DNA from: Candidatus Heimdallarchaeum aukensis
Lineage (GTDB): Archaea > Asgardarchaeota > Heimdallarchaeia > Heimdallarchaeales > Heimdallarchaeaceae
NCBI GenBank assembly: GCA_021513695.1
Contig: CP084166.1
Location: 2,336,001-2,400,000 of the forward strand
Reading direction: 5' to 3'
Length of the DNA: 64,000 bases
The notes beneath the pieces were generated by a model. That model was not told where the DNA came from. It did no database searches and saw only the letters and a list, made by a program, of their open reading frames with translations. Shown piece by piece: positions 1 through 64,000 of this stretch (position 1 is the first letter of the stretch; the number at the start of each line of letters is the position of its first letter). The position numbers and the translations under genes are program-made.

Positions 1-832
1 GTCATCGATTTCTCCCATTACATTGATAAAATAACCCTCTTGTTTAGGAGGAACACTAACAGTTTCTAATAAGTCATGAGTAGTTAGAATACCTACAACA
101 TGGTTTGAATCATCAACAACAACTAATGCTTTGTGATCAGACTCGTGAAGTTTTTCTATAGCTTGTTCGACACTGTCATCTAGTTTGCAAGTTACAACAT
201 CTGTACTCATTAGATTAATTATTCTTGTGGAGTAAGGATCAATCTGTGTTTCAGATCTATCTCCAAATGTTTGTCCAGGCAAATCCGATAGAAGAATTGG
301 TTTAAGGTCATGGGGGCTAACAATACCTATAAGTTCATTTTTTTCATTTACAACTGGACATCGAGAAATGTTATTATTTCTACATATAGAAAGTAGTTGT
401 GCCGCAGTTGTTTCAGTATTACTAGTTATTGGGTTTGGTGTCATTAATTCCTTTACTTTTTTTCCTTCATAGAGTTCAAGTTCACTCTTTATAAGATCAA
501 TATCTCGAATAACACCAATTATTTCTCCATTTTCTTCGACAGGAATAGAACGAATTTTTGATTGTATGAGTATTTTTGCTATCTCGTTTATTGGAAGATT
601 TTTCTTTATTGTTGGGACTTTTTTAATAAATGTAGATACTTTAGAATCTAAATAAAGTCGAGATTGTCTAGCTAGAAATCTCTTTGTCAAATAACCTAAA
701 AACACATCTTTTTCATCAAAAACTAATATCTCTCTTGTATTTTTATCAAAAAGTTCTAATGCTTTTGCTAGCTTTTCATTTTCTACAACTGACACGTAAT
801 CTGAAATTAAAGATTCAATTTTTTCGCTCATG
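1..832 (-). CDS. CBS-domain protein (tandem CBS domains); 5' end at 832, 3' end runs off window start (partial)
   Basis: Reverse-strand translation from ATG at 830-832 gives MSEKIESLISDYVSVVENEK... with repeated CBS-like blocks (e.g. 'ILVFDEKDVFLGYLTKRF', 'IPVEENGEIIGVIRDIDL', 'CPVVNEKNELIGIVSPHDL', 'ALVVVDDSNHVVGILTTHDLL'). No stop before position 1. Absent from ORF track, probably because it is truncated. Confidence 0.6.
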
Positions 833-962
833 TTTTAACATAGAATTCTATTCCCTTAAAATTTATGGTTAAGCAACACATTCTTGGGAAAGGTTTTTTA
901 TTGCTTATTTCTCTATATTTAAATAGATTTAAATAAATTAACTATTAATAGTAGATTAAAAG

Positions 963-1235
963 GTGAACACTTTGGTCAGTATATTTCAAGCACTAAAAGT
1001 ATCTCTACTCTTCCTTATTTTCGGATTAATACCTTTTGTATTAGTCGTTATAGCAATAGTATCCTTGATTTCTATGGGCTTTGGTTTTGATTTTAAAGTT
1101 TTATATGCAAATGAAGGAGTAGATCCAGGTTCTGTTCTAGGCAATCTTGGGCTTTTAATAGTTGCATCGTTTATCTTCTTCGTTGGACTTTTCAAAGCTA
1201 TAGGAGATATTGCTGAAGCTGCTCTATTAGAATAA
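963..1235 (+). CDS. small hydrophobic membrane protein (2-3 TM), hypothetical
   Basis: 90-aa ORF made of hydrophobic stretches; AT-rich TATA-like sequence upstream; T-run terminator immediately downstream. Confidence 0.4.
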   Translation: MNTLVSIFQALKVSLLFLIFGLIPFVLVVIAIVSLISMGFGFDFKVLYANEGVDPGSVLGNLGLLIVASFIFFVGLFKAIGDIAEAALLE

Positions 1236-1239
1236 ATTC

Positions 1240-1258
1240 TTTTTTTTTCTTTTTTTTT
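1240..1258 (+). terminator. oligo-T tract (archaeal-type terminator) after small membrane gene
   Basis: tttttttttcttttttttt directly after the stop codon at 1233-1235. Confidence 0.3.
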
Positions 1259-1339
1259 ACCTTAATGTAAGGAAGCTTAATCGTAATGTTCTATTTAAGT
1301 TAAAAGGATTGTTTTTCGATTGTAAAACTATTTAAATGT

Positions 1340-2986
1340 ATGAAAAGTATTTTGGCTAAGGAAACGATTGTTATACGAATGATAACAATGAATAACTTAA
1401 GCTCAAACAGTAGTTATAGACAGAAAAAAAGTGGTTATTTAGACGTTCTTTTAATAGGTTTTTCAATAGTCTGTTTGTTACTTTATATCTTTTTTTTTAA
1501 CAAAATAGTTTTAGTTTTTGATGAATTTACAATTATTCTAAATATATTGTTCATATTTGCAATGTTTCTCCTATGGTCTTTAACTTCTAGTTTTTTTTAT
1601 TTTTTAAATAAAACAGAACATGAAGTCAAAATTTTTGTTTCAACTATTTCTCTTCTTATTGTAATGGCTATATTGTCAACTTACTTAATTTCAATAATGG
1701 AACGAATTTTTATTCTTATTACAAGCACAAAAGATAAGTTAATGATCATTATTTATACAGCTTATATAGTTCCTATTATAGAGGAAATTTCGAAAATTTT
1801 TCCGATTTTAATCCTTTTTAGACATTATATTCGTTATAAAAATAATGAGAAATTGGTTACATATCGTTTAATTGTCTCTTATAGGCAGTTTGTATTTTAT
1901 TCGGTTCTTTTTGGTTCATGTTTTGGTTTTTTTGAGCATTTCTTCTTATTCTCCTCTTTGTTTGATTATGAGAATATAGGTGATATCGCTTTTCTACGCA
2001 TCTTTTATCCTCTCCACCCTGTAACTTCTGGTTTGTTGGCGATTGGTATTGGTTATTTTTTGTTTGTTAATTCAAATGTAAAGAAACTGAAAAATTGGTT
2101 AATTGCTTTACCTCCTATTTTTTTGTCTTTAATTTTCCATATTTTATGGAATTACAATGCTTATTTTAATTCACTTACTATATTACAATATATAGGTTGG
2201 GCAGCTACTGGACTATTTTTTATCATTTGTATATCTTTACTTAAAAAACCAAAAATATGTGGCGATTGTGGGATACAGCATTCAGAAGGAGAATGCGTGA
2301 AAAACCCAACTTTTGTTCTTTCTCTTGAAAAAATTGTCAAGAAAGATACTGTGGTTGAAAAAGAATATATTGTAAAAGAAGATTATATCATGTGTCCTTT
2401 ATGTGGAGTACAAGCTTTTGATGGTGAAATCTGTCATGCTTGTAACAGCTGGGCAAAGTTCCAATGTTCTAATTGTAATCAAGTTGTACCTCCTTTTGCA
2501 AGAACATGTTGGTCATGTGGAGCATCTTTACCAACTCTACAGGAGAAAATTAGGTCTACATCCCCTTCATTATATATGACATTATCTGTTGCAATAACAC
2601 GAATTGTTTCATCTACAGTCTTAATTAGTTTAATAATTGGACTACTTAATCTGAAAAATAAATTAAGTTATTTAGGCTTCACAATTCTACTTCTTTCAAT
2701 TTTGATCGCTTTGTCTACCTCTCTAATTTGGTATCGTATAAACAATAAAAAAATTGATTCGATAATTGTGTCAATAGTTGTAACTTCATCCGTGTTCTTT
2801 ACTATAGTATCTATGAATCTACTTTTGATATTGTTAAGTATGATTCAATTGATTATTATACATAATCTTGTGTTTGGCTTTTTTGGCATAATATTCTCTT
2901 CTATCGTCCTTTATGGAATATACAGATATCTTAGGGCGATCTTTAAAGGAGATAGTTTAATTGTTGGGGGTGAAGTTCTTGGATGA
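1340..2986 (+). CDS. polytopic membrane protein with an internal cluster of four CxxC zinc-ribbon pairs; weak CPBP/Abi-like motifs (FFEH, HILWN)
   Basis: 548 aa with many hydrophobic segments. Cys cluster 'CGDCG...C..CPLCG...CHAC...CSNC...CWSCG'. 'EEISK', 'FFEH' and 'FHILWN' resemble the EExxxR/FxxxH/HxxxN motifs of CAAX-protease-like (CPBP) proteins. Confidence 0.45.
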   Translation: MKSILAKETIVIRMITMNNLSSNSSYRQKKSGYLDVLLIGFSIVCLLLYIFFFNKIVLVFDEFTIILNILFIFAMFLLWSLTSSFFYFLNKTEHEVKIFVSTISLLIVMAILSTYLISIMERIFILITSTKDKLMIIIYTAYIVPIIEEISKIFPILILFRHYIRYKNNEKLVTYRLIVSYRQFVFYSVLFGSCFGFFEHFFLFSSLFDYENIGDIAFLRIFYPLHPVTSGLLAIGIGYFLFVNSNVKKLKNWLIALPPIFLSLIFHILWNYNAYFNSLTILQYIGWAATGLFFIICISLLKKPKICGDCGIQHSEGECVKNPTFVLSLEKIVKKDTVVEKEYIVKEDYIMCPLCGVQAFDGEICHACNSWAKFQCSNCNQVVPPFARTCWSCGASLPTLQEKIRSTSPSLYMTLSVAITRIVSSTVLISLIIGLLNLKNKLSYLGFTILLLSILIALSTSLIWYRINNKKIDSIIVSIVVTSSVFFTIVSMNLLLILLSMIQLIIIHNLVFGFFGIIFSSIVLYGIYRYLRAIFKGDSLIVGGEVLG

Positions 2987-4163
2987 AGAGAAAAAATACA
3001 AAGAAAGGCAATTAAAGTTAGATGCAAAAAAACATTTCCTAGAACAATCCAAATTTACTGCAGCAGAGTTACAAGGAAGAGGATATCAGCTTTCACCTAT
3101 CTTGTTTGAAGATTCAAAAAGCAGAAGAGTATTTGATGAAGGAAAGGTTGAAAAATTTTCTTTTGTAGAGAAAACAAAAAAGGTATTTCTTACTTTATTT
3201 GGGTTTATTGTCAATCTTGTTTGGTTGGTTATTGACTATAATAATGTTAACAGTGAGAAATATTTTCTTCATAATAAAAATAGAAGTAAGAGAGAATATT
3301 ATACTGAATTAATATTACACATTTCAACATTTTATTCAATAACACTTATTGTTCTTGTTCTAATTAATTACTTTATTTTAGATTCGGCAGCTATTTCTTC
3401 TCTTTATGATATTCGTTCATTAGTTTGGTACCCGGATAGAGTATTGAGTTTAAGTTATATCTATGTTTTTTCAGCTGAAACTACTTTTGATATAATTACA
3501 AACACAATTTTAACAGTTTTAGTCCCATTTTTTATTGCTGGTGTTGTTGCTGGTATTGCATGGAAAGAAGATGCCAAAGATGTTGTCGGTCCATCTTCAT
3601 TTCTATCATTTTTACTGTTCATGGCTTTTTTCTTTAATGAAATCTTCATAACTTCATCCTTCAAAACAAATGATGTTCTTGCAGGATGGTTCTTGTCATT
3701 AATGTATGAATCTATGATGCTTATAATATTGTTTCAAGCACTTATGCTTAGTTTACTTGGTGGGGCATTGGGTGTTATGTTAGGCATTTCCTTTTCAAAT
3801 ATAGCTTCACAGAAGAATGATGAACAATCCTTTTTCTCACCTTCTATTCTCCCAGTAATACCTATTACAGTAAAAACTCTATTTGATATGGTAGATGTAT
3901 CTTCTTTAACTGGTTCTTCATTTAGCTCTAGAACAATGTTAGTTTATTTAAATAGAACTATAGAATTAAACTCAAAAAGAACAAGAACTGAACATTGTCC
4001 CTATTTTGTAGAAGGGCGTTGTGCATATTTAGGTTATAAAACCACTGCTACAAAAAAGCAAATCTGTACAACTGAATCATATAATTCTTGTAGGGTTCTC
4101 GCATTCATCTTGCAAAGTAAATTATTGATCAAAGAAATAAAAGAGGAAGAAAGAAATGGTTAA
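2961..4163 (+). CDS. polytopic membrane protein, hypothetical; C-terminal Cys-containing tail
   Basis: 400-aa ORF with multiple TM-like stretches; overlaps the upstream gene by 26 nt, so the true start may be an internal ATG. Confidence 0.45.
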   Translation: MLGVKFLDEEKKYKERQLKLDAKKHFLEQSKFTAAELQGRGYQLSPILFEDSKSRRVFDEGKVEKFSFVEKTKKVFLTLFGFIVNLVWLVIDYNNVNSEKYFLHNKNRSKREYYTELILHISTFYSITLIVLVLINYFILDSAAISSLYDIRSLVWYPDRVLSLSYIYVFSAETTFDIITNTILTVLVPFFIAGVVAGIAWKEDAKDVVGPSSFLSFLLFMAFFFNEIFITSSFKTNDVLAGWFLSLMYESMMLIILFQALMLSLLGGALGVMLGISFSNIASQKNDEQSFFSPSILPVIPITVKTLFDMVDVSSLTGSSFSSRTMLVYLNRTIELNSKRTRTEHCPYFVEGRCAYLGYKTTATKKQICTTESYNSCRVLAFILQSKLLIKEIKEEERNG

Positions 4164-4935
4164 TATCAAAGATTACATGAATCTAAAAGGTTTTGTTATT
4201 TTATTAGCTGCAATCCTGTTTATTTTACTAAATAGCACTCAAGAGTCCTATATCTCCATTGAGCAAATTGATTCTACAACTTTAGAAACAATTCAAACTG
4301 GTTCAGAAACGGGTACCGGTAGTGTCCCTCCTTCTCCTACTTCTACAAGTATACCTACATTTCCTGAAATCACGGATACTATTCCTCAACCTTCTTCTTC
4401 CAGTTTCTCACCAGCTACATTAATTGCTATTGTAACAAGTGTTATTTTCATAGGAATTATTATTCTATTAATTATGAAACGCAAAAATTTTGTCACTTAT
4501 GGTTCCTTCACTAAACCAAAAAGGATTCCTACAAAAACCATAATTGAAAAAAGAGAGATTTTTAGGACGCAAATTGTTACACTTAAAGATATCTTATTAG
4601 ATTACCTTGATAATAAAAAATATACCGAAGGTGTGATTTATGGTTTTCTTACCCTTGATAAAAATATGAAACAATTGTTAGGCTTAAAGAGAAAAAGTTC
4701 TCTAACACCTAAAGAATTCGCTGAATCCTTAGAACTTCCTGAGATCATTCAGAATCTAAAGAATATTGTTAATCAATTCTACAGAGCTAGATATAAACTT
4801 GATGAGTTAACAAAAGATGATTTGCTAGATTTTATTAATAATTTGGATATTATTAAAGAAAAAAGTAAAACTGCCAAGGAGATTGAAGTTCGTCAGGTTA
4901 TTGTAAAGGAGGAAATTACAAATGGAACGAATTAA
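4156..4935 (+). CDS. DUF4129-domain membrane protein (MoxR-module accessory) with a Thr/Ser/Pro-rich linker
   Basis: N-terminal signal/TM, then a TSP-rich segment (likely glycosylated linker), a second TM, and a C-terminal region with a DUF4129-like signature ('TPKEFAESL...FYRARYKLDELT'). Overlaps both neighbouring genes. Confidence 0.55.
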   Translation: MVNIKDYMNLKGFVILLAAILFILLNSTQESYISIEQIDSTTLETIQTGSETGTGSVPPSPTSTSIPTFPEITDTIPQPSSSSFSPATLIAIVTSVIFIGIIILLIMKRKNFVTYGSFTKPKRIPTKTIIEKREIFRTQIVTLKDILLDYLDNKKYTEGVIYGFLTLDKNMKQLLGLKRKSSLTPKEFAESLELPEIIQNLKNIVNQFYRARYKLDELTKDDLLDFINNLDIIKEKSKTAKEIEVRQVIVKEEITNGTN

Positions 4936-6220
4936 TGTCTCAAGTGTTCGTTATGAAGCTATTTTTAAACTAATCCTACAAACAATGATTTTGTTTTTAA
5001 TCTTGATTTTTCCATTTGTATTTAATTTTGTCACCACTTCCCCTCCTTATACAATAAATAACTATGGTCCTGGCGGTTATTCAATTTTTAGAGAAAAACT
5101 AGAAGATGAGGGTTTTGATGTATCTCGAATCTTGATAAGCACGGAAAATCTCTTAGATCTTCCTAAATCTTCTATTCTAGTAATTGCTGGGGGAACAAAA
5201 ACCTACAGAAATATTGAAATTCAGCGAATTACGGCCTTTTTATACAGAGGAGGAACTGTTTTCTTACTTATTGATTCTGTGACTTCACAAAATTTAGCGC
5301 TTAAACTAAATGTTAGTTCTTCAATGAGCAATATTATGGAAACAGTGAACTATTATAAAACTCCTGAGATAGTTTTGACTGAAGCTCCATTTAAAGAGGT
5401 ATTAAAACACTCTCCTATTGATAAATTGGCTTTTCTTCAACCTAAAGTGGTCTATGGCTCCACAAGTCCTTTTCTAAAAATACAAACAAATAATACTGCA
5501 TTTCTTGATTCAAATTTTGATAAAAAATGGTCTAGATATACAGAAGATTTGAGAAAATACACTCTGGTCACTGTTGAAGGTCGAGGTGCAGGAATTTTAA
5601 TTGTTGTCGGTTCTCCAAGTTTTTTAACAAATGATTTTTACACTGCTGGCTTTGCAAACATCAACACTACTATCTACCTTTTAAAACTCTACTCTAGCTA
5701 TTTGTTTGGAGAAGAGGAACGATATGTTTATTTTGATGAAAGTCATAAACGCTGGTCTATTTGGTCTAGAGATGGTCTCATAAATCAAACTTATGGGACT
5801 ATTACCCTTCTTACTCAATCTGAATCTTTTATTGTGATGATTCTTTTGTTGATTATTAGTCTATATTATCTACTACCTAACGTGCGCAAATTAAAGAAAC
5901 GATCTAAAGAAGGCTACAAAAACTTTCTAAAAAAACATATCTACAGCAAAGAACGTGAGCTTTACGATACTTTGGGGCAACCAGTAAAACCAACTGAAGA
6001 AGAAAAAATATTAACTTCTTTATATTTTCAATATGAAAACTTCCCAAATAGAGTATATAACATCTATTTACAAAGAAAGTTAAATAATATCAGTGAAAAG
6101 AAATTTACTGACCAAGAAAAAACACTGTTTAATGAAATCATTAAAAGAAAAATTGATTTCAAACTATTTATTTACTTGTTTAATAAATTAGAAGAAATAC
6201 AAAAGAGGAACTTAATATGA
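4922..6220 (+). CDS. DUF4350-like membrane protein (MoxR-module accessory)
   Basis: N-terminal TM, then 'GPGGYSIFREKLEDEGFDV...ILVIAGGTK...ITAFLYRGGTVFLLIDS', typical of DUF4350; second TM near the C-terminus. 4-nt overlap with the downstream MoxR gene. Confidence 0.55.
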   Translation: MERINVSSVRYEAIFKLILQTMILFLILIFPFVFNFVTTSPPYTINNYGPGGYSIFREKLEDEGFDVSRILISTENLLDLPKSSILVIAGGTKTYRNIEIQRITAFLYRGGTVFLLIDSVTSQNLALKLNVSSSMSNIMETVNYYKTPEIVLTEAPFKEVLKHSPIDKLAFLQPKVVYGSTSPFLKIQTNNTAFLDSNFDKKWSRYTEDLRKYTLVTVEGRGAGILIVVGSPSFLTNDFYTAGFANINTTIYLLKLYSSYLFGEEERYVYFDESHKRWSIWSRDGLINQTYGTITLLTQSESFIVMILLLIISLYYLLPNVRKLKKRSKEGYKNFLKKHIYSKERELYDTLGQPVKPTEEEKILTSLYFQYENFPNRVYNIYLQRKLNNISEKKFTDQEKTLFNEIIKRKIDFKLFIYLFNKLEEIQKRNLI

Positions 6221-7158
6221 ATGTAGAAGAAACAAAAGAAATTTTCCAAAAAGTCTTGGAACAGATGAAAAAAAGGATCGTAGGAAATGACAAAGTGATA
6301 GAATTAATTTTTGCTACGATGCTAGCCGATGGACATGTATTGTTGGAAGGAGTTCCTGGTATAGCTAAAACTTTAATGGCATCTACTTTAGCAGAAATAC
6401 TTGATCTCAATTTTAAACGAATTCAATTTACTCCCGATTTACTACCTGCTGATATTACAGGAGGAAATATATATAACAGAAAGACCAATGAGTTTGATTT
6501 TGTTAAGGGACCTGTTTTTACTAACATTCTACTAGCTGATGAAATAAATAGGAGTCCTCCCAAAACTCAATCTGCATTATTAGAAGCTATGCAAGAACAT
6601 CAAGTCTCAAGTGGAACGAAAACATATGACTTACCAGACCCATTTTTTGTTATCGCAACTCAAAATCCGATAGAGAGTACTGGTGTTTATCCCCTTCCCG
6701 AGGCACAAATTGATAGATTTTTAGTAAAAATTTTAGTTAAACCTCCAAATGTGTCTGGAGAAGTTGAAATGTTAAAAATGAAAAGAGAAAAGATGTTTGC
6801 TGATGTTGAAATAGTCGTAAAGAAGGAAACAATTTTGGCTATAAAAAGAGAAATTGAAACAAATGTTAAAATCTCTGATCAAGTACTGGAGTACATAGCA
6901 AAACTTGTTACAGCAACACGAGAGATACCTTCTTTATCATTAGGTGCAAGTCCTCGAGGATCTATCGCTTTATTAACTCTCAGTCGCTCTATTGCTGCCA
7001 TAAATGGTAGAGATTATGTTGAACCTGATGATATAAAATCTATCTTTCATGCCGTGATTAATCACCGTTTGATATTATCCCCTGAAGCAGAAATTGAACA
7101 AATAAAAGTTGAAGAGATAATTAAGAATCTCCTTTCTGAAGTTGAAGTAGTTATATAA
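6217..7158 (+). CDS. MoxR-family AAA+ ATPase (module 1)
   Basis: Walker A 'LLEGVPGIAKT'. Conserved MoxR blocks 'FKRIQFTPDLLPADITG', 'GPVFTNILLADEINRSPPKTQSALLEAMQE', 'FFVIATQNP...PLPEAQIDRF'. Confidence 0.9.
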   Translation: MNVEETKEIFQKVLEQMKKRIVGNDKVIELIFATMLADGHVLLEGVPGIAKTLMASTLAEILDLNFKRIQFTPDLLPADITGGNIYNRKTNEFDFVKGPVFTNILLADEINRSPPKTQSALLEAMQEHQVSSGTKTYDLPDPFFVIATQNPIESTGVYPLPEAQIDRFLVKILVKPPNVSGEVEMLKMKREKMFADVEIVVKKETILAIKREIETNVKISDQVLEYIAKLVTATREIPSLSLGASPRGSIALLTLSRSIAAINGRDYVEPDDIKSIFHAVINHRLILSPEAEIEQIKVEEIIKNLLSEVEVVI

Positions 7159-7177
7159 TTCAAACAGTGGTGAAATT

Positions 7178-8557
7178 TTGTCCTTAGAAACAAGAACTGA
7201 ATTAACTAACTCAGGAAGATTTCTTATACTAATCGGTTCCATCATGCTTGTTTTAGGGATTGCTATCGAAAATTATTTGTTTATTATCCCTGGATTATTT
7301 GTACTCTTGGTTATTATTTCAATTCTTGCTAATTTTTTCCTTTTCCAAAGTTTCCCAGAGGCTTCTATAACAGTTTCAAAAGACCATGTACGTAATAGGG
7401 GACTTGTGGCAGTTGTAGGTAATATTCGAAATAATAGCAAAAAAACGCTAATTTGCCGTATAACCCTAAACTATTCTTATCACTTTCATACAGTTGAAAA
7501 GCCCGAATCTTACCTTGTTCAAATAAAACCGGATTCCGAAATTAAACTAGATTGGTATTTATTAGCTATTAGAAGAGGAAATGGAACAATTGGACCAATT
7601 TCAATTTCTCTTAGATTTTTTCAGCAACTTCTTGTCAATCAAATAACTTGTCCAGAGAAAATACAAGTAAAAATTCTTCCTCAAAGACCAAAAATCCAAA
7701 TTCCGTGGAAAACGAAGAAGGATCTCTTGATGCAACTAGTAAACCAATTTGCACAAAGGGTTAAAGGACAAGGAACAGAATTTTTTGCTCTACGAGATTA
7801 TTTACCTGGAGATGAAATGAAGCATATAGATTGGAGAGCTACAGCTAGACATGATAAGCTCATAACGAGAGAATTTGAAGACGAAAAGCAGCTACACTTT
7901 CTCATTTTCCTTGATTTAGGAAGTACAATGTTTGGACCAAAATTTGATTATGCTTTGTCCAGTGTTGTTTCACTTTGTAGTTTGATAAAGGGGACCAATC
8001 ATGATTTGACTGTTATAGCTTATTCTCATGTAGTAGAGAAGTTTATTGTACCTCAAATTGGTATCCACGAATTAAAATTAATGCTTAATTTATATGATTT
8101 AGAAGCTACTGGAGTTCAAAGTGACTTTGTAGAAGCTGCAAAATTTGCTAGAACACAAAAATTTCATCATAGTATAGCAATCATCTTTTCTGACCTAGAT
8201 GGAGATATTAATCAAAAACTTCGTGGATTAGATATTCTTAAACTGATGGGGTCTAAGATTATATTTGTTAATTTTTCTACTCCAAGTTTTAACATTCTTG
8301 CATCCAAAGAATGGTTGATTGAAAAATCTCCAACGATATCTTATTCTACTATTTTAGATAAGGTTTTTTCAAGTTTAGCAATGGATGAATACAAAAATAG
8401 AGAATTAAAAGTAAGAAGAATATTACATGCTTTCGATGGAGATTTTGTTTCTATATATGGTTATGATGATGATATTATTTTAGCTCTCTATCGCCTTATG
8501 AAGAAATATAGCATTAAGCGAAAATTAGATGTTTTTTATAACAGAGGGGAAACTTAA
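7178..8557 (+). CDS. DUF58 protein (vWA-like; MoxR partner), module 1
   Basis: N-terminal TM helices plus the DUF58 signature 'FFALRDYLPGDEMKHIDWRATARHDKLITREFEDEKQ', followed by a vWA-like segment 'FLIFLDLGSTM'. Probable TTG start. Confidence 0.85.
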   Translation: MSLETRTELTNSGRFLILIGSIMLVLGIAIENYLFIIPGLFVLLVIISILANFFLFQSFPEASITVSKDHVRNRGLVAVVGNIRNNSKKTLICRITLNYSYHFHTVEKPESYLVQIKPDSEIKLDWYLLAIRRGNGTIGPISISLRFFQQLLVNQITCPEKIQVKILPQRPKIQIPWKTKKDLLMQLVNQFAQRVKGQGTEFFALRDYLPGDEMKHIDWRATARHDKLITREFEDEKQLHFLIFLDLGSTMFGPKFDYALSSVVSLCSLIKGTNHDLTVIAYSHVVEKFIVPQIGIHELKLMLNLYDLEATGVQSDFVEAAKFARTQKFHHSIAIIFSDLDGDINQKLRGLDILKLMGSKIIFVNFSTPSFNILASKEWLIEKSPTISYSTILDKVFSSLAMDEYKNRELKVRRILHAFDGDFVSIYGYDDDIILALYRLMKKYSIKRKLDVFYNRGET

Positions 8558-9339
8558 TGGTACGAATACGTGATGCAGATTTTGATGCAAATTGGAACTT
8601 AGAAATAAAAAAAACAAAAGGATTTCAGATTATACAAATTCTTCATCTACTATTTGGATTTATGGCACTATTACTTATTCTTGTTCAATCTATTCTGAGT
8701 GATAATATTATTATTTTTACAGTTTGGATGTCATTCACAATAATAATCCTGTTGATAGACATTTCTCGTGGAAGCAACATTAAGATACAAGATGAAATGG
8801 CTTTCTTTGGTTTAATGCTTCTAGGAACATTATTTTCTATGTATTTAGCTAATATTAAATCAATGTTCTTTATTGATAACTTCAACAGGGTGAATATAAT
8901 TTTATATCAAATCTTTGTTGGAGTATTTATATCTCTACGTTTTTTCTTTGCGATATACTTTGAATCAGTGTATAATAAAGAGTTCAAAGTTTTACATCCA
9001 AAAACAAGTTATTCTTCAGAACAATTAAAAATGTATAAAAATAACTTACTAAAAACTGACTTCTCTGTAAAGCAAGTTAAACAATTAGCCTTCAAAAATC
9101 AATTCTTTTATCTTTTATCTACAATCTTCATTCCAATAATCATAATTGGGATATTTGTGTTATTATCTTATGCTTATGCCTTTTTTATCTACTTACTTTT
9201 ACCCAATGATGTGCTTAAAGATTTCATAATTAAACCTGCATTTATAGTTTTTTCATTATTATTTAGTTTCATACTGGTAAGACTAGTTAATTCCTTACCA
9301 GAACTTCTTGGAAAAAAAATATCTGATAAAACAAATTGA
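8557..9339 (+). CDS. polytopic membrane protein, hypothetical (end of MoxR module 1)
   Basis: 260-aa hydrophobic ORF whose start overlaps the DUF58 stop (ATG/TAA overlap). Confidence 0.45.
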   Translation: MVRIRDADFDANWNLEIKKTKGFQIIQILHLLFGFMALLLILVQSILSDNIIIFTVWMSFTIIILLIDISRGSNIKIQDEMAFFGLMLLGTLFSMYLANIKSMFFIDNFNRVNIILYQIFVGVFISLRFFFAIYFESVYNKEFKVLHPKTSYSSEQLKMYKNNLLKTDFSVKQVKQLAFKNQFFYLLSTIFIPIIIIGIFVLLSYAYAFFIYLLLPNDVLKDFIIKPAFIVFSLLFSFILVRLVNSLPELLGKKISDKTN

Positions 9340-9436
9340 CAACAGAGCCGTTTATATTCAATTAATAAAATAATTAACTATAATAATACATTCACATATT
9401 AATAAGGAAAAGTAAAAAATGTTCTCTTTGTTTTTC

Positions 9437-10147
9437 CTACTTAGAATTGCTTTTCCAATTCTGTTTCAACTGTTCTAATGTTGGGGCTCTTCCACAGCTT
9501 TTCTCAATTTCAGGGCAATATCCATAAAAATCACAGAAAGCACCCGCTTTTTTAAACAATACTGGTGCTACCTTTTTTACTTCATTTAACATTTTGTTAG
9601 CAAGTTCTCTTATTTCCCATTGAGCTCTAACACAGCATCGTGAAGAAAAAAAGTCTATTAACGCATGTGCATTCATTGAAACAACTAATTGAGTGCTTGT
9701 TGCATTTGGAAGAATATATCTTGCATCTTCTTTTGGTACTCCTTTCTCTATCAAATCAGTATAAAAGGCAAATAATTCTTTGATTTTATTTTCATATTCC
9801 TCTTTCATTCCTAATTCATCTATAGTTTTAGGAGTAATAAAACTAAAAGAGGCTGCATTGACATATCTCTGTGATTGTTGTGAGTAACTTGCTATTCTTT
9901 TTCTTACTAATTGATGAGATAATACTCTACTCACACCAGATACATGAAATACAAAAATATTATGTTCAATAATTGAAAGATGACCTGATTCGATGATCTT
10001 GCTCAAATATTCCTCTTTTTTTAGTATAGCTTTCTGTTTGACTTTCTCTAGTTCTGACTCTTTACTATAACAAATTACGGCGGCAATGTTTGCAATTAAT
10101 TCAGCTTCTTCAGGATAACTAATTAGACTAACTTCGATAATGTTCAC
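9437..10147 (-). CDS. thyX: flavin-dependent thymidylate synthase ThyX-like
   Basis: 'HLSIIEHNIFVFHVSGVSRVLSHQLVRKRIASYSQQSQRYV', 'ARYILPNATST', 'FFSSRCCVRAQWEIR' match the ThyX fold and motifs. Typical length (236 aa). The canonical RHR reads RKR here. Confidence 0.75.
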   Translation of the reverse strand: MNIIEVSLISYPEEAELIANIAAVICYSKESELEKVKQKAILKKEEYLSKIIESGHLSIIEHNIFVFHVSGVSRVLSHQLVRKRIASYSQQSQRYVNAASFSFITPKTIDELGMKEEYENKIKELFAFYTDLIEKGVPKEDARYILPNATSTQLVVSMNAHALIDFFSSRCCVRAQWEIRELANKMLNEVKKVAPVLFKKAGAFCDFYGYCPEIEKSCGRAPTLEQLKQNWKSNSK

Positions 10148-10338
10148 TTCCTTCCATTATTTGCTCTTTATAGTTCATTATTTTACCTATTTCAAATTTG
10201 TTTCTATCGTTTTTTTATGAACTATTAATACTCTCTTTATTAAGCAAAATGAAATCAGAAACCTTTTTGAATTAAAAAGTATAATAATAAAAATAGGGTG
10301 TTATAATACATTATTCTAAGATAGATAGAGGATTCTTT
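10148..10338. promoter_or_regulatory. divergent AT-rich intergenic region (promoters for thyX and MoxR module 2)
   Basis: 191-bp non-coding gap between divergently oriented genes; TATA-like 'aaagtataataataaaaa' about 45 nt upstream of the 10339 start. Confidence 0.25.
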
Positions 10339-13300
10339 ATGGCAACGAAAGTAAAAAAACTAAAAACTACAAAAAGGTTAAAGCACAAACCTGCTGTTGT
10401 TCCTAAAAAAACAAGAAAAATTAAAACAAAAAAAAGTAAGCTCCCAATTACTACTGTAGAAGAAAAAAAATTGAAGGTAAAAAATATAATTTTCACAATC
10501 ATCTTTGGAGCTTTAACAGTTGCAGCATTTTTCTTTAGAAAAATTATTAGTAATCTAAATCCTCCATCAGATCCAGTTACAGAACTTATTATCACAGTTG
10601 TTCGTCTATTTTTAATTGGGTTGTTTACATATATCACCCTCTTATCTTTTGAAACTTATAAGGTAAAATTCCATCCTAAACCATTAAGGATACTATTAAC
10701 GGTTATAACATTAATTGTATTCTTTCCCCTAACATTGTTTAAGTATTATACAAGACACAATGTTTGGCGAATTATATTTGTAGGAATGACTATTATATCT
10801 CTGTTTATGACCTTTTTTGGGTCGTATCTTACAGGGGTCCTCTATCGAGATAGTTTAAATGGAGCAGAACCCGATAAAAATCCTATAGATACAAGTTTCC
10901 TATCCTCTCCTTTTATTATTAATCTCCCTGTGGATATAGAATCTTTTTTGGATCTATTAAATAATTTAGGTGATCTTGATGATCTTACTTTAGAAACAAG
11001 CGTTGCTAATATTACGGCTCAAAATGGTTTTTTGGGTAATTTTCTCTATCGCTGGGATGTATACGATGAATACAATCCTGATGGCTGGGAATTTGAAAAA
11101 TCAAATGAAGCAACTTTGTATAATATTCCTCAAGATGAGAGGGGAGAACCTAGTGATTTTGATAGTGCTACAGATGTAAGAATGTCTATTCAGCAATCAA
11201 TTTATACTGCTACAAGTGGTGTAGATATTAGTTTACTTTCAACTTGGAATTCCATTTATCGTCCTCATATTGATTGGGAAAGCGATTGGAGTGATAATGT
11301 AAGAGATCTTCAAGGTAATTCAGTAGGCTCTAGTGATACAAGTATTTACTATGATACTCAAGATCAGCTTCATCTAAAAACAAAAGCAGATAAATCTGAT
11401 CCACTAACTCCTTTTCAAGGTACATTTGAGTATACGACATATTTCATGTATGAGGATGATATAGATTTTATAATGCAAAATTCTCTCGATTATGAGGACC
11501 TAGATAGTAATTATATTCAATCAGAATATTCTGCATTTTTACAAGCTCCCAATGGATATTATGATACTATCTCAACAGCCGTTACAAACTTTGCTGATAA
11601 TGAGATAGGTAGCACAATAGATTCTTCCACTTCCGTTTATGATGTAGTAAGCAGTGTAATACAAAATGTGTTAAACAAAGGTAATTTAGAGAATATCTTT
11701 GGGGCAACTAATGTAGATACAGGTGGTGAAGATCCTGCAAATGTTTTAGCTAGAAATGAAGATGCTCCATCTTCTGCTTACATTTCTTTAACAGTTATGG
11801 CTTTACGTAGATTAGGCATTCCTGCTCGCCCTGTGATGGGTTTTGCTGTAGGAAGTGGAACTGATAGTTACAGAGAAATAAAATTGGCTAATTTATATTA
11901 TTGGGTAGAAGTTCTGATGCCACTGGACACGGATAATGATGGTTCAGCAGATGAATATAGATGGGGACAATTTCAGATAGGACCATATCCTGTTGATGAA
12001 ACAACATTTGTTTTCTGCGACAATAGCCTTAATGCTCAGTATGATCTGAACCTAGAAATTTTCGAACAAACCACAGGGGATGTTAGAACCATGTCCTCTG
12101 GTGAAGGAGAAATCTATCTTGTAGATCACGGAGTAACATATACCATTCAGGTAAGTGCAACTAGAAGTGGGAACCCTTCAGAAAATGTTCCTATAACCTT
12201 AAAATCCTATTCTGCAAGTGAATTACAAGGTGGTTTTAGTACCTCTATTTTATCTGGTGGAATAGAGATATCTCAGCAACCCATTGTAACTGATGCTTCG
12301 GGTGTAGCTACATTAACTTATGAATTTACTCCTGAAAATTATTCTACTTTCGATCTTGCAGATCAAACTGGTACTACATATTTCATTGTAGCTCTTAATG
12401 GATTAAACAGTTATTCAGCAAAAGGTATAGCAATATTTCCATCAGGGTATTTAACCGATGTTGTACTAAATGCTTCAAAACAAACAATACCTAATCCCCA
12501 GAATCTGGCAGAAACGAAGACCTATTACTTGATTCAGCAAGGTTGGAAATATGAAATGTTTTCTTATCTTTATAAAGAGGGGCCACCTGGAACTGACCCT
12601 CTAGAAAATCGAACAGTAAACTATTATCTTCTAACCCCTGAGCAGTTACAAGATATAATCAACGGAGCTTCAATTGATCCTACACAGTTTACTCTAATAG
12701 GGAGCGCTACAACAGATCCAGATGGTAATTCATCTGTCTTCTCTGTAAATGAGACTACTCAAGTTGATTACTTTACTTCATTAACTGTTAACACAACATA
12801 CGCGATTTTGGCTGTATATGGTTTTAATTATTCTTATGCTCCAATAGTTATTATTGATGGATTAATAGCTTCTGTAAAAGTCAACGATACGTTATTAGAT
12901 ACTGGAACAGATGGATATACAATGTGGGAAGAAATAAATGTAACTCTTTCCATGCAACCACCTAATGGTTATGCTGAACCTCTTGCGGATGAAGATGTCT
13001 GGTTATGGGTTGTTTATGAAACTGATTGGCAAGAATATGATGGTTCAATCGATGGAACAACCTATAATTCTACATTAAATTCTTCAACAAGAAGTTATTA
13101 CATTGGACATAGAAAAACAAATTCCAACGGGCAGATTATTGAGAACTACTTAATAGATGCTACTCAACTTGGAGCAGGAAAATTCAAGATTGTTGCAATA
13201 TACTCAGAAAGATGGGAAGGTTCTGAAGACATTTTCATAGTTGTTGGACCTGCATTAAGTGTTATAATAAACACAAAAAATACAGTTATTTTAGATAGCT

Positions 13301-13449
13301 ATAGCATAGATAATGGTTCGTTTGATTTTATTAGGGGTATAAACACTTACCTTCTTGCTATTTCAGCTACAATTGCACTCGTTACTGCAAAAAAACTTCT
13401 TTTTCCTAATAAAAAGAGGTGTACCCAAAAAAAAAGAAATAAATGGTGA
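10339..13449 (+). CDS. large membrane protein with Lys-rich cytoplasmic N-terminus, TM bundle, transglutaminase-like core and C-terminal TM (probably catalytically inactive)
   Basis: TGase-like core 'AYISLTVMALRRLGIPARPVMGF...LYYWVEVLMPLD' (around nt 11750-11930). Compared with the consensus 'G.C....RxLGIPAR.V.G...HAWvEv', Cys appears replaced by Ser and His by Tyr. About 5 N-terminal TMs and a final TM 'YLLAISATIALVTA'. Confidence 0.55.
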   Translation: MATKVKKLKTTKRLKHKPAVVPKKTRKIKTKKSKLPITTVEEKKLKVKNIIFTIIFGALTVAAFFFRKIISNLNPPSDPVTELIITVVRLFLIGLFTYITLLSFETYKVKFHPKPLRILLTVITLIVFFPLTLFKYYTRHNVWRIIFVGMTIISLFMTFFGSYLTGVLYRDSLNGAEPDKNPIDTSFLSSPFIINLPVDIESFLDLLNNLGDLDDLTLETSVANITAQNGFLGNFLYRWDVYDEYNPDGWEFEKSNEATLYNIPQDERGEPSDFDSATDVRMSIQQSIYTATSGVDISLLSTWNSIYRPHIDWESDWSDNVRDLQGNSVGSSDTSIYYDTQDQLHLKTKADKSDPLTPFQGTFEYTTYFMYEDDIDFIMQNSLDYEDLDSNYIQSEYSAFLQAPNGYYDTISTAVTNFADNEIGSTIDSSTSVYDVVSSVIQNVLNKGNLENIFGATNVDTGGEDPANVLARNEDAPSSAYISLTVMALRRLGIPARPVMGFAVGSGTDSYREIKLANLYYWVEVLMPLDTDNDGSADEYRWGQFQIGPYPVDETTFVFCDNSLNAQYDLNLEIFEQTTGDVRTMSSGEGEIYLVDHGVTYTIQVSATRSGNPSENVPITLKSYSASELQGGFSTSILSGGIEISQQPIVTDASGVATLTYEFTPENYSTFDLADQTGTTYFIVALNGLNSYSAKGIAIFPSGYLTDVVLNASKQTIPNPQNLAETKTYYLIQQGWKYEMFSYLYKEGPPGTDPLENRTVNYYLLTPEQLQDIINGASIDPTQFTLIGSATTDPDGNSSVFSVNETTQVDYFTSLTVNTTYAILAVYGFNYSYAPIVIIDGLIASVKVNDTLLDTGTDGYTMWEEINVTLSMQPPNGYAEPLADEDVWLWVVYETDWQEYDGSIDGTTYNSTLNSSTRSYYIGHRKTNSNGQIIENYLIDATQLGAGKFKIVAIYSERWEGSEDIFIVVGPALSVIINTKNTVILDSYSIDNGSFDFIRGINTYLLAISATIALVTAKKLLFPNKKRCTQKKRNKW

Positions 13450-16400
13450 GAACTATGAAGTACTATAATCACATAAAAATTTTTACGGTTTTCATTTCTT
13501 TAATTATATTCTTGTCGAGTTTGCCAGTTTATTCATTTAATTATGAAAAGTTAGTTACTAAAAGTGATCTTGATCCTACAATAGAGAATAATTTAATTAA
13601 TTATGAAAATAAGAATAGAGAGTTAAATGTCTATTCTAATTTTAAGCATAGTTCTCATTTTACTAAGAGAGAGAAAAAAACACCTGGTAATTATGAATAT
13701 TATCGTTCTCCATTAAACATCGGGTTATATGTTAGTATTCCTGGGACATCTTCTCTCTCTTCTGATTCTTCAAGGTTAAAATTGAGTATTAGCAGCCCTA
13801 CAGAGGGAACAAAACTATTTCGAGGAAATACAATTACAGTTAGTGGTGTTCTCCGTTCAGCAGCCCCAAACGATTTCTGGGATGGAGAAACAGTAGAAAT
13901 ATACTATAATTTAACTGAAGCAGAGTTTAAGGTGGATCCTGATTCTTATCGTAGTTCTAACTATTATGTTACTTCCGTGGTTACAAATAGTCAAGGAGAA
14001 TTCACTGCAACAATCAGTACATCCACGCTTTCTGCTGATTTTCGCTCAAAAGTAGGAAATATTACAATTTTTACGTGGTTTGACGGGAATCCTGACAAAG
14101 GACGTGGGTCTGGTTCACCAGGAAGTTCTTATGTGTTTGTTTATGGTGGGCTGAAAACAGATGTGAGTTATTCTGTAACAAATCCCAACCAACCTTATTC
14201 ATTTACAACACGGATATTGTTTGATAATAATACTGAAGTTACAACTAGTGGAACTCAGTATCACATTCAAGTAACTTGGCTAACAGATAACAGAGTAGAC
14301 ATAAATGGTAATTTTACTTTTACAACTAACTCTCACACTTATTCAAATACAAGCCCCTCTACAATTCAAACAGTAAAATATGAATCATATTATGATAGTT
14401 CACAGCTTTCCTTAAATTTCTTCGTAACTACAGGAGATACTTCTTTCAGCAATAAACTTCTTCATGCAGTAAAGCAAGCAACTACAAGCGAACAAGTAGT
14501 TGTTTCTTCTTATTATGTTACAGGAACAGGATTGACTGATGCAGATATTGCAATACCTCTTGATTCATACATAACAGTTTATGCAAATGTATCTGATTCA
14601 TCTGGATTGGTAGGAGCTGGTTACAACGTTACTTTAGAATTCTATCATGGGACAACTAGATATAATCTAACTACGATTCAGACTAACTCTTCAGGTGCTA
14701 TCCAGACAAAACACTTCGTTGATCATAATAACATCGCTGATATAACAATTAACAATGCTTTTTATATAACAATGACAGTAAGCTCTTCAGAGTTTGGAGG
14801 TGCAGATGTTACTCCTGATTCTCTTGGATCAGTTTTAGAATCAATAATTAATTCTATTAGCATTTCAATATCTAATACAACAATTTTCTATACTTCTGGT
14901 AAATCAATTTCATATACTGTAACAGTTACAGATAATTTTGGAAGAGTTGCTCCACTTGCTCAGTTCCAAGTGGACTTTCCTGGATTAAGTGTAATTACTT
15001 CTTCAACTGGTTCTTCTGGAACAAAGACATTATCATCTGTCATTCCTTCTTATACAATTCATACTCAAACAAAAACAATAAACGTTACAGCATTATTTAC
15101 TGATGGAGGTACCTACAGATATTTCCTTAATGGTACTCCTCAAAATAATGATACATTCAATATTTATTTTGACTTAACTTTAACACTTCAAGGTCCCTAC
15201 GACTCAAATATTGTTGACGGTGAGAGTACCTCTTACTTTAATAATACTTATTATTCGTTTTTCCAAACTGGAAATATATATAACCTCACTGTAGTTGATG
15301 AATGGGGAAGAAATCCCGTAGGCGCACCTTTCTCACTAAATTTTGAAGGACAAACCGTTTCTGGTGTTGTAACATCTGGAAATAACTTTATTGAATTAGA
15401 TCCTGATTTTAACCCTACTACTGGGGTAGATATTAATGTTCCCACAACAATCTCCTTAGTTGCGGAAGCCGGTGAAGCTAATTATCAATCTTCGATTTCC
15501 CATACTGTTAGCATATATGGCCCTGATCTTGATGCTCCTGTTATAAATGGAGAAACTTTATCCCCCAATCCATTTACAACTGCTTCACATGAACCATTCT
15601 TTAATGTTAGTTTTAGTATAAGTGTTTCTGATGTAGGTAGTGGTGTTAGAAGTGTAATTATTTATTATCAAGTAATCGAATCTAATGATAGTAGTTTACT
15701 TAACCCCGCAAATTGGATTACTTTGAACCTTACTGACTTAGGTGGGGGTATATGGTTTGGTTATATAAATACCACAATTGATTTTGCCTTACAATATGTT
15801 CATTATTATATTGAAGTGAAAGATTATGCAGGTTACGGGTTGCAAGAAAATGGAACAAGGCAACCAACTGCACAATATGATGAGAATTTTGGGTTAACAG
15901 GTTACCTATACAATGAAACACATACAAACTATTATCAACTTGGAGATTATGAACCTCCAGTAGAGGTCGCAGTTCCTACTACTGTAGACTCTCCAGACCC
16001 TAAAAGTCCTTATCTTAATATTACTGTTTATGTAAATGATAGTCTTATCTATACTGGTGTATCTCAAGTTCTTATTTATATTAATAGAACTGCAGTGGGT
16101 GGTACTACAGAAATAAATTGGGTAAATGGAGTTCAGATGACTAACATTCCAGGAACAAACGCATGGTTTTACCAATTGTTAGCAGAATATAATTACCAAT
16201 ATAGTTGGTACTACGTAGCTTACGACAATGCTGAACCATCTCCAAGAACTTTCAAGAGTCAGACATATACATACGAGGCAATTGATGATACTCCTCCGAT
16301 TATTTATAATATCGATGTTGTTCCTTCTACTGGTCTCCTGTGGAACAGTACTATGAACTTCACTATAAGAGTTGATGATGTTCAAAATGAAGTAGAAAAT

Positions 16401-17147
16401 GTTACGCTGTTCATTACTCTGACAGATCCAAACGGTGTTGAAGTGGAAAATGAAGCAATAGCTTTAACAGCTCAAGCTGGTACAATTATTTATAGTTACA
16501 CCCTAGATCTGAGTGTTTTTAATTATTCAGTATATGGAGGATATTTATTAGAATATCATTTCTACGTGGAAGATACTATAGGTAATAATATTAGTACGAC
16601 TTCTGTTCAATTAGCTATTAGTAATCCTGCGCCACCCAATCGTCCTCCTGTTGGAGATCCAGCTGATCCAAGTAGTGAGACCCCTATAGGTGGTATTGTT
16701 GGAGGAGCAATTGGTGGTATTGTTGCTCTTATAGTAATTCTTTTCCTATGGTTCAATAGACACTCTCTCCGAAGTTATGCTCAGCAACAAACATTGAGAA
16801 AGAGACTAAGAGACTATCTTCGCGAAATACTAGAAGACATCAAACGTTTGGGTTCAGAAAGCCGTTACAAAGAAGCTGTTCTAAAAACCTGGCAAGTAAT
16901 TGAGGGTGTAGGAAGAGAATTTTTTGATACTCCTAGGTTTAGACATCAAACACCTATGGAGTATGCTACTGTTCTTTCCAGAAGAGGAAAGATAGATATG
17001 GCGATACTCAATACTCTTTCGGAGTATTTTGAAAAAGCAAGATATGGCGCTGAAGTGATAACTGAAACAGACTTCAATGCAACCATATCTGCATTAATGA
17101 AAATAATTAACCAGTTAGAAGCTGGTGAAATGGAAATAGAAACATAA
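13443..17147 (+). CDS. giant secreted multi-beta-sandwich (Ig-like) surface protein with C-terminal TM and cytoplasmic DUF4129 domain
   Basis: Signal peptide 'IFTVFISLIIFLSSLPVYS'. About 1000 aa of Thr/Ser/Asn-rich beta-rich repeats. TM 'IGGIVGGAIGGIVALIVILFLWF', then 'TPRFRHQTPMEYATVL...YFEKARYGAEV' (DUF4129 signature). Confidence 0.55.
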   Translation: MVRTMKYYNHIKIFTVFISLIIFLSSLPVYSFNYEKLVTKSDLDPTIENNLINYENKNRELNVYSNFKHSSHFTKREKKTPGNYEYYRSPLNIGLYVSIPGTSSLSSDSSRLKLSISSPTEGTKLFRGNTITVSGVLRSAAPNDFWDGETVEIYYNLTEAEFKVDPDSYRSSNYYVTSVVTNSQGEFTATISTSTLSADFRSKVGNITIFTWFDGNPDKGRGSGSPGSSYVFVYGGLKTDVSYSVTNPNQPYSFTTRILFDNNTEVTTSGTQYHIQVTWLTDNRVDINGNFTFTTNSHTYSNTSPSTIQTVKYESYYDSSQLSLNFFVTTGDTSFSNKLLHAVKQATTSEQVVVSSYYVTGTGLTDADIAIPLDSYITVYANVSDSSGLVGAGYNVTLEFYHGTTRYNLTTIQTNSSGAIQTKHFVDHNNIADITINNAFYITMTVSSSEFGGADVTPDSLGSVLESIINSISISISNTTIFYTSGKSISYTVTVTDNFGRVAPLAQFQVDFPGLSVITSSTGSSGTKTLSSVIPSYTIHTQTKTINVTALFTDGGTYRYFLNGTPQNNDTFNIYFDLTLTLQGPYDSNIVDGESTSYFNNTYYSFFQTGNIYNLTVVDEWGRNPVGAPFSLNFEGQTVSGVVTSGNNFIELDPDFNPTTGVDINVPTTISLVAEAGEANYQSSISHTVSIYGPDLDAPVINGETLSPNPFTTASHEPFFNVSFSISVSDVGSGVRSVIIYYQVIESNDSSLLNPANWITLNLTDLGGGIWFGYINTTIDFALQYVHYYIEVKDYAGYGLQENGTRQPTAQYDENFGLTGYLYNETHTNYYQLGDYEPPVEVAVPTTVDSPDPKSPYLNITVYVNDSLIYTGVSQVLIYINRTAVGGTTEINWVNGVQMTNIPGTNAWFYQLLAEYNYQYSWYYVAYDNAEPSPRTFKSQTYTYEAIDDTPPIIYNIDVVPSTGLLWNSTMNFTIRVDDVQNEVENVTLFITLTDPNGVEVENEAIALTAQAGTIIYSYTLDLSVFNYSVYGGYLLEYHFYVEDTIGNNISTTSVQLAISNPAPPNRPPVGDPADPSSETPIGGIVGGAIGGIVALIVILFLWFNRHSLRSYAQQQTLRKRLRDYLREILEDIKRLGSESRYKEAVLKTWQVIEGVGREFFDTPRFRHQTPMEYATVLSRRGKIDMAILNTLSEYFEKARYGAEVITETDFNATISALMKIINQLEAGEMEIET

Positions 17148-17148
17148 G

Positions 17149-17655
17149 GTGAATAAAATGTTCGGATGGGCAAAAAAGAGAAAAAGGTTAAAAAAATTAG
17201 ATCAACTGTTTAATGCTGCTATGGCTGATGTAAGAATATTTGAGCAAAGGCAAGACTATAGAGGAGCAGTTATTGCTTCATTTGGAGGTCTTGCAAGCAT
17301 TGCAGAGAACTTGATAAATCTTACAAGAGCTCCACATCAGACAGGTAGAGAATTTGGCATGCAAGTTGCAGAACAAGCAAACATCTCTACAGAAGTCATG
17401 GATGAGTTTCTTACATCTTTTGAAATAGCTAGATACACAGAAAGAGAAATAGGTTATGATGATTATCAAGAGGCCGTACAACGATTAGATGTTTGCTTTA
17501 GAGGAATACGAGAGCAAGGTATTCAAGAAATAACTGAAGTAACATCTTCAAAGAAAGAAAAGAAACCAAAAGTGAAAACAGCTAAAGCAGCAAAAACTGA
17601 AGTTAAAACTACTAAACAGTTAAAAACTCGAAAACAGTTGAAAACTAGAAGATAA
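17149..17655 (+). CDS. stand-alone DUF4129-like protein with highly basic Lys-rich C-terminal tail
   Basis: 'APHQTGREFGMQVAEQ...FEIARYTEREIGYDDYQEAV' resembles the DUF4129 core. C-terminus 'KKEKKPKVKTAKAAKTEVKTTKQLKTRKQLKTRR'. Confidence 0.4.
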   Translation: MNKMFGWAKKRKRLKKLDQLFNAAMADVRIFEQRQDYRGAVIASFGGLASIAENLINLTRAPHQTGREFGMQVAEQANISTEVMDEFLTSFEIARYTEREIGYDDYQEAVQRLDVCFRGIREQGIQEITEVTSSKKEKKPKVKTAKAAKTEVKTTKQLKTRKQLKTRR

Positions 17656-17703
17656 TGGTTTGGTTCTAAAAAAAGATAAATGAAAAAAAATGGTGTGTAA
17701 TGT

Positions 17704-19488
17704 ATGTCCGAAAAAGAAAATCAAGAAATAGTGGACGAATATGAACAAGAACTTGTGAAAAAAGAAGATGATTCATCAAAAAAGAAAAAAGTAAAGAAGG
17801 CTAAAGTTAAAAGAAAAAGTAAAAAACCAAAGAAAAAATTCAAACTTAGAAAAGTAAGGTTTACAAAGTATTCTTTAGCTATGACCTTGCTATTTCTCAT
17901 AGTTATCGTTCCACTGTTTATTGGTTTAGTTGGATTAGGTGGAAGAAGTGTAAAATTTTCCATCTACAACACCGGTTGGGATGGTCTTTCCACTGTATAT
18001 AATACATTACAAGCTGAAAACAAATATGAAATATCAAACGGAATGTCAAGTTTAACTATTTTAAATAGATTGAATAGCAGTGGAGTTCTCGTAGTTATCG
18101 GACCAACAACAAGTTACAACTTTGCTGAGACAATTAGTCTCGTAACCTTTCTGGTAAGAGGAGGAAGTTTGATAGTTGCTGACGACTTTGGTTCAGGAAA
18201 TAAAATATTCGAACCGCTTTGGAACGTTATTGCAACCTATGACTCTCTTGTATCTTTAGGACTTGTTCCTTCTTTAACAGATATATTCTTCGGAAATCAA
18301 AGTGCACCATCAAATGTTACATCAGTTGAAGATTTAGCTGGTGCAGCAATTTTTGAGATGCTAGCAGGAATGTTAAAAGCAATAGGTTTTAATCAAACGG
18401 TATTAATGGATGCAGGAAGTAATTATGGTGGAGTAAGTTCTCAACCGTTGTTAAAGGATACAAATCCAGATAACCCCTTAACTGCTGGAATTACAAAGGG
18501 AGTTCAAATGGAATTTGGTACGGTATTAAGTGTTAAAATCAATAACTCTCGATATAATCCATCCACAGGACGTTATGAGTGGTATACAGATTGGGTTCCC
18601 TTGCAGCCTTTGTCTATAAATGTCACAATTGAAGGGGGAGAGTATGGAAATCTTGAGCCAATTTTCATTGAAGATGTGATGTTACCTTTTCTCTCGTTTT
18701 TCACAACTACGACATCGTGGATGGAGTCGAATTTTAGAGATGCACTTACTGGAGAAGCAGTTCCCAATGAAGGAGAATGGGGAAACACTGCCTTTGCCCC
18801 TATTTTGTCAATACCAATAGGTAGGGGAAAAATAGTTATGATTGGAGACCCTGATATATTCATAAATAAATGGATAGAAGATACAGAAAATAATGATAAC
18901 TTGCAATTTTGTCAGAATTTGTTCAATTATGTAACCGAAAATATGGTTGCAAATACAACAAGTGGAAAAATACCTATAATATTTGATGAAGGACATACAC
19001 AATATAAATTCTATAGTCCTGCTCTGGTATCAACCATTTTAATGAGGTTGATTACTGAAATGTCCATGTATCCACTTTATTCACCTTTTGTTCCTATCAT
19101 GTTTGCTGTTATAGCATATCCCCTTATCCCAAAAGCTAGACGATTGGCCCCTGTATTATGGACTAGATACAGAGGAGAAAGAGGAAGGTCACGATTTGAA
19201 CGCGAAATAAAAAGAATATTAGAAACTGGAAGTTACAGTGAAGCAGTAGGTTTACTTTATAGGTCCATGTTACGGGGAGTAAGAAAAGTAGATACCTCTG
19301 CCGCAAGTTCACCTAAATCTTTGGCAGATTTCTTTATTTCAAGGGGATACCCCCTAAAAAGAGGAGCGTTGGTAAGTGAATTCGAGCGAATTGATCGCTA
19401 TTTACAGAGACCAAAGTTGCTCCCACAATCTGAATTTGAAAAAATGTTGCAGTTTATCAAGAATTTAATTGATACTCTGCCTAAATAG
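17704..19488 (+). CDS. DUF4350-like membrane protein (module 2) with Lys-rich N-terminus
   Basis: N-terminal poly-K segment, TM, then 'TGWDGLSTVYNTLQAENKYEIS...GVLVVIGPTTSY...FLVRGGSLIVADDFGSGN' (DUF4350-like); second TM near the C-terminus. Confidence 0.55.
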   Translation: MSEKENQEIVDEYEQELVKKEDDSSKKKKVKKAKVKRKSKKPKKKFKLRKVRFTKYSLAMTLLFLIVIVPLFIGLVGLGGRSVKFSIYNTGWDGLSTVYNTLQAENKYEISNGMSSLTILNRLNSSGVLVVIGPTTSYNFAETISLVTFLVRGGSLIVADDFGSGNKIFEPLWNVIATYDSLVSLGLVPSLTDIFFGNQSAPSNVTSVEDLAGAAIFEMLAGMLKAIGFNQTVLMDAGSNYGGVSSQPLLKDTNPDNPLTAGITKGVQMEFGTVLSVKINNSRYNPSTGRYEWYTDWVPLQPLSINVTIEGGEYGNLEPIFIEDVMLPFLSFFTTTTSWMESNFRDALTGEAVPNEGEWGNTAFAPILSIPIGRGKIVMIGDPDIFINKWIEDTENNDNLQFCQNLFNYVTENMVANTTSGKIPIIFDEGHTQYKFYSPALVSTILMRLITEMSMYPLYSPFVPIMFAVIAYPLIPKARRLAPVLWTRYRGERGRSRFEREIKRILETGSYSEAVGLLYRSMLRGVRKVDTSAASSPKSLADFFISRGYPLKRGALVSEFERIDRYLQRPKLLPQSEFEKMLQFIKNLIDTLPK

Positions 19489-19539
19489 AATAATGTTTCA
19501 AAAAATAAAAACAAAAAAAGAAAAGGAAAGTGAAAAAAA

Positions 19540-20541
19540 ATGAGTGAAGAAGAAAAACCGGCAAAACCGGCTAAAGGAAAAGCACAAACCGAAGCAGTGG
19601 TAACTCCAAAAGATATCAAGAGAGTTTGGTCTGAGATCTATGCTGAATTAAAACGTGTAATTATAGGTAAACTAGACGTACTGGAAGATCTCTTTATTGC
19701 TCTTCTAGCAAGAGGACATGTGCTGCTTGAAGGTGTACCTGGTGTTGCAAAAACCGTCATGGCTAAAAATTTTGCTGCTACCCTTGGAGCTGAATTCAAA
19801 AGAGGACAATTTACCCCAGATTTACTTCCAAGTGACGTTGTAGGTACTACAATATATGATCCTAAAGCAGGAACATTCAAAATGAGAAAAGGACCTATAT
19901 TTACAAACATCTTCTTGGCTGACGAAATTAACAGAAGTCCTCCAAAAACCCAAGCTGCATTACTTGAAGCAATGGCTGAAAAACAAGTCACAGTGGAAGG
20001 AACTACATTCAAGCTTGAGCCACCTTTTTTGGTAATTGCAACTCAAAACCCTGTAGAACAAGAGGGAACTTACCCATTACCAGAAGCACAAGTAGATCGT
20101 TTTATGTTTAAACTGATAGTTGACCTACCTTCGCCAGAAGAAGAAATAGAGATAATTGATCTTTCACACAAGCATGCTTTTCGCACAGTTCGCAGAATAA
20201 CTACTCCTATGACCATCATCAGAATGATAGAAACTGTGGAGAAAAGAATCTATGTACATGAAGATATTATGGCTTATATCAGAGATATTACTGTCGCAAC
20301 TCGTACTGATCCACGATTATTACTTGGTGGTTCTCCAAGATGTAGTATCGCGCTGTTAAATGCTTCAAAAGCTGTAGCTGCAATGAACGGTAGAGATTAC
20401 GTAATTCCTGATGATGTTAAACGAATAGCAAAAATAGGCGCAGCTCATCGATTGCAGATGAAACCGGAAGCAGAATTGGAAGGTACCACTGGAAGTATGG
20501 TTATGGACGACATCTTGCGCAATTTACCAGTACCAGTATAA
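19540..20541 (+). CDS. MoxR-family AAA+ ATPase (module 2; paralog of 6217..7158)
   Basis: 'LLEGVPGVAKT', 'FKRGQFTPDLLPSDVVG', 'GPIFTNIFLADEINRSPPKTQAALLEAMAE', 'LVIATQNP...PLPEAQVDRF'. About 60-65% identical by eye to the module 1 MoxR. Confidence 0.9.
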   Translation: MSEEEKPAKPAKGKAQTEAVVTPKDIKRVWSEIYAELKRVIIGKLDVLEDLFIALLARGHVLLEGVPGVAKTVMAKNFAATLGAEFKRGQFTPDLLPSDVVGTTIYDPKAGTFKMRKGPIFTNIFLADEINRSPPKTQAALLEAMAEKQVTVEGTTFKLEPPFLVIATQNPVEQEGTYPLPEAQVDRFMFKLIVDLPSPEEEIEIIDLSHKHAFRTVRRITTPMTIIRMIETVEKRIYVHEDIMAYIRDITVATRTDPRLLLGGSPRCSIALLNASKAVAAMNGRDYVIPDDVKRIAKIGAAHRLQMKPEAELEGTTGSMVMDDILRNLPVPV

Positions 20542-20551
20542 AGTTAATTAG

Positions 20552-22000
20552 GTGATTACAATCTTTACACGAAGAGGAGGATACCTGATATTCTTTGGTA
20601 TTGTAATGATTAGCGTAGGCTTTGCACTTGCAGGTTTCCTAGCTCTAAATAATATACTTGAATCATTTGGAGCACATCCAGTGCCTGAAACATCAACAGA
20701 AGGCCCTCAAGGAACAGGTTTAATGGATCTTTTACATTTCTACCTTTTAGATTCGACTCTAATATGGTATTTCATCATTTTAGGTGTTATGCTAATATTT
20801 TCCGTTATGCTTGGTTTACCTTTCTATAGACTCGGTGCAAACCCTGAATCTATAGAAATAAAAAGAAAAGTAGCTAAAGCAAAAGCTTTTGCAGGAGATT
20901 ATGTGTATATAGAAGTGACAGTAAGAAACAGATCTGTAAACCAGCTTCCCCACGTAGAAATTTACGATGCAATTCCAGAAGTCTTTGACTTAGTGTTAGG
21001 CGAAAATTTCATTATTACACAGCTGAATCCAAAGGAAACAGTTACATTTGGATATGTAGTTCGGATACCAATTAGAGGATTGTTCAATATTGGACCAACT
21101 AAAGTTATAATCAAAGATAGAATGGGATTCTACGCTACAGAAGGAGAAATTAAAACAAAGACGGAGATATTAGTTTATCCAAGCTATGAAGATATTAGAA
21201 AAATGGAAATGATAGGCAAAAAACGTCGTCTAGGTGTAATTTTTGGAATGCATAGAACTAAAGTTAAAGGAATGGGAGACGATTTCGCTGGAATTAGACA
21301 GTATCAAACAGGAGATCCATTTAAATTTATTGACTGGAAAAGCGTTGCACGTTCTGGGAAAATGATGGTTCGTGAATTCGAAGCAGAGCAAAATATTCGA
21401 GTAATTATCATGATCGATGCCTCTGCAAGTATGGGTGCTGGGCTACCTAGAAACACTAAGTTAGAATATGCTATTCGAAGTGCAGTGTTACTAATGCATC
21501 TTGCTTTCGAAAAACACGATATGGTTGGTTTGTGTGTTTATGATGATGAAGTTAGAACATGGATTGATCTAACCAGTTCTAGAAATAGACTCTTTGCGTT
21601 TTTGGAGGCTTTAGCCTTAGTAAAACCAAAAGGGGAATCAGATCTAGAAAAAGCTATGGATTATGCAATAAAGAGAGTACGAAGAGCATCCTATATAGTT
21701 ATTTTGTCTGATTTAGAGTCTAATCCACAAAAAATAGTTTCAGCAATTAGGCAAGCGCGGGGACGGAAACACCAAGTAACAGTTATAAGTCCATTTGGAC
21801 CTTGGTTTGAGATTGTATCTCAGCAATTGAGCCCCATAGAGCAACTAATTGGTTATGCTATGGTTGAAAAACAGATGGGTGAAAGATATAGAATGTTTAA
21901 GGCTATAAGAAAATTCGATGCTACCACTGTTAATGTTGGACCAGATGATTTCTTACCTACAATTATGGCTCAGTTCAGAAGGATACAAAGGAGGGGATGA
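20552..22000 (+). CDS. DUF58 protein (vWA-like), module 2
   Basis: N-terminal TMs, 'FAGIRQYQTGDPFKFIDWKSVARSGKMMVREFEAEQN', then 'VIIMIDASASMG' (vWA MIDAS-like DxSxS). Confidence 0.85.
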   Translation: MITIFTRRGGYLIFFGIVMISVGFALAGFLALNNILESFGAHPVPETSTEGPQGTGLMDLLHFYLLDSTLIWYFIILGVMLIFSVMLGLPFYRLGANPESIEIKRKVAKAKAFAGDYVYIEVTVRNRSVNQLPHVEIYDAIPEVFDLVLGENFIITQLNPKETVTFGYVVRIPIRGLFNIGPTKVIIKDRMGFYATEGEIKTKTEILVYPSYEDIRKMEMIGKKRRLGVIFGMHRTKVKGMGDDFAGIRQYQTGDPFKFIDWKSVARSGKMMVREFEAEQNIRVIIMIDASASMGAGLPRNTKLEYAIRSAVLLMHLAFEKHDMVGLCVYDDEVRTWIDLTSSRNRLFAFLEALALVKPKGESDLEKAMDYAIKRVRRASYIVILSDLESNPQKIVSAIRQARGRKHQVTVISPFGPWFEIVSQQLSPIEQLIGYAMVEKQMGERYRMFKAIRKFDATTVNVGPDDFLPTIMAQFRRIQRRG

Positions 22001-22003
22001 AAA

Positions 22004-23515
22004 ATGGAATCATTATCAGAAACAAGAATGATTGATCTTGGAATTAGAGGAGTAGAACGAAGGCTTAAAGGGGCAAGAACACAGACTATTATTACCAACG
22101 TAATTTCTAGATTAATTGCTATAGGTGTTATATTATGGCTATTTCTTCAATTATGGACTAATATTGATAAAACAAAATTACCTCCTGGCCATTTAATTGA
22201 TTCACTTACTATCTTCTTTCTCTATTTTGAGAATTTTGCGGTATTATTCTTTCTTATACCAATATTCTTGATATCTTTAATTTTCGGAGCAATGGGTAGT
22301 GGCGCAGATGGGAGCGCTATATTACTTACGGCAAGAGCATTTTTTACTGTAGACATTTTCAATAATGTTTCTCCTCCAGAACCGATGACTTCATCTGAAC
22401 TTTATGGAAGTGAAAGCACAAACATGTTTTCAGTCTTTACCAGTGCTTTTGGTTATCTGTGGCGAAATCGTATTTACTTCAAAGATACTAATCGAGCAAC
22501 AATTCTCATTTTAGCTGTAATTATTTTCTGGTTAGGTGTAACTGCCTTTCTGATGAGGTCTGATATGAGGACAGCAGCAACCGTCTTTGCTTCTTCTCAA
22601 TTCATTGTACTATATGCTCAAACCCAATTGTTATTTAAAAATCAGTTATATTATGCTCCAACAGAAAATATAGTTGTGCTCTTTTCTTATGATGCAGTAA
22701 TTACAGCTTTAGCATCATATCTGTTCCTAGAGATAGCGTTGCAAACATCTTATATCTCTAAAATACTTAATCCAACGCAAGATAGACAAAAAAGAGTTTT
22801 ACAAGCTCTTGATAGACTAAAAGAATTTAGATTAGGAATAACCCCTGTAACAACAGAAGTGAGTAAACCTGAAACTGAGGAGACTAAAAAGGAAGCCTCA
22901 AAAACAATTGCAGGAGCAGGAAGCAGTTTGGTCAAAAAGTACGGTGCTACAGCAGTGGCGTTTTTAGCAGAAAAAACTAAAGATTCGCTTTTTGCTAAAC
23001 CTGGAGGACGACAAGCTAAATTGACAGGGAGACTGCAACGATATCATGATAGTTTGGTGCATAGTGATACAGAGGTTGATCAAAAACTAGTAGGGGCATC
23101 AGTAGCTGTCTCACCAATGATGACGATAGTATATATTACCATTTCAATAATCTTTAGATTAATAATAATGATGCTCGGACTATTTTTAGTCTTAAATCCT
23201 GATATTCTGTTATTCATTCTTCGTTATCCTCCTTCAATTTATTATAGTCTAGAAATGTTAGAACCAGAAGGAGTAGTTCTACTTTTAATACCAATAGTAG
23301 TAATGATATTATTGTTAACAGAGCTAATAGGTTATATACAGAAGAGATTAGCTGAAAGAATAACCCAAGAAAAAACAGAAGAAGAATTAATGGAAGAAAT
23401 TCAATATGAAGAAGAAGAGGGCACAGGAGTAGTAACAGAAGGACCGATAAGTGATATATCAGAAGAAGAATTATTCTATAAACAATTAGAAGAAGAATTC
23501 TCTGATGAAGAATAA
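22004..23515 (+). CDS. polytopic membrane protein with strongly acidic C-terminal tail, hypothetical (end of module 2)
   Basis: 503 aa with many hydrophobic segments. C-terminus 'EEELMEEIQYEEEEGTG...EEELFYKQLEEEFSDEE'. Same position as the membrane protein ending module 1. Confidence 0.45.
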   Translation: MESLSETRMIDLGIRGVERRLKGARTQTIITNVISRLIAIGVILWLFLQLWTNIDKTKLPPGHLIDSLTIFFLYFENFAVLFFLIPIFLISLIFGAMGSGADGSAILLTARAFFTVDIFNNVSPPEPMTSSELYGSESTNMFSVFTSAFGYLWRNRIYFKDTNRATILILAVIIFWLGVTAFLMRSDMRTAATVFASSQFIVLYAQTQLLFKNQLYYAPTENIVVLFSYDAVITALASYLFLEIALQTSYISKILNPTQDRQKRVLQALDRLKEFRLGITPVTTEVSKPETEETKKEASKTIAGAGSSLVKKYGATAVAFLAEKTKDSLFAKPGGRQAKLTGRLQRYHDSLVHSDTEVDQKLVGASVAVSPMMTIVYITISIIFRLIIMMLGLFLVLNPDILLFILRYPPSIYYSLEMLEPEGVVLLLIPIVVMILLLTELIGYIQKRLAERITQEKTEEELMEEIQYEEEEGTGVVTEGPISDISEEELFYKQLEEEFSDEE

Positions 23516-23528
23516 GAACAGAATAACT

Positions 23529-23584
23529 TTCCTTTTCTTTTTATTTTTTAAAAATATTGACTTATTTCAGCTTTTTTTATTTGT
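23529..23584. terminator. T/A-rich region between convergent genes (putative bidirectional terminator)
   Basis: Runs 'cttttctttttattttttaaaaat' and 'gctttttttatttg' between the 22004..23515 (+) stop and the 23649..25880 (-) stop. Confidence 0.25.
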
Positions 23585-23648
23585 CTAAAGAATACAGAAA
23601 AAATAGAAATTAATGACAAAAATGAAATAAAAATAAAAAAGTAAAGGA

Positions 23649-25880
23649 TTATGTACGTTTGTACATGAATCTTTCCCAATTGCTGGCTGTTGGGATTTCT
23701 GGAGGTAATCCTTTTCTTTCTCTGATACTGGCAATGACTTGTTCCTCAAGGTTGGAAGGAACAGGCTCGAAACCTAAAAATTGATAACCAAAGAAGGCTT
23801 TTCCTGAGCTCTCACTGCGGATTTCATCTGCTAAGTGAATTGTCTCTGCAGTGGGTACTTTACCTTTGAGTTTTGTATTTTCACCTTCTGTTGTCATGTC
23901 AAGTATCATTCCCCTATGTTGGGTGAGTAATGCGGTTATATTTCCTATGAAGTCATTTGGAACTTTGATGTCGATTTGTAGTATAGGCTCTAAGAGTTGA
24001 GGGTTAGCAGAAATGAAAGTAGTGTGAAAACCAGCTAAACTCATCTGGAAGATTTCGCTAAAACCAGTATGAGCAGGATCAACGTGAACTACGGCATCAG
24101 TTATTACAAATTTAGCACCCATTAAAGGTTCTTTTGCTAGTGTGGCTCCATGTGCAAAATCATGAAAGACTTGAATGATATATTGCTGAATGTTTTCTAA
24201 ACGCTGAACACCTTTGGTGTTATCCACTAAAATATTAGTGTCAGCAATAGCCCAAATTCTTCTTGCTTCTCTAGCATCCCAACCAGCTTCTTCGTGAAGA
24301 ATGGCTGCACGCTCTTTTCTATCTTGATCCATATTCACTTTACCAGATTTAATAAGTTCGATTGTTTTTTCATCCAAAGGTTCAACATGAACTTCAAATC
24401 TGTTATGACCATTTGGTGATTTAGCAAAGACATCAGGACCACGAGTAGTTGGTTTTTCTCTGTAGACGATAATAGGATCACTTACCTCAATGTCAACTTG
24501 CTCTCTGATTCTAGTAACTAGAATTTCAATCTGTAAGGGGTCAATTCCCGAGAGAACATAGGTTTTAGACTCTTCATCATGACGAAAAGCAGCGGTAGGA
24601 TCCGCCATAATCCACTTAGATACGACTTCACCTAGTTTAGCAATATCTTGTGGATCTTTTGGTTTGATAGTACGACTAACAACAGGTTCAGCAACATAGG
24701 ATATTTCTTCAAATGGATGAACTTTGCCAATGTCTTTAGCGTTAATGAAAGTCTCACCAGCAGGACAAATAAAACCGAATATAGCAAAAAGATTTCCTGC
24801 AGGAATTTCATCTACATCAAGGATATCAGTAATCTCCATAACACCTAAACGTTTAATGTTAGTTTTGTCTTTCTTACCAACTAAATAAAGGGTGTCTGAT
24901 TTACGAAGTGTACCACTATAAACACGGCCGATTAAAGTAGGACGTTTAGATTTTGGTTCAATGAAAATCTTGGTAATCATACCCATTAAAGGACCATTGG
25001 GGTCAGCATTAAGTAATGCTTTTCCTTGGGGACTTTCAAGATCTCCAGACCAAATGCGTGGGATCTTAACTCTTTGTCCTTCTTCAGGGTTGGGTAAGTG
25101 CTTAATAACCATCTCAAGTAAAGGTTCCTCCAAAGGAAGATTTTTACGTAACCAGTCTTTATCATTTTGATTATACTTTTCAAAGATATCTTGAGGTTTG
25201 ATCTTTAAGCGTTTTAAAGTGGACATGTTGAAAGCCCAGCCATCTTTGGCTGAACCAATTGCTACAGAGTCATCAGTGAACCTAACACGCCACTGTTTAG
25301 CTAACTCTTTAGGTGCATTTGCCTCAATAAGTTTGTTTACTTCTGTAATAATAGCATCAATTCTGCTAAAAACTTGATCAGGTTTCAAACGAAGTTCAGA
25401 AATAAGACGGTCTACTTTATTAATGTATAAAACAGGTTTACACATTTCACCAATAGACAAACGAATATTAGTTTCAGTTTGAGTCATAACTCCCTCAAGA
25501 GCATCCACTAAAAGAATAACACCATCAGAACCTCGAAGAGCTCGACTAACCTCACCAGTAAAACTAATGTGACCAGGAGTGTCGTTAATTTCCATCAAAT
25601 AACGTTTAGTCTCACCATTTTCGTCGGTATACTCGTAGTCAAGAAGAACGACAGAAGTAAAAATAGTAATACCACGTTCTTGTTCCTCTTGATCTGAATC
25701 CATCATGACTTTTTTACCTGCATCTGCGTCAGACATAAGTCCAGCTTTTCTTAATAGATAGTCGCTTGTTGTTGTTTTTCCATGATCTATGTGAGCTGCG
25801 ATACTGAACACTCTTCTTAGTTCATTGGGGTGCTCTTTGATCATTTGTCTAATATCGTCAGCATTTTTTACTTTAACCAT
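23649..25880 (-). CDS. translation elongation factor 2 family GTPase (aEF-2 or EF-2 paralog)
   Basis: G1 'AHIDHGKTT', G3 'DTPGH', G4 'NKVDR'; five-domain EF-2 length (743 aa). Domain IV loop reads 'HVDPAHTGFSE' rather than the canonical 'HxDAIHRGxxQ'. Confidence 0.85.
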   Translation of the reverse strand: MVKVKNADDIRQMIKEHPNELRRVFSIAAHIDHGKTTTSDYLLRKAGLMSDADAGKKVMMDSDQEEQERGITIFTSVVLLDYEYTDENGETKRYLMEINDTPGHISFTGEVSRALRGSDGVILLVDALEGVMTQTETNIRLSIGEMCKPVLYINKVDRLISELRLKPDQVFSRIDAIITEVNKLIEANAPKELAKQWRVRFTDDSVAIGSAKDGWAFNMSTLKRLKIKPQDIFEKYNQNDKDWLRKNLPLEEPLLEMVIKHLPNPEEGQRVKIPRIWSGDLESPQGKALLNADPNGPLMGMITKIFIEPKSKRPTLIGRVYSGTLRKSDTLYLVGKKDKTNIKRLGVMEITDILDVDEIPAGNLFAIFGFICPAGETFINAKDIGKVHPFEEISYVAEPVVSRTIKPKDPQDIAKLGEVVSKWIMADPTAAFRHDEESKTYVLSGIDPLQIEILVTRIREQVDIEVSDPIIVYREKPTTRGPDVFAKSPNGHNRFEVHVEPLDEKTIELIKSGKVNMDQDRKERAAILHEEAGWDAREARRIWAIADTNILVDNTKGVQRLENIQQYIIQVFHDFAHGATLAKEPLMGAKFVITDAVVHVDPAHTGFSEIFQMSLAGFHTTFISANPQLLEPILQIDIKVPNDFIGNITALLTQHRGMILDMTTEGENTKLKGKVPTAETIHLADEIRSESSGKAFFGYQFLGFEPVPSNLEEQVIASIRERKGLPPEIPTASNWERFMYKRT

Positions 25881-26126
25881 AATTTTTCACCATTATTTAA
25901 CACTAGTACTGAGCATCATGTACTAATTGCTTTTCATTAAGTTGTGCGAACTTTCAAAATTTGAATTATAAAGTTAATGATTATATAGTTCTTTCCTTTA
26001 GTATACTAGAGGGCATCAATATTTAAACGTTCAAATTATGTTTCTCCTCTTATAAATCAAGAATTGATTTTTATTATTTTTCTTCCTTAACAATAAGAGT
26101 TAAGAATCTTTTTTTTATTTTAACTT
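25881..26126. promoter_or_regulatory. divergent AT-rich intergenic region (promoters for the EF-2-like gene and the deaminase-arfC-cofGH operon)
   Basis: 246-bp non-coding gap between divergent genes with several TATA-like boxes (e.g. 'tttatataa', 'ttttattttaac'). Confidence 0.25.
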
Positions 26127-27281
26127 GTGCAGACTCTATATGCTCCTAAAGCTCTAATTGGTGAAAATTTAGAACTAAAAAATCATGTTCTAATCACTAT
26201 CTCTGAGGATGGTATTATTCATTCTTTAGACACTGAAGTAGATGATTATTCTGCAGATACAGTTTTGTCTCAAGACACTTTAGTTCTTCCCAGTTTTATT
26301 AATATGCATACTCATATTGGTGATTTTTTACTCAAAGATCAAGGTTTTGGATTATCTTTAAGAGAAGTTGTTGGAAGAAATGGAGTTAAACACTCCTTTC
26401 TCAATAAACTGAGTGATGAAAGACTACAATTTTCCTTAGAACACGCTCTCTCTCTTCTTATTTCAAATGGTTATTCTACCTTTGTAGACTTTAGAGAAGG
26501 GGGAATTAAAGGTGTTTCAATGCTCGGGAAAGTTTTAGAATCTTTTCTTATTCGAGGAATTGTTCTTGGTCGTCCTTCAGCTGATGATGATATAGATAGT
26601 TTAGTTGAATATGTGGATGGTTTTGGGTTCTCTGATGTTTTTTCAGTATATGAAAAAGAAGAATTAATTGAAAACTTAGAAAAAGCTCTTTCTTCGAATT
26701 CTGAACTTTTGTTATCAATTCATGTTGCTGAAACAAAGGAATTAGTGGAAAAGTCTATAGCGGAAATAGGAAAAACAGACTTAAATTACGTAATAGAAAA
26801 TCTCTCACCTTCTTTTATTGTTCATTGCAATTATGTTACAGAGGACAATCAATTTCTTAAAATTAAAGAATGTGGAATAGGTGTTGTTTGTTGTCCTTTG
26901 ACAGCGTCATATTTTGGTCTTCAGTTTCCACCGATTGTTAAATGCTTGGAATATAATATTCCTCTCGCCTTGGGAACAGATAACATAATGATTGCTGATG
27001 TTAATCCTTTTTTCCTTATGCGTTTTACTCTACTAACTCTATCATCTAAAGGAGTTTTTCTGTCTCCTCAAACTATTTTAAAAACACTAACCGTTAACCC
27101 AGGGTTAATGCTTAATCAGAAAATAGGTCAAATTTTTCCAGGTTATAAAGCTGATTTCATAGGCGTAAACCTATCATCACCCAATCTTATCCATTCAAAT
27201 GATGTCTATAAAACTCTAGTTTTTAGAACTTCAGTTAAAGATATAAACTTCCAAATGTTTGAAGGGAGAAGAATAAAATGA
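26127..27281 (+). CDS. metal-dependent amidohydrolase of the nucleobase/nucleoside deaminase subfamily (MtaD/guanine-deaminase/chlorohydrolase-like)
   Basis: 'LVLPSFINMHTHIGD' (HxH), 'LSIHVAETKELVE' (HxAE), 'IVHCNYV', 'LALGTDN'. Together these are the metal-ligand set of amidohydrolase deaminases. Confidence 0.75.
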   Translation: MQTLYAPKALIGENLELKNHVLITISEDGIIHSLDTEVDDYSADTVLSQDTLVLPSFINMHTHIGDFLLKDQGFGLSLREVVGRNGVKHSFLNKLSDERLQFSLEHALSLLISNGYSTFVDFREGGIKGVSMLGKVLESFLIRGIVLGRPSADDDIDSLVEYVDGFGFSDVFSVYEKEELIENLEKALSSNSELLLSIHVAETKELVEKSIAEIGKTDLNYVIENLSPSFIVHCNYVTEDNQFLKIKECGIGVVCCPLTASYFGLQFPPIVKCLEYNIPLALGTDNIMIADVNPFFLMRFTLLTLSSKGVFLSPQTILKTLTVNPGLMLNQKIGQIFPGYKADFIGVNLSSPNLIHSNDVYKTLVFRTSVKDINFQMFEGRRIK

Positions 27282-27970
27282 ATAAGGAGCTTTTAAAACC
27301 TAAAGTAACAATTAATGTTGCTTGTTCGCTCGATGGGATAATAGCTACAAATAAAGGTCCTTTGGATCTATCTAATGAAGAAGATTGGTTACGTGTTCAT
27401 GATTTAAGAAATAATTCTGATGCCATTTTAGTAGGTATAAACACAATAATTAATGATAACCCTGGGCTGAAGATTAAAAGAGTTGATTTAACTCCTCCGC
27501 ATCCCTACAGAGTTGTTCTTGATAGCAATGCTAGAATACCTTTAGATGCTAAAGTTTTAAGAGAACAAGAAGTTTTTCCTACTATCTTATTTGTATCTAA
27601 TATCACTGAATCAAAATTTCTTGAACTTAAAGAAAAAGGAGTATCAGTTGAAGTTGTAAAAGAAATAGAAAAAGGTTTTCTAGATCTTGAGATGGTACTA
27701 GACATCCTATACAGAAAATATAATGTTAGAAATCTGATGGTTGAAGGTGGAGGAAAAATAATTACCAGTTTTGTAATCCATAAACTTGTCGACGAAATGA
27801 TTATTTTTTATGCACCAATTTTAGTAGGTTCTATAGATGGAGTTCCACTATTTCCAAAAAAAGCAAAAGAAAAAATATTAGAGCATGATAGAATTAAAAA
27901 TATCATTCACGAAAGAATAGGAGATGGCTTTCTCATCAAAATTCAGTATGGAGAAAACAAATGTCAATAG
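27278..27970 (+). CDS. arfC: 2,5-diamino-6-ribosylamino-4(3H)-pyrimidinone 5'-phosphate reductase (archaeal ArfC / RibD C-terminal domain type)
   Basis: 'VTINVACSLDGIIA', 'DAILVGINTIINDNPGLKIKR', 'RVVLDSNARIP', 'LMVEGGGKIITSFVIHKLVDEMIIFYAPILVG' are a classic RibD_C reductase pattern; 230 aa, like archaeal ArfC. ATGA overlap with the upstream gene. Confidence 0.75.
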   Translation: MNKELLKPKVTINVACSLDGIIATNKGPLDLSNEEDWLRVHDLRNNSDAILVGINTIINDNPGLKIKRVDLTPPHPYRVVLDSNARIPLDAKVLREQEVFPTILFVSNITESKFLELKEKGVSVEVVKEIEKGFLDLEMVLDILYRKYNVRNLMVEGGGKIITSFVIHKLVDEMIIFYAPILVGSIDGVPLFPKKAKEKILEHDRIKNIIHERIGDGFLIKIQYGENKCQ

Positions 27971-29019
27971 AAGAATATCTCAACTTTATAGAAAATGAAC
28001 AGTGTGATCTTCTTGTTAAAGCAAATGAAATAAGGTCTAAAAATTATTCAAATCAAGTAACTTTTTCAAGAAATTACTTTGTTCCTGTAACTCGACAGTG
28101 TAGAAACAATTGTAGATACTGCAGTTTTTCAAATTCAGATGTCTCAAGTTGGGTGAATCTCTCACAGTTTCAACTACACCTTGAAACAGCTAAAAAAAAC
28201 AATTGTTTAGAACTTTTACTAACAATGGGCGAAAAGCCAGAAGAGCGCTACGAAAGCGCTAGAAATTTTCTCGAATCTAATAATTTTAGTTCTTCTGCTG
28301 AGTATGTTGCTCGCTTGTGTGAATTAGCAATAGAAAGAAAACTTCTTCCTCATTCAAATTTAGGAGTATTAAACTACGAAGAATTATCCTTGTTAAAACC
28401 AGTTAATGCAAGTATGGGTCTTATGTTGGAAAGTTCAAGTACTCGATTATTACAGAAAGATATGCCTCATTTCAACTCTGTTGGAAAAGATCCTGAAAAA
28501 CGATTAAAAACTATTGAAAATGCAGGTAAATTGAAGATACCTTTTACTACTGGCATTCTTGTTGGTATTGGAGAAACATGGGAAGAACGTGTTCAGAGTC
28601 TTCTAGATATCGCCTACTTAAGCAAAAAATATGACCATATCCAAGAAGTAATAGTTCAAAACTTTAATCCTCAAAGTAACACATTAATGAAGAATCATCC
28701 TCCTCCAACTGAAGAAGACTTTTTACTAACTGTCGCTTTAGCACGACTTATACTCCCTTCACATGTTAGTATTCAAGTTCCACCAAATCTAAATAAACAG
28801 AGAATAGTGAAAGCTTTAACCTACGGTGCTAATGACTTAGGAGGAATGTCTCCTGTAACATCAGATTATATTAACCCTGATGAACCTTGGCCCAACGAAT
28901 ATGAACTTAACCAATACTTAAAACAAGAAAATTTTACTCTAATTCAAAGACTCCCTGTATACGCACGATACATCAAGTATTTAAGTAGTGAGTTGAAAAA
29001 CATCATTAATCAATTGTAA
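27961..29019 (+). CDS. cofG: radical SAM FO synthase subunit CofG-like (7,8-didemethyl-8-hydroxy-5-deazariboflavin synthase subunit 1); alternative MqnC
   Basis: 'VTFSRNYFVPVTRQCRNNCRYCSFS' closely resembles the CofG signature (TxxCRNxCxYCxF); followed by a TIM-barrel-like radical SAM body. Overlaps the arfC stop. Confidence 0.65.
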   Translation: MSIEEYLNFIENEQCDLLVKANEIRSKNYSNQVTFSRNYFVPVTRQCRNNCRYCSFSNSDVSSWVNLSQFQLHLETAKKNNCLELLLTMGEKPEERYESARNFLESNNFSSSAEYVARLCELAIERKLLPHSNLGVLNYEELSLLKPVNASMGLMLESSSTRLLQKDMPHFNSVGKDPEKRLKTIENAGKLKIPFTTGILVGIGETWEERVQSLLDIAYLSKKYDHIQEVIVQNFNPQSNTLMKNHPPPTEEDFLLTVALARLILPSHVSIQVPPNLNKQRIVKALTYGANDLGGMSPVTSDYINPDEPWPNEYELNQYLKQENFTLIQRLPVYARYIKYLSSELKNIINQL

Positions 29020-29025
29020 GGAGAA

Positions 29026-30153
29026 TTGATAAAAATAAAACTGACTCCCAAGGTTGATACTTTTTTAACATTAGAAGAAATTATTTCCAAATCTTCAGCT
29101 GAAATAGAATATGTTTACTCCCTTCTTAAAAAAAGAGGAAAAAATCTTTTTAATCTAATAAAAGAAGCAGATGAAATACGCTTTAAATTAGTTGGAGATA
29201 AAGTGAGTTTTGTTGTTAATTACAACATAAACTTCACAAATTACTGTGTTGGTTCATGTAAATTTTGTTCGTTCAAAAATAGTAACAACTCGCTAATAAA
29301 AGGATACAGAATGGATACTGATAAATTCAAAGAATCAGTAGAAGATGCTATTAAGAAAGGAGTAAGTGAAATTTGTATCCAAGGGGGGTTGGATCCTACT
29401 TTTACGTATGAGAATTATTTAGAACTAATAAAAATCATACGAAGAATTTCTCCTACTGTCCATATTCATGCATTTTCACCTTCTGAAATAGCGTATATGT
29501 CACACATTAGTGAAGAAAATGTTGAAGATGTATTTAGAGAGTTAAAGTCTAAAGGACTGAATTCATTTCCTGGTACTGCAGCAGAAATATTAAATGATGA
29601 GGTTAGAAAAGTTATTTGCCCAGAAAAAATAACAACACAAGAATGGATAGACATTGTTATTACAGGGCATAACCTCGGAATACATTCCTCTTCAACTATG
29701 ATGTATGGTCACATAGAATCTTTACTAGATGAAGCAAAACACTTGGTTATCCTAAAGAAAATTCAAGAAGAAACAGGAATGTTTACAGAGTTTGTACCAT
29801 TGCCTTTTATTCATCATTATACTCTACTCTACAATAAATACGGTGCCCAACCAGGAAGTACGGGATTACATGACTTAACTATATTTAGTTCAGCAAGAGT
29901 ATATTTTGATAGTAGTATTCCTAATATTCAAGTATCTTGGCCTAAACTTGGCCTAAAATTTGCTCAATTTTCCTTGTATGCTGGTGTCAATGATTTAGGG
30001 GGAACACTTTTCCATGAGAATATTTCTAAAAGTGCTGGAGCAAGATACGGAGAATTCACATCTGTTGATGATTTTGTTAGAATAATCGCAGATGCTGGAA
30101 GAATTCCTGTTCAAAGAAATACGATATATAAGGAAATACTATCTTATGAGTAA
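29026..30153 (+). CDS. cofH: radical SAM FO synthase subunit CofH-like (subunit 2); alternative MqnE
   Basis: 'NYNINFTNYCVGSCKFCSF' (CxxxCxxC) with a C-terminal 'GVNDLGGT' block shared with CofG; paralogous to the preceding gene. Confidence 0.65.
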   Translation: MIKIKLTPKVDTFLTLEEIISKSSAEIEYVYSLLKKRGKNLFNLIKEADEIRFKLVGDKVSFVVNYNINFTNYCVGSCKFCSFKNSNNSLIKGYRMDTDKFKESVEDAIKKGVSEICIQGGLDPTFTYENYLELIKIIRRISPTVHIHAFSPSEIAYMSHISEENVEDVFRELKSKGLNSFPGTAAEILNDEVRKVICPEKITTQEWIDIVITGHNLGIHSSSTMMYGHIESLLDEAKHLVILKKIQEETGMFTEFVPLPFIHHYTLLYNKYGAQPGSTGLHDLTIFSSARVYFDSSIPNIQVSWPKLGLKFAQFSLYAGVNDLGGTLFHENISKSAGARYGEFTSVDDFVRIIADAGRIPVQRNTIYKEILSYE

Positions 30154-30262
30154 GAAAACCTATTTTGTTTTTCTTCTTATTGTATATTTTCTTTCTACTA
30201 TCAACGTTCAAAGAGTAAAATAACCTTTTTATGTAATGATTTCCACTTTAGAATAGAAGTCG

Positions 30263-31123
30263 ATGTCACCTAGCAAAACAAAAGAGCCTATAAATATATT
30301 TAAAGCGCTTTCTAATCCAATTAGAAGAAACCTAGTTAGTTTTATAGGTGACAAAACAAGATATGGCGATTCTGTTTCTTTTACTCAAATTCAACAAGAA
30401 TTTAATATGAAAGTAGGAACTCTATACCACCATCTTGACTCATTAGGGGACTTGATTACACAAGATGAGAAGAAAAAGTATTTACTTACTCCCAAAGGAG
30501 TTCAAGCTTATAATTTAATAGAAGATAAGATCGATGCATTTGCAAAGGAAATGCCCACATTTGGACCTTTTTCTTTTTTACATAGAGTTTTTTTACGTAA
30601 TTACTTCGAAAAAATTCAGTCTGATCCCTTACGCTTTTTAGGTATTTCACTATTTATTTTTTCTGGGTTGGTGACTGGTTCGTATTTCTTATCTTATGGG
30701 CCAATCTTCATATTTCCCACTTTAATAAGTCCACAATTCTTAACCCCTGTTCTATTTGTTCTATCGGCATTAGTTATTTATTTACTCATAGAGCTTTTTA
30801 CTTCTCTTTTTTTTAGGAAAACAACAGACAAACTAGCCTTATTTCAAGCTGTTCTCTATTCTCAAATCCCTTTGTTTATCTTTTCAATTATTGAGTATTT
30901 TGTTATGGATGTAGACTACTCTGTTTCACCTTTAGACATCTCTATTTGGCTTTTCTTGCTCTTAATTTTCATTCAGCTATTATTCTTAGGAGTAATTATT
31001 GAAGCACTGATTGTTATTAAAGGATTAAGAATGGAGAAAGCAGGTTTGATAGCACTATTGGTAATCTATTTGCTTAATCTTTTCTCATTTTTATTATTAA
31101 GGGGGTTGGTGGTGAGCATATGA
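30263..31123 (+). CDS. membrane-tethered winged-helix (ArsR-like) transcription regulator
   Basis: N-terminus 'IFKALSNPIRRNLVSFIGDKTRYGDSVSFTQIQQEFNMKVGTLYHHLDSL' (ArsR-type HTH), followed by about 5 TM segments. Confidence 0.5.
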   Translation: MSPSKTKEPINIFKALSNPIRRNLVSFIGDKTRYGDSVSFTQIQQEFNMKVGTLYHHLDSLGDLITQDEKKKYLLTPKGVQAYNLIEDKIDAFAKEMPTFGPFSFLHRVFLRNYFEKIQSDPLRFLGISLFIFSGLVTGSYFLSYGPIFIFPTLISPQFLTPVLFVLSALVIYLLIELFTSLFFRKTTDKLALFQAVLYSQIPLFIFSIIEYFVMDVDYSVSPLDISIWLFLLLIFIQLLFLGVIIEALIVIKGLRMEKAGLIALLVIYLLNLFSFLLLRGLVVSI

Positions 31124-34100
31124 AAAAGTTACAAAATTTTCGAATTAAGTTCACTAACCTAGTATTCGAAAAAATTCGAAATAAAGCTTTTTCAAGAGAG
31201 AAAAGTATACTCTTTTTGAGAGCGAGTAAGTTGAAAAGTGCATTATATTCTAATCAGATTCCAATAGCCCCATCATCTCTGAAACGATACATTGCACTTT
31301 TACTCCTCTCACTTATGCTTTTCTCTTCTCCTCTTCTAGCTCGTGGATTGACCTATGATGGTAGTCCACGAGCTCTTTCTTCCATAAATGTTTCTTCAAC
31401 ATTATACCAAGAAAAATTGAGTTTTATAACAGGAAAAAATGATAGTTTATTGGCTAGTTTGTCATTAAAAGGAGGAAACATGGATTTTGATATGGAAATC
31501 CCATCATCAATTTTATACAAAATAAAAGATCTCTCCCTTATTGTTTCAAACCAAACTTTCTTTCAAGATGTTTGGACTAATCCTTTATGGAGATATCCAA
31601 CTGGGCTGAATATATTGTTTACAATTAATTCACAAAATCCAACTGTTGTAGAAAATGCTATTCATGATATAATGACAATCATAAACAATCAATATAATGT
31701 AAGCTCAATTGTTTATTCTATTAATTCTTTTAATGAAGGAGAAACTAAAGTTTCGATCTTTTCATTCATTGACTTCTTTTTACAGAAAGAAATATTTACT
31801 GATATTTTTGGAATTAATGAGACTGTAAGTAATGGAAATTTTGTTTCTCTTTTTCATTCTCAATTATTAAAACGTCCATCTGTTTATGCCTTTGGTTTTT
31901 ATCTATTTCTAAGAAATGGTGAGATTCAATATCTTACTCGAAAAGCGTTTGTGTCCATAAAAGAGAAAATTCCTGTGGTGAACAATGAACGATTGCTTGA
32001 ATTAAGCTCTATACTCGGAACTTCACTTATGCCAAATACTAATGCATTGTATTCTAATATCGATATTAGATTCCCATTTTTAGCTAATTTTACATTAGTA
32101 AGACCCTTTCCAACAAATGTTGCCCCCAAATTGTCTGGGCTCTTTCAATGGGTGCTAAAAACTCCCTTATTTGTAATTTTTCCCACCTTTAATGCTTGTT
32201 TGCATTATTACTTATCCGTTGAAGATAGTGCAAAATTTCCAAGAGTTATCATAACTAACTCTTATTCTGATACTTTAATTGAAGAAAATGGTATCTTCAA
32301 AATGAATTATGAAGTAGAAAATATAGGGAACACTATCGCTTATAACACTACCTTGTTCTTTCCAATTCCTCGTGAACTTGAGTTCTATTCAAAAGAAAAC
32401 CTTTCTGTTCCCGTTCTAAAGGACGAAATCGAAATAAATTCGAGTTTTAGTAATGAAATTAAATTGAAAATTGATATTCCTTATCTATTAAAAGAGACAG
32501 ACTTACTTCTGCGAATATTAGGTTGGTATCAAAATGTTTCAACTAACGCATTAGAAAGATGGAATGATACTACTCAGATTCCACTATATGGAACTGAATT
32601 AACACTGATCTCAGAATATGGGTTTCCATCTGATCTTGTTGACTTATTAGTAAATTTCATTATTCCATATCTTATGAAAAACTATGATACAGTTCTAGAG
32701 CTATATAATGATCTAGATACTGTGGTCGAGATATTATATCTGTCACTTATTTCTACTTATAATACAACTTTCCACGCTTTCTATGATATGAAACCAATAT
32801 TTAATTACATATCAGATGATTTTCAAATAATTCACACTTCTTTTGGAAGCTTTCTTTATTGTGTAATTCCAGAAATTGGTGTAAATGAAACTATTAGAGT
32901 AAATTGGTCAATTGAAAATATTCCAACAAAATATGATCGAGTAGGAATATTTAACCTAACATCTGAAACCAATGATGATCAGGTTATAAAGAAATATGCG
33001 ATATTTCAAACAAAGAATACAGATTATCATACTCTTCTCATATCTAAATATTCAGAAACTGACAGTACAGGACGGATATTGAGTGATTACGATGAAATAA
33101 CGAATTCATTCATTAATATTGGTACCCGATTTAAGTATTCGAACATAAATGGGGATGAATATTATGGTTTGACAAACGGTATAAATATTCAAATTGGGGA
33201 TGATGAGGCCATCATAGAAAGTAAATTGACTACATCTAGTTCTGTATATTCTGTTGGGGATAATATATTTTTAACATTAAATATAACTAATAGAGGACAA
33301 ATACCTGCATATGATATTAATATTGAAATTGCCAACATCAAACTAGATTTCCTATGGCAACCTAGCGACATTATAAAATTAAAGAGTTTAACGATTGATT
33401 CGATTGCTCCTAACGAAAGTTTTGTGAGGGTAATTCAATTAAGAGCAAACAGCTATATAGGTTTTAATACTTATATTGCGTTTATTAGTTTTGTTTCTGA
33501 CAAAGATCAACATGGTGTTGAAGTAACTAATCCTTGGACAAATCAAACTTCAGTGTGGACATACGGTGGTGAAACAAAGAATATTGTTACTTCTACATTA
33601 GTTTCTGGATTGCTTATTCCTTCTCAGTCATTTGTGAATAAATCCAGACCTAGTTTTCCTTTACCTGAGATAGTGTCAAATGTTAGTTATTCACTCTCTC
33701 CCGCCAATTCTACTGTAACTGTACAATATGAAATAAGCAATACTGGCTTATCAGAAGCAAACGTTTCCATCACACAATTTCTCGATAATTCCACCTATTC
33801 TTCCCTAGAATCGGTCGAAATTAGAAAAAGTGAAGTCAGTTATAATTATGTAGCTAGTAGTTACCTAACTTATATTAAATTAAATCTGATAGAGCAAGTT
33901 ACTCTTCTTCCTGGAGAAAAAGTAACAATAACAGAGACTTATTCTGTTAAAAACACTAAATTAGTTCTTTCACCTTTACAAATAGAGTATTATTCACTTT
34001 ATGAGATAATGACAACTGACTTCCAATCCGACTACACTGATTTTGGTGAAGAAAGCACAGTTTTTGTTAGCGAGTATTTACACTTCAGCCCACTAACCGC

Positions 34101-34320
34101 AACCGAAAGCGATCAAGCCAAATTCAAATGGTCTTCGTATTCTGACAACATTGATATTGATTTACCACCAATAGAAGAGGAACAAACAACGAAATTTGTA
34201 GTTACTTTTCCTGAAATCCACTTTATGTTTATACTCGTGAGCGTTGGCACAGCAACAGTTGTAGTAAGTATATTTTCGATTATAAGTGCAATATTAAGAA
34301 AAAGAAGAGGATATATGTAA
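31120..34320 (+). CDS. large (1066 aa) secreted/surface protein with N-terminal signal anchor and C-terminal TM plus basic tail
   Basis: ATGA overlap with the upstream regulator. Hydrophobic 'YIALLLLSLMLFSSPLLA' near the N-terminus. C-terminal 'FMFILVSVGTATVVVSIFSIISAILRKRRGYM'. No recognised catalytic motifs. Confidence 0.5.
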   Translation: MKKLQNFRIKFTNLVFEKIRNKAFSREKSILFLRASKLKSALYSNQIPIAPSSLKRYIALLLLSLMLFSSPLLARGLTYDGSPRALSSINVSSTLYQEKLSFITGKNDSLLASLSLKGGNMDFDMEIPSSILYKIKDLSLIVSNQTFFQDVWTNPLWRYPTGLNILFTINSQNPTVVENAIHDIMTIINNQYNVSSIVYSINSFNEGETKVSIFSFIDFFLQKEIFTDIFGINETVSNGNFVSLFHSQLLKRPSVYAFGFYLFLRNGEIQYLTRKAFVSIKEKIPVVNNERLLELSSILGTSLMPNTNALYSNIDIRFPFLANFTLVRPFPTNVAPKLSGLFQWVLKTPLFVIFPTFNACLHYYLSVEDSAKFPRVIITNSYSDTLIEENGIFKMNYEVENIGNTIAYNTTLFFPIPRELEFYSKENLSVPVLKDEIEINSSFSNEIKLKIDIPYLLKETDLLLRILGWYQNVSTNALERWNDTTQIPLYGTELTLISEYGFPSDLVDLLVNFIIPYLMKNYDTVLELYNDLDTVVEILYLSLISTYNTTFHAFYDMKPIFNYISDDFQIIHTSFGSFLYCVIPEIGVNETIRVNWSIENIPTKYDRVGIFNLTSETNDDQVIKKYAIFQTKNTDYHTLLISKYSETDSTGRILSDYDEITNSFINIGTRFKYSNINGDEYYGLTNGINIQIGDDEAIIESKLTTSSSVYSVGDNIFLTLNITNRGQIPAYDINIEIANIKLDFLWQPSDIIKLKSLTIDSIAPNESFVRVIQLRANSYIGFNTYIAFISFVSDKDQHGVEVTNPWTNQTSVWTYGGETKNIVTSTLVSGLLIPSQSFVNKSRPSFPLPEIVSNVSYSLSPANSTVTVQYEISNTGLSEANVSITQFLDNSTYSSLESVEIRKSEVSYNYVASSYLTYIKLNLIEQVTLLPGEKVTITETYSVKNTKLVLSPLQIEYYSLYEIMTTDFQSDYTDFGEESTVFVSEYLHFSPLTATESDQAKFKWSSYSDNIDIDLPPIEEEQTTKFVVTFPEIHFMFILVSVGTATVVVSIFSIISAILRKRRGYM

Positions 34321-34578
34321 TTACCTTAAATCAAAATCATCTGAAGTTAGATTCTTCAGAAAAGCCATCATTTCTTCTTGCATATCTTGACTTTGTTTCA
34401 TGCTCATTGTCTGTGCATAAAACATTGTAAACAATTCTCCTAGTAAGCATTGTGTGCATAGTTCTGTAGTAAGCTCCTCATTTGGAAATCTACAAGGAAA
34501 ATCAAGTTTTTTTACGTTACCATTTGGATCTCTTGCATTAATACTTGGCTTCCATTTACATTTTCTCGTTGACTGCAT
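34321..34578 (-). CDS. small Cys-containing hypothetical protein
   Basis: 85-aa ORF convergent with the upstream gene; four Cys residues (CKWKP...CRF...CTQC). No recognisable family. Confidence 0.3.
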   Translation of the reverse strand: MQSTRKCKWKPSINARDPNGNVKKLDFPCRFPNEELTTELCTQCLLGELFTMFYAQTMSMKQSQDMQEEMMAFLKNLTSDDFDLR

Positions 34579-34746
34579 TTTAATTCACCAAAAAGAAAAA
34601 ACTTTCTGATTTCCTTTTTCTTATTGGATTAAAAGCTTTATTGTAAAAACCTTTTCAGTTTCAAGATTTAAATGATATTACTTTTTATAATAACTGCTTG
34701 AGGTTAAAAGTGACATGTTTAAAAAGAAAAAACTTCTTTTTCGTTT

Positions 34747-37293
34747 GTGAAATGTCCCGATTGTAGTAAAACCTTAACGATTGAAGAAAAAAGTCACACA
34801 TTTACTTTTCGTTGTCAATTTTGTGGATACTACTCAAAAATTGTTGGTGCTAAAAATGTTGAAGAAGCTTATAAGAAGACTGTGGAGAGGGCTATAGCTC
34901 AAAACAATATAATCCAAATATCAAAAAAAGAATCAGAACAACTAGTTAAAAGATTAACTCTTCAAGAGAAAATTAATCTGATTAAAAAAGGGAATGGTGA
35001 TCCTTCTAATCTCCCAAATCCCTTAGTTAAATTGTTAAGACATCCTGACTTAGAACCAGTTTACTATTTATTCTTGGAGCAAAAGTCTCCAGCTTTAGCT
35101 AAAGATTCCCTTTTTCTTCCATCTGAATTAAGTTCCTTTCTTAAGAAAAAGGGTTTTGTTCAATTATATGAATTTCAAAAACAATCGTTCAAAAAGATAA
35201 CAGAAGGAAAAAATGTAGTTATTGTAGCCCCAACTGGAACAGGTAAAACCGAGGCTTTCCTTTTTGCTATATTAACAGAAATTTGGGAATCTCATCCTCA
35301 TCCTCTATTACGAAATGGTCCTTATGCAATCTTTATCTATCCAAATAAAGCTTTAGCTAGAGATCAACAAAAGAAGATAAGCGAATATAGTTCAAAATTG
35401 GGAATAACCTGTGAAATTTTTGATGGCGATACTTCACAATCCAAAAGAAAAAAGATTTTGGAAAATCCTCCTGATATTTTAATAACAAATCCTGATATGC
35501 TACACTATCATATGCGAAAACCTAGTTTTAGGAGTCTGCTTTATCCGGTAAAGTTTGTAGTTATAGATGAAGTTCATGTGGCCGTAGGAGCATTTGGAAC
35601 AAATCTTTATTTTATAATTAGGCGATTAAGTCGATTGACAAAAAATAAATTACAATTTATTGCTGTTTCTGCCACAATAGGTAATGCCGTTGAGTTTACT
35701 TCTAAATTATTTAACAGCCCTTCTATGGATATAGTAGAAGTAACAGATGCACGAAAAGCACCTACTCATCTTATGATTGTGTATCCATATGGAACAAGCC
35801 AGTATACACTTACAGGAGACATTACTCGATTACTTGCTTCATCTGGTAGAAAAATCTTAGTTTTCCAGAATAGTCATAAAAATGCAGAAATTATTAATCT
35901 CCTTCTCAGCCAGAGAATGAAAATTGACAGCGCAGTGCATAGAGCGGGTCTCACAAAGAAATATAGAGCACAGGTAGAAAAAAGATTTAGAGATAATGAA
36001 CTAGATGTGTTAGTTTCAACGCCTACTTTAGAATTAGGAATAGATATTGGCAGTGTAGATTCTGTTGTATCTTCAATTGTTGACTTTACAAGGTTTACTC
36101 AACGATTAGGTAGAGCAGGAAGAAAAGGACAAGAATCAATAGGTATTCTTATTCTTAGGGACAATGACCCGATCTCTACCTATTATGCTTTTTACCCTGA
36201 AGACTATTTTGAAGACATAAGAAAAGGATTTATTGAACCTAAAAATGAACTCATTGCCTACTACCAAATATTATCCGCTGTGATGGATAAACCTCTAAAA
36301 GAAAATGAATTTCAAGAGTTTAAACACATTATTTTGAATCTTGTAAATGATGGTTTAGTTAAATTAGCACCAAAAGGAGAATTTCAAATAGCTGATTATT
36401 CAAAGGTTAGAAAAGTTTTGTCAGTATTTAACTTAAGAGGAATCGGTGATACTATCGTAATTGAAGATATCAATGGCAAAGAACTAGGTAGTCGTTCAAT
36501 GCCAATGGCTGCAAGAGAGTTACATCCGGGGGCAATATATTTACTAGGCGGAAAATATTATCGCTCTCTGTCCTTTCAGTATGATCCGAGATTAGGTCGT
36601 GGAAGAGTTAAAGTTCAAAATATTCCGCCGCTTAATAAAAAAACTACTGCTTTACGTTTTGCAATGCCTGAGATTATTAAAATTCATGAATTAAAGAAAA
36701 TTACTGGAACAGAAGCAATTTACTGTGATCTACGAATAACAGAAAATGTAATTGGTTATTCACTTTCTGATATCTTTACTGATGAGAATGTTGAAAACAT
36801 CCCGTTAAAAGAACCTATTCAGTATTCTTTTGTAACTAAAGGATTTATGTTTGTGATGCCAAAACCTCAAAAAATCTTCAGAAATTACCCCGATAAGCAT
36901 GAAGATGAACTAGCCACTGGCACATTTCACGCAATTGAACATGTTTTAATCGAATCAAGCGAAATGATAACTGGTGGAGGAAGTAATGAAATAGGAGGTA
37001 TTTCAATGGGACATTCTGGAGCAATTTTTGTGTATGATGGAGCTAAAGGAGGTTCTGGTCTTTCAAAGCTACTTTTTGACCGATTAGATGAAGCGCTTGA
37101 TCGTTCATTAAATATCCTTAAGAAATGTACATGTAAAACAATGGACGGTTGTCCTAGATGTACCTATAGCTATCAATGTGGAAACAATAATTTCCCACTG
37201 AACAAGTATGGTGCTATTGAATCTCTGACACTTGTTAAAAAATCTAAATTAAAAATCATTGAAGATGTGAGCGGTTATAATCCTCTGATCTAG
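34747..37293 (+). CDS. DEXH-box helicase with N-terminal zinc ribbon and C-terminal DUF1998/MZB domain (YprA/MrfA-DrmA-like)
   Basis: Motif I 'VAPTGTGKTEAF', II 'VIDEVHV', III 'SAT', VI 'QRLGRAGRKGQ'. C-terminal 'CTCKTMDGCPRCTYSYQCGNNN' (DUF1998 four-Cys knuckle). N-terminal 'CPDCS...CQFCGY'. GTG start. Confidence 0.8.
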   Translation: MKCPDCSKTLTIEEKSHTFTFRCQFCGYYSKIVGAKNVEEAYKKTVERAIAQNNIIQISKKESEQLVKRLTLQEKINLIKKGNGDPSNLPNPLVKLLRHPDLEPVYYLFLEQKSPALAKDSLFLPSELSSFLKKKGFVQLYEFQKQSFKKITEGKNVVIVAPTGTGKTEAFLFAILTEIWESHPHPLLRNGPYAIFIYPNKALARDQQKKISEYSSKLGITCEIFDGDTSQSKRKKILENPPDILITNPDMLHYHMRKPSFRSLLYPVKFVVIDEVHVAVGAFGTNLYFIIRRLSRLTKNKLQFIAVSATIGNAVEFTSKLFNSPSMDIVEVTDARKAPTHLMIVYPYGTSQYTLTGDITRLLASSGRKILVFQNSHKNAEIINLLLSQRMKIDSAVHRAGLTKKYRAQVEKRFRDNELDVLVSTPTLELGIDIGSVDSVVSSIVDFTRFTQRLGRAGRKGQESIGILILRDNDPISTYYAFYPEDYFEDIRKGFIEPKNELIAYYQILSAVMDKPLKENEFQEFKHIILNLVNDGLVKLAPKGEFQIADYSKVRKVLSVFNLRGIGDTIVIEDINGKELGSRSMPMAARELHPGAIYLLGGKYYRSLSFQYDPRLGRGRVKVQNIPPLNKKTTALRFAMPEIIKIHELKKITGTEAIYCDLRITENVIGYSLSDIFTDENVENIPLKEPIQYSFVTKGFMFVMPKPQKIFRNYPDKHEDELATGTFHAIEHVLIESSEMITGGGSNEIGGISMGHSGAIFVYDGAKGGSGLSKLLFDRLDEALDRSLNILKKCTCKTMDGCPRCTYSYQCGNNNFPLNKYGAIESLTLVKKSKLKIIEDVSGYNPLI

Positions 37294-37367
37294 TTGTAAT
37301 ACCCTAGTAATGTTCACATCATGTGCCCATGTTATATCATTTTTTTAGGTAAACCAAGAATTGGTTC

Positions 37368-37787
37368 TTGATCAACATGCTATCGTCATCAAATCTTAAT
37401 GTGAAAGAGATGCTTAATATTGCTCTCGACTGTATTTTCCCAACTAGTGAATCAATAGAACCTGAAATATTAAAAGAAATCACAAAATTCTTAGAACAAC
37501 AAGAACCTCAAGCTCCAACAGAAGATGCTGAAATTGTTAGAGGTGAAATAAGGAAAGCATTAATCCACTTTAAAAATCGTCCTTATTTGTATAATTCTAG
37601 AAAGAAAATTGAGAGTCTATTACTTAAGAACGAAAATTGGAAAAAATTCATTATTGCTCCTCATTCATTTAAAGATGAACTTATTGAAGCAGGGTTATCA
37701 TCAAAAGAGATAGCATTGTTGAAATCATCTCTTGAGAATGCAGAAAACACATTAAACCTCCTAAAACATATTCCCCAACCTCACTAA
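37368..37787 (+). CDS. hypothetical small protein downstream of helicase
   Basis: 139-aa ORF, predicted helical, no recognisable motifs. Confidence 0.35.
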   Translation: MINMLSSSNLNVKEMLNIALDCIFPTSESIEPEILKEITKFLEQQEPQAPTEDAEIVRGEIRKALIHFKNRPYLYNSRKKIESLLLKNENWKKFIIAPHSFKDELIEAGLSSKEIALLKSSLENAENTLNLLKHIPQPH

Positions 37788-37912
37788 TCTTTTTGCATTC
37801 TCCTTTTTTTAAATCCTATTCTTTTTTCTTGTTAATTTCATTCTCCTTTTTACTCTCAATTACATGAAAAAAAAAGATAATGTTTTAAATTATTGATTTT
37901 TTCTTAATTTTA

Positions 37913-39433
37913 ATGGCAGATTTAAGACTTAAATACGGTACATCGCTAAATAAACAAAAAATGATGGAAATAACTATTGTAAGTATTATTGCACTATTTC
38001 TCTTTGTTTTGTCATTATATGTTAAAGATGCTTTTTGTTCTTGGTTCAATATGCAGAAGGGTGCAGGTTTTTACTGGTATTATGACCCCTCTAACCCTGA
38101 AGCTGTTTGGTACATAGAAGGATACGTTGATGCCTCATATTATTATCAACCTTATTTGTATGCATTTAGATATCAGAATTGGAATCCTTACTTGGGTGGA
38201 GAAGGACCATTGAATGGTTATGCTTATGGCCCCCTTTTTATATATGGTCTTTATTTTATTTCTCTTTTTGTTTCTATTGCAAATCCTTCTCTAACGAATT
38301 TTCAAGTGGTAATTGAATCAGTAAAATGGACACATATTGTTTTTGACTCATTATCGGTTGTTATGCTTTTTTTTATTGTTATCAATTTAGAAATAATGAA
38401 GTCAAAGAAATTTTCTAAATATTTAACTGGTGTTATAGCATCTGTTGTATATATTTTCATGCCCTTTAATCTGCTATACATTGATGCTTTAAGTCTTAAT
38501 ATTCCTCAAATGACTTTCTTTGTTCTTCTTGGAACATTTTTATTTAGAAAAGAAAAATATATTTTATCTTCATTTGCCATGACTTTGGGTTGGTTATCGA
38601 AACAGATGCCACTATTTATTGTTGTTCCTTGGTTTATAATACTCTGGAAAAAAGATGAAGACTTGAAAAAAGCACTTGTAGATTTCTTATTCCCTTTCTT
38701 TATTTTCACTTTGATATTCTCAATTCCTTGGTTAATATTGTCACCGGGAGGATATTTATTTAGAATATTTGGACCTGGAAAACCATTATCTATCGTTTCT
38801 TTGTCTTCCAAATATAATGGATATACTGTCACCTTGGCACATAGTTTTCTGAAATTAGGAAGCGAAACTTTAGCAAACATATATTTGTTTCTAAATAAGT
38901 ATATGATACCTTTTTTTGTTTTTTATATACTTACGTTATTAATTTGCTATTTTAATGCTTTAGATATATTTAATGACGAAAAACAATTTTACATTTATAA
39001 CACAGTAGTAATTCTTGTGTCTCATATATTCATTTCTAGAGGAATTTACAAATATTATGATGCATTTTTTTCTCCTTTCTTCATTCTTTTTCTTGTTTTA
39101 CTACTTTGGTCTTATTTTGACTTATGTAGATTCAACAATAGAACTTTATTGTATTCTTATTTTTTCGTTTCAATAATTTCCAGTTCAATTATTTTGTACT
39201 ATATTAATTGGGTAATAATCATCAAATCTAGATTCCTTCATCCTCTCTACTTGTTATTAATTTTTATTTTCATTTCTAGCTTTTTAGAAAGTAATTTTTA
39301 CTCGAGTCTAACCAAGTTTGAAAGCTACAGAATGATAATATTAGATATCAAAAAGATTTACTCTGATATAAAAAACTCTCTTCGAATACACAAAAAGGAA
39401 AAAGATCCGAAAATAAATCCGAATTTAGAATAA
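37913..39433 (+). CDS. polytopic membrane protein, possible GT-C-fold glycosyltransferase-like
   Basis: About 12 hydrophobic segments and an aromatic-rich first loop ('YYYQPYLYAFRYQNWNPY'). Topology resembles GT-C/DUF2029-type enzymes; weak call. Confidence 0.35.
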   Translation: MADLRLKYGTSLNKQKMMEITIVSIIALFLFVLSLYVKDAFCSWFNMQKGAGFYWYYDPSNPEAVWYIEGYVDASYYYQPYLYAFRYQNWNPYLGGEGPLNGYAYGPLFIYGLYFISLFVSIANPSLTNFQVVIESVKWTHIVFDSLSVVMLFFIVINLEIMKSKKFSKYLTGVIASVVYIFMPFNLLYIDALSLNIPQMTFFVLLGTFLFRKEKYILSSFAMTLGWLSKQMPLFIVVPWFIILWKKDEDLKKALVDFLFPFFIFTLIFSIPWLILSPGGYLFRIFGPGKPLSIVSLSSKYNGYTVTLAHSFLKLGSETLANIYLFLNKYMIPFFVFYILTLLICYFNALDIFNDEKQFYIYNTVVILVSHIFISRGIYKYYDAFFSPFFILFLVLLLWSYFDLCRFNNRTLLYSYFFVSIISSSIILYYINWVIIIKSRFLHPLYLLLIFIFISSFLESNFYSSLTKFESYRMIILDIKKIYSDIKNSLRIHKKEKDPKINPNLE

Positions 39434-39577
39434 AAATATGATTTTTCAATTATCATTTCTTAACTTTATACTTTCCCTTTTTTAAGAAATCTTCTATAAT
39501 AGCAATGTTTGACCTATATCAAAAAGAATTATAAAGTATAAAATTTCATTATTAGTAGTAAATAGTAAGGTATTCAA

Positions 39578-40138
39578 ATGAAGGAAACAAAAAATCGTGC
39601 TGTTTCTCCAGTTATAGGAACAATGCTAATGATTAGTTTAGTTATTGCGGCGAGTGTATTTGTGGCAATTTTTATTGGCAATATTAGAGTTCCTGCAATT
39701 GAAATTGGAGAAGAGACTCCCTCTCTTTATTCAGTAAACATTGATGTTATTTATTTTAACATAACTGATACTAATTCTAATGGACTAAATGATACACTTG
39801 TAGTAAAGTTTAATCTGGATTTAGATTCCCCAACAATTTATGTACAAGATATTGACATTTTGTTGCCTACAGGAAACTTACTTGATGATATAGTTCCATG
39901 GGTTATTATTGATTCAAATAGCTCTTGGAATTCAGACTTCTATGGATATTCTGTTTTGAATGGTAGTTTGAATGCTACATTTACTGTACAATGTTATGAC
40001 CTATCTAAGTCTGTAGGTGAAATTGCTCCAGGATATTCATTTTATTATTTAATTAAATATAACTATGTTTCTGTCAAAGGAAACCAATTGACTCTTATTT
40101 CTGATGTTTATCAATCAGAGTTAATAGAGACAAAATAA
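39578..40138 (+). CDS. archaeal type IV pilin-like protein (class III signal peptide, DUF361-type)
   Basis: N-terminus 'MKETKNRAVSPVIGTMLMISLVIAASVFVAIFIG' carries the archaeal prepilin peptidase motif (basic residue, then A/G followed by VSPVIGT and a hydrophobic helix); beta-rich remainder. Confidence 0.6.
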   Translation: MKETKNRAVSPVIGTMLMISLVIAASVFVAIFIGNIRVPAIEIGEETPSLYSVNIDVIYFNITDTNSNGLNDTLVVKFNLDLDSPTIYVQDIDILLPTGNLLDDIVPWVIIDSNSSWNSDFYGYSVLNGSLNATFTVQCYDLSKSVGEIAPGYSFYYLIKYNYVSVKGNQLTLISDVYQSELIETK

Positions 40139-40193
40139 TATACAACATAATAATACATTTTTTTCTTTTTTCAAAACATTTTTTTAGATATTT

Positions 40194-40949
40194 GTGCTTA
40201 CTAATTTGAACATAATGTCCCTTGAACCAAAACGAGCTTATAAAATAGTTTTAATTGGAGACCCAGAAGTAGGAAAAACTTCCATAAGAAGAAGATATAT
40301 GGGAAAAACGTTTAAAGGAGAATATTTGAAAACAATAGGTGCTGACTTTGCAGCACAAAAAGTAGAAATTGAAGATGAGGTCGTTTTATTAACAATATGG
40401 GATCTAGCTGGGCAAACTATCTTTCATGGAATGCGTTCTTCCTTTTACCAAGGATGTAAGTCTGCGTTAGTTGTTTTTGATGTAACAAATGTTGAAAGTT
40501 TGAACAATGTAGAAAAATGGACAGAAGAAGCTGTAACCTATGCAAAAAGTTCATTACAAGAGATTTATTTAATAGGCAATAAAATAGATTTGAAGAAAGA
40601 GAGAGTAGTTACAAAAGAACAAATAGACAAAAAAGTAAAACAATTGGAATCTTTAGTTAACTTTCCTATTAGAGTTTATGAAACATCTGCTCTTACAGGA
40701 GAAAATATCCAATCTTTATTTATGGATCTAAGTAGACGATTAATTATTAGTGATAACGTTAAATTTGAAGAAGAAATAGAAGCTAAACGTGCTCATGATG
40801 TTAAGAAAGAAAAAAGAAAAGAACCAGGTAAAGATGTTGATTATAAATCTAAAGATGACTTGAAAGAGATAATAAACCATATCGAGCTTCATGTTGAGAA
40901 AATAAATGACTTTATCAAATTATTGAAAAAACGATTAGATAAACTGTAA
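40194..40949 (+). CDS. Rab/Ras-like small GTPase (Asgard-type eukaryotic signature protein)
   Basis: G1 'GDPEVGKTS', switch I 'KTIGADF' (RabF1-like IGxDF), G3 'WDLAGQ', G4 'GNKIDL', G5 'ETSALTG'. C-terminal 60-aa K/E-rich extension without a CAAX box. Probable true start is the ATG at 40215. Confidence 0.85.
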   Translation: MLTNLNIMSLEPKRAYKIVLIGDPEVGKTSIRRRYMGKTFKGEYLKTIGADFAAQKVEIEDEVVLLTIWDLAGQTIFHGMRSSFYQGCKSALVVFDVTNVESLNNVEKWTEEAVTYAKSSLQEIYLIGNKIDLKKERVVTKEQIDKKVKQLESLVNFPIRVYETSALTGENIQSLFMDLSRRLIISDNVKFEEEIEAKRAHDVKKEKRKEPGKDVDYKSKDDLKEIINHIELHVEKINDFIKLLKKRLDKL

Positions 40950-41030
40950 TTTTAAATCTCTTTACTTTGTAATAATCTTCAACAGTCATTCTTTTTTTAG
41001 AAAAAAGAAAAGATTTTGGATAAATTATTC

Positions 41031-42347
41031 TCATTCATCTAATTCTGTTAGTTTGACATATAGTCTCTTATAAAAATCTTGTACAGTTTGTAGAGATTTT
41101 AACTCAATATATTCATTTGCTCCATGAACATTTCCGCCAATTCCTCCAAATTCGATAGCAGGGATGTTCCTAGCGCTAAACCATCTTGAATCTGTAGCTC
41201 CTCCCATCTCAATTGTTTTTGTAGGTAATTCCAGTTCCTTAGCTACTTCAAGAGCTTTTTGAACTAATATTGAGGATTCAGACGTATTAACAGGTCCAAT
41301 ACTTCCTTCTGCTTTTATCTCTGCTTCAACATTGTGGTCTTTAAAGAAATCTTCAAAATATTTTTGAATTAAAGTATGATTATTACTCATAATTCTCAAG
41401 TCTAGTTGTACAAAGTAATGACCTTCTTTTTCAATAAAATAGTTGAAAGTAAGATTTATTCCATAATCACTATAATCTGATTCAATATCAACATTATCAA
41501 AGTCTCTTATAGAACGAAGAAATAAAGTTAAGTTTTTATCAATCTCAAAAGCTTCTCCTTCTTCATTTATCTTAACATAATCAATTGTAATTTCTGGTGG
41601 AATAACATTATTTTTTATGAAAACTCCGCTAATTGTTTGAACCAAGTCATCTTCTGAAAGTTTCTTAGATGCTGCAACAGCACAATGGATATCTAATTCC
41701 TTATTAAAGTATGCAGCATGCATAGTTCTATTTCCAGCTATTTCTGTTGTAAACTTCTCCGTATATAACTTCCCTTTTACTGTTTTCTTCTTTTTTGGAA
41801 TTTTTAAGTTTATAATGTACGGATTTCTACGTCTATTAATTATTTGTAAACCATTAGCATCACCATTTACTACATAATCTGGAACTAAATCATGTTTTTC
41901 TAATTGAGGAAGAAGTTCTCCTGCTCCAAAAGCTCCTCCTGATTCTTCGTCTAAATTAAAAGCAAAAATGATTGTGCCTTTCTCTTCTTTTGCAAAAAAT
42001 TCAGCCAGACTTAGCATTACAGCTACAGAACCCTTCATGTCTGCACTCCCTCGCCCATATCCTTTTTCGTCCCTTATTATAAAGGTAAATGGATCAGTTT
42101 CCCAATTTGGCCCCGGTGGTACAACATCACAGTGCCCTAAATATAACATCTTAGGGCTATCTCTTTTGATATAGGAAATAAGAGTCCAATAACCTTCTTT
42201 TACGTACATAACATTTTCGTATCCATATTCAGATAAGTAATTTCTTATAAAAATGAGTATGTCTTTACTAGGTTTGATTTTTTTTACAGGATTATTTATC
42301 GTATTGAATGAAACAAGTTTTTCAAGAATGGTTAAGTATGATTTCAT
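41031..42347 (-). CDS. M20-family metallopeptidase (ArgE/DapE-like deacylase)
   Basis: 'LGHCDVVPPGPNWETDPF', 'GRGSADMKGSVAVML', 'NLDEESGG' are the M20 metal-binding and catalytic motifs. Confidence 0.75.
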   Translation of the reverse strand: MKSYLTILEKLVSFNTINNPVKKIKPSKDILIFIRNYLSEYGYENVMYVKEGYWTLISYIKRDSPKMLYLGHCDVVPPGPNWETDPFTFIIRDEKGYGRGSADMKGSVAVMLSLAEFFAKEEKGTIIFAFNLDEESGGAFGAGELLPQLEKHDLVPDYVVNGDANGLQIINRRRNPYIINLKIPKKKKTVKGKLYTEKFTTEIAGNRTMHAAYFNKELDIHCAVAASKKLSEDDLVQTISGVFIKNNVIPPEITIDYVKINEEGEAFEIDKNLTLFLRSIRDFDNVDIESDYSDYGINLTFNYFIEKEGHYFVQLDLRIMSNNHTLIQKYFEDFFKDHNVEAEIKAEGSIGPVNTSESSILVQKALEVAKELELPTKTIEMGGATDSRWFSARNIPAIEFGGIGGNVHGANEYIELKSLQTVQDFYKRLYVKLTELDE

Positions 42348-42565
42348 AAATGGAACTTATTATGTAAATTTATTAGTTTTCTCCATCTTCTTGTGAACTT
42401 TTTAAACTACTCAAAATAATTTTCTCTAAAACCGGCAAAATATTAATTTCGGGAACATTGACTTATCTCTGGATAAAGTGAGAAAAAATGCGCATTTCGG
42501 ACTTTTCAGCACAATATTTTTATACTACTTTTTTTATCAATGAATTGCATACTACACGTGTGTAG
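42348..42565. promoter_or_regulatory. divergent intergenic region (promoters for M20 peptidase and secreted-protein pair)
   Basis: 218-bp non-coding gap between divergently transcribed genes. Confidence 0.2.
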
Positions 42566-43702
42566 GTGTTAAAAAAAATGAATAAAAAAGGAATCTTTTT
42601 AATGGCATTGTTCTTACTTTCATTCCTTAGTGTAATGCCAACTAAGGCCGTAGTGGAAGATAAGAACACTGTTACCATTACATTGGGAACAGATGTCGCT
42701 GGTTATGTTGACAAAGGTGAACTCTATGTCGAAATTGACCGCGACGTCCTTCCAGATGGAAAAATCTTCTACACTGGAGATGAGCTATGGTTACACTTCT
42801 TCTATGATGTAGCCTATACAAACTTCTTCGGTGCAGCAGCTCCAAATGGAGGTTTCCAATGTGATGCATGGTTCTATGAAGAACCAGATGAAAACGGACT
42901 ATATAATGAAACAAGATTCAGTGGTATGCTAAACGGATATCTAGACGACTACGATTTAGGTCTAACAGATTTCGATCCTTACGACGGTAATACAACCCAA
43001 GAAATAACAATTACCTTAGAGGAAGGATGGCACACCTTTACTATTGTAGCTGCTGAATACATTTCAGACAACACTCATACCGAATTCCACTGGGAATGGG
43101 TAAAAGATCAAGTAAGCTTCTACGTTACTTCTGATACAACCTTAACAGAAGCTCCTGCAGTCGAATCATCCGGTAAGAAAGTCAAATTCGAATCAATCGC
43201 TAAAAACTCTGAAAACATGACCAACGGATTTGATTGGACAGATCCATGGACTGTTCGTCCAGTAGCTGAACCAGCTGCTTATTCAGACCTAGAAATATCA
43301 ACAAAGAAACTAGTAACCAAACTAACTGCTTATTACAACACTACATGGCAAGAATTAAACTTGACTGACTACGTTTGGGATACAGGTTTTGTTGATGAGT
43401 ATTCAATGGGTTATGGTGATGTTGCATGGTTCAATGCTGCTATAAACAACAGTTTAGTACAAGCAACTGAAGGAACTATTCCTTTGAACCTTGGAGTAAA
43501 CTACGTTGTATTTGCAGTAGTTGGATTCCACGCAGCTGATTTTGCAGCACTTTATGGAATACCCTTCCCAACAGTGCAATTCTCAAGCGTAATCTACAAG
43601 ATTGATGTAGTACCAGGACTAGGACCATCATACGGTATCCTTATAAGTGTCTCAATCTTTGGTCTAGTGGCTGCTTTAGGATTAAAGCGCTTCAGAAAAT
43701 AA
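42566..43702 (+). CDS. secreted protein with signal peptide and C-terminal TM anchor plus basic tail, hypothetical
   Basis: 'KKGIFLMALFLLSFLSVMPTKA' signal; acidic/aromatic ectodomain; C-terminus 'VPGLGPSYGILISVSIFGLVAALGLKRFRK'. Confidence 0.45.
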   Translation: MLKKMNKKGIFLMALFLLSFLSVMPTKAVVEDKNTVTITLGTDVAGYVDKGELYVEIDRDVLPDGKIFYTGDELWLHFFYDVAYTNFFGAAAPNGGFQCDAWFYEEPDENGLYNETRFSGMLNGYLDDYDLGLTDFDPYDGNTTQEITITLEEGWHTFTIVAAEYISDNTHTEFHWEWVKDQVSFYVTSDTTLTEAPAVESSGKKVKFESIAKNSENMTNGFDWTDPWTVRPVAEPAAYSDLEISTKKLVTKLTAYYNTTWQELNLTDYVWDTGFVDEYSMGYGDVAWFNAAINNSLVQATEGTIPLNLGVNYVVFAVVGFHAADFAALYGIPFPTVQFSSVIYKIDVVPGLGPSYGILISVSIFGLVAALGLKRFRK

Positions 43703-43717
43703 TAAAGGTGAAAAAAA

Positions 43718-45667
43718 ATGAACAAGAAACTATTTATTGCCCTTTTTGTAGTCTCTACAATGTTGGTGTCTAGTGTATATTCTGCTTCAACAAGTAAGGC
43801 TGCAGTAGAACCAATCGCCACTTTAACCTATAAAACAAACGGTGGAGGCTTCCGTCCCGATTATGGTCTTTACATTGCTCAATACTTAAGTGAATTAGGT
43901 ATTAAAGTTAATGTAAAGGTTGAGGAATGGATAGTCTTCGTAGGTACACTGTTAGTTACCTACGACTTTGACCTCGCTTTTGTAGGTTTAGTAGGTGGTG
44001 GTGCAGACCCTGATCTAACAGGTGTATACAACGAAAATGGTTCTCTAAACATGTTTGGTATAAACACCAAAATGCCTTATGGAGCAGAAAATGAAGAAAT
44101 GATGAAGGAAGGAGTCCTCATCATGGATCTTGAAGAAAGACAACAACACTATTATGAATGGCAACAATTAATCATGGACAAAATCTTGCCAATGTTACCA
44201 TTCTTCAGTCCTCGTTCATATGTTGCTAATTGGGCTACATTAGACGGATATGACAATCGTTGGGGTATAATTGACTCCTTACCATACATGGAGTTCACAG
44301 AATTACACGAAGGTCAAACATCCACTGAAGAATTCTATGATTCTGACGCTAAATGGAAAGAATTGAACCCATTGTTGCAAGATGATGCATCAAGTTCTTA
44401 CATTTCATCCTTAGTCATGGAACCATTAATGCAAATGACTCCTGACTTTGAACCAGTCAAAACTGGTATAGTTATCGATTGGGAACAAGATGAAACCAAT
44501 GAACTCTTATACAAATTCACTCTACGTGATGATGTCTACTGGAACCCATCCTTCAACATCACAGGCAGAGATAGTAGCTCTGATCCATTAGTTGATGAAG
44601 ATGGAAACATCGTAGATCCCAGCATCTTAATGGTTGGTGATAAAGGAGAGTTCAGTGATGGAACAAACCAACAAGTAACTGCTAAAGACGCAGTATTCAC
44701 ATTACTTGCTTGGGCAAACCCAATCACCAGTGAAGACGCTGATGTATACAAATGGATTCATGACATATGGGTTGATCCTGAAGATGAATTATCCTTCTGG
44801 ATAGAAATCGATGGTGATCCTGACACTCCTGAACCAGAAAATTATGCACCCTTCTGGTCAGCAATGACTCCAAGATTACTACCAGAATTCTTCTTAAACA
44901 CAACCAACACAACTGTTACATACTCCTCTGGTGGAGTACCAATGGTTGGTTTAGGAGAAGGTATTCTTGATACTCCTCAATGGAAGACCTACAGTACTTC
45001 CGCATTTGGTTGTGGTAAGTACATGTTAGACTACTACGTTGAGAACTCAATTACAGTCTTACAAGCTTCTCCATTCTGGTTTGGTGTAGGAGCCATTGAC
45101 GGAACAGAACAAGATCTAGATATCAAAACCTTCAACATTCGTGTTATTCCAGATCAAACATCTGCATTAGCAGAATTCAAAGCTGGAAAACTCGATATCA
45201 TGGGTATGACTGCCTTCCCAGAGGAAAGAAAGGAGATGGAAACCGATCCTAGATTCGAAGTTCAATCAGCTCTAAGAAGCTATGTTAACTTCATGGGATT
45301 CAACCTCAGAAGACCATTCATCGGTGGAGACGACAACTATGTCTTCTTAACTGAACCTGGTTATGAGGAATATACCAAAGCTCTCGCTGTCAGAAAAGCT
45401 ATTGCATACGCAATCGACAGAGAAGAAATCAACAACGTTCTTCATGATGGTGAATACTTGATCTCTCACAGCGTTATTTATCCAGTACAAGCATTCTGGT
45501 ATTATAACGACATTATCAAGTACAACCATGATCTCGATACAGCTATTGCATGGCTTAAGAGAGCAGGAGTATATAAGGAAGCTGAAGTTACAACAACTCC
45601 ATTACCAATAATTGGTGTTGTTGCAGCAATCATGTCCTTTGTTTTACTCAGAAGGAAGAGAAACTAA
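43718..45667 (+). CDS. extracellular solute-binding protein family 5-like (OppA/DppA-type), C-terminally TM-anchored
   Basis: Signal peptide. 'KFTLRDDVYWNPSF' and especially 'ALAVRKAIAYAIDREEINNVLHDGE' match SBP_bac_5 conserved blocks. C-terminal 'IIGVVAAIMSFVLLRRKRN'. No ABC permease or ATPase genes adjacent. Confidence 0.5.
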   Translation: MNKKLFIALFVVSTMLVSSVYSASTSKAAVEPIATLTYKTNGGGFRPDYGLYIAQYLSELGIKVNVKVEEWIVFVGTLLVTYDFDLAFVGLVGGGADPDLTGVYNENGSLNMFGINTKMPYGAENEEMMKEGVLIMDLEERQQHYYEWQQLIMDKILPMLPFFSPRSYVANWATLDGYDNRWGIIDSLPYMEFTELHEGQTSTEEFYDSDAKWKELNPLLQDDASSSYISSLVMEPLMQMTPDFEPVKTGIVIDWEQDETNELLYKFTLRDDVYWNPSFNITGRDSSSDPLVDEDGNIVDPSILMVGDKGEFSDGTNQQVTAKDAVFTLLAWANPITSEDADVYKWIHDIWVDPEDELSFWIEIDGDPDTPEPENYAPFWSAMTPRLLPEFFLNTTNTTVTYSSGGVPMVGLGEGILDTPQWKTYSTSAFGCGKYMLDYYVENSITVLQASPFWFGVGAIDGTEQDLDIKTFNIRVIPDQTSALAEFKAGKLDIMGMTAFPEERKEMETDPRFEVQSALRSYVNFMGFNLRRPFIGGDDNYVFLTEPGYEEYTKALAVRKAIAYAIDREEINNVLHDGEYLISHSVIYPVQAFWYYNDIIKYNHDLDTAIAWLKRAGVYKEAEVTTTPLPIIGVVAAIMSFVLLRRKRN

Positions 45668-45743
45668 ATTTTCAAACATTTTCTTTTTTTCTATTTTTTT
45701 TTGAATTCAGTTCAGTTTTGACGATTGTTAAAATTTTTAACTG

Positions 45744-46214
45744 TTGCTGATTTTTGTTTCACATAAAAGGTCAAGTGTTTGTCTTATGCGTTGCCCCTAC
45801 TGTGGTTATCATAAAATAGTTAAGAAAGCAGATAAAAGATTAATCCATGAGTGTCCTAGATGTAAGTATCAATTTGAAGTCAGTTTTTCTAAAATGATGT
45901 TTGAGAAAATTTTTTCTATACCTTTTTCTTCAGTCATTGTCTTCTCGGTTATCCAAGTGATGTGTTTTTCTCTGTCACTTATTTCAAATGAATTTTTATC
46001 TAAATCTTTTTGGAATAGTTTCACTGTATTTAACGCTCTCTTTCTTGTAGTGCAGCTCTTTTTATATTTCATTTACGTAGAACCCAAACAGATTTTCCTA
46101 ATAAAAGATAAAGTGAGTTTTATACGTAAAATTGTCTATCTTTCCCCTTTCTTAAAAATCTCAATGTTAATAGTTGTCACAATAATTACTATTCAAATTA
46201 TAGTCATTAAATAA
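45744..46214 (+). CDS. small zinc-ribbon plus membrane protein, hypothetical
   Basis: 'CPYCGYHKIV...CPRCKYQF' followed by 3 hydrophobic helices; likely real start at the ATG around 45787. Confidence 0.35.
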   Translation: MLIFVSHKRSSVCLMRCPYCGYHKIVKKADKRLIHECPRCKYQFEVSFSKMMFEKIFSIPFSSVIVFSVIQVMCFSLSLISNEFLSKSFWNSFTVFNALFLVVQLFLYFIYVEPKQIFLIKDKVSFIRKIVYLSPFLKISMLIVVTIITIQIIVIK

Positions 46215-46299
46215 AGAAATGGTGAAATGATTTTTTCATTTCTTACTTCTTGGAAAAAAAAGATTCAAAGTCCTTTAGAATTTGAGTTAGTAGTGACAC

Positions 46300-47067
46300 T
46301 TAACTCTTTATTCTTATTTTTATCCTCTTAGAGCACCAATTTATTATGCTTTTTGCAATAATAAACTTCTGAAATTTTTTGCCAATCTTCTCTTTCGTGA
46401 GAGTGTTTACTTTTGAGTATTTTCCTATTTTTTCTCCAAAGTCATACCCAAAAAGGATAACTTTTTTTATTTCTGAATTTACGGCAAAACAAACAGCTCT
46501 ATCACCATCTGTAAAACCTAAAAAATTTCTAAAATTTCCTAATTCTTCTGTTTGTGTTGAAAATAACACGTTTCCTGCCTTTATTAGTTTGGGTAGATAT
46601 TTCTTTGCTTGTTCAAGATTATCCCCGTGAATATGAACAATCATAGTAGAACCGAGTCTTTGGGCTTCTATTTGATCTTCTACGCAACCGTCTAAATCAG
46701 AAATAATAACTTCAGGAATCAGGTTCTGTTCTAATAAAAATGTTGTAGCCCCATCAACTGAAATAAGAACGGTGTTAGTAACATTTTTTGATTTTATTTC
46801 TTTAATTTTTTTTGCTGTTTCATTTGATAAACTATTTCCAGGGGCTATAATTATTGCTGTTTTTCTTTTTAATTCATTTACTAACTCTTCAACCCTTAAA
46901 TTAGGTTTGAATAAGTTATCAATATCCTTCACAGCATTTAAGTCGCTTTGTGGAGAAATATTTAGAAAATCACATATCGCAGGATACCAATGTTCTAGCC
47001 AAGTGGAAAGAGAAAAATCTAGTTTCTCAAGTTGAAGAAACAATGTATTTTCAGTCTTAAAAATCAT
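46300..47067 (-). CDS. 6-hydroxymethylpterin diphosphokinase MptE-like (DUF115) protein
   Basis: 'RKTAIIIAPGNSLSNE' (GxGPSL-like) and 'PEVIISDLDG' (DxDG) are in the order and spacing typical of the MptE/DUF115 family. Confidence 0.5.
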   Translation of the reverse strand: MIFKTENTLFLQLEKLDFSLSTWLEHWYPAICDFLNISPQSDLNAVKDIDNLFKPNLRVEELVNELKRKTAIIIAPGNSLSNETAKKIKEIKSKNVTNTVLISVDGATTFLLEQNLIPEVIISDLDGCVEDQIEAQRLGSTMIVHIHGDNLEQAKKYLPKLIKAGNVLFSTQTEELGNFRNFLGFTDGDRAVCFAVNSEIKKVILFGYDFGEKIGKYSKVNTLTKEKIGKKFQKFIIAKSIINWCSKRIKIRIKS

Positions 47068-48832
47068 CTAAATCTTCCTTTGTTATCTTTCTTTTGCTCT
47101 CTAGCTTAAGAAGAGCAGTGTTATATCTACTAACTACATCATTGAAGTTTATAAAACCAATGACTTTCTTATCATTTTTTAAGGATACTACTGGCATCCC
47201 TTCAATATTATTGTCTTTTAACTTTGCGATGACTACTCTTAATGTATCACTTGGTTTAACGGTTATTACGTTTTCAGTCATTACTTCGTGAACATACTTT
47301 TTATTAGAAGAAAAACCTCTTGAGAAATCTGAACTCGCAATAATTCCAACAAGATTATCTTCTTCGTCAAAAACAGATATGGCTGAAACTTTGTGCAGAT
47401 ATAGTAGTGAAATTGTATTCTTAAGTAGGTCATTCTTTTTTACTTTGGGAAAAACAGTATCCATTGCTTCAGAAACTTTTATTCCTTCCAAGATGTCAGT
47501 ATTGCTTATTTTTTTCCTTAATATGACTTCTTTGCTTTGTACTTGTCCAGTATATAGACTGAAATCCATGGAAACTACAAAAGCTGCAGCATTTGATAGA
47601 ATTATTGGAATAACAAGAGAAGGAAATCCTAACATTTCTAAAACAATAAGCATAGATGCAATCGGAGTTTTTGTAGTGGCTGCATGCATTGCAGACATTC
47701 CTACTATAATAAATGCAATATAATTGACGCCAGGAAAGATCTTAGAATAAACAGCCCCCAAAACAGCTCCTGTTACTAGCGATGGACCCATGACTCCTCC
47801 AGATGCACCCATTCCAACACATGTGGAAGTAACAATAATTTTACCAAGAAAAAGAAGAAGTAGAATAGAAAAACCTATATTTTCACCTTTCTCTAAAAGA
47901 AAATTTATCGCTTGAAAACCTGTTCCTTGTAAAGATAGACCTTCTGGTAATCCTAAACTGAACAAAAAGACGATAAGAGCTGTAATTGTCATTCCAATAA
48001 AAGGGAGAATATATGACCATTTTATGTATCTATTAACTAAATTTGTAAGGGATTTATATAGTAATGAAAAACCTATTCCTGAAATTCCAGAAATAACTCC
48101 TAATAATAAGAACAAAAGAGAATTAACAATTGTAAGCTGTACTGGAGCTGTTTCAATATCTAAATAAACAGGGTGGGAGTTTAGTGCTGTCAAAATTGCC
48201 ATTGAAACTAAAAGAGAAATTGCACTTCCCAAAAGAGCAGGAAGAAATACTGTTTCATCAAGATCGTGTTTGTATGGAACTTCAGAAGCAAAAACTGTTC
48301 CACCTAAAGGAGAACGAAAAACTGCTGCAGTGCAAGCTGCTGCTCCTATTGTTATAGCATGTGTAGCATCATCTTGGTTGAATTTCATTTTTTCTCCTAA
48401 AGAATAAGCCATCGCTGCTCCTATTGTAACAGATGGTCCTTCTCTTCCTGCAGGAGCATTTACTCCCAAAGTGAGAAAACTTGCTACAAACTTTGACCAA
48501 ATAACTCGAATAGGAATTTTCTTTCCCGTGTTTTTATGTTCTAAAATATAGGAAATTCCTGCTCCTCGCACTTCATCAAACCCAAAATAAAGGAAGAGTG
48601 ATATTAATGCTCCAGTTAATGGAAAAGAAATCAAAATAGAAATTTGAGACAACCATTTTTGAGTATTAACTACAAGGCTTGCAAACAAACCCATTACAAC
48701 TCCACTTATAATACCAGTAATGATTGCAAAGGGAAACCATTTTTTGCTATATTTCCAATATTTGATAAAAACCTCTTTAAAATTCCTAAAAAATCTCTTA
48801 TTTTCTTTATCATTTATTGCTTTTTTTTTCAC
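47057..48832 (-). CDS. ClC-family chloride channel/transporter with C-terminal CBS pair
   Basis: 'GVNAPAGREGPSVTIGAA' (GREGP selectivity motif), 'GASGGVMGPSL'; about 10 TM helices; C-terminal CBS-like 'VSAISVFDEEDNLVGIIASSD' and 'MPVVSLKNDKKVIGFINFNDV'. Confidence 0.85.
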   Translation of the reverse strand: MKKKAINDKENKRFFRNFKEVFIKYWKYSKKWFPFAIITGIISGVVMGLFASLVVNTQKWLSQISILISFPLTGALISLFLYFGFDEVRGAGISYILEHKNTGKKIPIRVIWSKFVASFLTLGVNAPAGREGPSVTIGAAMAYSLGEKMKFNQDDATHAITIGAAACTAAVFRSPLGGTVFASEVPYKHDLDETVFLPALLGSAISLLVSMAILTALNSHPVYLDIETAPVQLTIVNSLLFLLLGVISGISGIGFSLLYKSLTNLVNRYIKWSYILPFIGMTITALIVFLFSLGLPEGLSLQGTGFQAINFLLEKGENIGFSILLLLFLGKIIVTSTCVGMGASGGVMGPSLVTGAVLGAVYSKIFPGVNYIAFIIVGMSAMHAATTKTPIASMLIVLEMLGFPSLVIPIILSNAAAFVVSMDFSLYTGQVQSKEVILRKKISNTDILEGIKVSEAMDTVFPKVKKNDLLKNTISLLYLHKVSAISVFDEEDNLVGIIASSDFSRGFSSNKKYVHEVMTENVITVKPSDTLRVVIAKLKDNNIEGMPVVSLKNDKKVIGFINFNDVVSRYNTALLKLESKRKITKEDLDDF

Positions 48833-48998
48833 ACTTCTAACTTGAAAAGAACTCTTTTATTTTTTTCTCCATCTTATAGTTGAGAAAAATTTCTTCTTAA
48901 ATTCCTTTAGTTAGGAAAACAAATGTAAAATTGATAAACTATTATTATAAATATTTAATTATATATAACGATTAATAGTTATCTAAAATTTAATATAT
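48833..48998. promoter_or_regulatory. divergent intergenic region between the two ClC genes
   Basis: 166-bp AT-rich gap ('ttataaatatttaattatatata' TATA-like) between head-to-head ClC genes. Confidence 0.25.
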
Positions 48999-50804
48999 TT
49001 GCTTAAAATCGAGAGTTATAGGGGATTAGTGATGAAATTGCGATTGCCACATGTGAATTTTAAGTTACCGAGTTATACAAAAAAATGGTTGCTATTAGAT
49101 GTATTAGGAATAATTATTGGTATTATTGGAGGGTTAGGAGCAGTATTCTTTCGTTTTATTTTAAAGTACCTCAAGATCTTCTTTTTTGATATCTTGTTAC
49201 CATTAGTTACAATAAATGTTGGTGGATTTAATTTAGGTTATATATTTCTTCCAATAATTGGGGCTTTAATTGTAGGGCCTGTTGTTATGTTTTTTGCTCC
49301 TGAAACTAAAGGACATGGTGTTCCTGAAGTGATGGAATCTGTAGCATTAAAAGGAGGGGAGATAAGAAAAAGAGTTGCTTTTCTAAAAGTGGCTGTTTCT
49401 TCTATAACTATCGGTTCTGGAGGCAGTGCGGGAAGAGAAGGACCAATTGCCCAAATAGGTGCAACACTTGGCTCATTCTTTGGAGGACTATTCAAACTTG
49501 ATCCACAACATAAAAAGCTGATGGTTGTTTGCGGTCTATCTGCTGGTATAGCTGGGACATTTAATGCTCCACTTGGCGGAGCGTTATTTGGAATGGAAGT
49601 GCTGTTGAGAGGAATAGGATTATTTAACGCAATGCCAGTAATTTTGTCTTCTGTAGTTTCTGTAGGTGTAGCTTCAGTGTTGATTCCGATAGCATTAGGT
49701 GAAGAAGTAGGACCTGCTTTTATTATAGATATAGCAACATCATGGAATCCTGCAGAACTGCCTTTATATATTGTTTTAGGAATAGTATTTGGATTATTGT
49801 CAATATTATGGGTAAAAGGATTCTACTTTATAGAGGATATTTTTGACAAACTAAAAATTTATCCTCATCTAAAACCAGCAATTGGAGCCTTTTTTACAGG
49901 ATTAATTATTGTCTTCTTCCCAACATATGGTATCGCTGGAGTTGGTTATGAAGGGATAGAACTTGCTCTTGTTGGAGAAATAACTTTGGGTTTATTAATA
50001 GCTCTAGGTTTTCTCAAAATTCTAGCAACAGGATTCTCAATTGGTTCGGGAGGAAGTGGAGGAATCTTTGCTCCTAGTTTATATATAGGCGCTATGTTTG
50101 GAACTGCAATAGGCATGGTTTTTAAATTAATTTTTCCAGGAACTGTGTCTAATTGGACAACATATTCATTAGCTGGTATGGGCGCTTTATTTGCAGGTGC
50201 AGCACAAGCTCCAATAAATGTAATAATAATGATTCCAGAGATGACCAACGATTATTTATTGATACCACCAATTGCTATTGCTTCATTCATCAGTTTTTTC
50301 ATTAATTGGATATTCATGAAAGGGACTTCAATTTACACAATAAAATTAGAAAGAAGAGGAGTTAAAATTAGAATGGGTAGTCCTTTCATTTTAGAATTAG
50401 TGAAAAACGAAGAAATAATGACAAAAGATGTGGTTACTCTCCAAGAAAAGTTTCCTGTTTCAATCCTAGAGCTATACTTTGAAGAACATCAACACCATGG
50501 ATATCCAGTGCTAAATGAAGAAAAGAAACTTGTGGGAGTTGTAACCTTGGGAGACTTGCAAAAGTTAGAAGAGGAAGAAAGAAAAAACAAAATCATTGGA
50601 GATATTTGTTCAAGAGAGCTTGTGACCGTTAAAGCAGAAGAAACAGTCTCTGAAGCTTTAAGAAAAATGAATGAGTTTGATATTGGTAGAGTAATTGTTG
50701 TAGATAGTGAAGACCCTAATAAAATAAAAGGAATAGTTACGAGAACTGATATAATGAATGCTTATCGTATTGCTTCACAAAACCCGGCACTTACAACACT
50801 TTAA
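48999..50804 (+). CDS. ClC-family chloride channel/transporter with C-terminal CBS pair (second paralog)
   Basis: 'GSGGSAGREGPIAQIGA', 'GSGGSGGIFAPSLYIGA'; C-terminal CBS-like 'GYPVLNEEKKLVGVVTLGDL' and 'RVIVVDSEDPNKIKGIVTRTDI'. Confidence 0.85.
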   Translation: MLKIESYRGLVMKLRLPHVNFKLPSYTKKWLLLDVLGIIIGIIGGLGAVFFRFILKYLKIFFFDILLPLVTINVGGFNLGYIFLPIIGALIVGPVVMFFAPETKGHGVPEVMESVALKGGEIRKRVAFLKVAVSSITIGSGGSAGREGPIAQIGATLGSFFGGLFKLDPQHKKLMVVCGLSAGIAGTFNAPLGGALFGMEVLLRGIGLFNAMPVILSSVVSVGVASVLIPIALGEEVGPAFIIDIATSWNPAELPLYIVLGIVFGLLSILWVKGFYFIEDIFDKLKIYPHLKPAIGAFFTGLIIVFFPTYGIAGVGYEGIELALVGEITLGLLIALGFLKILATGFSIGSGGSGGIFAPSLYIGAMFGTAIGMVFKLIFPGTVSNWTTYSLAGMGALFAGAAQAPINVIIMIPEMTNDYLLIPPIAIASFISFFINWIFMKGTSIYTIKLERRGVKIRMGSPFILELVKNEEIMTKDVVTLQEKFPVSILELYFEEHQHHGYPVLNEEKKLVGVVTLGDLQKLEEEERKNKIIGDICSRELVTVKAEETVSEALRKMNEFDIGRVIVVDSEDPNKIKGIVTRTDIMNAYRIASQNPALTTL

Positions 50805-50874
50805 TAACTTTTTTCTCTTTTTTCTTGAAAAAGCATAATCTTGAAAAGGTAAAAAAAGAAAAGAATAATAGGCA

Positions 50875-53037
50875 ATGCAGTATAAGAAAAAAACTTTCTA
50901 TTGTTTGTTATTTATTGGGGTTATATTTACAACTTTGTTCTTGTATCTATACCCATTCAATTCTAAAATAACTTTTGTAAGTGATTATAAAGATTATACA
51001 TATTCATCTAATATTGAGATAGTAAAACAAGATTACACAGAGGATTTTGATAGAGAAATAAGTTTATCAGATTTTCTTACTTATTCAATTGAACCTTATG
51101 TTCTTGATTTTGAAAAAGATCAATCATTCGAATTTTTTGTTATCTCAAATCGTTATAATGAAACTGAAGGAAATAAATTATTTTTACTAAAAGATGCTAG
51201 TATTATGCCTAACTGGCCAATTCAACTAGATGTGGATATTGAGGATGTAGTAGGTCAAGAGACTTATGATAACGAACAAATTGTAATAGTAAGAGCTAAA
51301 GATAAGAATAGTATCAATCAAACCTTATTTTATGGCATAAATAAAAATGGAGACGTGATCAGTTCATTTACAAAAGTAGTAGGAGAAACATTTAGTGGAG
51401 ATACTTTATTTGGTGACATTGATGAGGACGGTCTAAATGAATTTGTGATACATAGTAACTATCAGGTCTTTGTGTATGAAGATGATTTTACATTAAAAGA
51501 GAATTGGCCAAAAGAAACAAATGAGACAATCTTTTCAGAAATTGTTGTGGAAGATGTAAATTTAGATGGAAGAAAGGATATTGTAACCCTAACTGAGCAA
51601 GGACTAATCTTTGTATGGGATTGGAATGGAACATTGTTAAGTCACTTTACTAAAAGGATTGATCTTCTATATTACAAAAATGGGGAAGGATTTAGAGTCA
51701 TGCCCATAGTGACAGACAGTAATAAGGATGGAGTAGTAGAGATTTTCGCTTCATCAACCTTTGGTTATCTCTATTGTCTAGAACTATCTAAAGCAAAAAC
51801 AAGCACTTATTATCAAAAATTACCTAATGCTATTTATAGTTTAAATCAAGCTACTGCTAGCGATATAAACAAGGATGGACTAATTGATATCATACAACCT
51901 TTCTCCGATGGTTTTTATATTTTTAATTTTAATAAAAGCTTGGAAGTTAAGACAAAAGTAGAAGGGTCTTATTCTTTCACGGGAGCTCCTGTACTAGCAG
52001 ATATAAACAAAGATAATACACTGGAACTAATTTTTGTTTCCGACTATCGTTTACTAGTTTTCAATTATACTGGGGTTGAAAATCAAAATTATGAAAGATC
52101 AATCCCCTATGCTTATAGTAATGGAATTTCACCTATTGTATTTGATAGTGATAGTGATAGTGAGATTGAGATAGTCTATTTAAATAATTATGGAAAAATA
52201 AAAATATTCGAAACAAATGATTTTGGATTGCTTCCATGGTTGTTCAAGTATTCTTCTCCTCTACATTCTGTTAATAATGACTATGATAGTGATGGATTGT
52301 TAAATTATGAAGAAGAAATAGTAGGCAGCGACCCTCTAAACTCTGACAGCGATTCTGATACAGTTTATGATGGAGAAGAAGTTAATCAATATGTGATGAA
52401 TCCTATTATTGCTGATTTATCTTTAGATAGTGATGAAGACAATTTAACTAATATTGAAGAAGTAGACATTTATTTAACAAATCCGTTAAATCCAGACAGT
52501 GATTTTGACGGGTTAAAAGATGGAGAGGAAGTACTTATTTATTCAACGAACCCATTATCTATTGATTCAGACGAAGATGGGTTGCCAGATTCTTTTGAAG
52601 TAGAATATACTTTTTTAGATCCAAATGATGCTGATGATGCTCAGTTAGATTATGATGGAGATAATTTGTCAAATTTAGAAGAATACCTTTATGGAACTGA
52701 TCCAAGTAATCCTGATACTGATTCCGATACTCTTTCTGATGGAGATGAAATTTATAGATACTTTACGAATCCTATAGTTCCTGATGCTGATGCTGATTAT
52801 GATGGAGATGGCTTAACCAATGTTGAAGAAGTAGATATTTATCATACTGACCCATCTTCAGCAGATAGCGATGGTGATGGAATAAATGATGGTGAAGAAA
52901 TAGAAAAGGGGTCAGACCCTAATGATCCACAAAGTATACCTAAAACATCAAAAATTCATTTTGATACATTTTTCATGGTAATTTCACTTTTTTCTCTAAT
53001 CTTTGTAATTACTTTAGTAAAAAGGGCAAGGAATTAA
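50875..53037 (+). CDS. secreted FG-GAP/integrin-alpha-like beta-propeller protein with C-terminal thrombospondin-type-3-like DxDxDG repeat array and TM anchor
   Basis: Signal anchor. At least 6 FG-GAP-like blades ('FGDIDEDGLNEFVI', 'VEDVNLDGRKDIV', 'VTDSNKDGVVEIF', 'SDINKDGLIDII', 'LADINKDNTLELIF', 'FDSDSDSEIEIVY'). Then about 8 acidic repeats 'NPxxxDSDxDGLxDGEEV' (nt ~52280-52930). C-terminal TM 'FFMVISLFSLIFVITLVKRARN'. Confidence 0.6.
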   Translation: MQYKKKTFYCLLFIGVIFTTLFLYLYPFNSKITFVSDYKDYTYSSNIEIVKQDYTEDFDREISLSDFLTYSIEPYVLDFEKDQSFEFFVISNRYNETEGNKLFLLKDASIMPNWPIQLDVDIEDVVGQETYDNEQIVIVRAKDKNSINQTLFYGINKNGDVISSFTKVVGETFSGDTLFGDIDEDGLNEFVIHSNYQVFVYEDDFTLKENWPKETNETIFSEIVVEDVNLDGRKDIVTLTEQGLIFVWDWNGTLLSHFTKRIDLLYYKNGEGFRVMPIVTDSNKDGVVEIFASSTFGYLYCLELSKAKTSTYYQKLPNAIYSLNQATASDINKDGLIDIIQPFSDGFYIFNFNKSLEVKTKVEGSYSFTGAPVLADINKDNTLELIFVSDYRLLVFNYTGVENQNYERSIPYAYSNGISPIVFDSDSDSEIEIVYLNNYGKIKIFETNDFGLLPWLFKYSSPLHSVNNDYDSDGLLNYEEEIVGSDPLNSDSDSDTVYDGEEVNQYVMNPIIADLSLDSDEDNLTNIEEVDIYLTNPLNPDSDFDGLKDGEEVLIYSTNPLSIDSDEDGLPDSFEVEYTFLDPNDADDAQLDYDGDNLSNLEEYLYGTDPSNPDTDSDTLSDGDEIYRYFTNPIVPDADADYDGDGLTNVEEVDIYHTDPSSADSDGDGINDGEEIEKGSDPNDPQSIPKTSKIHFDTFFMVISLFSLIFVITLVKRARN

Positions 53038-53047
53038 AAAAATCAAC

Positions 53048-53530
53048 TTAAAATTCCCAAATGTAAGTAACTCCTTGTCCATCATCTTCACAAACAGAAA
53101 CCTTTAAGCTTTTAATGTTTTTTTCGTTGAATTTTTTTTCTTTTATCAATAACTCTGTAAAATATCTACTTAGTTCTTCAACTGTAGTATTTTCAATAGG
53201 TAAAATTTTAACATCCTCTTTTGGGATTTCATATTCTTTATCTAATCTAGGCACTTTAATGATTACTTGTTTATCTGTTTCAATAATCTCTAGATGTTTA
53301 TTATACCTCGGTAAAATGAGGTGATGATCAAGTGAATCAACAACGGGTTGAACTATTCTCTTTATATCATAAAAATTGACCACCATATTGTCTTTAGATT
53401 GCTGTCCAACAATATTTACTTGAACAGTATAATTGTGTCCATGTAATTTTTCAAAAAAGCTTTCTCCAATAACAATATGAGAGCAAGAAAATATGAAATA
53501 CTCCCTGGATAAAAACAAATCATAGCTCAT
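53048..53530 (-). CDS. 6-pyruvoyl-tetrahydropterin synthase family protein (PTPS/QueD-like)
   Basis: 'FSCSHIVIGESFFEKLHGHNYTVQV' is the Cys...His-Gly-His Zn/catalytic motif of PTPS; 160 aa. Confidence 0.7.
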   Translation of the reverse strand: MSYDLFLSREYFIFSCSHIVIGESFFEKLHGHNYTVQVNIVGQQSKDNMVVNFYDIKRIVQPVVDSLDHHLILPRYNKHLEIIETDKQVIIKVPRLDKEYEIPKEDVKILPIENTTVEELSRYFTELLIKEKKFNEKNIKSLKVSVCEDDGQGVTYIWEF

Positions 53531-53612
53531 TTTGTTATAAGTATCCTTCTATTAATTGAATTTTGCTATTGAATACCTTGCTTAATCTTTTCGAATGGGA
53601 GCATATTAGTTT

Positions 53613-54554
53613 TTATAATTCTGCAGATGATAATATTATATTTTCAAGTTCTTGGATTTCTAAGTCAATATCAACTAAAAAAACTAAAAATTCTGACATT
53701 ATTGATGCTAGTTCATTTCTCAACTCTTTTCCAAGTTTTATTAGTTCTTCAACAGAGGAAATATCATCTAAACCCCATGAAAGAACATCACATAATCTTC
53801 CAAGTTGTTCGTCAGGTATTTTCTCTTCTTCTTTTGCTTTACTGTTAGTTGAAATTTGAGAAAGAATTTTTTCTGCAGTATTAATTTCATCTTCAAAAAC
53901 AGTGGTCAATGGATTTATACTCATATCTAACAATTCACGCAAAATCATCTGGGCTTTATCCCCAAGTTCAGCAGCCTGAAAGGAAAGATCTGTTATTTCT
54001 TCTACTTGCTCCTTTTGGAGTTGCACAATTTCATTAGGTTCTGCAAAAAATTTCTGAATATATTCTCTGTTCTTTTCATTAACTAATGATATTTGTTGTC
54101 TAAAACTGGAAGATTCTTCAGACTCTGAAGAGAGGAGAAAATAAATTTCTTGCCATTTACTGTTTAACTTTTCCTTGGTTAAAAACAAGTCCTTTGCTTT
54201 TTCCAAAACATTAATTATTTTCTCTATGATAGCTTCTTTTTCTATCAAACCTTTTGTACGTGCACGAGAAACTTCCTCATTAAATTCTCTGGAAACACTT
54301 TCATTTCCTCGAAGATTCTCTATAAGAGAACTCTGATAATATGTTCTCGCGAGAGAAGCCATAAGTGAAAGAAGCGATGAGCGCAAAGAAAAAAGTGATC
54401 CTTCATCTGAACTCAAAAAAATATCTATATGCTCAAATAAAGAACCCATTTTTTTATATAGTTTACGTATTGGCCTGTAGTTTAAATTGTCGAGAAATTT
54501 ACCTAGTAAGGTCTGTCTCTCTAGAACAGTATCAGTATAATTATGCATTGTCAT
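53613..54554 (-). CDS. hypothetical acidic alpha-helical (coiled-coil-like) protein
   Basis: 313 aa, E/K/L-rich, no recognisable catalytic motifs. Confidence 0.35.
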   Translation of the reverse strand: MTMHNYTDTVLERQTLLGKFLDNLNYRPIRKLYKKMGSLFEHIDIFLSSDEGSLFSLRSSLLSLMASLARTYYQSSLIENLRGNESVSREFNEEVSRARTKGLIEKEAIIEKIINVLEKAKDLFLTKEKLNSKWQEIYFLLSSESEESSSFRQQISLVNEKNREYIQKFFAEPNEIVQLQKEQVEEITDLSFQAAELGDKAQMILRELLDMSINPLTTVFEDEINTAEKILSQISTNSKAKEEEKIPDEQLGRLCDVLSWGLDDISSVEELIKLGKELRNELASIMSEFLVFLVDIDLEIQELENIILSSAEL

Positions 54555-54690
54555 GAGTCCCCAGAAACAATTTTCTCCAGTAGACGATAATATCTACATA
54601 GTCTAATATATTATTTTCCCTACTACAAGTCACTTAATTGTGAAAAGTTTAAATATTTTAAAGAGAAAAAAAAAATTTTAAAAAATAAAG

Positions 54691-55236
54691 TTAGAGTAAT
54701 TTTTTTGTTTTCGCTACATACCAACCTAAAATAGTTGCTCCGTGAATAATCACATTTCTCTGTATCATCTTTTCAACTTCACTTTTTGACAATTCTAAAA
54801 CTTCAATAAACTCATTTTCGTCTAGTTTCTGATTCCCTTCTTTTTCTACGATTGCAAAGTAAAGGTGTCCCCAACTACTACTAAAAGCTACAGGATGCCA
54901 AGTTAATAAAGGTTCAATAGAAAGCACTTTATAACCCGTTTCTTCCCTTACTTCTCTTTTAGCCGAAAGAGTTGGATCTTCTTCTGGTTCTATAAGACCA
55001 GCAGGAATCTCAATACTAACGCTACTCCACGGATATCTGTATTGTTTTATCATAACTATTTTTTCGTCTTTTGTCATGCATATTGTGGCTGTGAAGTTTT
55101 TACTCTCAACAACAGAAAATTCTACTTCTTTGCCTTTTGGATTCTGCACTTTATCATTTCTTACTCTGAGATAATTGTTGGAAAAAACTTCATTTTTATT
55201 TATACATATCCAGTTGCTTATATCCATTAAAATCAC
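54691..55236 (-). CDS. NUDIX hydrolase
   Basis: Nudix box 'GLIEPEEDPTLSAKREVREETGYKV' (GX5EX7REUXEEXGU). Confidence 0.8.
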   Translation of the reverse strand: MILMDISNWICINKNEVFSNNYLRVRNDKVQNPKGKEVEFSVVESKNFTATICMTKDEKIVMIKQYRYPWSSVSIEIPAGLIEPEEDPTLSAKREVREETGYKVLSIEPLLTWHPVAFSSSWGHLYFAIVEKEGNQKLDENEFIEVLELSKSEVEKMIQRNVIIHGATILGWYVAKTKKLL

Positions 55237-55272
55237 AATTCCTTAAAAATAAAAAGAAAAAGAAATTTAATT

Positions 55273-56490
55273 TTATTCACTTTCTTTTTTTTGGTTGTGC
55301 TCTTTAATTAGTTTTGTTAATTCTGGAATAATTTTTAGTACATCTCCAATAACTGACAAATTCGCTACTTTAAATATAGGTGCTTCGGGGTCATTGTTTA
55401 CTGCAATTATAACATCAGAGCTTTTCATTCCTACTAGGTGTTGTACTGCTCCAGAAATTCCAAAAGCTAAGTAGAGATTAGGAGAAACGGTTTTTCCTGA
55501 TTGACCAACTTGTCTAGCATGAGGTAACCAACCTATATCCACCAAAGCTCTTGATCCAGATAAAGTCGCACCCATTGCTTCAGCTAGTTCTTGAGCAATT
55601 TTTATATTTTCTTTGCTTTCTATTCCTCTACCGACGGATACAAGTTTATCTGCCTCTTCTATATTTACAACTTCATCTAAAACGTGTATCTCTTCAAGTA
55701 TTTTTGTTCTGATAGAAGAACGTTTAAGGGTCACTTCAAAAATCTCAGTCTCACCTTCTCTTGTTTGATCTTCTTTGGGTTTCTTGAACACATTAGGTCT
55801 TACAGTAGACATCTGAGGACGGGTATATGGAGATAAGATAGATGCCATGATGTTTCCACCAAAGGCAGGTCTTGTTTGAACTAATTGGTTCTCTTCATCA
55901 ATATCTAATCCTGTACAATCAGCTGTTAGACCTAATCCTAATCTCGCAGCTATTCTAGGCGCAAGATCTCTTCCATTGGGTGTTGCTCCATAAAGAACAA
56001 TTGAAGGTTTTTTTGCAGCAATTATGCTTGAGATTACTGTAGCATAACCATCAGTAGTATAAGCACCTAATAATTCATGTTCTGCTAAGATAACTTTATC
56101 TGCACCATGATGGAATAATGTAGGAATTAGTTCTTTAACTTTATATCCGGCTAAAACAACGGTTAATTCTTCATTTAATCTATCTGCAAGTTCTCTTCCT
56201 TTTCCTAATAGTTCCAAGACGACATTCTTGATATGTGGAACGTTTTCTCTTTTCTCCCATTCTCCCCATATGAAAACACCAGTGTATTGAGACAATTGTT
56301 CTTTTGAAATTGTTTTTCTTTCAATAGTTAGTGCTCCATAGGGACAAGCATTAACACATGTTCCACATAAAGTACAATTTTCTAGAACTTTAGCCTTTTT
56401 TGTGTCTGCTGGAACAATTATTGCTCCGAAAGGACAAACTTTTTCGCAAATTCCACAACCAATGCATTTTTCTATATCAACGATTAACAT
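55273..56490 (-). CDS. etfA: electron transfer flavoprotein alpha subunit with N-terminal 2x[4Fe-4S] ferredoxin domain (EtfA/FixB, LctC-like)
   Basis: 'CIGCGICEKVCPFGAI' and 'CTLCGTCVNACPYGAL' ferredoxin motifs, then the EtfA FAD-binding C-terminal domain 'PNLYLAFGISGAVQHLVGM'. Confidence 0.85.
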   Translation of the reverse strand: MLIVDIEKCIGCGICEKVCPFGAIIVPADTKKAKVLENCTLCGTCVNACPYGALTIERKTISKEQLSQYTGVFIWGEWEKRENVPHIKNVVLELLGKGRELADRLNEELTVVLAGYKVKELIPTLFHHGADKVILAEHELLGAYTTDGYATVISSIIAAKKPSIVLYGATPNGRDLAPRIAARLGLGLTADCTGLDIDEENQLVQTRPAFGGNIMASILSPYTRPQMSTVRPNVFKKPKEDQTREGETEIFEVTLKRSSIRTKILEEIHVLDEVVNIEEADKLVSVGRGIESKENIKIAQELAEAMGATLSGSRALVDIGWLPHARQVGQSGKTVSPNLYLAFGISGAVQHLVGMKSSDVIIAVNNDPEAPIFKVANLSVIGDVLKIIPELTKLIKEHNQKKESE

Positions 56491-56503
56491 TTTTCATCCT
56501 CCT

Positions 56504-57304
56504 TTAAATAAAATTATTAGCTACCAAGAATTCAAAGATCTTCTTTGCTGCAAGTTTAGGTTCCTCTCTTCCATCGATTATTTCTCCTCCACCTTTTTCT
56601 GGAGGGGCAAAAACTTTTGCGACTTGAGTAGGTGAAGCATTTAATCCTACTTTTGTGTCATCTGCTCCAATTTCATCTGCAGACACAATCTCCAAGGGCT
56701 TCTTTCTTGCTTCTAACACTTGTTTCATAGAAGGCATACGGCGAATATTAGATCCTTTACTCATAGTTACCAAAGCAGGCAACCTTGTGGAAACAATTTG
56801 GTATCCTTCTTCAGTCTCACGTTTGACAATTATTTTCTTGTTTTCTAACTTTGTGTTTACTCCATAAGTGATTTGAGGGATAGCAAGATGTTCTGCTGTT
56901 TCAGGTGGTACTTGAGCGGTGTCACCATCAATTGCTTGTTTTCCAGCAAAAATTAAATCAAAGTCAGGAACAAGTTTTTTCACACCTAAAGACAAAGCAT
57001 TTGAAGTTGCCCAAACGTCAGAACCTGCAAATTTTCTGTCAGAGAGTAAATAAGCTTTATCTGCTCCCAGTTCTAAACAACGCATAAGAGCATTTTTGGC
57101 TTGTGGTGGGCCCATGCTTATTGCTATTACTTCTATTTCTTTTTCTGGATATTCTTGTTTGAGTCTAACAGCTTCATCAAGAGCATACTCACAAAAAGGA
57201 TTGAGGATTGAAGCCACTCCTTCTCGAATTAAAGTACCTGTTTCTGGGTTAACAGCGACTTTATCAGCTTCAGGTACTTGTTTAACTAATACAACAATTT
57301 TCAT
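56504..57304 (-). CDS. etfB: electron transfer flavoprotein beta subunit (EtfB/FixA, LctB-like)
   Basis: 'MKIVVLVKQVPE...' N-terminus typical of EtfB; 'NPFCEYALDEAVRLKQ'; 266 aa. Confidence 0.8.
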   Translation of the reverse strand: MKIVVLVKQVPEADKVAVNPETGTLIREGVASILNPFCEYALDEAVRLKQEYPEKEIEVIAISMGPPQAKNALMRCLELGADKAYLLSDRKFAGSDVWATSNALSLGVKKLVPDFDLIFAGKQAIDGDTAQVPPETAEHLAIPQITYGVNTKLENKKIIVKRETEEGYQIVSTRLPALVTMSKGSNIRRMPSMKQVLEARKKPLEIVSADEIGADDTKVGLNASPTQVAKVFAPPEKGGGEIIDGREEPKLAAKKIFEFLVANNFI

Positions 57305-58944
57305 TATTTTTTCACCTCTATATCAAAAATGTTTCCTGGATTAAGGATACAGTTGGGGTCAATGCTCAATTTTACATGTCGCATTTGATCTACGTTTTCT
57401 TCTCCATACATTATTATCAAGTACTCATGCTTAATTTTACCTATTCCATGCTCTGCAGAAACAGAACCCCCAAACTCTACAGCTTTCTTCGCGAATTTTT
57501 TGTAAAGAAGTTTTCCTTGCTCTAGATCTTCCATGTTCCTTGGGAGAATATTAACATGAACATGATTGTCACCTATATGTCCCCAAATTACATATTCTAA
57601 ACCTGCTTCTTCAAGTGATTCATGATAAAATTTCATCATATCAACTAAGTGTTCATCAGTAACAGACATGTCAGTTCCAAGTTTATGAATCTCAGGGTAG
57701 GTCTTCTTCCTTTCGGCAATTAAGTTATTGACTATTTCTGGTACAGCATGTCTAAAATGCTTGAATCTAGCTCTTTCTCGCTCTTCATAACCACACCAAG
57801 TGTTCTCTAATGAGGAGTTACATTGTTCAAGGAAATCACCAACTTCAGAAATAATAGTTTCTATAGTCTCCTCGTCAAAGGGTAAATCAAAAGATATTGC
57901 TGCTTCTGCAGTTTTAGATATTGTAGGCATATCGACAAATTTTGGATCTTCCTCTTGTTTATTTCTTAACAAAGTTAAAGCGTTTTTATCAAAGTATTCA
58001 ATGAATTCTGGTTTGAAAGTTGATTTTTTACGAAGCAAATCAACAAAATGTAGTGCGTCTATTTCTTTATCAAAAAATGCCACATTAGACATATGACTTT
58101 CATATTCCTTAATCCACAATTCTGCTTCTGTGATTACTCCCAAAATTCCTTCAGAGCCAATAAACAAGTCAATAAGATCCATATCTGGCTTTGCATAAAG
58201 TCCTGCAGCATTTTTTGCCTTAGGCATTTCGTAAGTTGGAATAGTTAACTTGATTTCTCCTTCTTTTGTTTTAATGATAAAATAGCCATCTTTAGCCAAA
58301 TATTTACCTCTTGGAATGTCGAGAACCTCTCCTGTTGGAATGACAACACGAATTCTTCTGACCCACTCTCTTGTAGCTCCATACCTAAAAGAACGGGCAC
58401 CAGAAGCATTAGCAGCGATAGTTCCTCCTACAGCTGCACTAGTTTCTGTTGGATCAATTGGATAGTAATAAGTGTTCAATTCTTTAAATTTCTCAACCCA
58501 ATTCTTTTCGGGAGGAATACTCTGATTTTCTTCGAACTTTTTTAATTTAACAATGTCATTTAGTTCAGATAAGGTAACATTTGGTTCAAGGCGTACAAAC
58601 CATCGTTTTTCCTCTTCATCGTACCCAATTCCTTTTACTGAATTTAACTGTTCGAAGGAAATGATAACTCCACCATAAAGAGGTACAGCTGAACCAACTA
58701 TTCCAGTTCTAGCTGCAGAAATGGTTACTGGTATTTTTTCTTCGTTAAGTTTTTTAATAATTGTAGCTACTTCTTGCTCATTTTTAGGGAAAAAAATCTT
58801 TTCCGCATGTCCTCCGCTTATTTTTGATTCGTCAAATAAATAACCAGGATGAGAAATTCTTATTTCTTCCTCTCCTTCAATGACCCTAATAGTTTCAAGG
58901 GGTACTTCTTCTACTGTTTCAGGGATAACTATATTATTAGTCAT
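57304..58944 (-). CDS. FAD-linked oxidase (GlcD/D-lactate dehydrogenase-like, PCMH-type FAD-binding)
   Basis: 'FPKNEQEVATIIKKLNEEKIPVTISAARTGIVGSAVPLYGGVIISF' FAD-binding domain; C-terminal '4 oxidase-like' region; stop overlaps the etfB start. Confidence 0.8.
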   Translation of the reverse strand: MTNNIVIPETVEEVPLETIRVIEGEEEIRISHPGYLFDESKISGGHAEKIFFPKNEQEVATIIKKLNEEKIPVTISAARTGIVGSAVPLYGGVIISFEQLNSVKGIGYDEEEKRWFVRLEPNVTLSELNDIVKLKKFEENQSIPPEKNWVEKFKELNTYYYPIDPTETSAAVGGTIAANASGARSFRYGATREWVRRIRVVIPTGEVLDIPRGKYLAKDGYFIIKTKEGEIKLTIPTYEMPKAKNAAGLYAKPDMDLIDLFIGSEGILGVITEAELWIKEYESHMSNVAFFDKEIDALHFVDLLRKKSTFKPEFIEYFDKNALTLLRNKQEEDPKFVDMPTISKTAEAAISFDLPFDEETIETIISEVGDFLEQCNSSLENTWCGYEERERARFKHFRHAVPEIVNNLIAERKKTYPEIHKLGTDMSVTDEHLVDMMKFYHESLEEAGLEYVIWGHIGDNHVHVNILPRNMEDLEQGKLLYKKFAKKAVEFGGSVSAEHGIGKIKHEYLIIMYGEENVDQMRHVKLSIDPNCILNPGNIFDIEVKK

Positions 58945-59050
58945 ACAGAACTCTCCTTAATAAGCTTAAGTAGGAGTGAAACATTCAGTTTAAAAAATTA
59001 ACTCATATCTACGAACAAAAAAATATAAGTTCTAATTTTAATAGACAGAT

Positions 59051-59374
59051 ATGAGCTACTATAAAATAATTACTTTAGTTCCAGAAGAAGTCATCGGGGA
59101 TTTAATGGATGAACTGAATAAAGTGGTAAAGCCCATTTATCCAAATTATGATTATGTTTTTACATATTCAAAAGTAATTAGTACTTGGAGACCACTATCA
59201 GGTTCTAACCCTTTTAAAGGAAAAATAAATCAAATAGAACATTCTTCAGAGATAAAACTAGAAATAAATGTGCATAAAGAAAATATTGATGATGTAATTA
59301 GTACGATTAAAAAAATTCATCCATATGAATGTCCTGTCATTGAGTATTTCGAAATAAGAATTCCAGGTTTCTAA
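59051..59374 (+). CDS. small hypothetical protein, possibly CutA/PII-like fold
   Basis: 107 aa. 'KIITLVPEE...DLMDEL' and C-terminal 'HPYECPVIEYFEI' resemble CutA1-like 'HPYExPE'. Weak. Confidence 0.3.
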   Translation: MSYYKIITLVPEEVIGDLMDELNKVVKPIYPNYDYVFTYSKVISTWRPLSGSNPFKGKINQIEHSSEIKLEINVHKENIDDVISTIKKIHPYECPVIEYFEIRIPGF

Positions 59375-59411
59375 CATTTATTATTGAGTTAAAAAAAGAA
59401 TCAAGATGCGA

Positions 59412-61229
59412 CTATGTTTTTTCAAAAAATGTACTCATTTCAGCAATCCATTCAGCAGATTGATGTTTAAAGTATGTGTTGTATAGTTCAGCATAAAATC
59501 CTCCTTTGCTAAGCAGAGTTTCGTGGGTTCCTTCTTCTATTATTTTTCCATGGTCTAATACTATAATTCTATCTGCATTTTGAATAGTAGTTAATCTGTG
59601 AGCAATAACAATAGAAGTTCTATTCTGTAGAAGTTTATCTAAAGCTTCTTGAATTTTCCACTCAGTATAAGCGTCAACAGCAGCTGTAGCTTCATCTAAA
59701 ATAACGATTTTTGGATTAGTTATCAGAGTTCGAGCAAAAGATATCATTTGTCTTTGTCCTAATGATAAACCTTTTCCTCTTTCTCCGATTTCAGTGTTTA
59801 AACCATCGGGGAGTGCATCAATAAATTCTTGTGCTGCAACGATTTCTATTACTCGTTTAACTTCTTCTAGAGTCGCATTTGGATTACCAAAACGGATATT
59901 ATCCAATACCGTACCACTGAAAAGAAAAACATCTTGGCTAACCAACCCAATATTCTTTCGTAAATGTTTAATGTCATAGTCTCTTATGTCAATGTCATCA
60001 ATTTTGATTGAACCTTTACTAATGTCATAGAAACGCATTAACAATGATGCAATGGTGGTTTTTCCTGCACCAGTATGCCCTACAATCGCAATAGTCTCAC
60101 CGGGCTCAATTTTAAGATTTATGTCTTCAAGGACGGGAGAATTAGGCTCATATTCGTGGTATACGTGTTCAAAAGTTACCTTTCCCACTATCTCTTTTTG
60201 GACTGGATTCTCTTTATTTACAACTGTTCTCTCATGATCAATAATACTAAATATTCTCTCCATAGCAGCAAAACCGCTCTGAATAATTGAGATTTGAGAA
60301 GCCACTCTCATTAAAGGATAGAGAAAACGATTTAGTAGTAAAATGAATAACAAAATGGTTGAAGCTGTCCCAAGACCTTCAAATATGAGCCAGCTACCAA
60401 AAAGTGTTATTCCAAAGACCCCCAAAATACTAATTCCATCCATAACAGGCCAAATTCCAGTTATCGCAAAAGCTCTTCTTTTTGCGTATTGAAACGTCTT
60501 TTCATTAATAACATTAAATTCTTCCTTAGATTTCTTTTCTCTACCAAAAGCTTTTGCTATAGCAATCCCAGCAACACTTTCTTGAAAAGCCGCATTTACC
60601 TCGCCTATAGCTGCCCTCCAACTCCCGCTAGTTTTTCTTATGATCTTTCTGAATAATACTCCTGTTGCTATAACCACTGGACCCATTGCAAGTGTGACCA
60701 AAGTAAGTCTCCAATTAACGGCAAACATAATTGCTAAAACTGCAAAAAGAATAACAAAATTAGAAATAAATTGTCCTATAAGACCAATCATTTGATTTAA
60801 TTCTTGTGCGTCATTTGTTATTCTACTCATAATTTTTCCTGTTGACTGTTTGTCATAAAAAACTAAATCATGCTCTTGTAAACTAACAAAAGTATCAACT
60901 TGAATATCTTTTATTATTTTTTGAGTTGTTTTAATTAACAATATTCCATTAACTACTTGAATAAACCACAGTATAAAGGATAAAATAACATAAGCAAGTG
61001 CATAAGGAAAGACTACAGTCCACTGCTGCTTTGCTTCTAAAACGTCAAAAGCTTTTTGCACCATGAGGGGAGGAACAATGTTTAATCCGGCGCCTACTAA
61101 AATCAAAATAACTATTGCTACAAGTTTAATCTTGTGTTTTCTCAAATAATTCCAAAACTTGCTTAATAATTCTTTATCCGAGTAATCCTTGTCGTAGTCT
61201 TCTTTATAGTTATACTGCATAATAATCAC
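59412..61229 (-). CDS. ABC exporter, fused permease/ATPase half-transporter (MsbA/Sav1866-like), subunit B
   Basis: 6 N-terminal TMs; Walker A 'GHTGAGKTT', signature 'LSLGQRQ', Walker B 'ILDEATAAVD'. Confidence 0.9.
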   Translation of the reverse strand: MIIMQYNYKEDYDKDYSDKELLSKFWNYLRKHKIKLVAIVILILVGAGLNIVPPLMVQKAFDVLEAKQQWTVVFPYALAYVILSFILWFIQVVNGILLIKTTQKIIKDIQVDTFVSLQEHDLVFYDKQSTGKIMSRITNDAQELNQMIGLIGQFISNFVILFAVLAIMFAVNWRLTLVTLAMGPVVIATGVLFRKIIRKTSGSWRAAIGEVNAAFQESVAGIAIAKAFGREKKSKEEFNVINEKTFQYAKRRAFAITGIWPVMDGISILGVFGITLFGSWLIFEGLGTASTILLFILLLNRFLYPLMRVASQISIIQSGFAAMERIFSIIDHERTVVNKENPVQKEIVGKVTFEHVYHEYEPNSPVLEDINLKIEPGETIAIVGHTGAGKTTIASLLMRFYDISKGSIKIDDIDIRDYDIKHLRKNIGLVSQDVFLFSGTVLDNIRFGNPNATLEEVKRVIEIVAAQEFIDALPDGLNTEIGERGKGLSLGQRQMISFARTLITNPKIVILDEATAAVDAYTEWKIQEALDKLLQNRTSIVIAHRLTTIQNADRIIVLDHGKIIEEGTHETLLSKGGFYAELYNTYFKHQSAEWIAEMSTFFEKT

Positions 61230-62990
61230 CTATTCTTTCACTCCAGCTTTCAAAGGAGGAAGCTCAGAAAAACGTTCAAATAGCCGCCTATAGTCAATAC
61301 TTGATTGAATTAGTTCAATATGCGTTCCGTGGGCAACAAGTTTTCCTTTTTTCAAAATAATAATCTGATCTGCATTTTTTATAGTAGCTAAACGATGAGT
61401 AATAATGAAAGTTGTTCTCTCTTTTAATACATTGGCAATAGCAATCTGTATCTCTCTTTCTGTTTCAGCGTCAATAGCACTACTCGCATCATCAAAAATT
61501 AAGATTTTTGGATTTCCCAATAAAGCACGAGCAATAGCAATTCTTTGTTTTTGCCCTCCAGAAAGCTTAACTCCTCTTTCTCCAACAATCGTATCATATC
61601 CTTCTTCAAATGACATAATAAAATCATGTGCTTGAGCCAACTTTGCAGCGTGTTCAATTTCTTCTTGACTGGCTTGTGGTTTTCCATAAGCAATATTTTC
61701 TCTTATTGTCTTGCTAAAAAGAAAAATATCTTGTTCTATAGCTCCTATATTTTTCCTCAGACTAGACAAACTCATTTCTCTTAGGTCAATACCATCAATG
61801 GTTATTCTACCCTCTGTAGGGTCATAAAAACGCATCATTAGCTTAATCAATGTAGATTTTCCTGATCCAGGAGCACCAATAATGGCTATAGTAGAACCTG
61901 CAGGAACATGAAGGTTAATGCCATCAAGAGTTTTCTCGTTGGTATTGGTTCCATTATAAGAAAAAGACACGTTTTCAAAAACAATTTCACCTTTCGGCTC
62001 TAACCATTCTATAGGTTTTTTGGCTTCTGGAACATATTCTTGTCTAGTTTTCATATTGTATATCCTTTTTGCAGCAGCCATCCCAATTTGAAATTGAGTA
62101 CTAGCCCAACCTAATTGCCATGTGGGAGAGTTCAAAGTCATTGCTAACATTACAAAAGAAACTAGTTGAGAAAGTGAAATGCTCCCCTTTGTTACTTCAA
62201 AGCTACCCCATAGAAAACTAAAAGCTATAACTAGAATGGTAATCAGAATAGGATAATACTTTGTGCTTAATATCCCTCTTTGTGTGTTAATCTCTCGAAG
62301 CTTATCAGCTTGTGTGTCAAAATAATTAATCTCTTCATCCTCTTTCACAAAACTTCTGATTATTCTAATACCTGTTACACTCTCTTGTAAGAATTCATTA
62401 AGCCTACTATTCTGTTCAACTTGAGCTTTAGAGATTGGCTGTAATTTCTTGTTAAAATCATAAATTGTTATAATATAAAATGGTAATGCAAAAACAAGAA
62501 TTAATGTGAGCTTTGGGCTAATATAAATCATAAGAGAAACAGAAAATAGTATTGTAAAAAAACCTTCAAGTAAAAACTTTAATCCTGGAGAAATAAAGAT
62601 ATTCATCTGACGGGTATCATAAGTGGCACGAGCCATGATATCTCCAATACGGACACGATCATGAAACTCATGGCTCTTTTTTAGCATATCGTCATAAAAT
62701 TCTTCTGTGACATTTTTTGTAACTTTGTGTGCTATAACCTCATTTGTATAACTCTGGGTAAAATCAGCTAAAGTGCGAATAATTCCCGCTAAAGCAATTA
62801 GTAGAGCAGTTTTTATAATTTCTAGAAACGAACTATTTTCTTTTGCTAACTCATCAAAAATATCTCCAATTAACATAGGTGTAAAAGATACAGTAGCAAT
62901 AAAGAAAATAAGGAAAAAAATCATAATAGTTACTAGTTTCTTTTCTCTCAATATATGCTTAAATAACCAACTTTTATACCCCATAGACAA
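61230..62990 (-). CDS. ABC exporter, fused permease/ATPase half-transporter, subunit A (forms heterodimer with downstream gene)
   Basis: Walker A 'GAPGSGKST', signature 'LSGGQKQR', Walker B 'IFDDASSAID'; stop abuts the start of the paralog. Confidence 0.9.
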   Translation of the reverse strand: MSMGYKSWLFKHILREKKLVTIMIFFLIFFIATVSFTPMLIGDIFDELAKENSSFLEIIKTALLIALAGIIRTLADFTQSYTNEVIAHKVTKNVTEEFYDDMLKKSHEFHDRVRIGDIMARATYDTRQMNIFISPGLKFLLEGFFTILFSVSLMIYISPKLTLILVFALPFYIITIYDFNKKLQPISKAQVEQNSRLNEFLQESVTGIRIIRSFVKEDEEINYFDTQADKLREINTQRGILSTKYYPILITILVIAFSFLWGSFEVTKGSISLSQLVSFVMLAMTLNSPTWQLGWASTQFQIGMAAAKRIYNMKTRQEYVPEAKKPIEWLEPKGEIVFENVSFSYNGTNTNEKTLDGINLHVPAGSTIAIIGAPGSGKSTLIKLMMRFYDPTEGRITIDGIDLREMSLSSLRKNIGAIEQDIFLFSKTIRENIAYGKPQASQEEIEHAAKLAQAHDFIMSFEEGYDTIVGERGVKLSGGQKQRIAIARALLGNPKILIFDDASSAIDAETEREIQIAIANVLKERTTFIITHRLATIKNADQIIILKKGKLVAHGTHIELIQSSIDYRRLFERFSELPPLKAGVKE

Positions 62991-63088
62991 ACCTGCAATT
63001 TAATCTTATTCAAATACCTTTGATTAATCTTCTTTAAAACTTTTTTTTTAATGTATTTTCTTACAATTAATGATAGTTTGATGAGTTT

Positions 63089-64000
63089 TCAAAGCAATAG
63101 ATGTTTATTTCCGATATTAACCATCTTCAGATGTTTTTTTGCTGCACGTTCGCAGCTTTCAGCTAGTTCTCTAGAAGTAACAGGTAGATCTTTAAACATA
63201 TGTTGTGGGTAAAAAGCCAATAGAGAGTAAGGAATATTTTCATTCAGGTCAGCAATAAAAGAAGCAATATTCTCAACTTCTTCTTCATCAATATAACCAG
63301 GAACAAGAAGAGTGGTAGCATTTAAAACTGGAAGTTCTGGCCTTTGTTCAAAAAATTTTCTAGCTACAAATTTGAAATTTTCTAGCACTTTTTCATTAGT
63401 GACTCCTGTCAAAGCTTTATGTATTTGAGGATTCCAAGCTTTTAAATCAAATTTAATGTTTCCTCCAGAAATTAAAGAAAACTCTGCTGCTTTTGAAATA
63501 TATTTTTGATTACCAAATCCATTCCACTCCCAACAAATACGAGCAATCCTTTTTTCTTCTTTAGAGATTTGCAAAATCCTTTTTGATAAATTGAGAGCAA
63601 AAGGAAAGTGAGGTTCTGGGGAACCTCCAAAAAAACAGATACACGTGATTCTTTTATTAGCTCTAAAAGTATCAAGAAGTTTGTTTAGATTTACTTCTGG
63701 TCCTAATTTAATGTTTTTATGATGCTGGTTTTGGCAATACAAACAATCAAAGGAACAACCATAAAAGAAAATGGATAAGTTATAGAACCCATATTCTTTA
63801 CCTTCTTTCATTGCAAATTCTGGAAAACCAGAACCCGTGCCTGCAGGACAAAACCAGGCTGCACAACAATTGCAAGGTAAAGGGTCTAAATAATAATCAA
63901 GAACACCTACATTTGAATTTGTAAGAGAAATAACTTTTCCTTCTTTATTATACTTTAGCCCACAGTAACTTACCTCGTTTTTATCTAATCCGCATTTATG
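63089..64000 (-). CDS. radical SAM enzyme, pyruvate formate-lyase activase/AmrS-like (partial; N-terminus lies beyond window end)
   Basis: The reverse-strand reading frame remains open to the window end ('...KCGLDKNEVSYCGLKYNKEGKVISL...PLPCNCCAAWFCPAGTGSG...'). Radical SAM cluster motif 'YGCSFDCLYCQN' (CxxxCxxC) in a PFL-AE-like context; downstream 'ICFFGGSPEP'. Confidence 0.55.
   Translation of the reverse strand, partial: HKCGLDKNEVSYCGLKYNKEGKVISLTNSNVGVLDYYLDPLPCNCCAAWFCPAGTGSGFPEFAMKEGKEYGFYNLSIFFYGCSFDCLYCQNQHHKNIKLGPEVNLNKLLDTFRANKRITCICFFGGSPEPHFPFALNLSKRILQISKEEKRIARICWEWNGFGNQKYISKAAEFSLISGGNIKFDLKAWNPQIHKALTGVTNEKVLENFKFVARKFFEQRPELPVLNATTLLVPGYIDEEEVENIASFIADLNENIPYSLLAFYPQHMFKDLPVTSRELAESCERAAKKHLKMVNIGNKHLLL

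Follow-up and report, generated by a model that had tools for sequence, protein, structure and literature searches.

In Candidatus Heimdallarchaeum aukensis, the 64-kb window of DNA analysed here carries an open reading frame whose product is 100% identical in database comparison to NCBI K9W45_10675 from the same organism. As judged from its sequence, the product is a membrane-anchored protein that combines an FG-GAP_3 propeller with a TSP3_bac stalk, and it is predicted to lie at the cell surface. The positions of its parts, together with those of a second gene discussed below, are collected in Table 1. Scanning the window against Rfam and for tRNAs returned no matches.

Table 1. Coordinates within the window of the propeller-stalk gene, its parts and a candidate partner gene.
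Feature	Extent	Position	Strand	Basis
Whole gene	720 aa + stop	50875..53037	+	ORF list, ATG start; identical database protein; Pfam
N-terminal signal-type segment	aa 1-28	50875..50958	+	Hydropathy, model helix, orthologs
Linker	aa 29-54	50959..51036	+	Low confidence, poorly conserved
Propeller head, eight blades	aa 55-462	51037..52260	+	
Acidic stalk, nine TSP3_bac-type repeats	aa 463-690	52261..52944	+	Pfam, register, model, alignment, composition
C-terminal transmembrane helix	aa ~696-716	52960..53022	+	Hydropathy, model, orthologs
Cytoplasmic tail, very short, basic	RARN (K716 before it)	53023..53034	+	Sequence
Candidate partner gene	142 aa	45786..46214	+	Alignment, gene order elsewhere

The N-terminus opens with a basic n-region (MQYKKK) followed by a hydrophobic core of about 20 residues (hydrophobic segment at aa 7-28), and the full-length structure model places a helix at residues 4-24. 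A basic n-region and hydrophobic h-region are present in 14/14 orthologs, and the segment would serve as a Sec signal peptide, if cleaved, or otherwise as a signal anchor. Cys10 was dismissed as a lipobox cysteine, as the sequence context is poor and it is not conserved among orthologs. The linker that follows is modelled at a pLDDT of 26-46 and is gapped and variable in the ortholog alignment. At the other end, the transmembrane helix has a hydropathy of 2.1-2.3 and spans residues 696-719 in the model; its hydrophobicity, but not its sequence, is kept across orthologs, all of which end in K/R-rich tails of 4-8 residues. A conserved 'DP.DP.S.P' ahead of the helix resembles a truncated tenth repeat. 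We also rejected a sorting signal of the archaeosortase/exosortase type (PGF-CTERM and relatives), for which no NCBIfam model matched at E<=1 and around which the residues flanking the helix are not conserved.

The head matches FG-GAP_3 (PF13517) over five stretches at 43.6 bits, against a cut-off of 26.9 (E 4.6e-11), and the structure model read together with the repeat register gives 33 strands in eight units of about 50 aa across residues ~55-462. Canonical D-x-D/N-x-D/N-G blade loops start at residues 181, 227, 281, 330, 376 and 424, with degenerate versions near residues 78 and 156. The Asp-rich DxDxDG metal-binding motif is located in the AB-strand loop of VCBS-type blades (PMC8023676), and the head belongs with the FG-GAP_3/VCBS propellers on its profile score above the gathering score, its AB-loop motif and its closed toroid. 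Residues of the propeller face are strongly conserved among orthologs, and W114-P115, W211-P212, W248 and W455 are invariant. N-glycosylation sequons are not enriched (8 observed versus 7.5 expected), and N216 and N251 are the sole two invariant sequon positions.

The stalk matches TSP3_bac (PF18884) at 58.4 bits, against a cut-off of 25 (E 6e-16, five stretches scored). Its register consists of nine 12-residue loops of the form D1-x-D3-x-D5-x-x-x-D/N9-x-x-E12, starting at residues 469, 491, 518, 541, 564, 592, 614, 641 and 664 with periods of 22-28 aa. Each unit comprises an EF-type calcium loop, a short helix and a Pro-containing linker, and this helix-loop pattern is modelled at a pLDDT of 76-93 in the full-length structure. 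The repeats alternate between DxDxD(G/N)LxNxEE and D(S/T)DxDxxxDG(D/E)E, giving about four pairs; Asp and Glu make up 30% of the stalk, and Cys is absent from residues 466-690. Across the six frames of the window, all nine matches to the strict 12-residue pattern fall in this open reading frame, and DxDxDG occurs 10 times within it versus four times elsewhere. Because the strict pattern is confined to this one frame, the loop motifs are not a product of chance. A model of the stalk built separately from a six-sequence alignment was poor (pLDDT 66.6, pTM 0.30), and a fold search with it gave no match at E<=0.001, so that at the fold level the choice between TSP3 and dockerin rests on sequence profiles.

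This architecture bears out the features described by the initial annotation, which had correctly placed the 720-aa frame on the forward strand with an ATG start and had predicted the C-terminal transmembrane anchor, which we locate at about residues 696-716 with RARN after it. It had also proposed at least six FG-GAP blades and about eight tandem acidic repeats; calcium-type blade loops and a tandem calcium-loop array are indeed present, but both counts were too low, with eight blades and nine repeats found. The structure prediction it called for yielded a closed toroidal fold of eight blades, and the suggested Pfam scan placed FG-GAP_3 and TSP3_bac above their cut-offs while PF01839, TSP_3 and Dockerin_1 went unmatched.

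A family of 1:1 orthologs, found in Asgard genomes only, retains the whole propeller, stalk and transmembrane design, and no loop ligand position varies among 14 orthologs at 39-83% identity. The gene is a conserved single copy in a syntenic housekeeping neighbourhood, with propellers ~30-35% identical across loci, a setting that differs from that of the usual fast-evolving adhesin and would suit a structural role in the envelope just as well. We rejected an operon with any of the adjoining genes (CLC channel, pterin synthesis, NUDIX, ETF), as their order and orientation vary between loci; this linkage reflects regional synteny. The acidic array and transmembrane helix also occur in many other Asgard proteins with different heads, where the array is always membrane-proximal, ahead of the helix, and the pair would be a reusable display cassette among Asgard surface proteins.

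Among characterised proteins, the closest solved relative is Bap1, of the Vibrio cholerae biofilm adhesins Bap1/RbmC (PDB 6MLT). Bap1 shares ~13% identity with the Heimdallarchaeum protein; unlike it, Bap1 is secreted rather than membrane-anchored, carries a beta-prism insertion, lacks a TSP3 stalk and binds Vibrio polysaccharide, a ligand specific to Vibrio. The bacterial extracytoplasmic eight-bladed propellers BamB and YxaL (PDB 8ADG, 4IMM, 7EQ5) are close in structure at 15-16% identity, but they are PQQ-like and have neither DxDxDG calcium loops nor an acidic stalk; BamB is a protein scaffold in OMP assembly. For the stalk, the sole solved chain matching by sequence is region B of Staphylococcus aureus Bap (PDB 7C7R/7C7U; E 7e-6 by profile and 2e-4 by single sequence); the superposition spans 43-45 residues at 0.8-1.1 A and 40-42% identity. 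Region B carries a calcium-sensing EF-hand pair in a surface adhesin, and the matched stalk segment appears to map onto this pair; in S. aureus, however, a single pair sits inside a larger domain and calcium regulates amyloid-like aggregation, whereas nine units form the entire Heimdallarchaeum stalk. The TSP3_bac family is also shared with Myxococcus CglD/MtsD and with OmpA-TSP3 proteins, and bacterial arrays of this kind adjoin an anchoring module (an OmpA domain or lipid anchor). Matches to the CglD (NF033765) and MtsD (NF047639) NCBIfam models are partial, cover the repeat region only and fall far short of the equivalog thresholds (58.8 versus 400 and 35.5 versus 800 bits). The COMP-like array of CglD is linked to calcium-dependent adhesion and traction, but the head of CglD is VWA/beta-integrin-like and is accompanied by Cys-rich EGF-like repeats, and the protein is anchored as a lipoprotein, in contrast to the C-terminal helix and archaeal membrane of the Heimdallarchaeum protein.

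Assembled as it is from widespread prokaryotic modules, the product is probably an adhesin or receptor. The specific form that we somewhat favour is a calcium-loaded type-I surface protein whose head, held on the stalk, binds a ligand. Calcium would fill ~15-17 loops of head and stalk, folding and stiffening the ~225-residue stalk and keeping the head away from the membrane. With its central or top face the head would then bind a conserved ligand; a glycan or exopolymer is the most plausible candidate and a protein the next, and the result would be attachment to matrix, a surface or another cell. Ligand binding is here modelled on Bap1 and on the Trp-containing inter-blade loops of VCBS-type lectins, and would hold by analogy. 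Counting against a lectin-like head, the propellers nearest in structure, BamB and YxaL, are not lectins but protein scaffolds.

An unlikely alternative is that the protein is a structural envelope component (a coat, glycocalyx-like spacer or calcium-buffering layer) rather than a ligand-specific adhesin, with the propeller making lateral protein-protein contacts and the acidic stalk setting envelope thickness and sequestering calcium. The 1:1 single-copy orthologs in their conserved housekeeping neighbourhood would suit such a role, as would the ~30-35% identity among propellers, the roughly 30% acidic residues of the stalk and the protein-interaction scaffolds BamB and YxaL as nearest folds; a general envelope architecture also predicts that the stalk-helix pair should recur in many other Asgard proteins, as it does. 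Yet no self-assembly motifs are evident, an essential envelope protein might occur more widely in Asgard than in one clade, and the highly conserved propeller face is also expected for a specific ligand. We regard as very unlikely that the propeller has catalytic activity as a lyase or hydrolase of polysaccharides, akin to lambda-carrageenase or PL-type FG-GAP propellers, which would make the protein a membrane-tethered exoenzyme. In favour, Beta-prop_CGLA (PF25292) scores 26.6 bits, just below its cut-off of 26.8, and is matched in precomputed annotation of many orthologs, and in bacteria secreted enzymes such as M4 and S8 peptidases and pectinesterase-like beta-helices carry TSP3_bac arrays. 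The PF25292 score stays short of the gathering cut-off, and its best stretch covers profile positions 2-72 of 316.

The initial annotation had described both modules as best known from eukaryotic adhesion proteins and had taken their fusion to suggest calcium-dependent cell-cell or cell-matrix interaction, an interpretation that is supported in part: the modules are a prokaryotic VCBS-type propeller and a Cys-free TSP3_bac array. We give scarcely any credence to the reading that the protein is truly related or ancestral to metazoan integrin alpha, with thrombospondin-type repeats fused on, and is an ESP passed vertically to eukaryotes, and consider it largely refuted. At the level of the supercluster, integrin alpha has FG-GAP-like repeats and DxDxDG AB loops in common with this protein, and it too is a type-I transmembrane protein of the cell surface whose propeller head sits on a leg. 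Eukaryotic ITFG2 and CRTAC1 also give weak profile matches, Foldseek ranks integrin alphaV 35th and 39th, and passages in PMC9258230 and PMC9197732, citing Liu et al. 2021, place 'integrin repeats' among Asgard ESPs. Integrin alpha, however, has seven blades rather than eight, Ig-like thigh and calf legs where this protein has its TSP3_bac array, a GFFKR tail in place of K-RARN (K/R-rich, 4-8 residues in orthologs), and an obligate beta subunit, of which the window neighbourhood and the ortholog loci show no counterpart in the form of a VWA gene. Classical FG-GAP (PF01839), Ig-like thigh/calf domains and TSP_3 (PF02412) were not among the Pfam matches at E<=1, nor did thrombospondin or COMP chains match by sequence at E<=1; integrin likewise gave no sequence match. 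The likeness to thrombospondin/COMP T3 repeats extends to Asp-rich calcium binding, with thrombospondin-1 (2RHP) at a Foldseek probability of 0.10 only, but eukaryotic T3 repeats are disulfide-knotted by Cys pairs that the stalk lacks. It is just as improbable that dockerin-like F-hand pairs plug the protein into a cohesin-bearing, cellulosome-like scaffold, the possibility that the initial annotation had raised against its own reading: units of calcium loop and helix in two alternating subtypes do formally resemble duplicated dockerin segments, but Dockerin_1 (PF00404) has no match at E<=1 against 58 bits for TSP3_bac, no dockerin occurs among the sequence (PDB) or fold matches of the stalk, nine tandem units stand in place of one pair, the array lies membrane-proximally before the helix as a stalk would rather than as a terminal plug, and the window showed no cohesin gene.

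Returning to the adhesin or receptor reading, a cytoplasmic tail of 4-5 residues would be too short for signalling, so a partner would be required to couple the protein to the cytoplasm; speculatively, this may be the zinc-ribbon membrane protein encoded at 45786..46214. It has an N-terminal CPYC...CPRC zinc ribbon with a weak Zn_ribbon_RPB9 match and about 3-4 hydrophobic segments, and the Cys pairs are invariant across orthologs aligned at 30-36% identity; a homology search with this small protein found relatives at 81-95% only. Its orthologs lie directly downstream of the propeller-stalk gene in all loci examined outside Heimdallarchaeum (L001-L005, L009-L016), and within the genus, including this genome, the gene is displaced or unlinked. 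A 140-aa frame at locus L007 (8191-8613) was rejected as a counterpart, not being homologous. We infer a functional link between the two genes solely from this gene order. In some Loki-type caspase versions of the display cassette, a zinc ribbon is fused to the protein's own cytoplasmic tail. That the two proteins form a two-subunit transmembrane unit, in which the propeller/TSP3 protein binds an outside ligand in a calcium-dependent manner and the zinc-ribbon protein relays this to the cytoplasm, with the cassette as a general Asgard display platform, strikes us as decidedly unlikely; if true, the unit would represent outside-in coupling of the integrin type, arrived at independently as an analogue in an archaeal lineage close to eukaryotes.

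Asgard 'integrin repeats' have been cited, in the passages noted above, as a hint of archaeal roots for eukaryotic adhesion machinery. In this Heimdallarchaeial family the integrin resemblance holds only at the ancient blade-superfamily level, and the protein is an assembly of prokaryotic modules; it therefore should not be placed among the precursors of integrins or thrombospondins. Nothing in the mechanism of a propeller-on-stalk protein is unprecedented. Models of eukaryogenesis based on syntrophy give surface contacts a central place, which lends some value to a tractable surface receptor from this clade: it provides a testable candidate for the attachment of Heimdallarchaeia to minerals, matrix or partner cells and flags a conserved small membrane protein as its candidate partner. 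The cell surface of Asgard archaea may in large part be organised by the recurrent stalk-anchor cassette.

The open reading frame proposed for the FG-GAP/TSP3 gene in the initial annotation was recovered as placed, with an ATG start and a product of 720 aa (see table), in a window of ~32% G+C in which no RNA genes were found. The product is 100% identical to NCBI protein K9W45_10675 of Candidatus Heimdallarchaeum aukensis (database match P0001, on a 3.08-Mb contig). The Auka hydrothermal vent field has yielded two circularised Heimdallarchaeum genomes, of which that of H. aukensis is one (PMC8813620). The protein belongs to the Pfam families FG-GAP_3 (PF13517; 43.6 bits against a cut-off of 26.9) and TSP3_bac (PF18884; 58.4 bits against 25), each with five scored stretches. 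All remaining matches at E ≤ 1 were sub-threshold (Beta-prop_CGLA, 26.6 against 26.8; the Binary_toxB Ca-binding domain; STT3_PglB_C), and the classical integrin FG-GAP repeat, eukaryotic TSP_3 and Dockerin_1 were absent among matches at this level. Membership tests also led us to reject assignment to integrin alpha, eukaryotic TSP type-3, dockerin, CglD/MtsD (NCBIfam equivalog scores far under the cut-offs) or lambda-carrageenase. In a six-frame translation of the 64-kb window, all nine occurrences of the strict pattern D-x-[DN]-x-[DN]-x3-[DN]-x2-[ED] fell within this reading frame, as did ten DxDxDG motifs versus four elsewhere; these motifs are not a composition artefact.

An AlphaFold2 model built from a 32-sequence alignment (mean pLDDT 82.9, pTM 0.69) was confident except for a linker at aa 25-51. 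It grouped 33 beta-strands of aa 55-462 into eight ~50-residue units of four strands each, so that the FG-GAP-like blades with Ca-type loops described initially stand, while their count of at least six is corrected to eight. The canonical D-x-D/N-x-D/N-G loop follows the first strand in six of the eight blades (aa 181, 227, 281, 330, 376 and 424); loops of the first two blades are degenerate and better preserved in orthologs (e.g., 'VLDIDDD'). A propeller profile search reached only three PDB chains, ITFG2 (E 1e-4), Bap1 (1.7e-4) and CRTAC1 (4e-3), which places the head in the FG-GAP_3/VCBS supercluster of Pereira and Lupas, a group that also holds integrin-like propellers (PMC8023676); the head is not of the 7-bladed integrin type. 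The propeller is very conserved across the ortholog family, with four invariant tryptophans (W114 and W211, both in 'NWP' inter-blade loops, W248 and W455) and two invariant N-X-S/T sequons (N216 and N251), although sequons overall are not enriched.

The tandem Ca-type repeats of the acidic array (aa 463-690) were likewise confirmed, at nine instead of about eight, with periods of 22-28 aa. Every repeat opens with a 12-residue loop matching the EF-hand ligand pattern D1-x-D3-x-D5-(G/T/N)6-x-x-(D/N)9-x-x-E12, followed by a helix of 6-8 residues and a Pro-containing linker, and the loops alternate between the subtypes DxDxD(G/N)LxNxEE and D(S/T)DxDxxxDG(D/E)E. The array is 30% Asp+Glu and 2% Lys+Arg, with no Cys. 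Ligand positions of these nine loops and of the six canonical blade loops are all invariant in 14 orthologs of 39-83% identity. A fold search with a low-confidence model of the stalk (pLDDT 66.6) gave no match at E ≤ 0.001 and no dockerin among its matches; locally, the structure that superposed best was S. aureus Bap domain B (43-45 residues, 0.8-1.1 Å, 40-42% identity), followed by thrombospondin-1 (probability 0.10) and binary-toxin Ca-binding domains. Sequence searches with the stalk likewise matched Bap domain B, and no other solved chain. The matched segment probably corresponds to the paired EF-hand loops of the Bap region-B construct, in which mutation of positions 1/3/12 abolishes Ca2+ sensing by the adhesin (PMC7785521).

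At its N-terminus the protein carries a basic MQYKKK followed by a hydrophobic core of ~20 residues (aa 7-28), and at its C-terminus a hydrophobic helix (aa ~696-716) followed by RARN, which upholds the TM anchor of the initial annotation. All 14 aligned orthologs keep this layout, but sequence conservation does not extend to the TM segments. These sequence signals fit a signal peptide or signal anchor at one end and a plain type-I TM anchor at the other; NCBIfam models at E ≤ 1 and the ortholog alignment showed no signature of the archaeosortase type.

Most non-orthologous matches in the full-length search share the acidic array. Among 16 such proteins with unrelated heads, we observed caspase heads (Lokiarchaeota and a marine-sediment metagenome protein), right-handed beta-helix heads (Heimdallarchaeota, among them P0111, another H. 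aukensis protein encoded on the contig of the present gene), LVIVD ('Asgard group') and BamB-like (Heimdallarchaeaceae) heads, and, in unnamed proteins, Kelch, SBP_bac_5, caspase and other FG-GAP heads. In all 16 a TM helix follows the final acidic loop at a distance of 20-36 residues, and bacterial matches carry the array ahead of an OmpA peptidoglycan-binding domain or attached to secreted enzymes. Because it recurrently adjoins the anchor, the array is best explained, judging from architecture, as a membrane-proximal spacer or stalk.

A full-length search recovered ~25 co-linear orthologs (720-750 aa, 40-83% identity), the named ones labelled Heimdallarchaeaceae, Heimdallarchaeota or 'Asgard group'. 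With the propeller only, a gap separated the last ortholog (218 bits) from the next match (77 bits); the first matches beyond were prokaryotic FG-GAP proteins (many of them Bacteroidales T9SS cargo, plus Thorarchaeota and Nanoarchaeota), and no eukaryotic proteins were among the matches listed. When one genome for each of 185,579 GTDB species was scanned by pattern plus tblastn, nine loci emerged, all of them in Asgard MAGs: seven carry the label Heimdallarchaeota or Heimdallarchaeum, and one each 'Promethearchaeati' and 'Thorarchaeota'; H. endolithica ranks first (87%). In an exhaustive phmmer search with the propeller against 1.84 billion cluster representatives, only about five clusters gave one co-linear match over the full length (E ≤ 1e-59), and 4,357 other proteins matched at the level of blades (E ≤ 1e-3), most of them large and with multiple repeats. 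The orthologs thus form a narrow, lineage-specific family built from a ubiquitous unit. The sequence searches gave no evidence of recent horizontal acquisition of the whole gene or of a specific link of the family to eukaryotes. One 'Thorarchaeota' MAG (locus L016, JBHLQZ010000013.1) carries a full-length ortholog with 33% propeller identity and the zinc-ribbon gene downstream, as in Heimdallarchaeia; either the family reaches beyond Heimdallarchaeia or this MAG is mislabelled or contaminated.

Close neighbors of the gene include two divergent CLC-CBS channels, MptE-like and PTPS genes of pterin synthesis, a NUDIX hydrolase, ETF subunits and an SBP_bac_5 protein. This set is kept around orthologs of only ~30-35% propeller identity, in varying order and orientation; the linkage is a matter of regional synteny, not of an operon. 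The 70 nt between the CLC stop codon and the gene are A/T-rich and open with an oligo-T run; on the other side, a convergent gene lies 10 nt away. A single CLC gene is present in most distant ortholog loci, the second copy accompanying the local inversion in the window. One linkage is of another kind. In all loci outside the genus Heimdallarchaeum (L001-L005, L009-L016), a same-strand gene of ~141-145 aa follows the FG-GAP/TSP3 gene, its start overlapping the stop or lying within ~25 nt of it. Its product has an N-terminal CPYC...CPRC zinc ribbon with invariant Cys pairs, then three to four hydrophobic segments; it lacks a curated family, and its sole family match is a weak Zn_ribbon_RPB9. In the window the ortholog lies 4.7 kb upstream instead of downstream, because the MptE-CLC-FG-GAP block was inverted and a second CLC gene added, and an 83%-identical relative (L006) shares this layout. 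Zinc ribbons also end the cytoplasmic tails of some caspase-headed TSP3-TM proteins (P0085, P0062, P0064), a parallel that is no more than suggestive.

Features of the window, ortholog loci (L) and matched proteins (P)
Feature	Position	Strand	Remark
FG-GAP/TSP3 gene	50875..53037	+	
CLC chloride channel with CBS domains	47057-48832	-	directly upstream of FG-GAP/TSP3 gene
CLC chloride channel with CBS domains	48999-50804	+	directly upstream of FG-GAP/TSP3 gene
Zinc-ribbon polytopic membrane protein, ~142 aa	45744-46214, probable start 45786	+	ortholog of downstream gene
Zinc-ribbon gene, other loci	L001 8175-8609; L003 8187-8624; L004 6601-7026		also L009-L016
Pilin-like gene	39578-40138	+	Pilin_N, 31 bits
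Ras/Arf-family GTPase	40194-40949	+	Ras, 148 bits
Large-gene run	10339-19488	+	
ORF, 1066 aa	31120-34320	+	no Pfam match above threshold
ORF, 506 aa	37913-39433	+	no Pfam match above threshold
ORF, 378 aa	42566-43702	+	no Pfam match above threshold
ORF, 313 aa	53613-54554	-	no Pfam match above threshold
Acidic-array + TM proteins, unrelated heads	P0027, P0043, P0085, P0108, P0111, P0035, P0030, P0032, P0113, P0062, P0064, P0028, P0042, P0044, P0055		

Elsewhere in the window, an archaeal type IV pilin-like gene adjoins a Ras/Arf-family small GTPase gene, which belongs to the syntenic block shared with distant Heimdallarchaeia (L001). A stretch of consecutive large genes (1036-aa transglutaminase-like, 1234-aa with DUF4129, 594-aa with DUF4350) looks like a conserved envelope- or protein-modification cluster. 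The 313-aa ORF is syntenic next to PTPS and NUDIX in every ortholog locus examined.

Alongside the domain membership, predicted fold, topology signals, conservation and distribution established here, we infer that ~15-17 canonical acidic loops bind Ca2+, which would order the highly charged, Cys-free stalk and display the head away from the membrane, where the propeller may bind a ligand. The best analogy for such binding is Bap1, whose 8-bladed propeller holds an exopolysaccharide tetrasaccharide at its center through four Trp and a bound metal ion (bioRxiv 10.64898/2026.08.03.742583), beside the four invariant Trp of the present family; VCBS-type lectins build sugar pockets from the G-W inter-blade loop (PMC8023676). 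Circumstantially, H. endolithica persisted in enrichment only if rock was transferred along with medium (PMC8813620). The main alternative to a ligand-binding adhesin is a structural envelope role, favored by the behavior of the family, which is single-copy, syntenic and like that of a core gene, and by top fold matches to BamB and YxaL, which are protein scaffolds. Catalytic, dockerin and true-integrin readings were each disfavored by specific tests.

In its mode of action the protein would come closest to Bap1/RbmC, Ca2+-binding propeller adhesins of bacteria, if set on a TSP3_bac array such as those of CglD, MtsD and OmpA-TSP3 proteins, the CglD array of Myxococcus being TSP3/COMP-like and tied to Ca2+-dependent adhesion (bioRxiv 10.1101/2023.10.19.562135); unlike in those bacterial proteins, a TM helix at the C-terminus serves as the anchor, and the membrane is archaeal. 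According to PMC9258230 and PMC9197732, Liu et al. 2021 had already described 'integrin repeats' from Asgard archaea, and existing NCBI and UniRef labels for the orthologs are hypothetical or FG-GAP-repeat proteins. To these we add the 8-blade assignment of the head and its bacterial-type affinities, the Cys-free, EF-loop character of the stalk, the narrow range of the family (Asgard, and mostly Heimdallarchaeial), its conserved zinc-ribbon membrane neighbor, and a stalk-TM cassette common to other Asgard surface proteins, which suggests that the acidic array with its TM helix is a general surface-display cassette of Asgard archaea.
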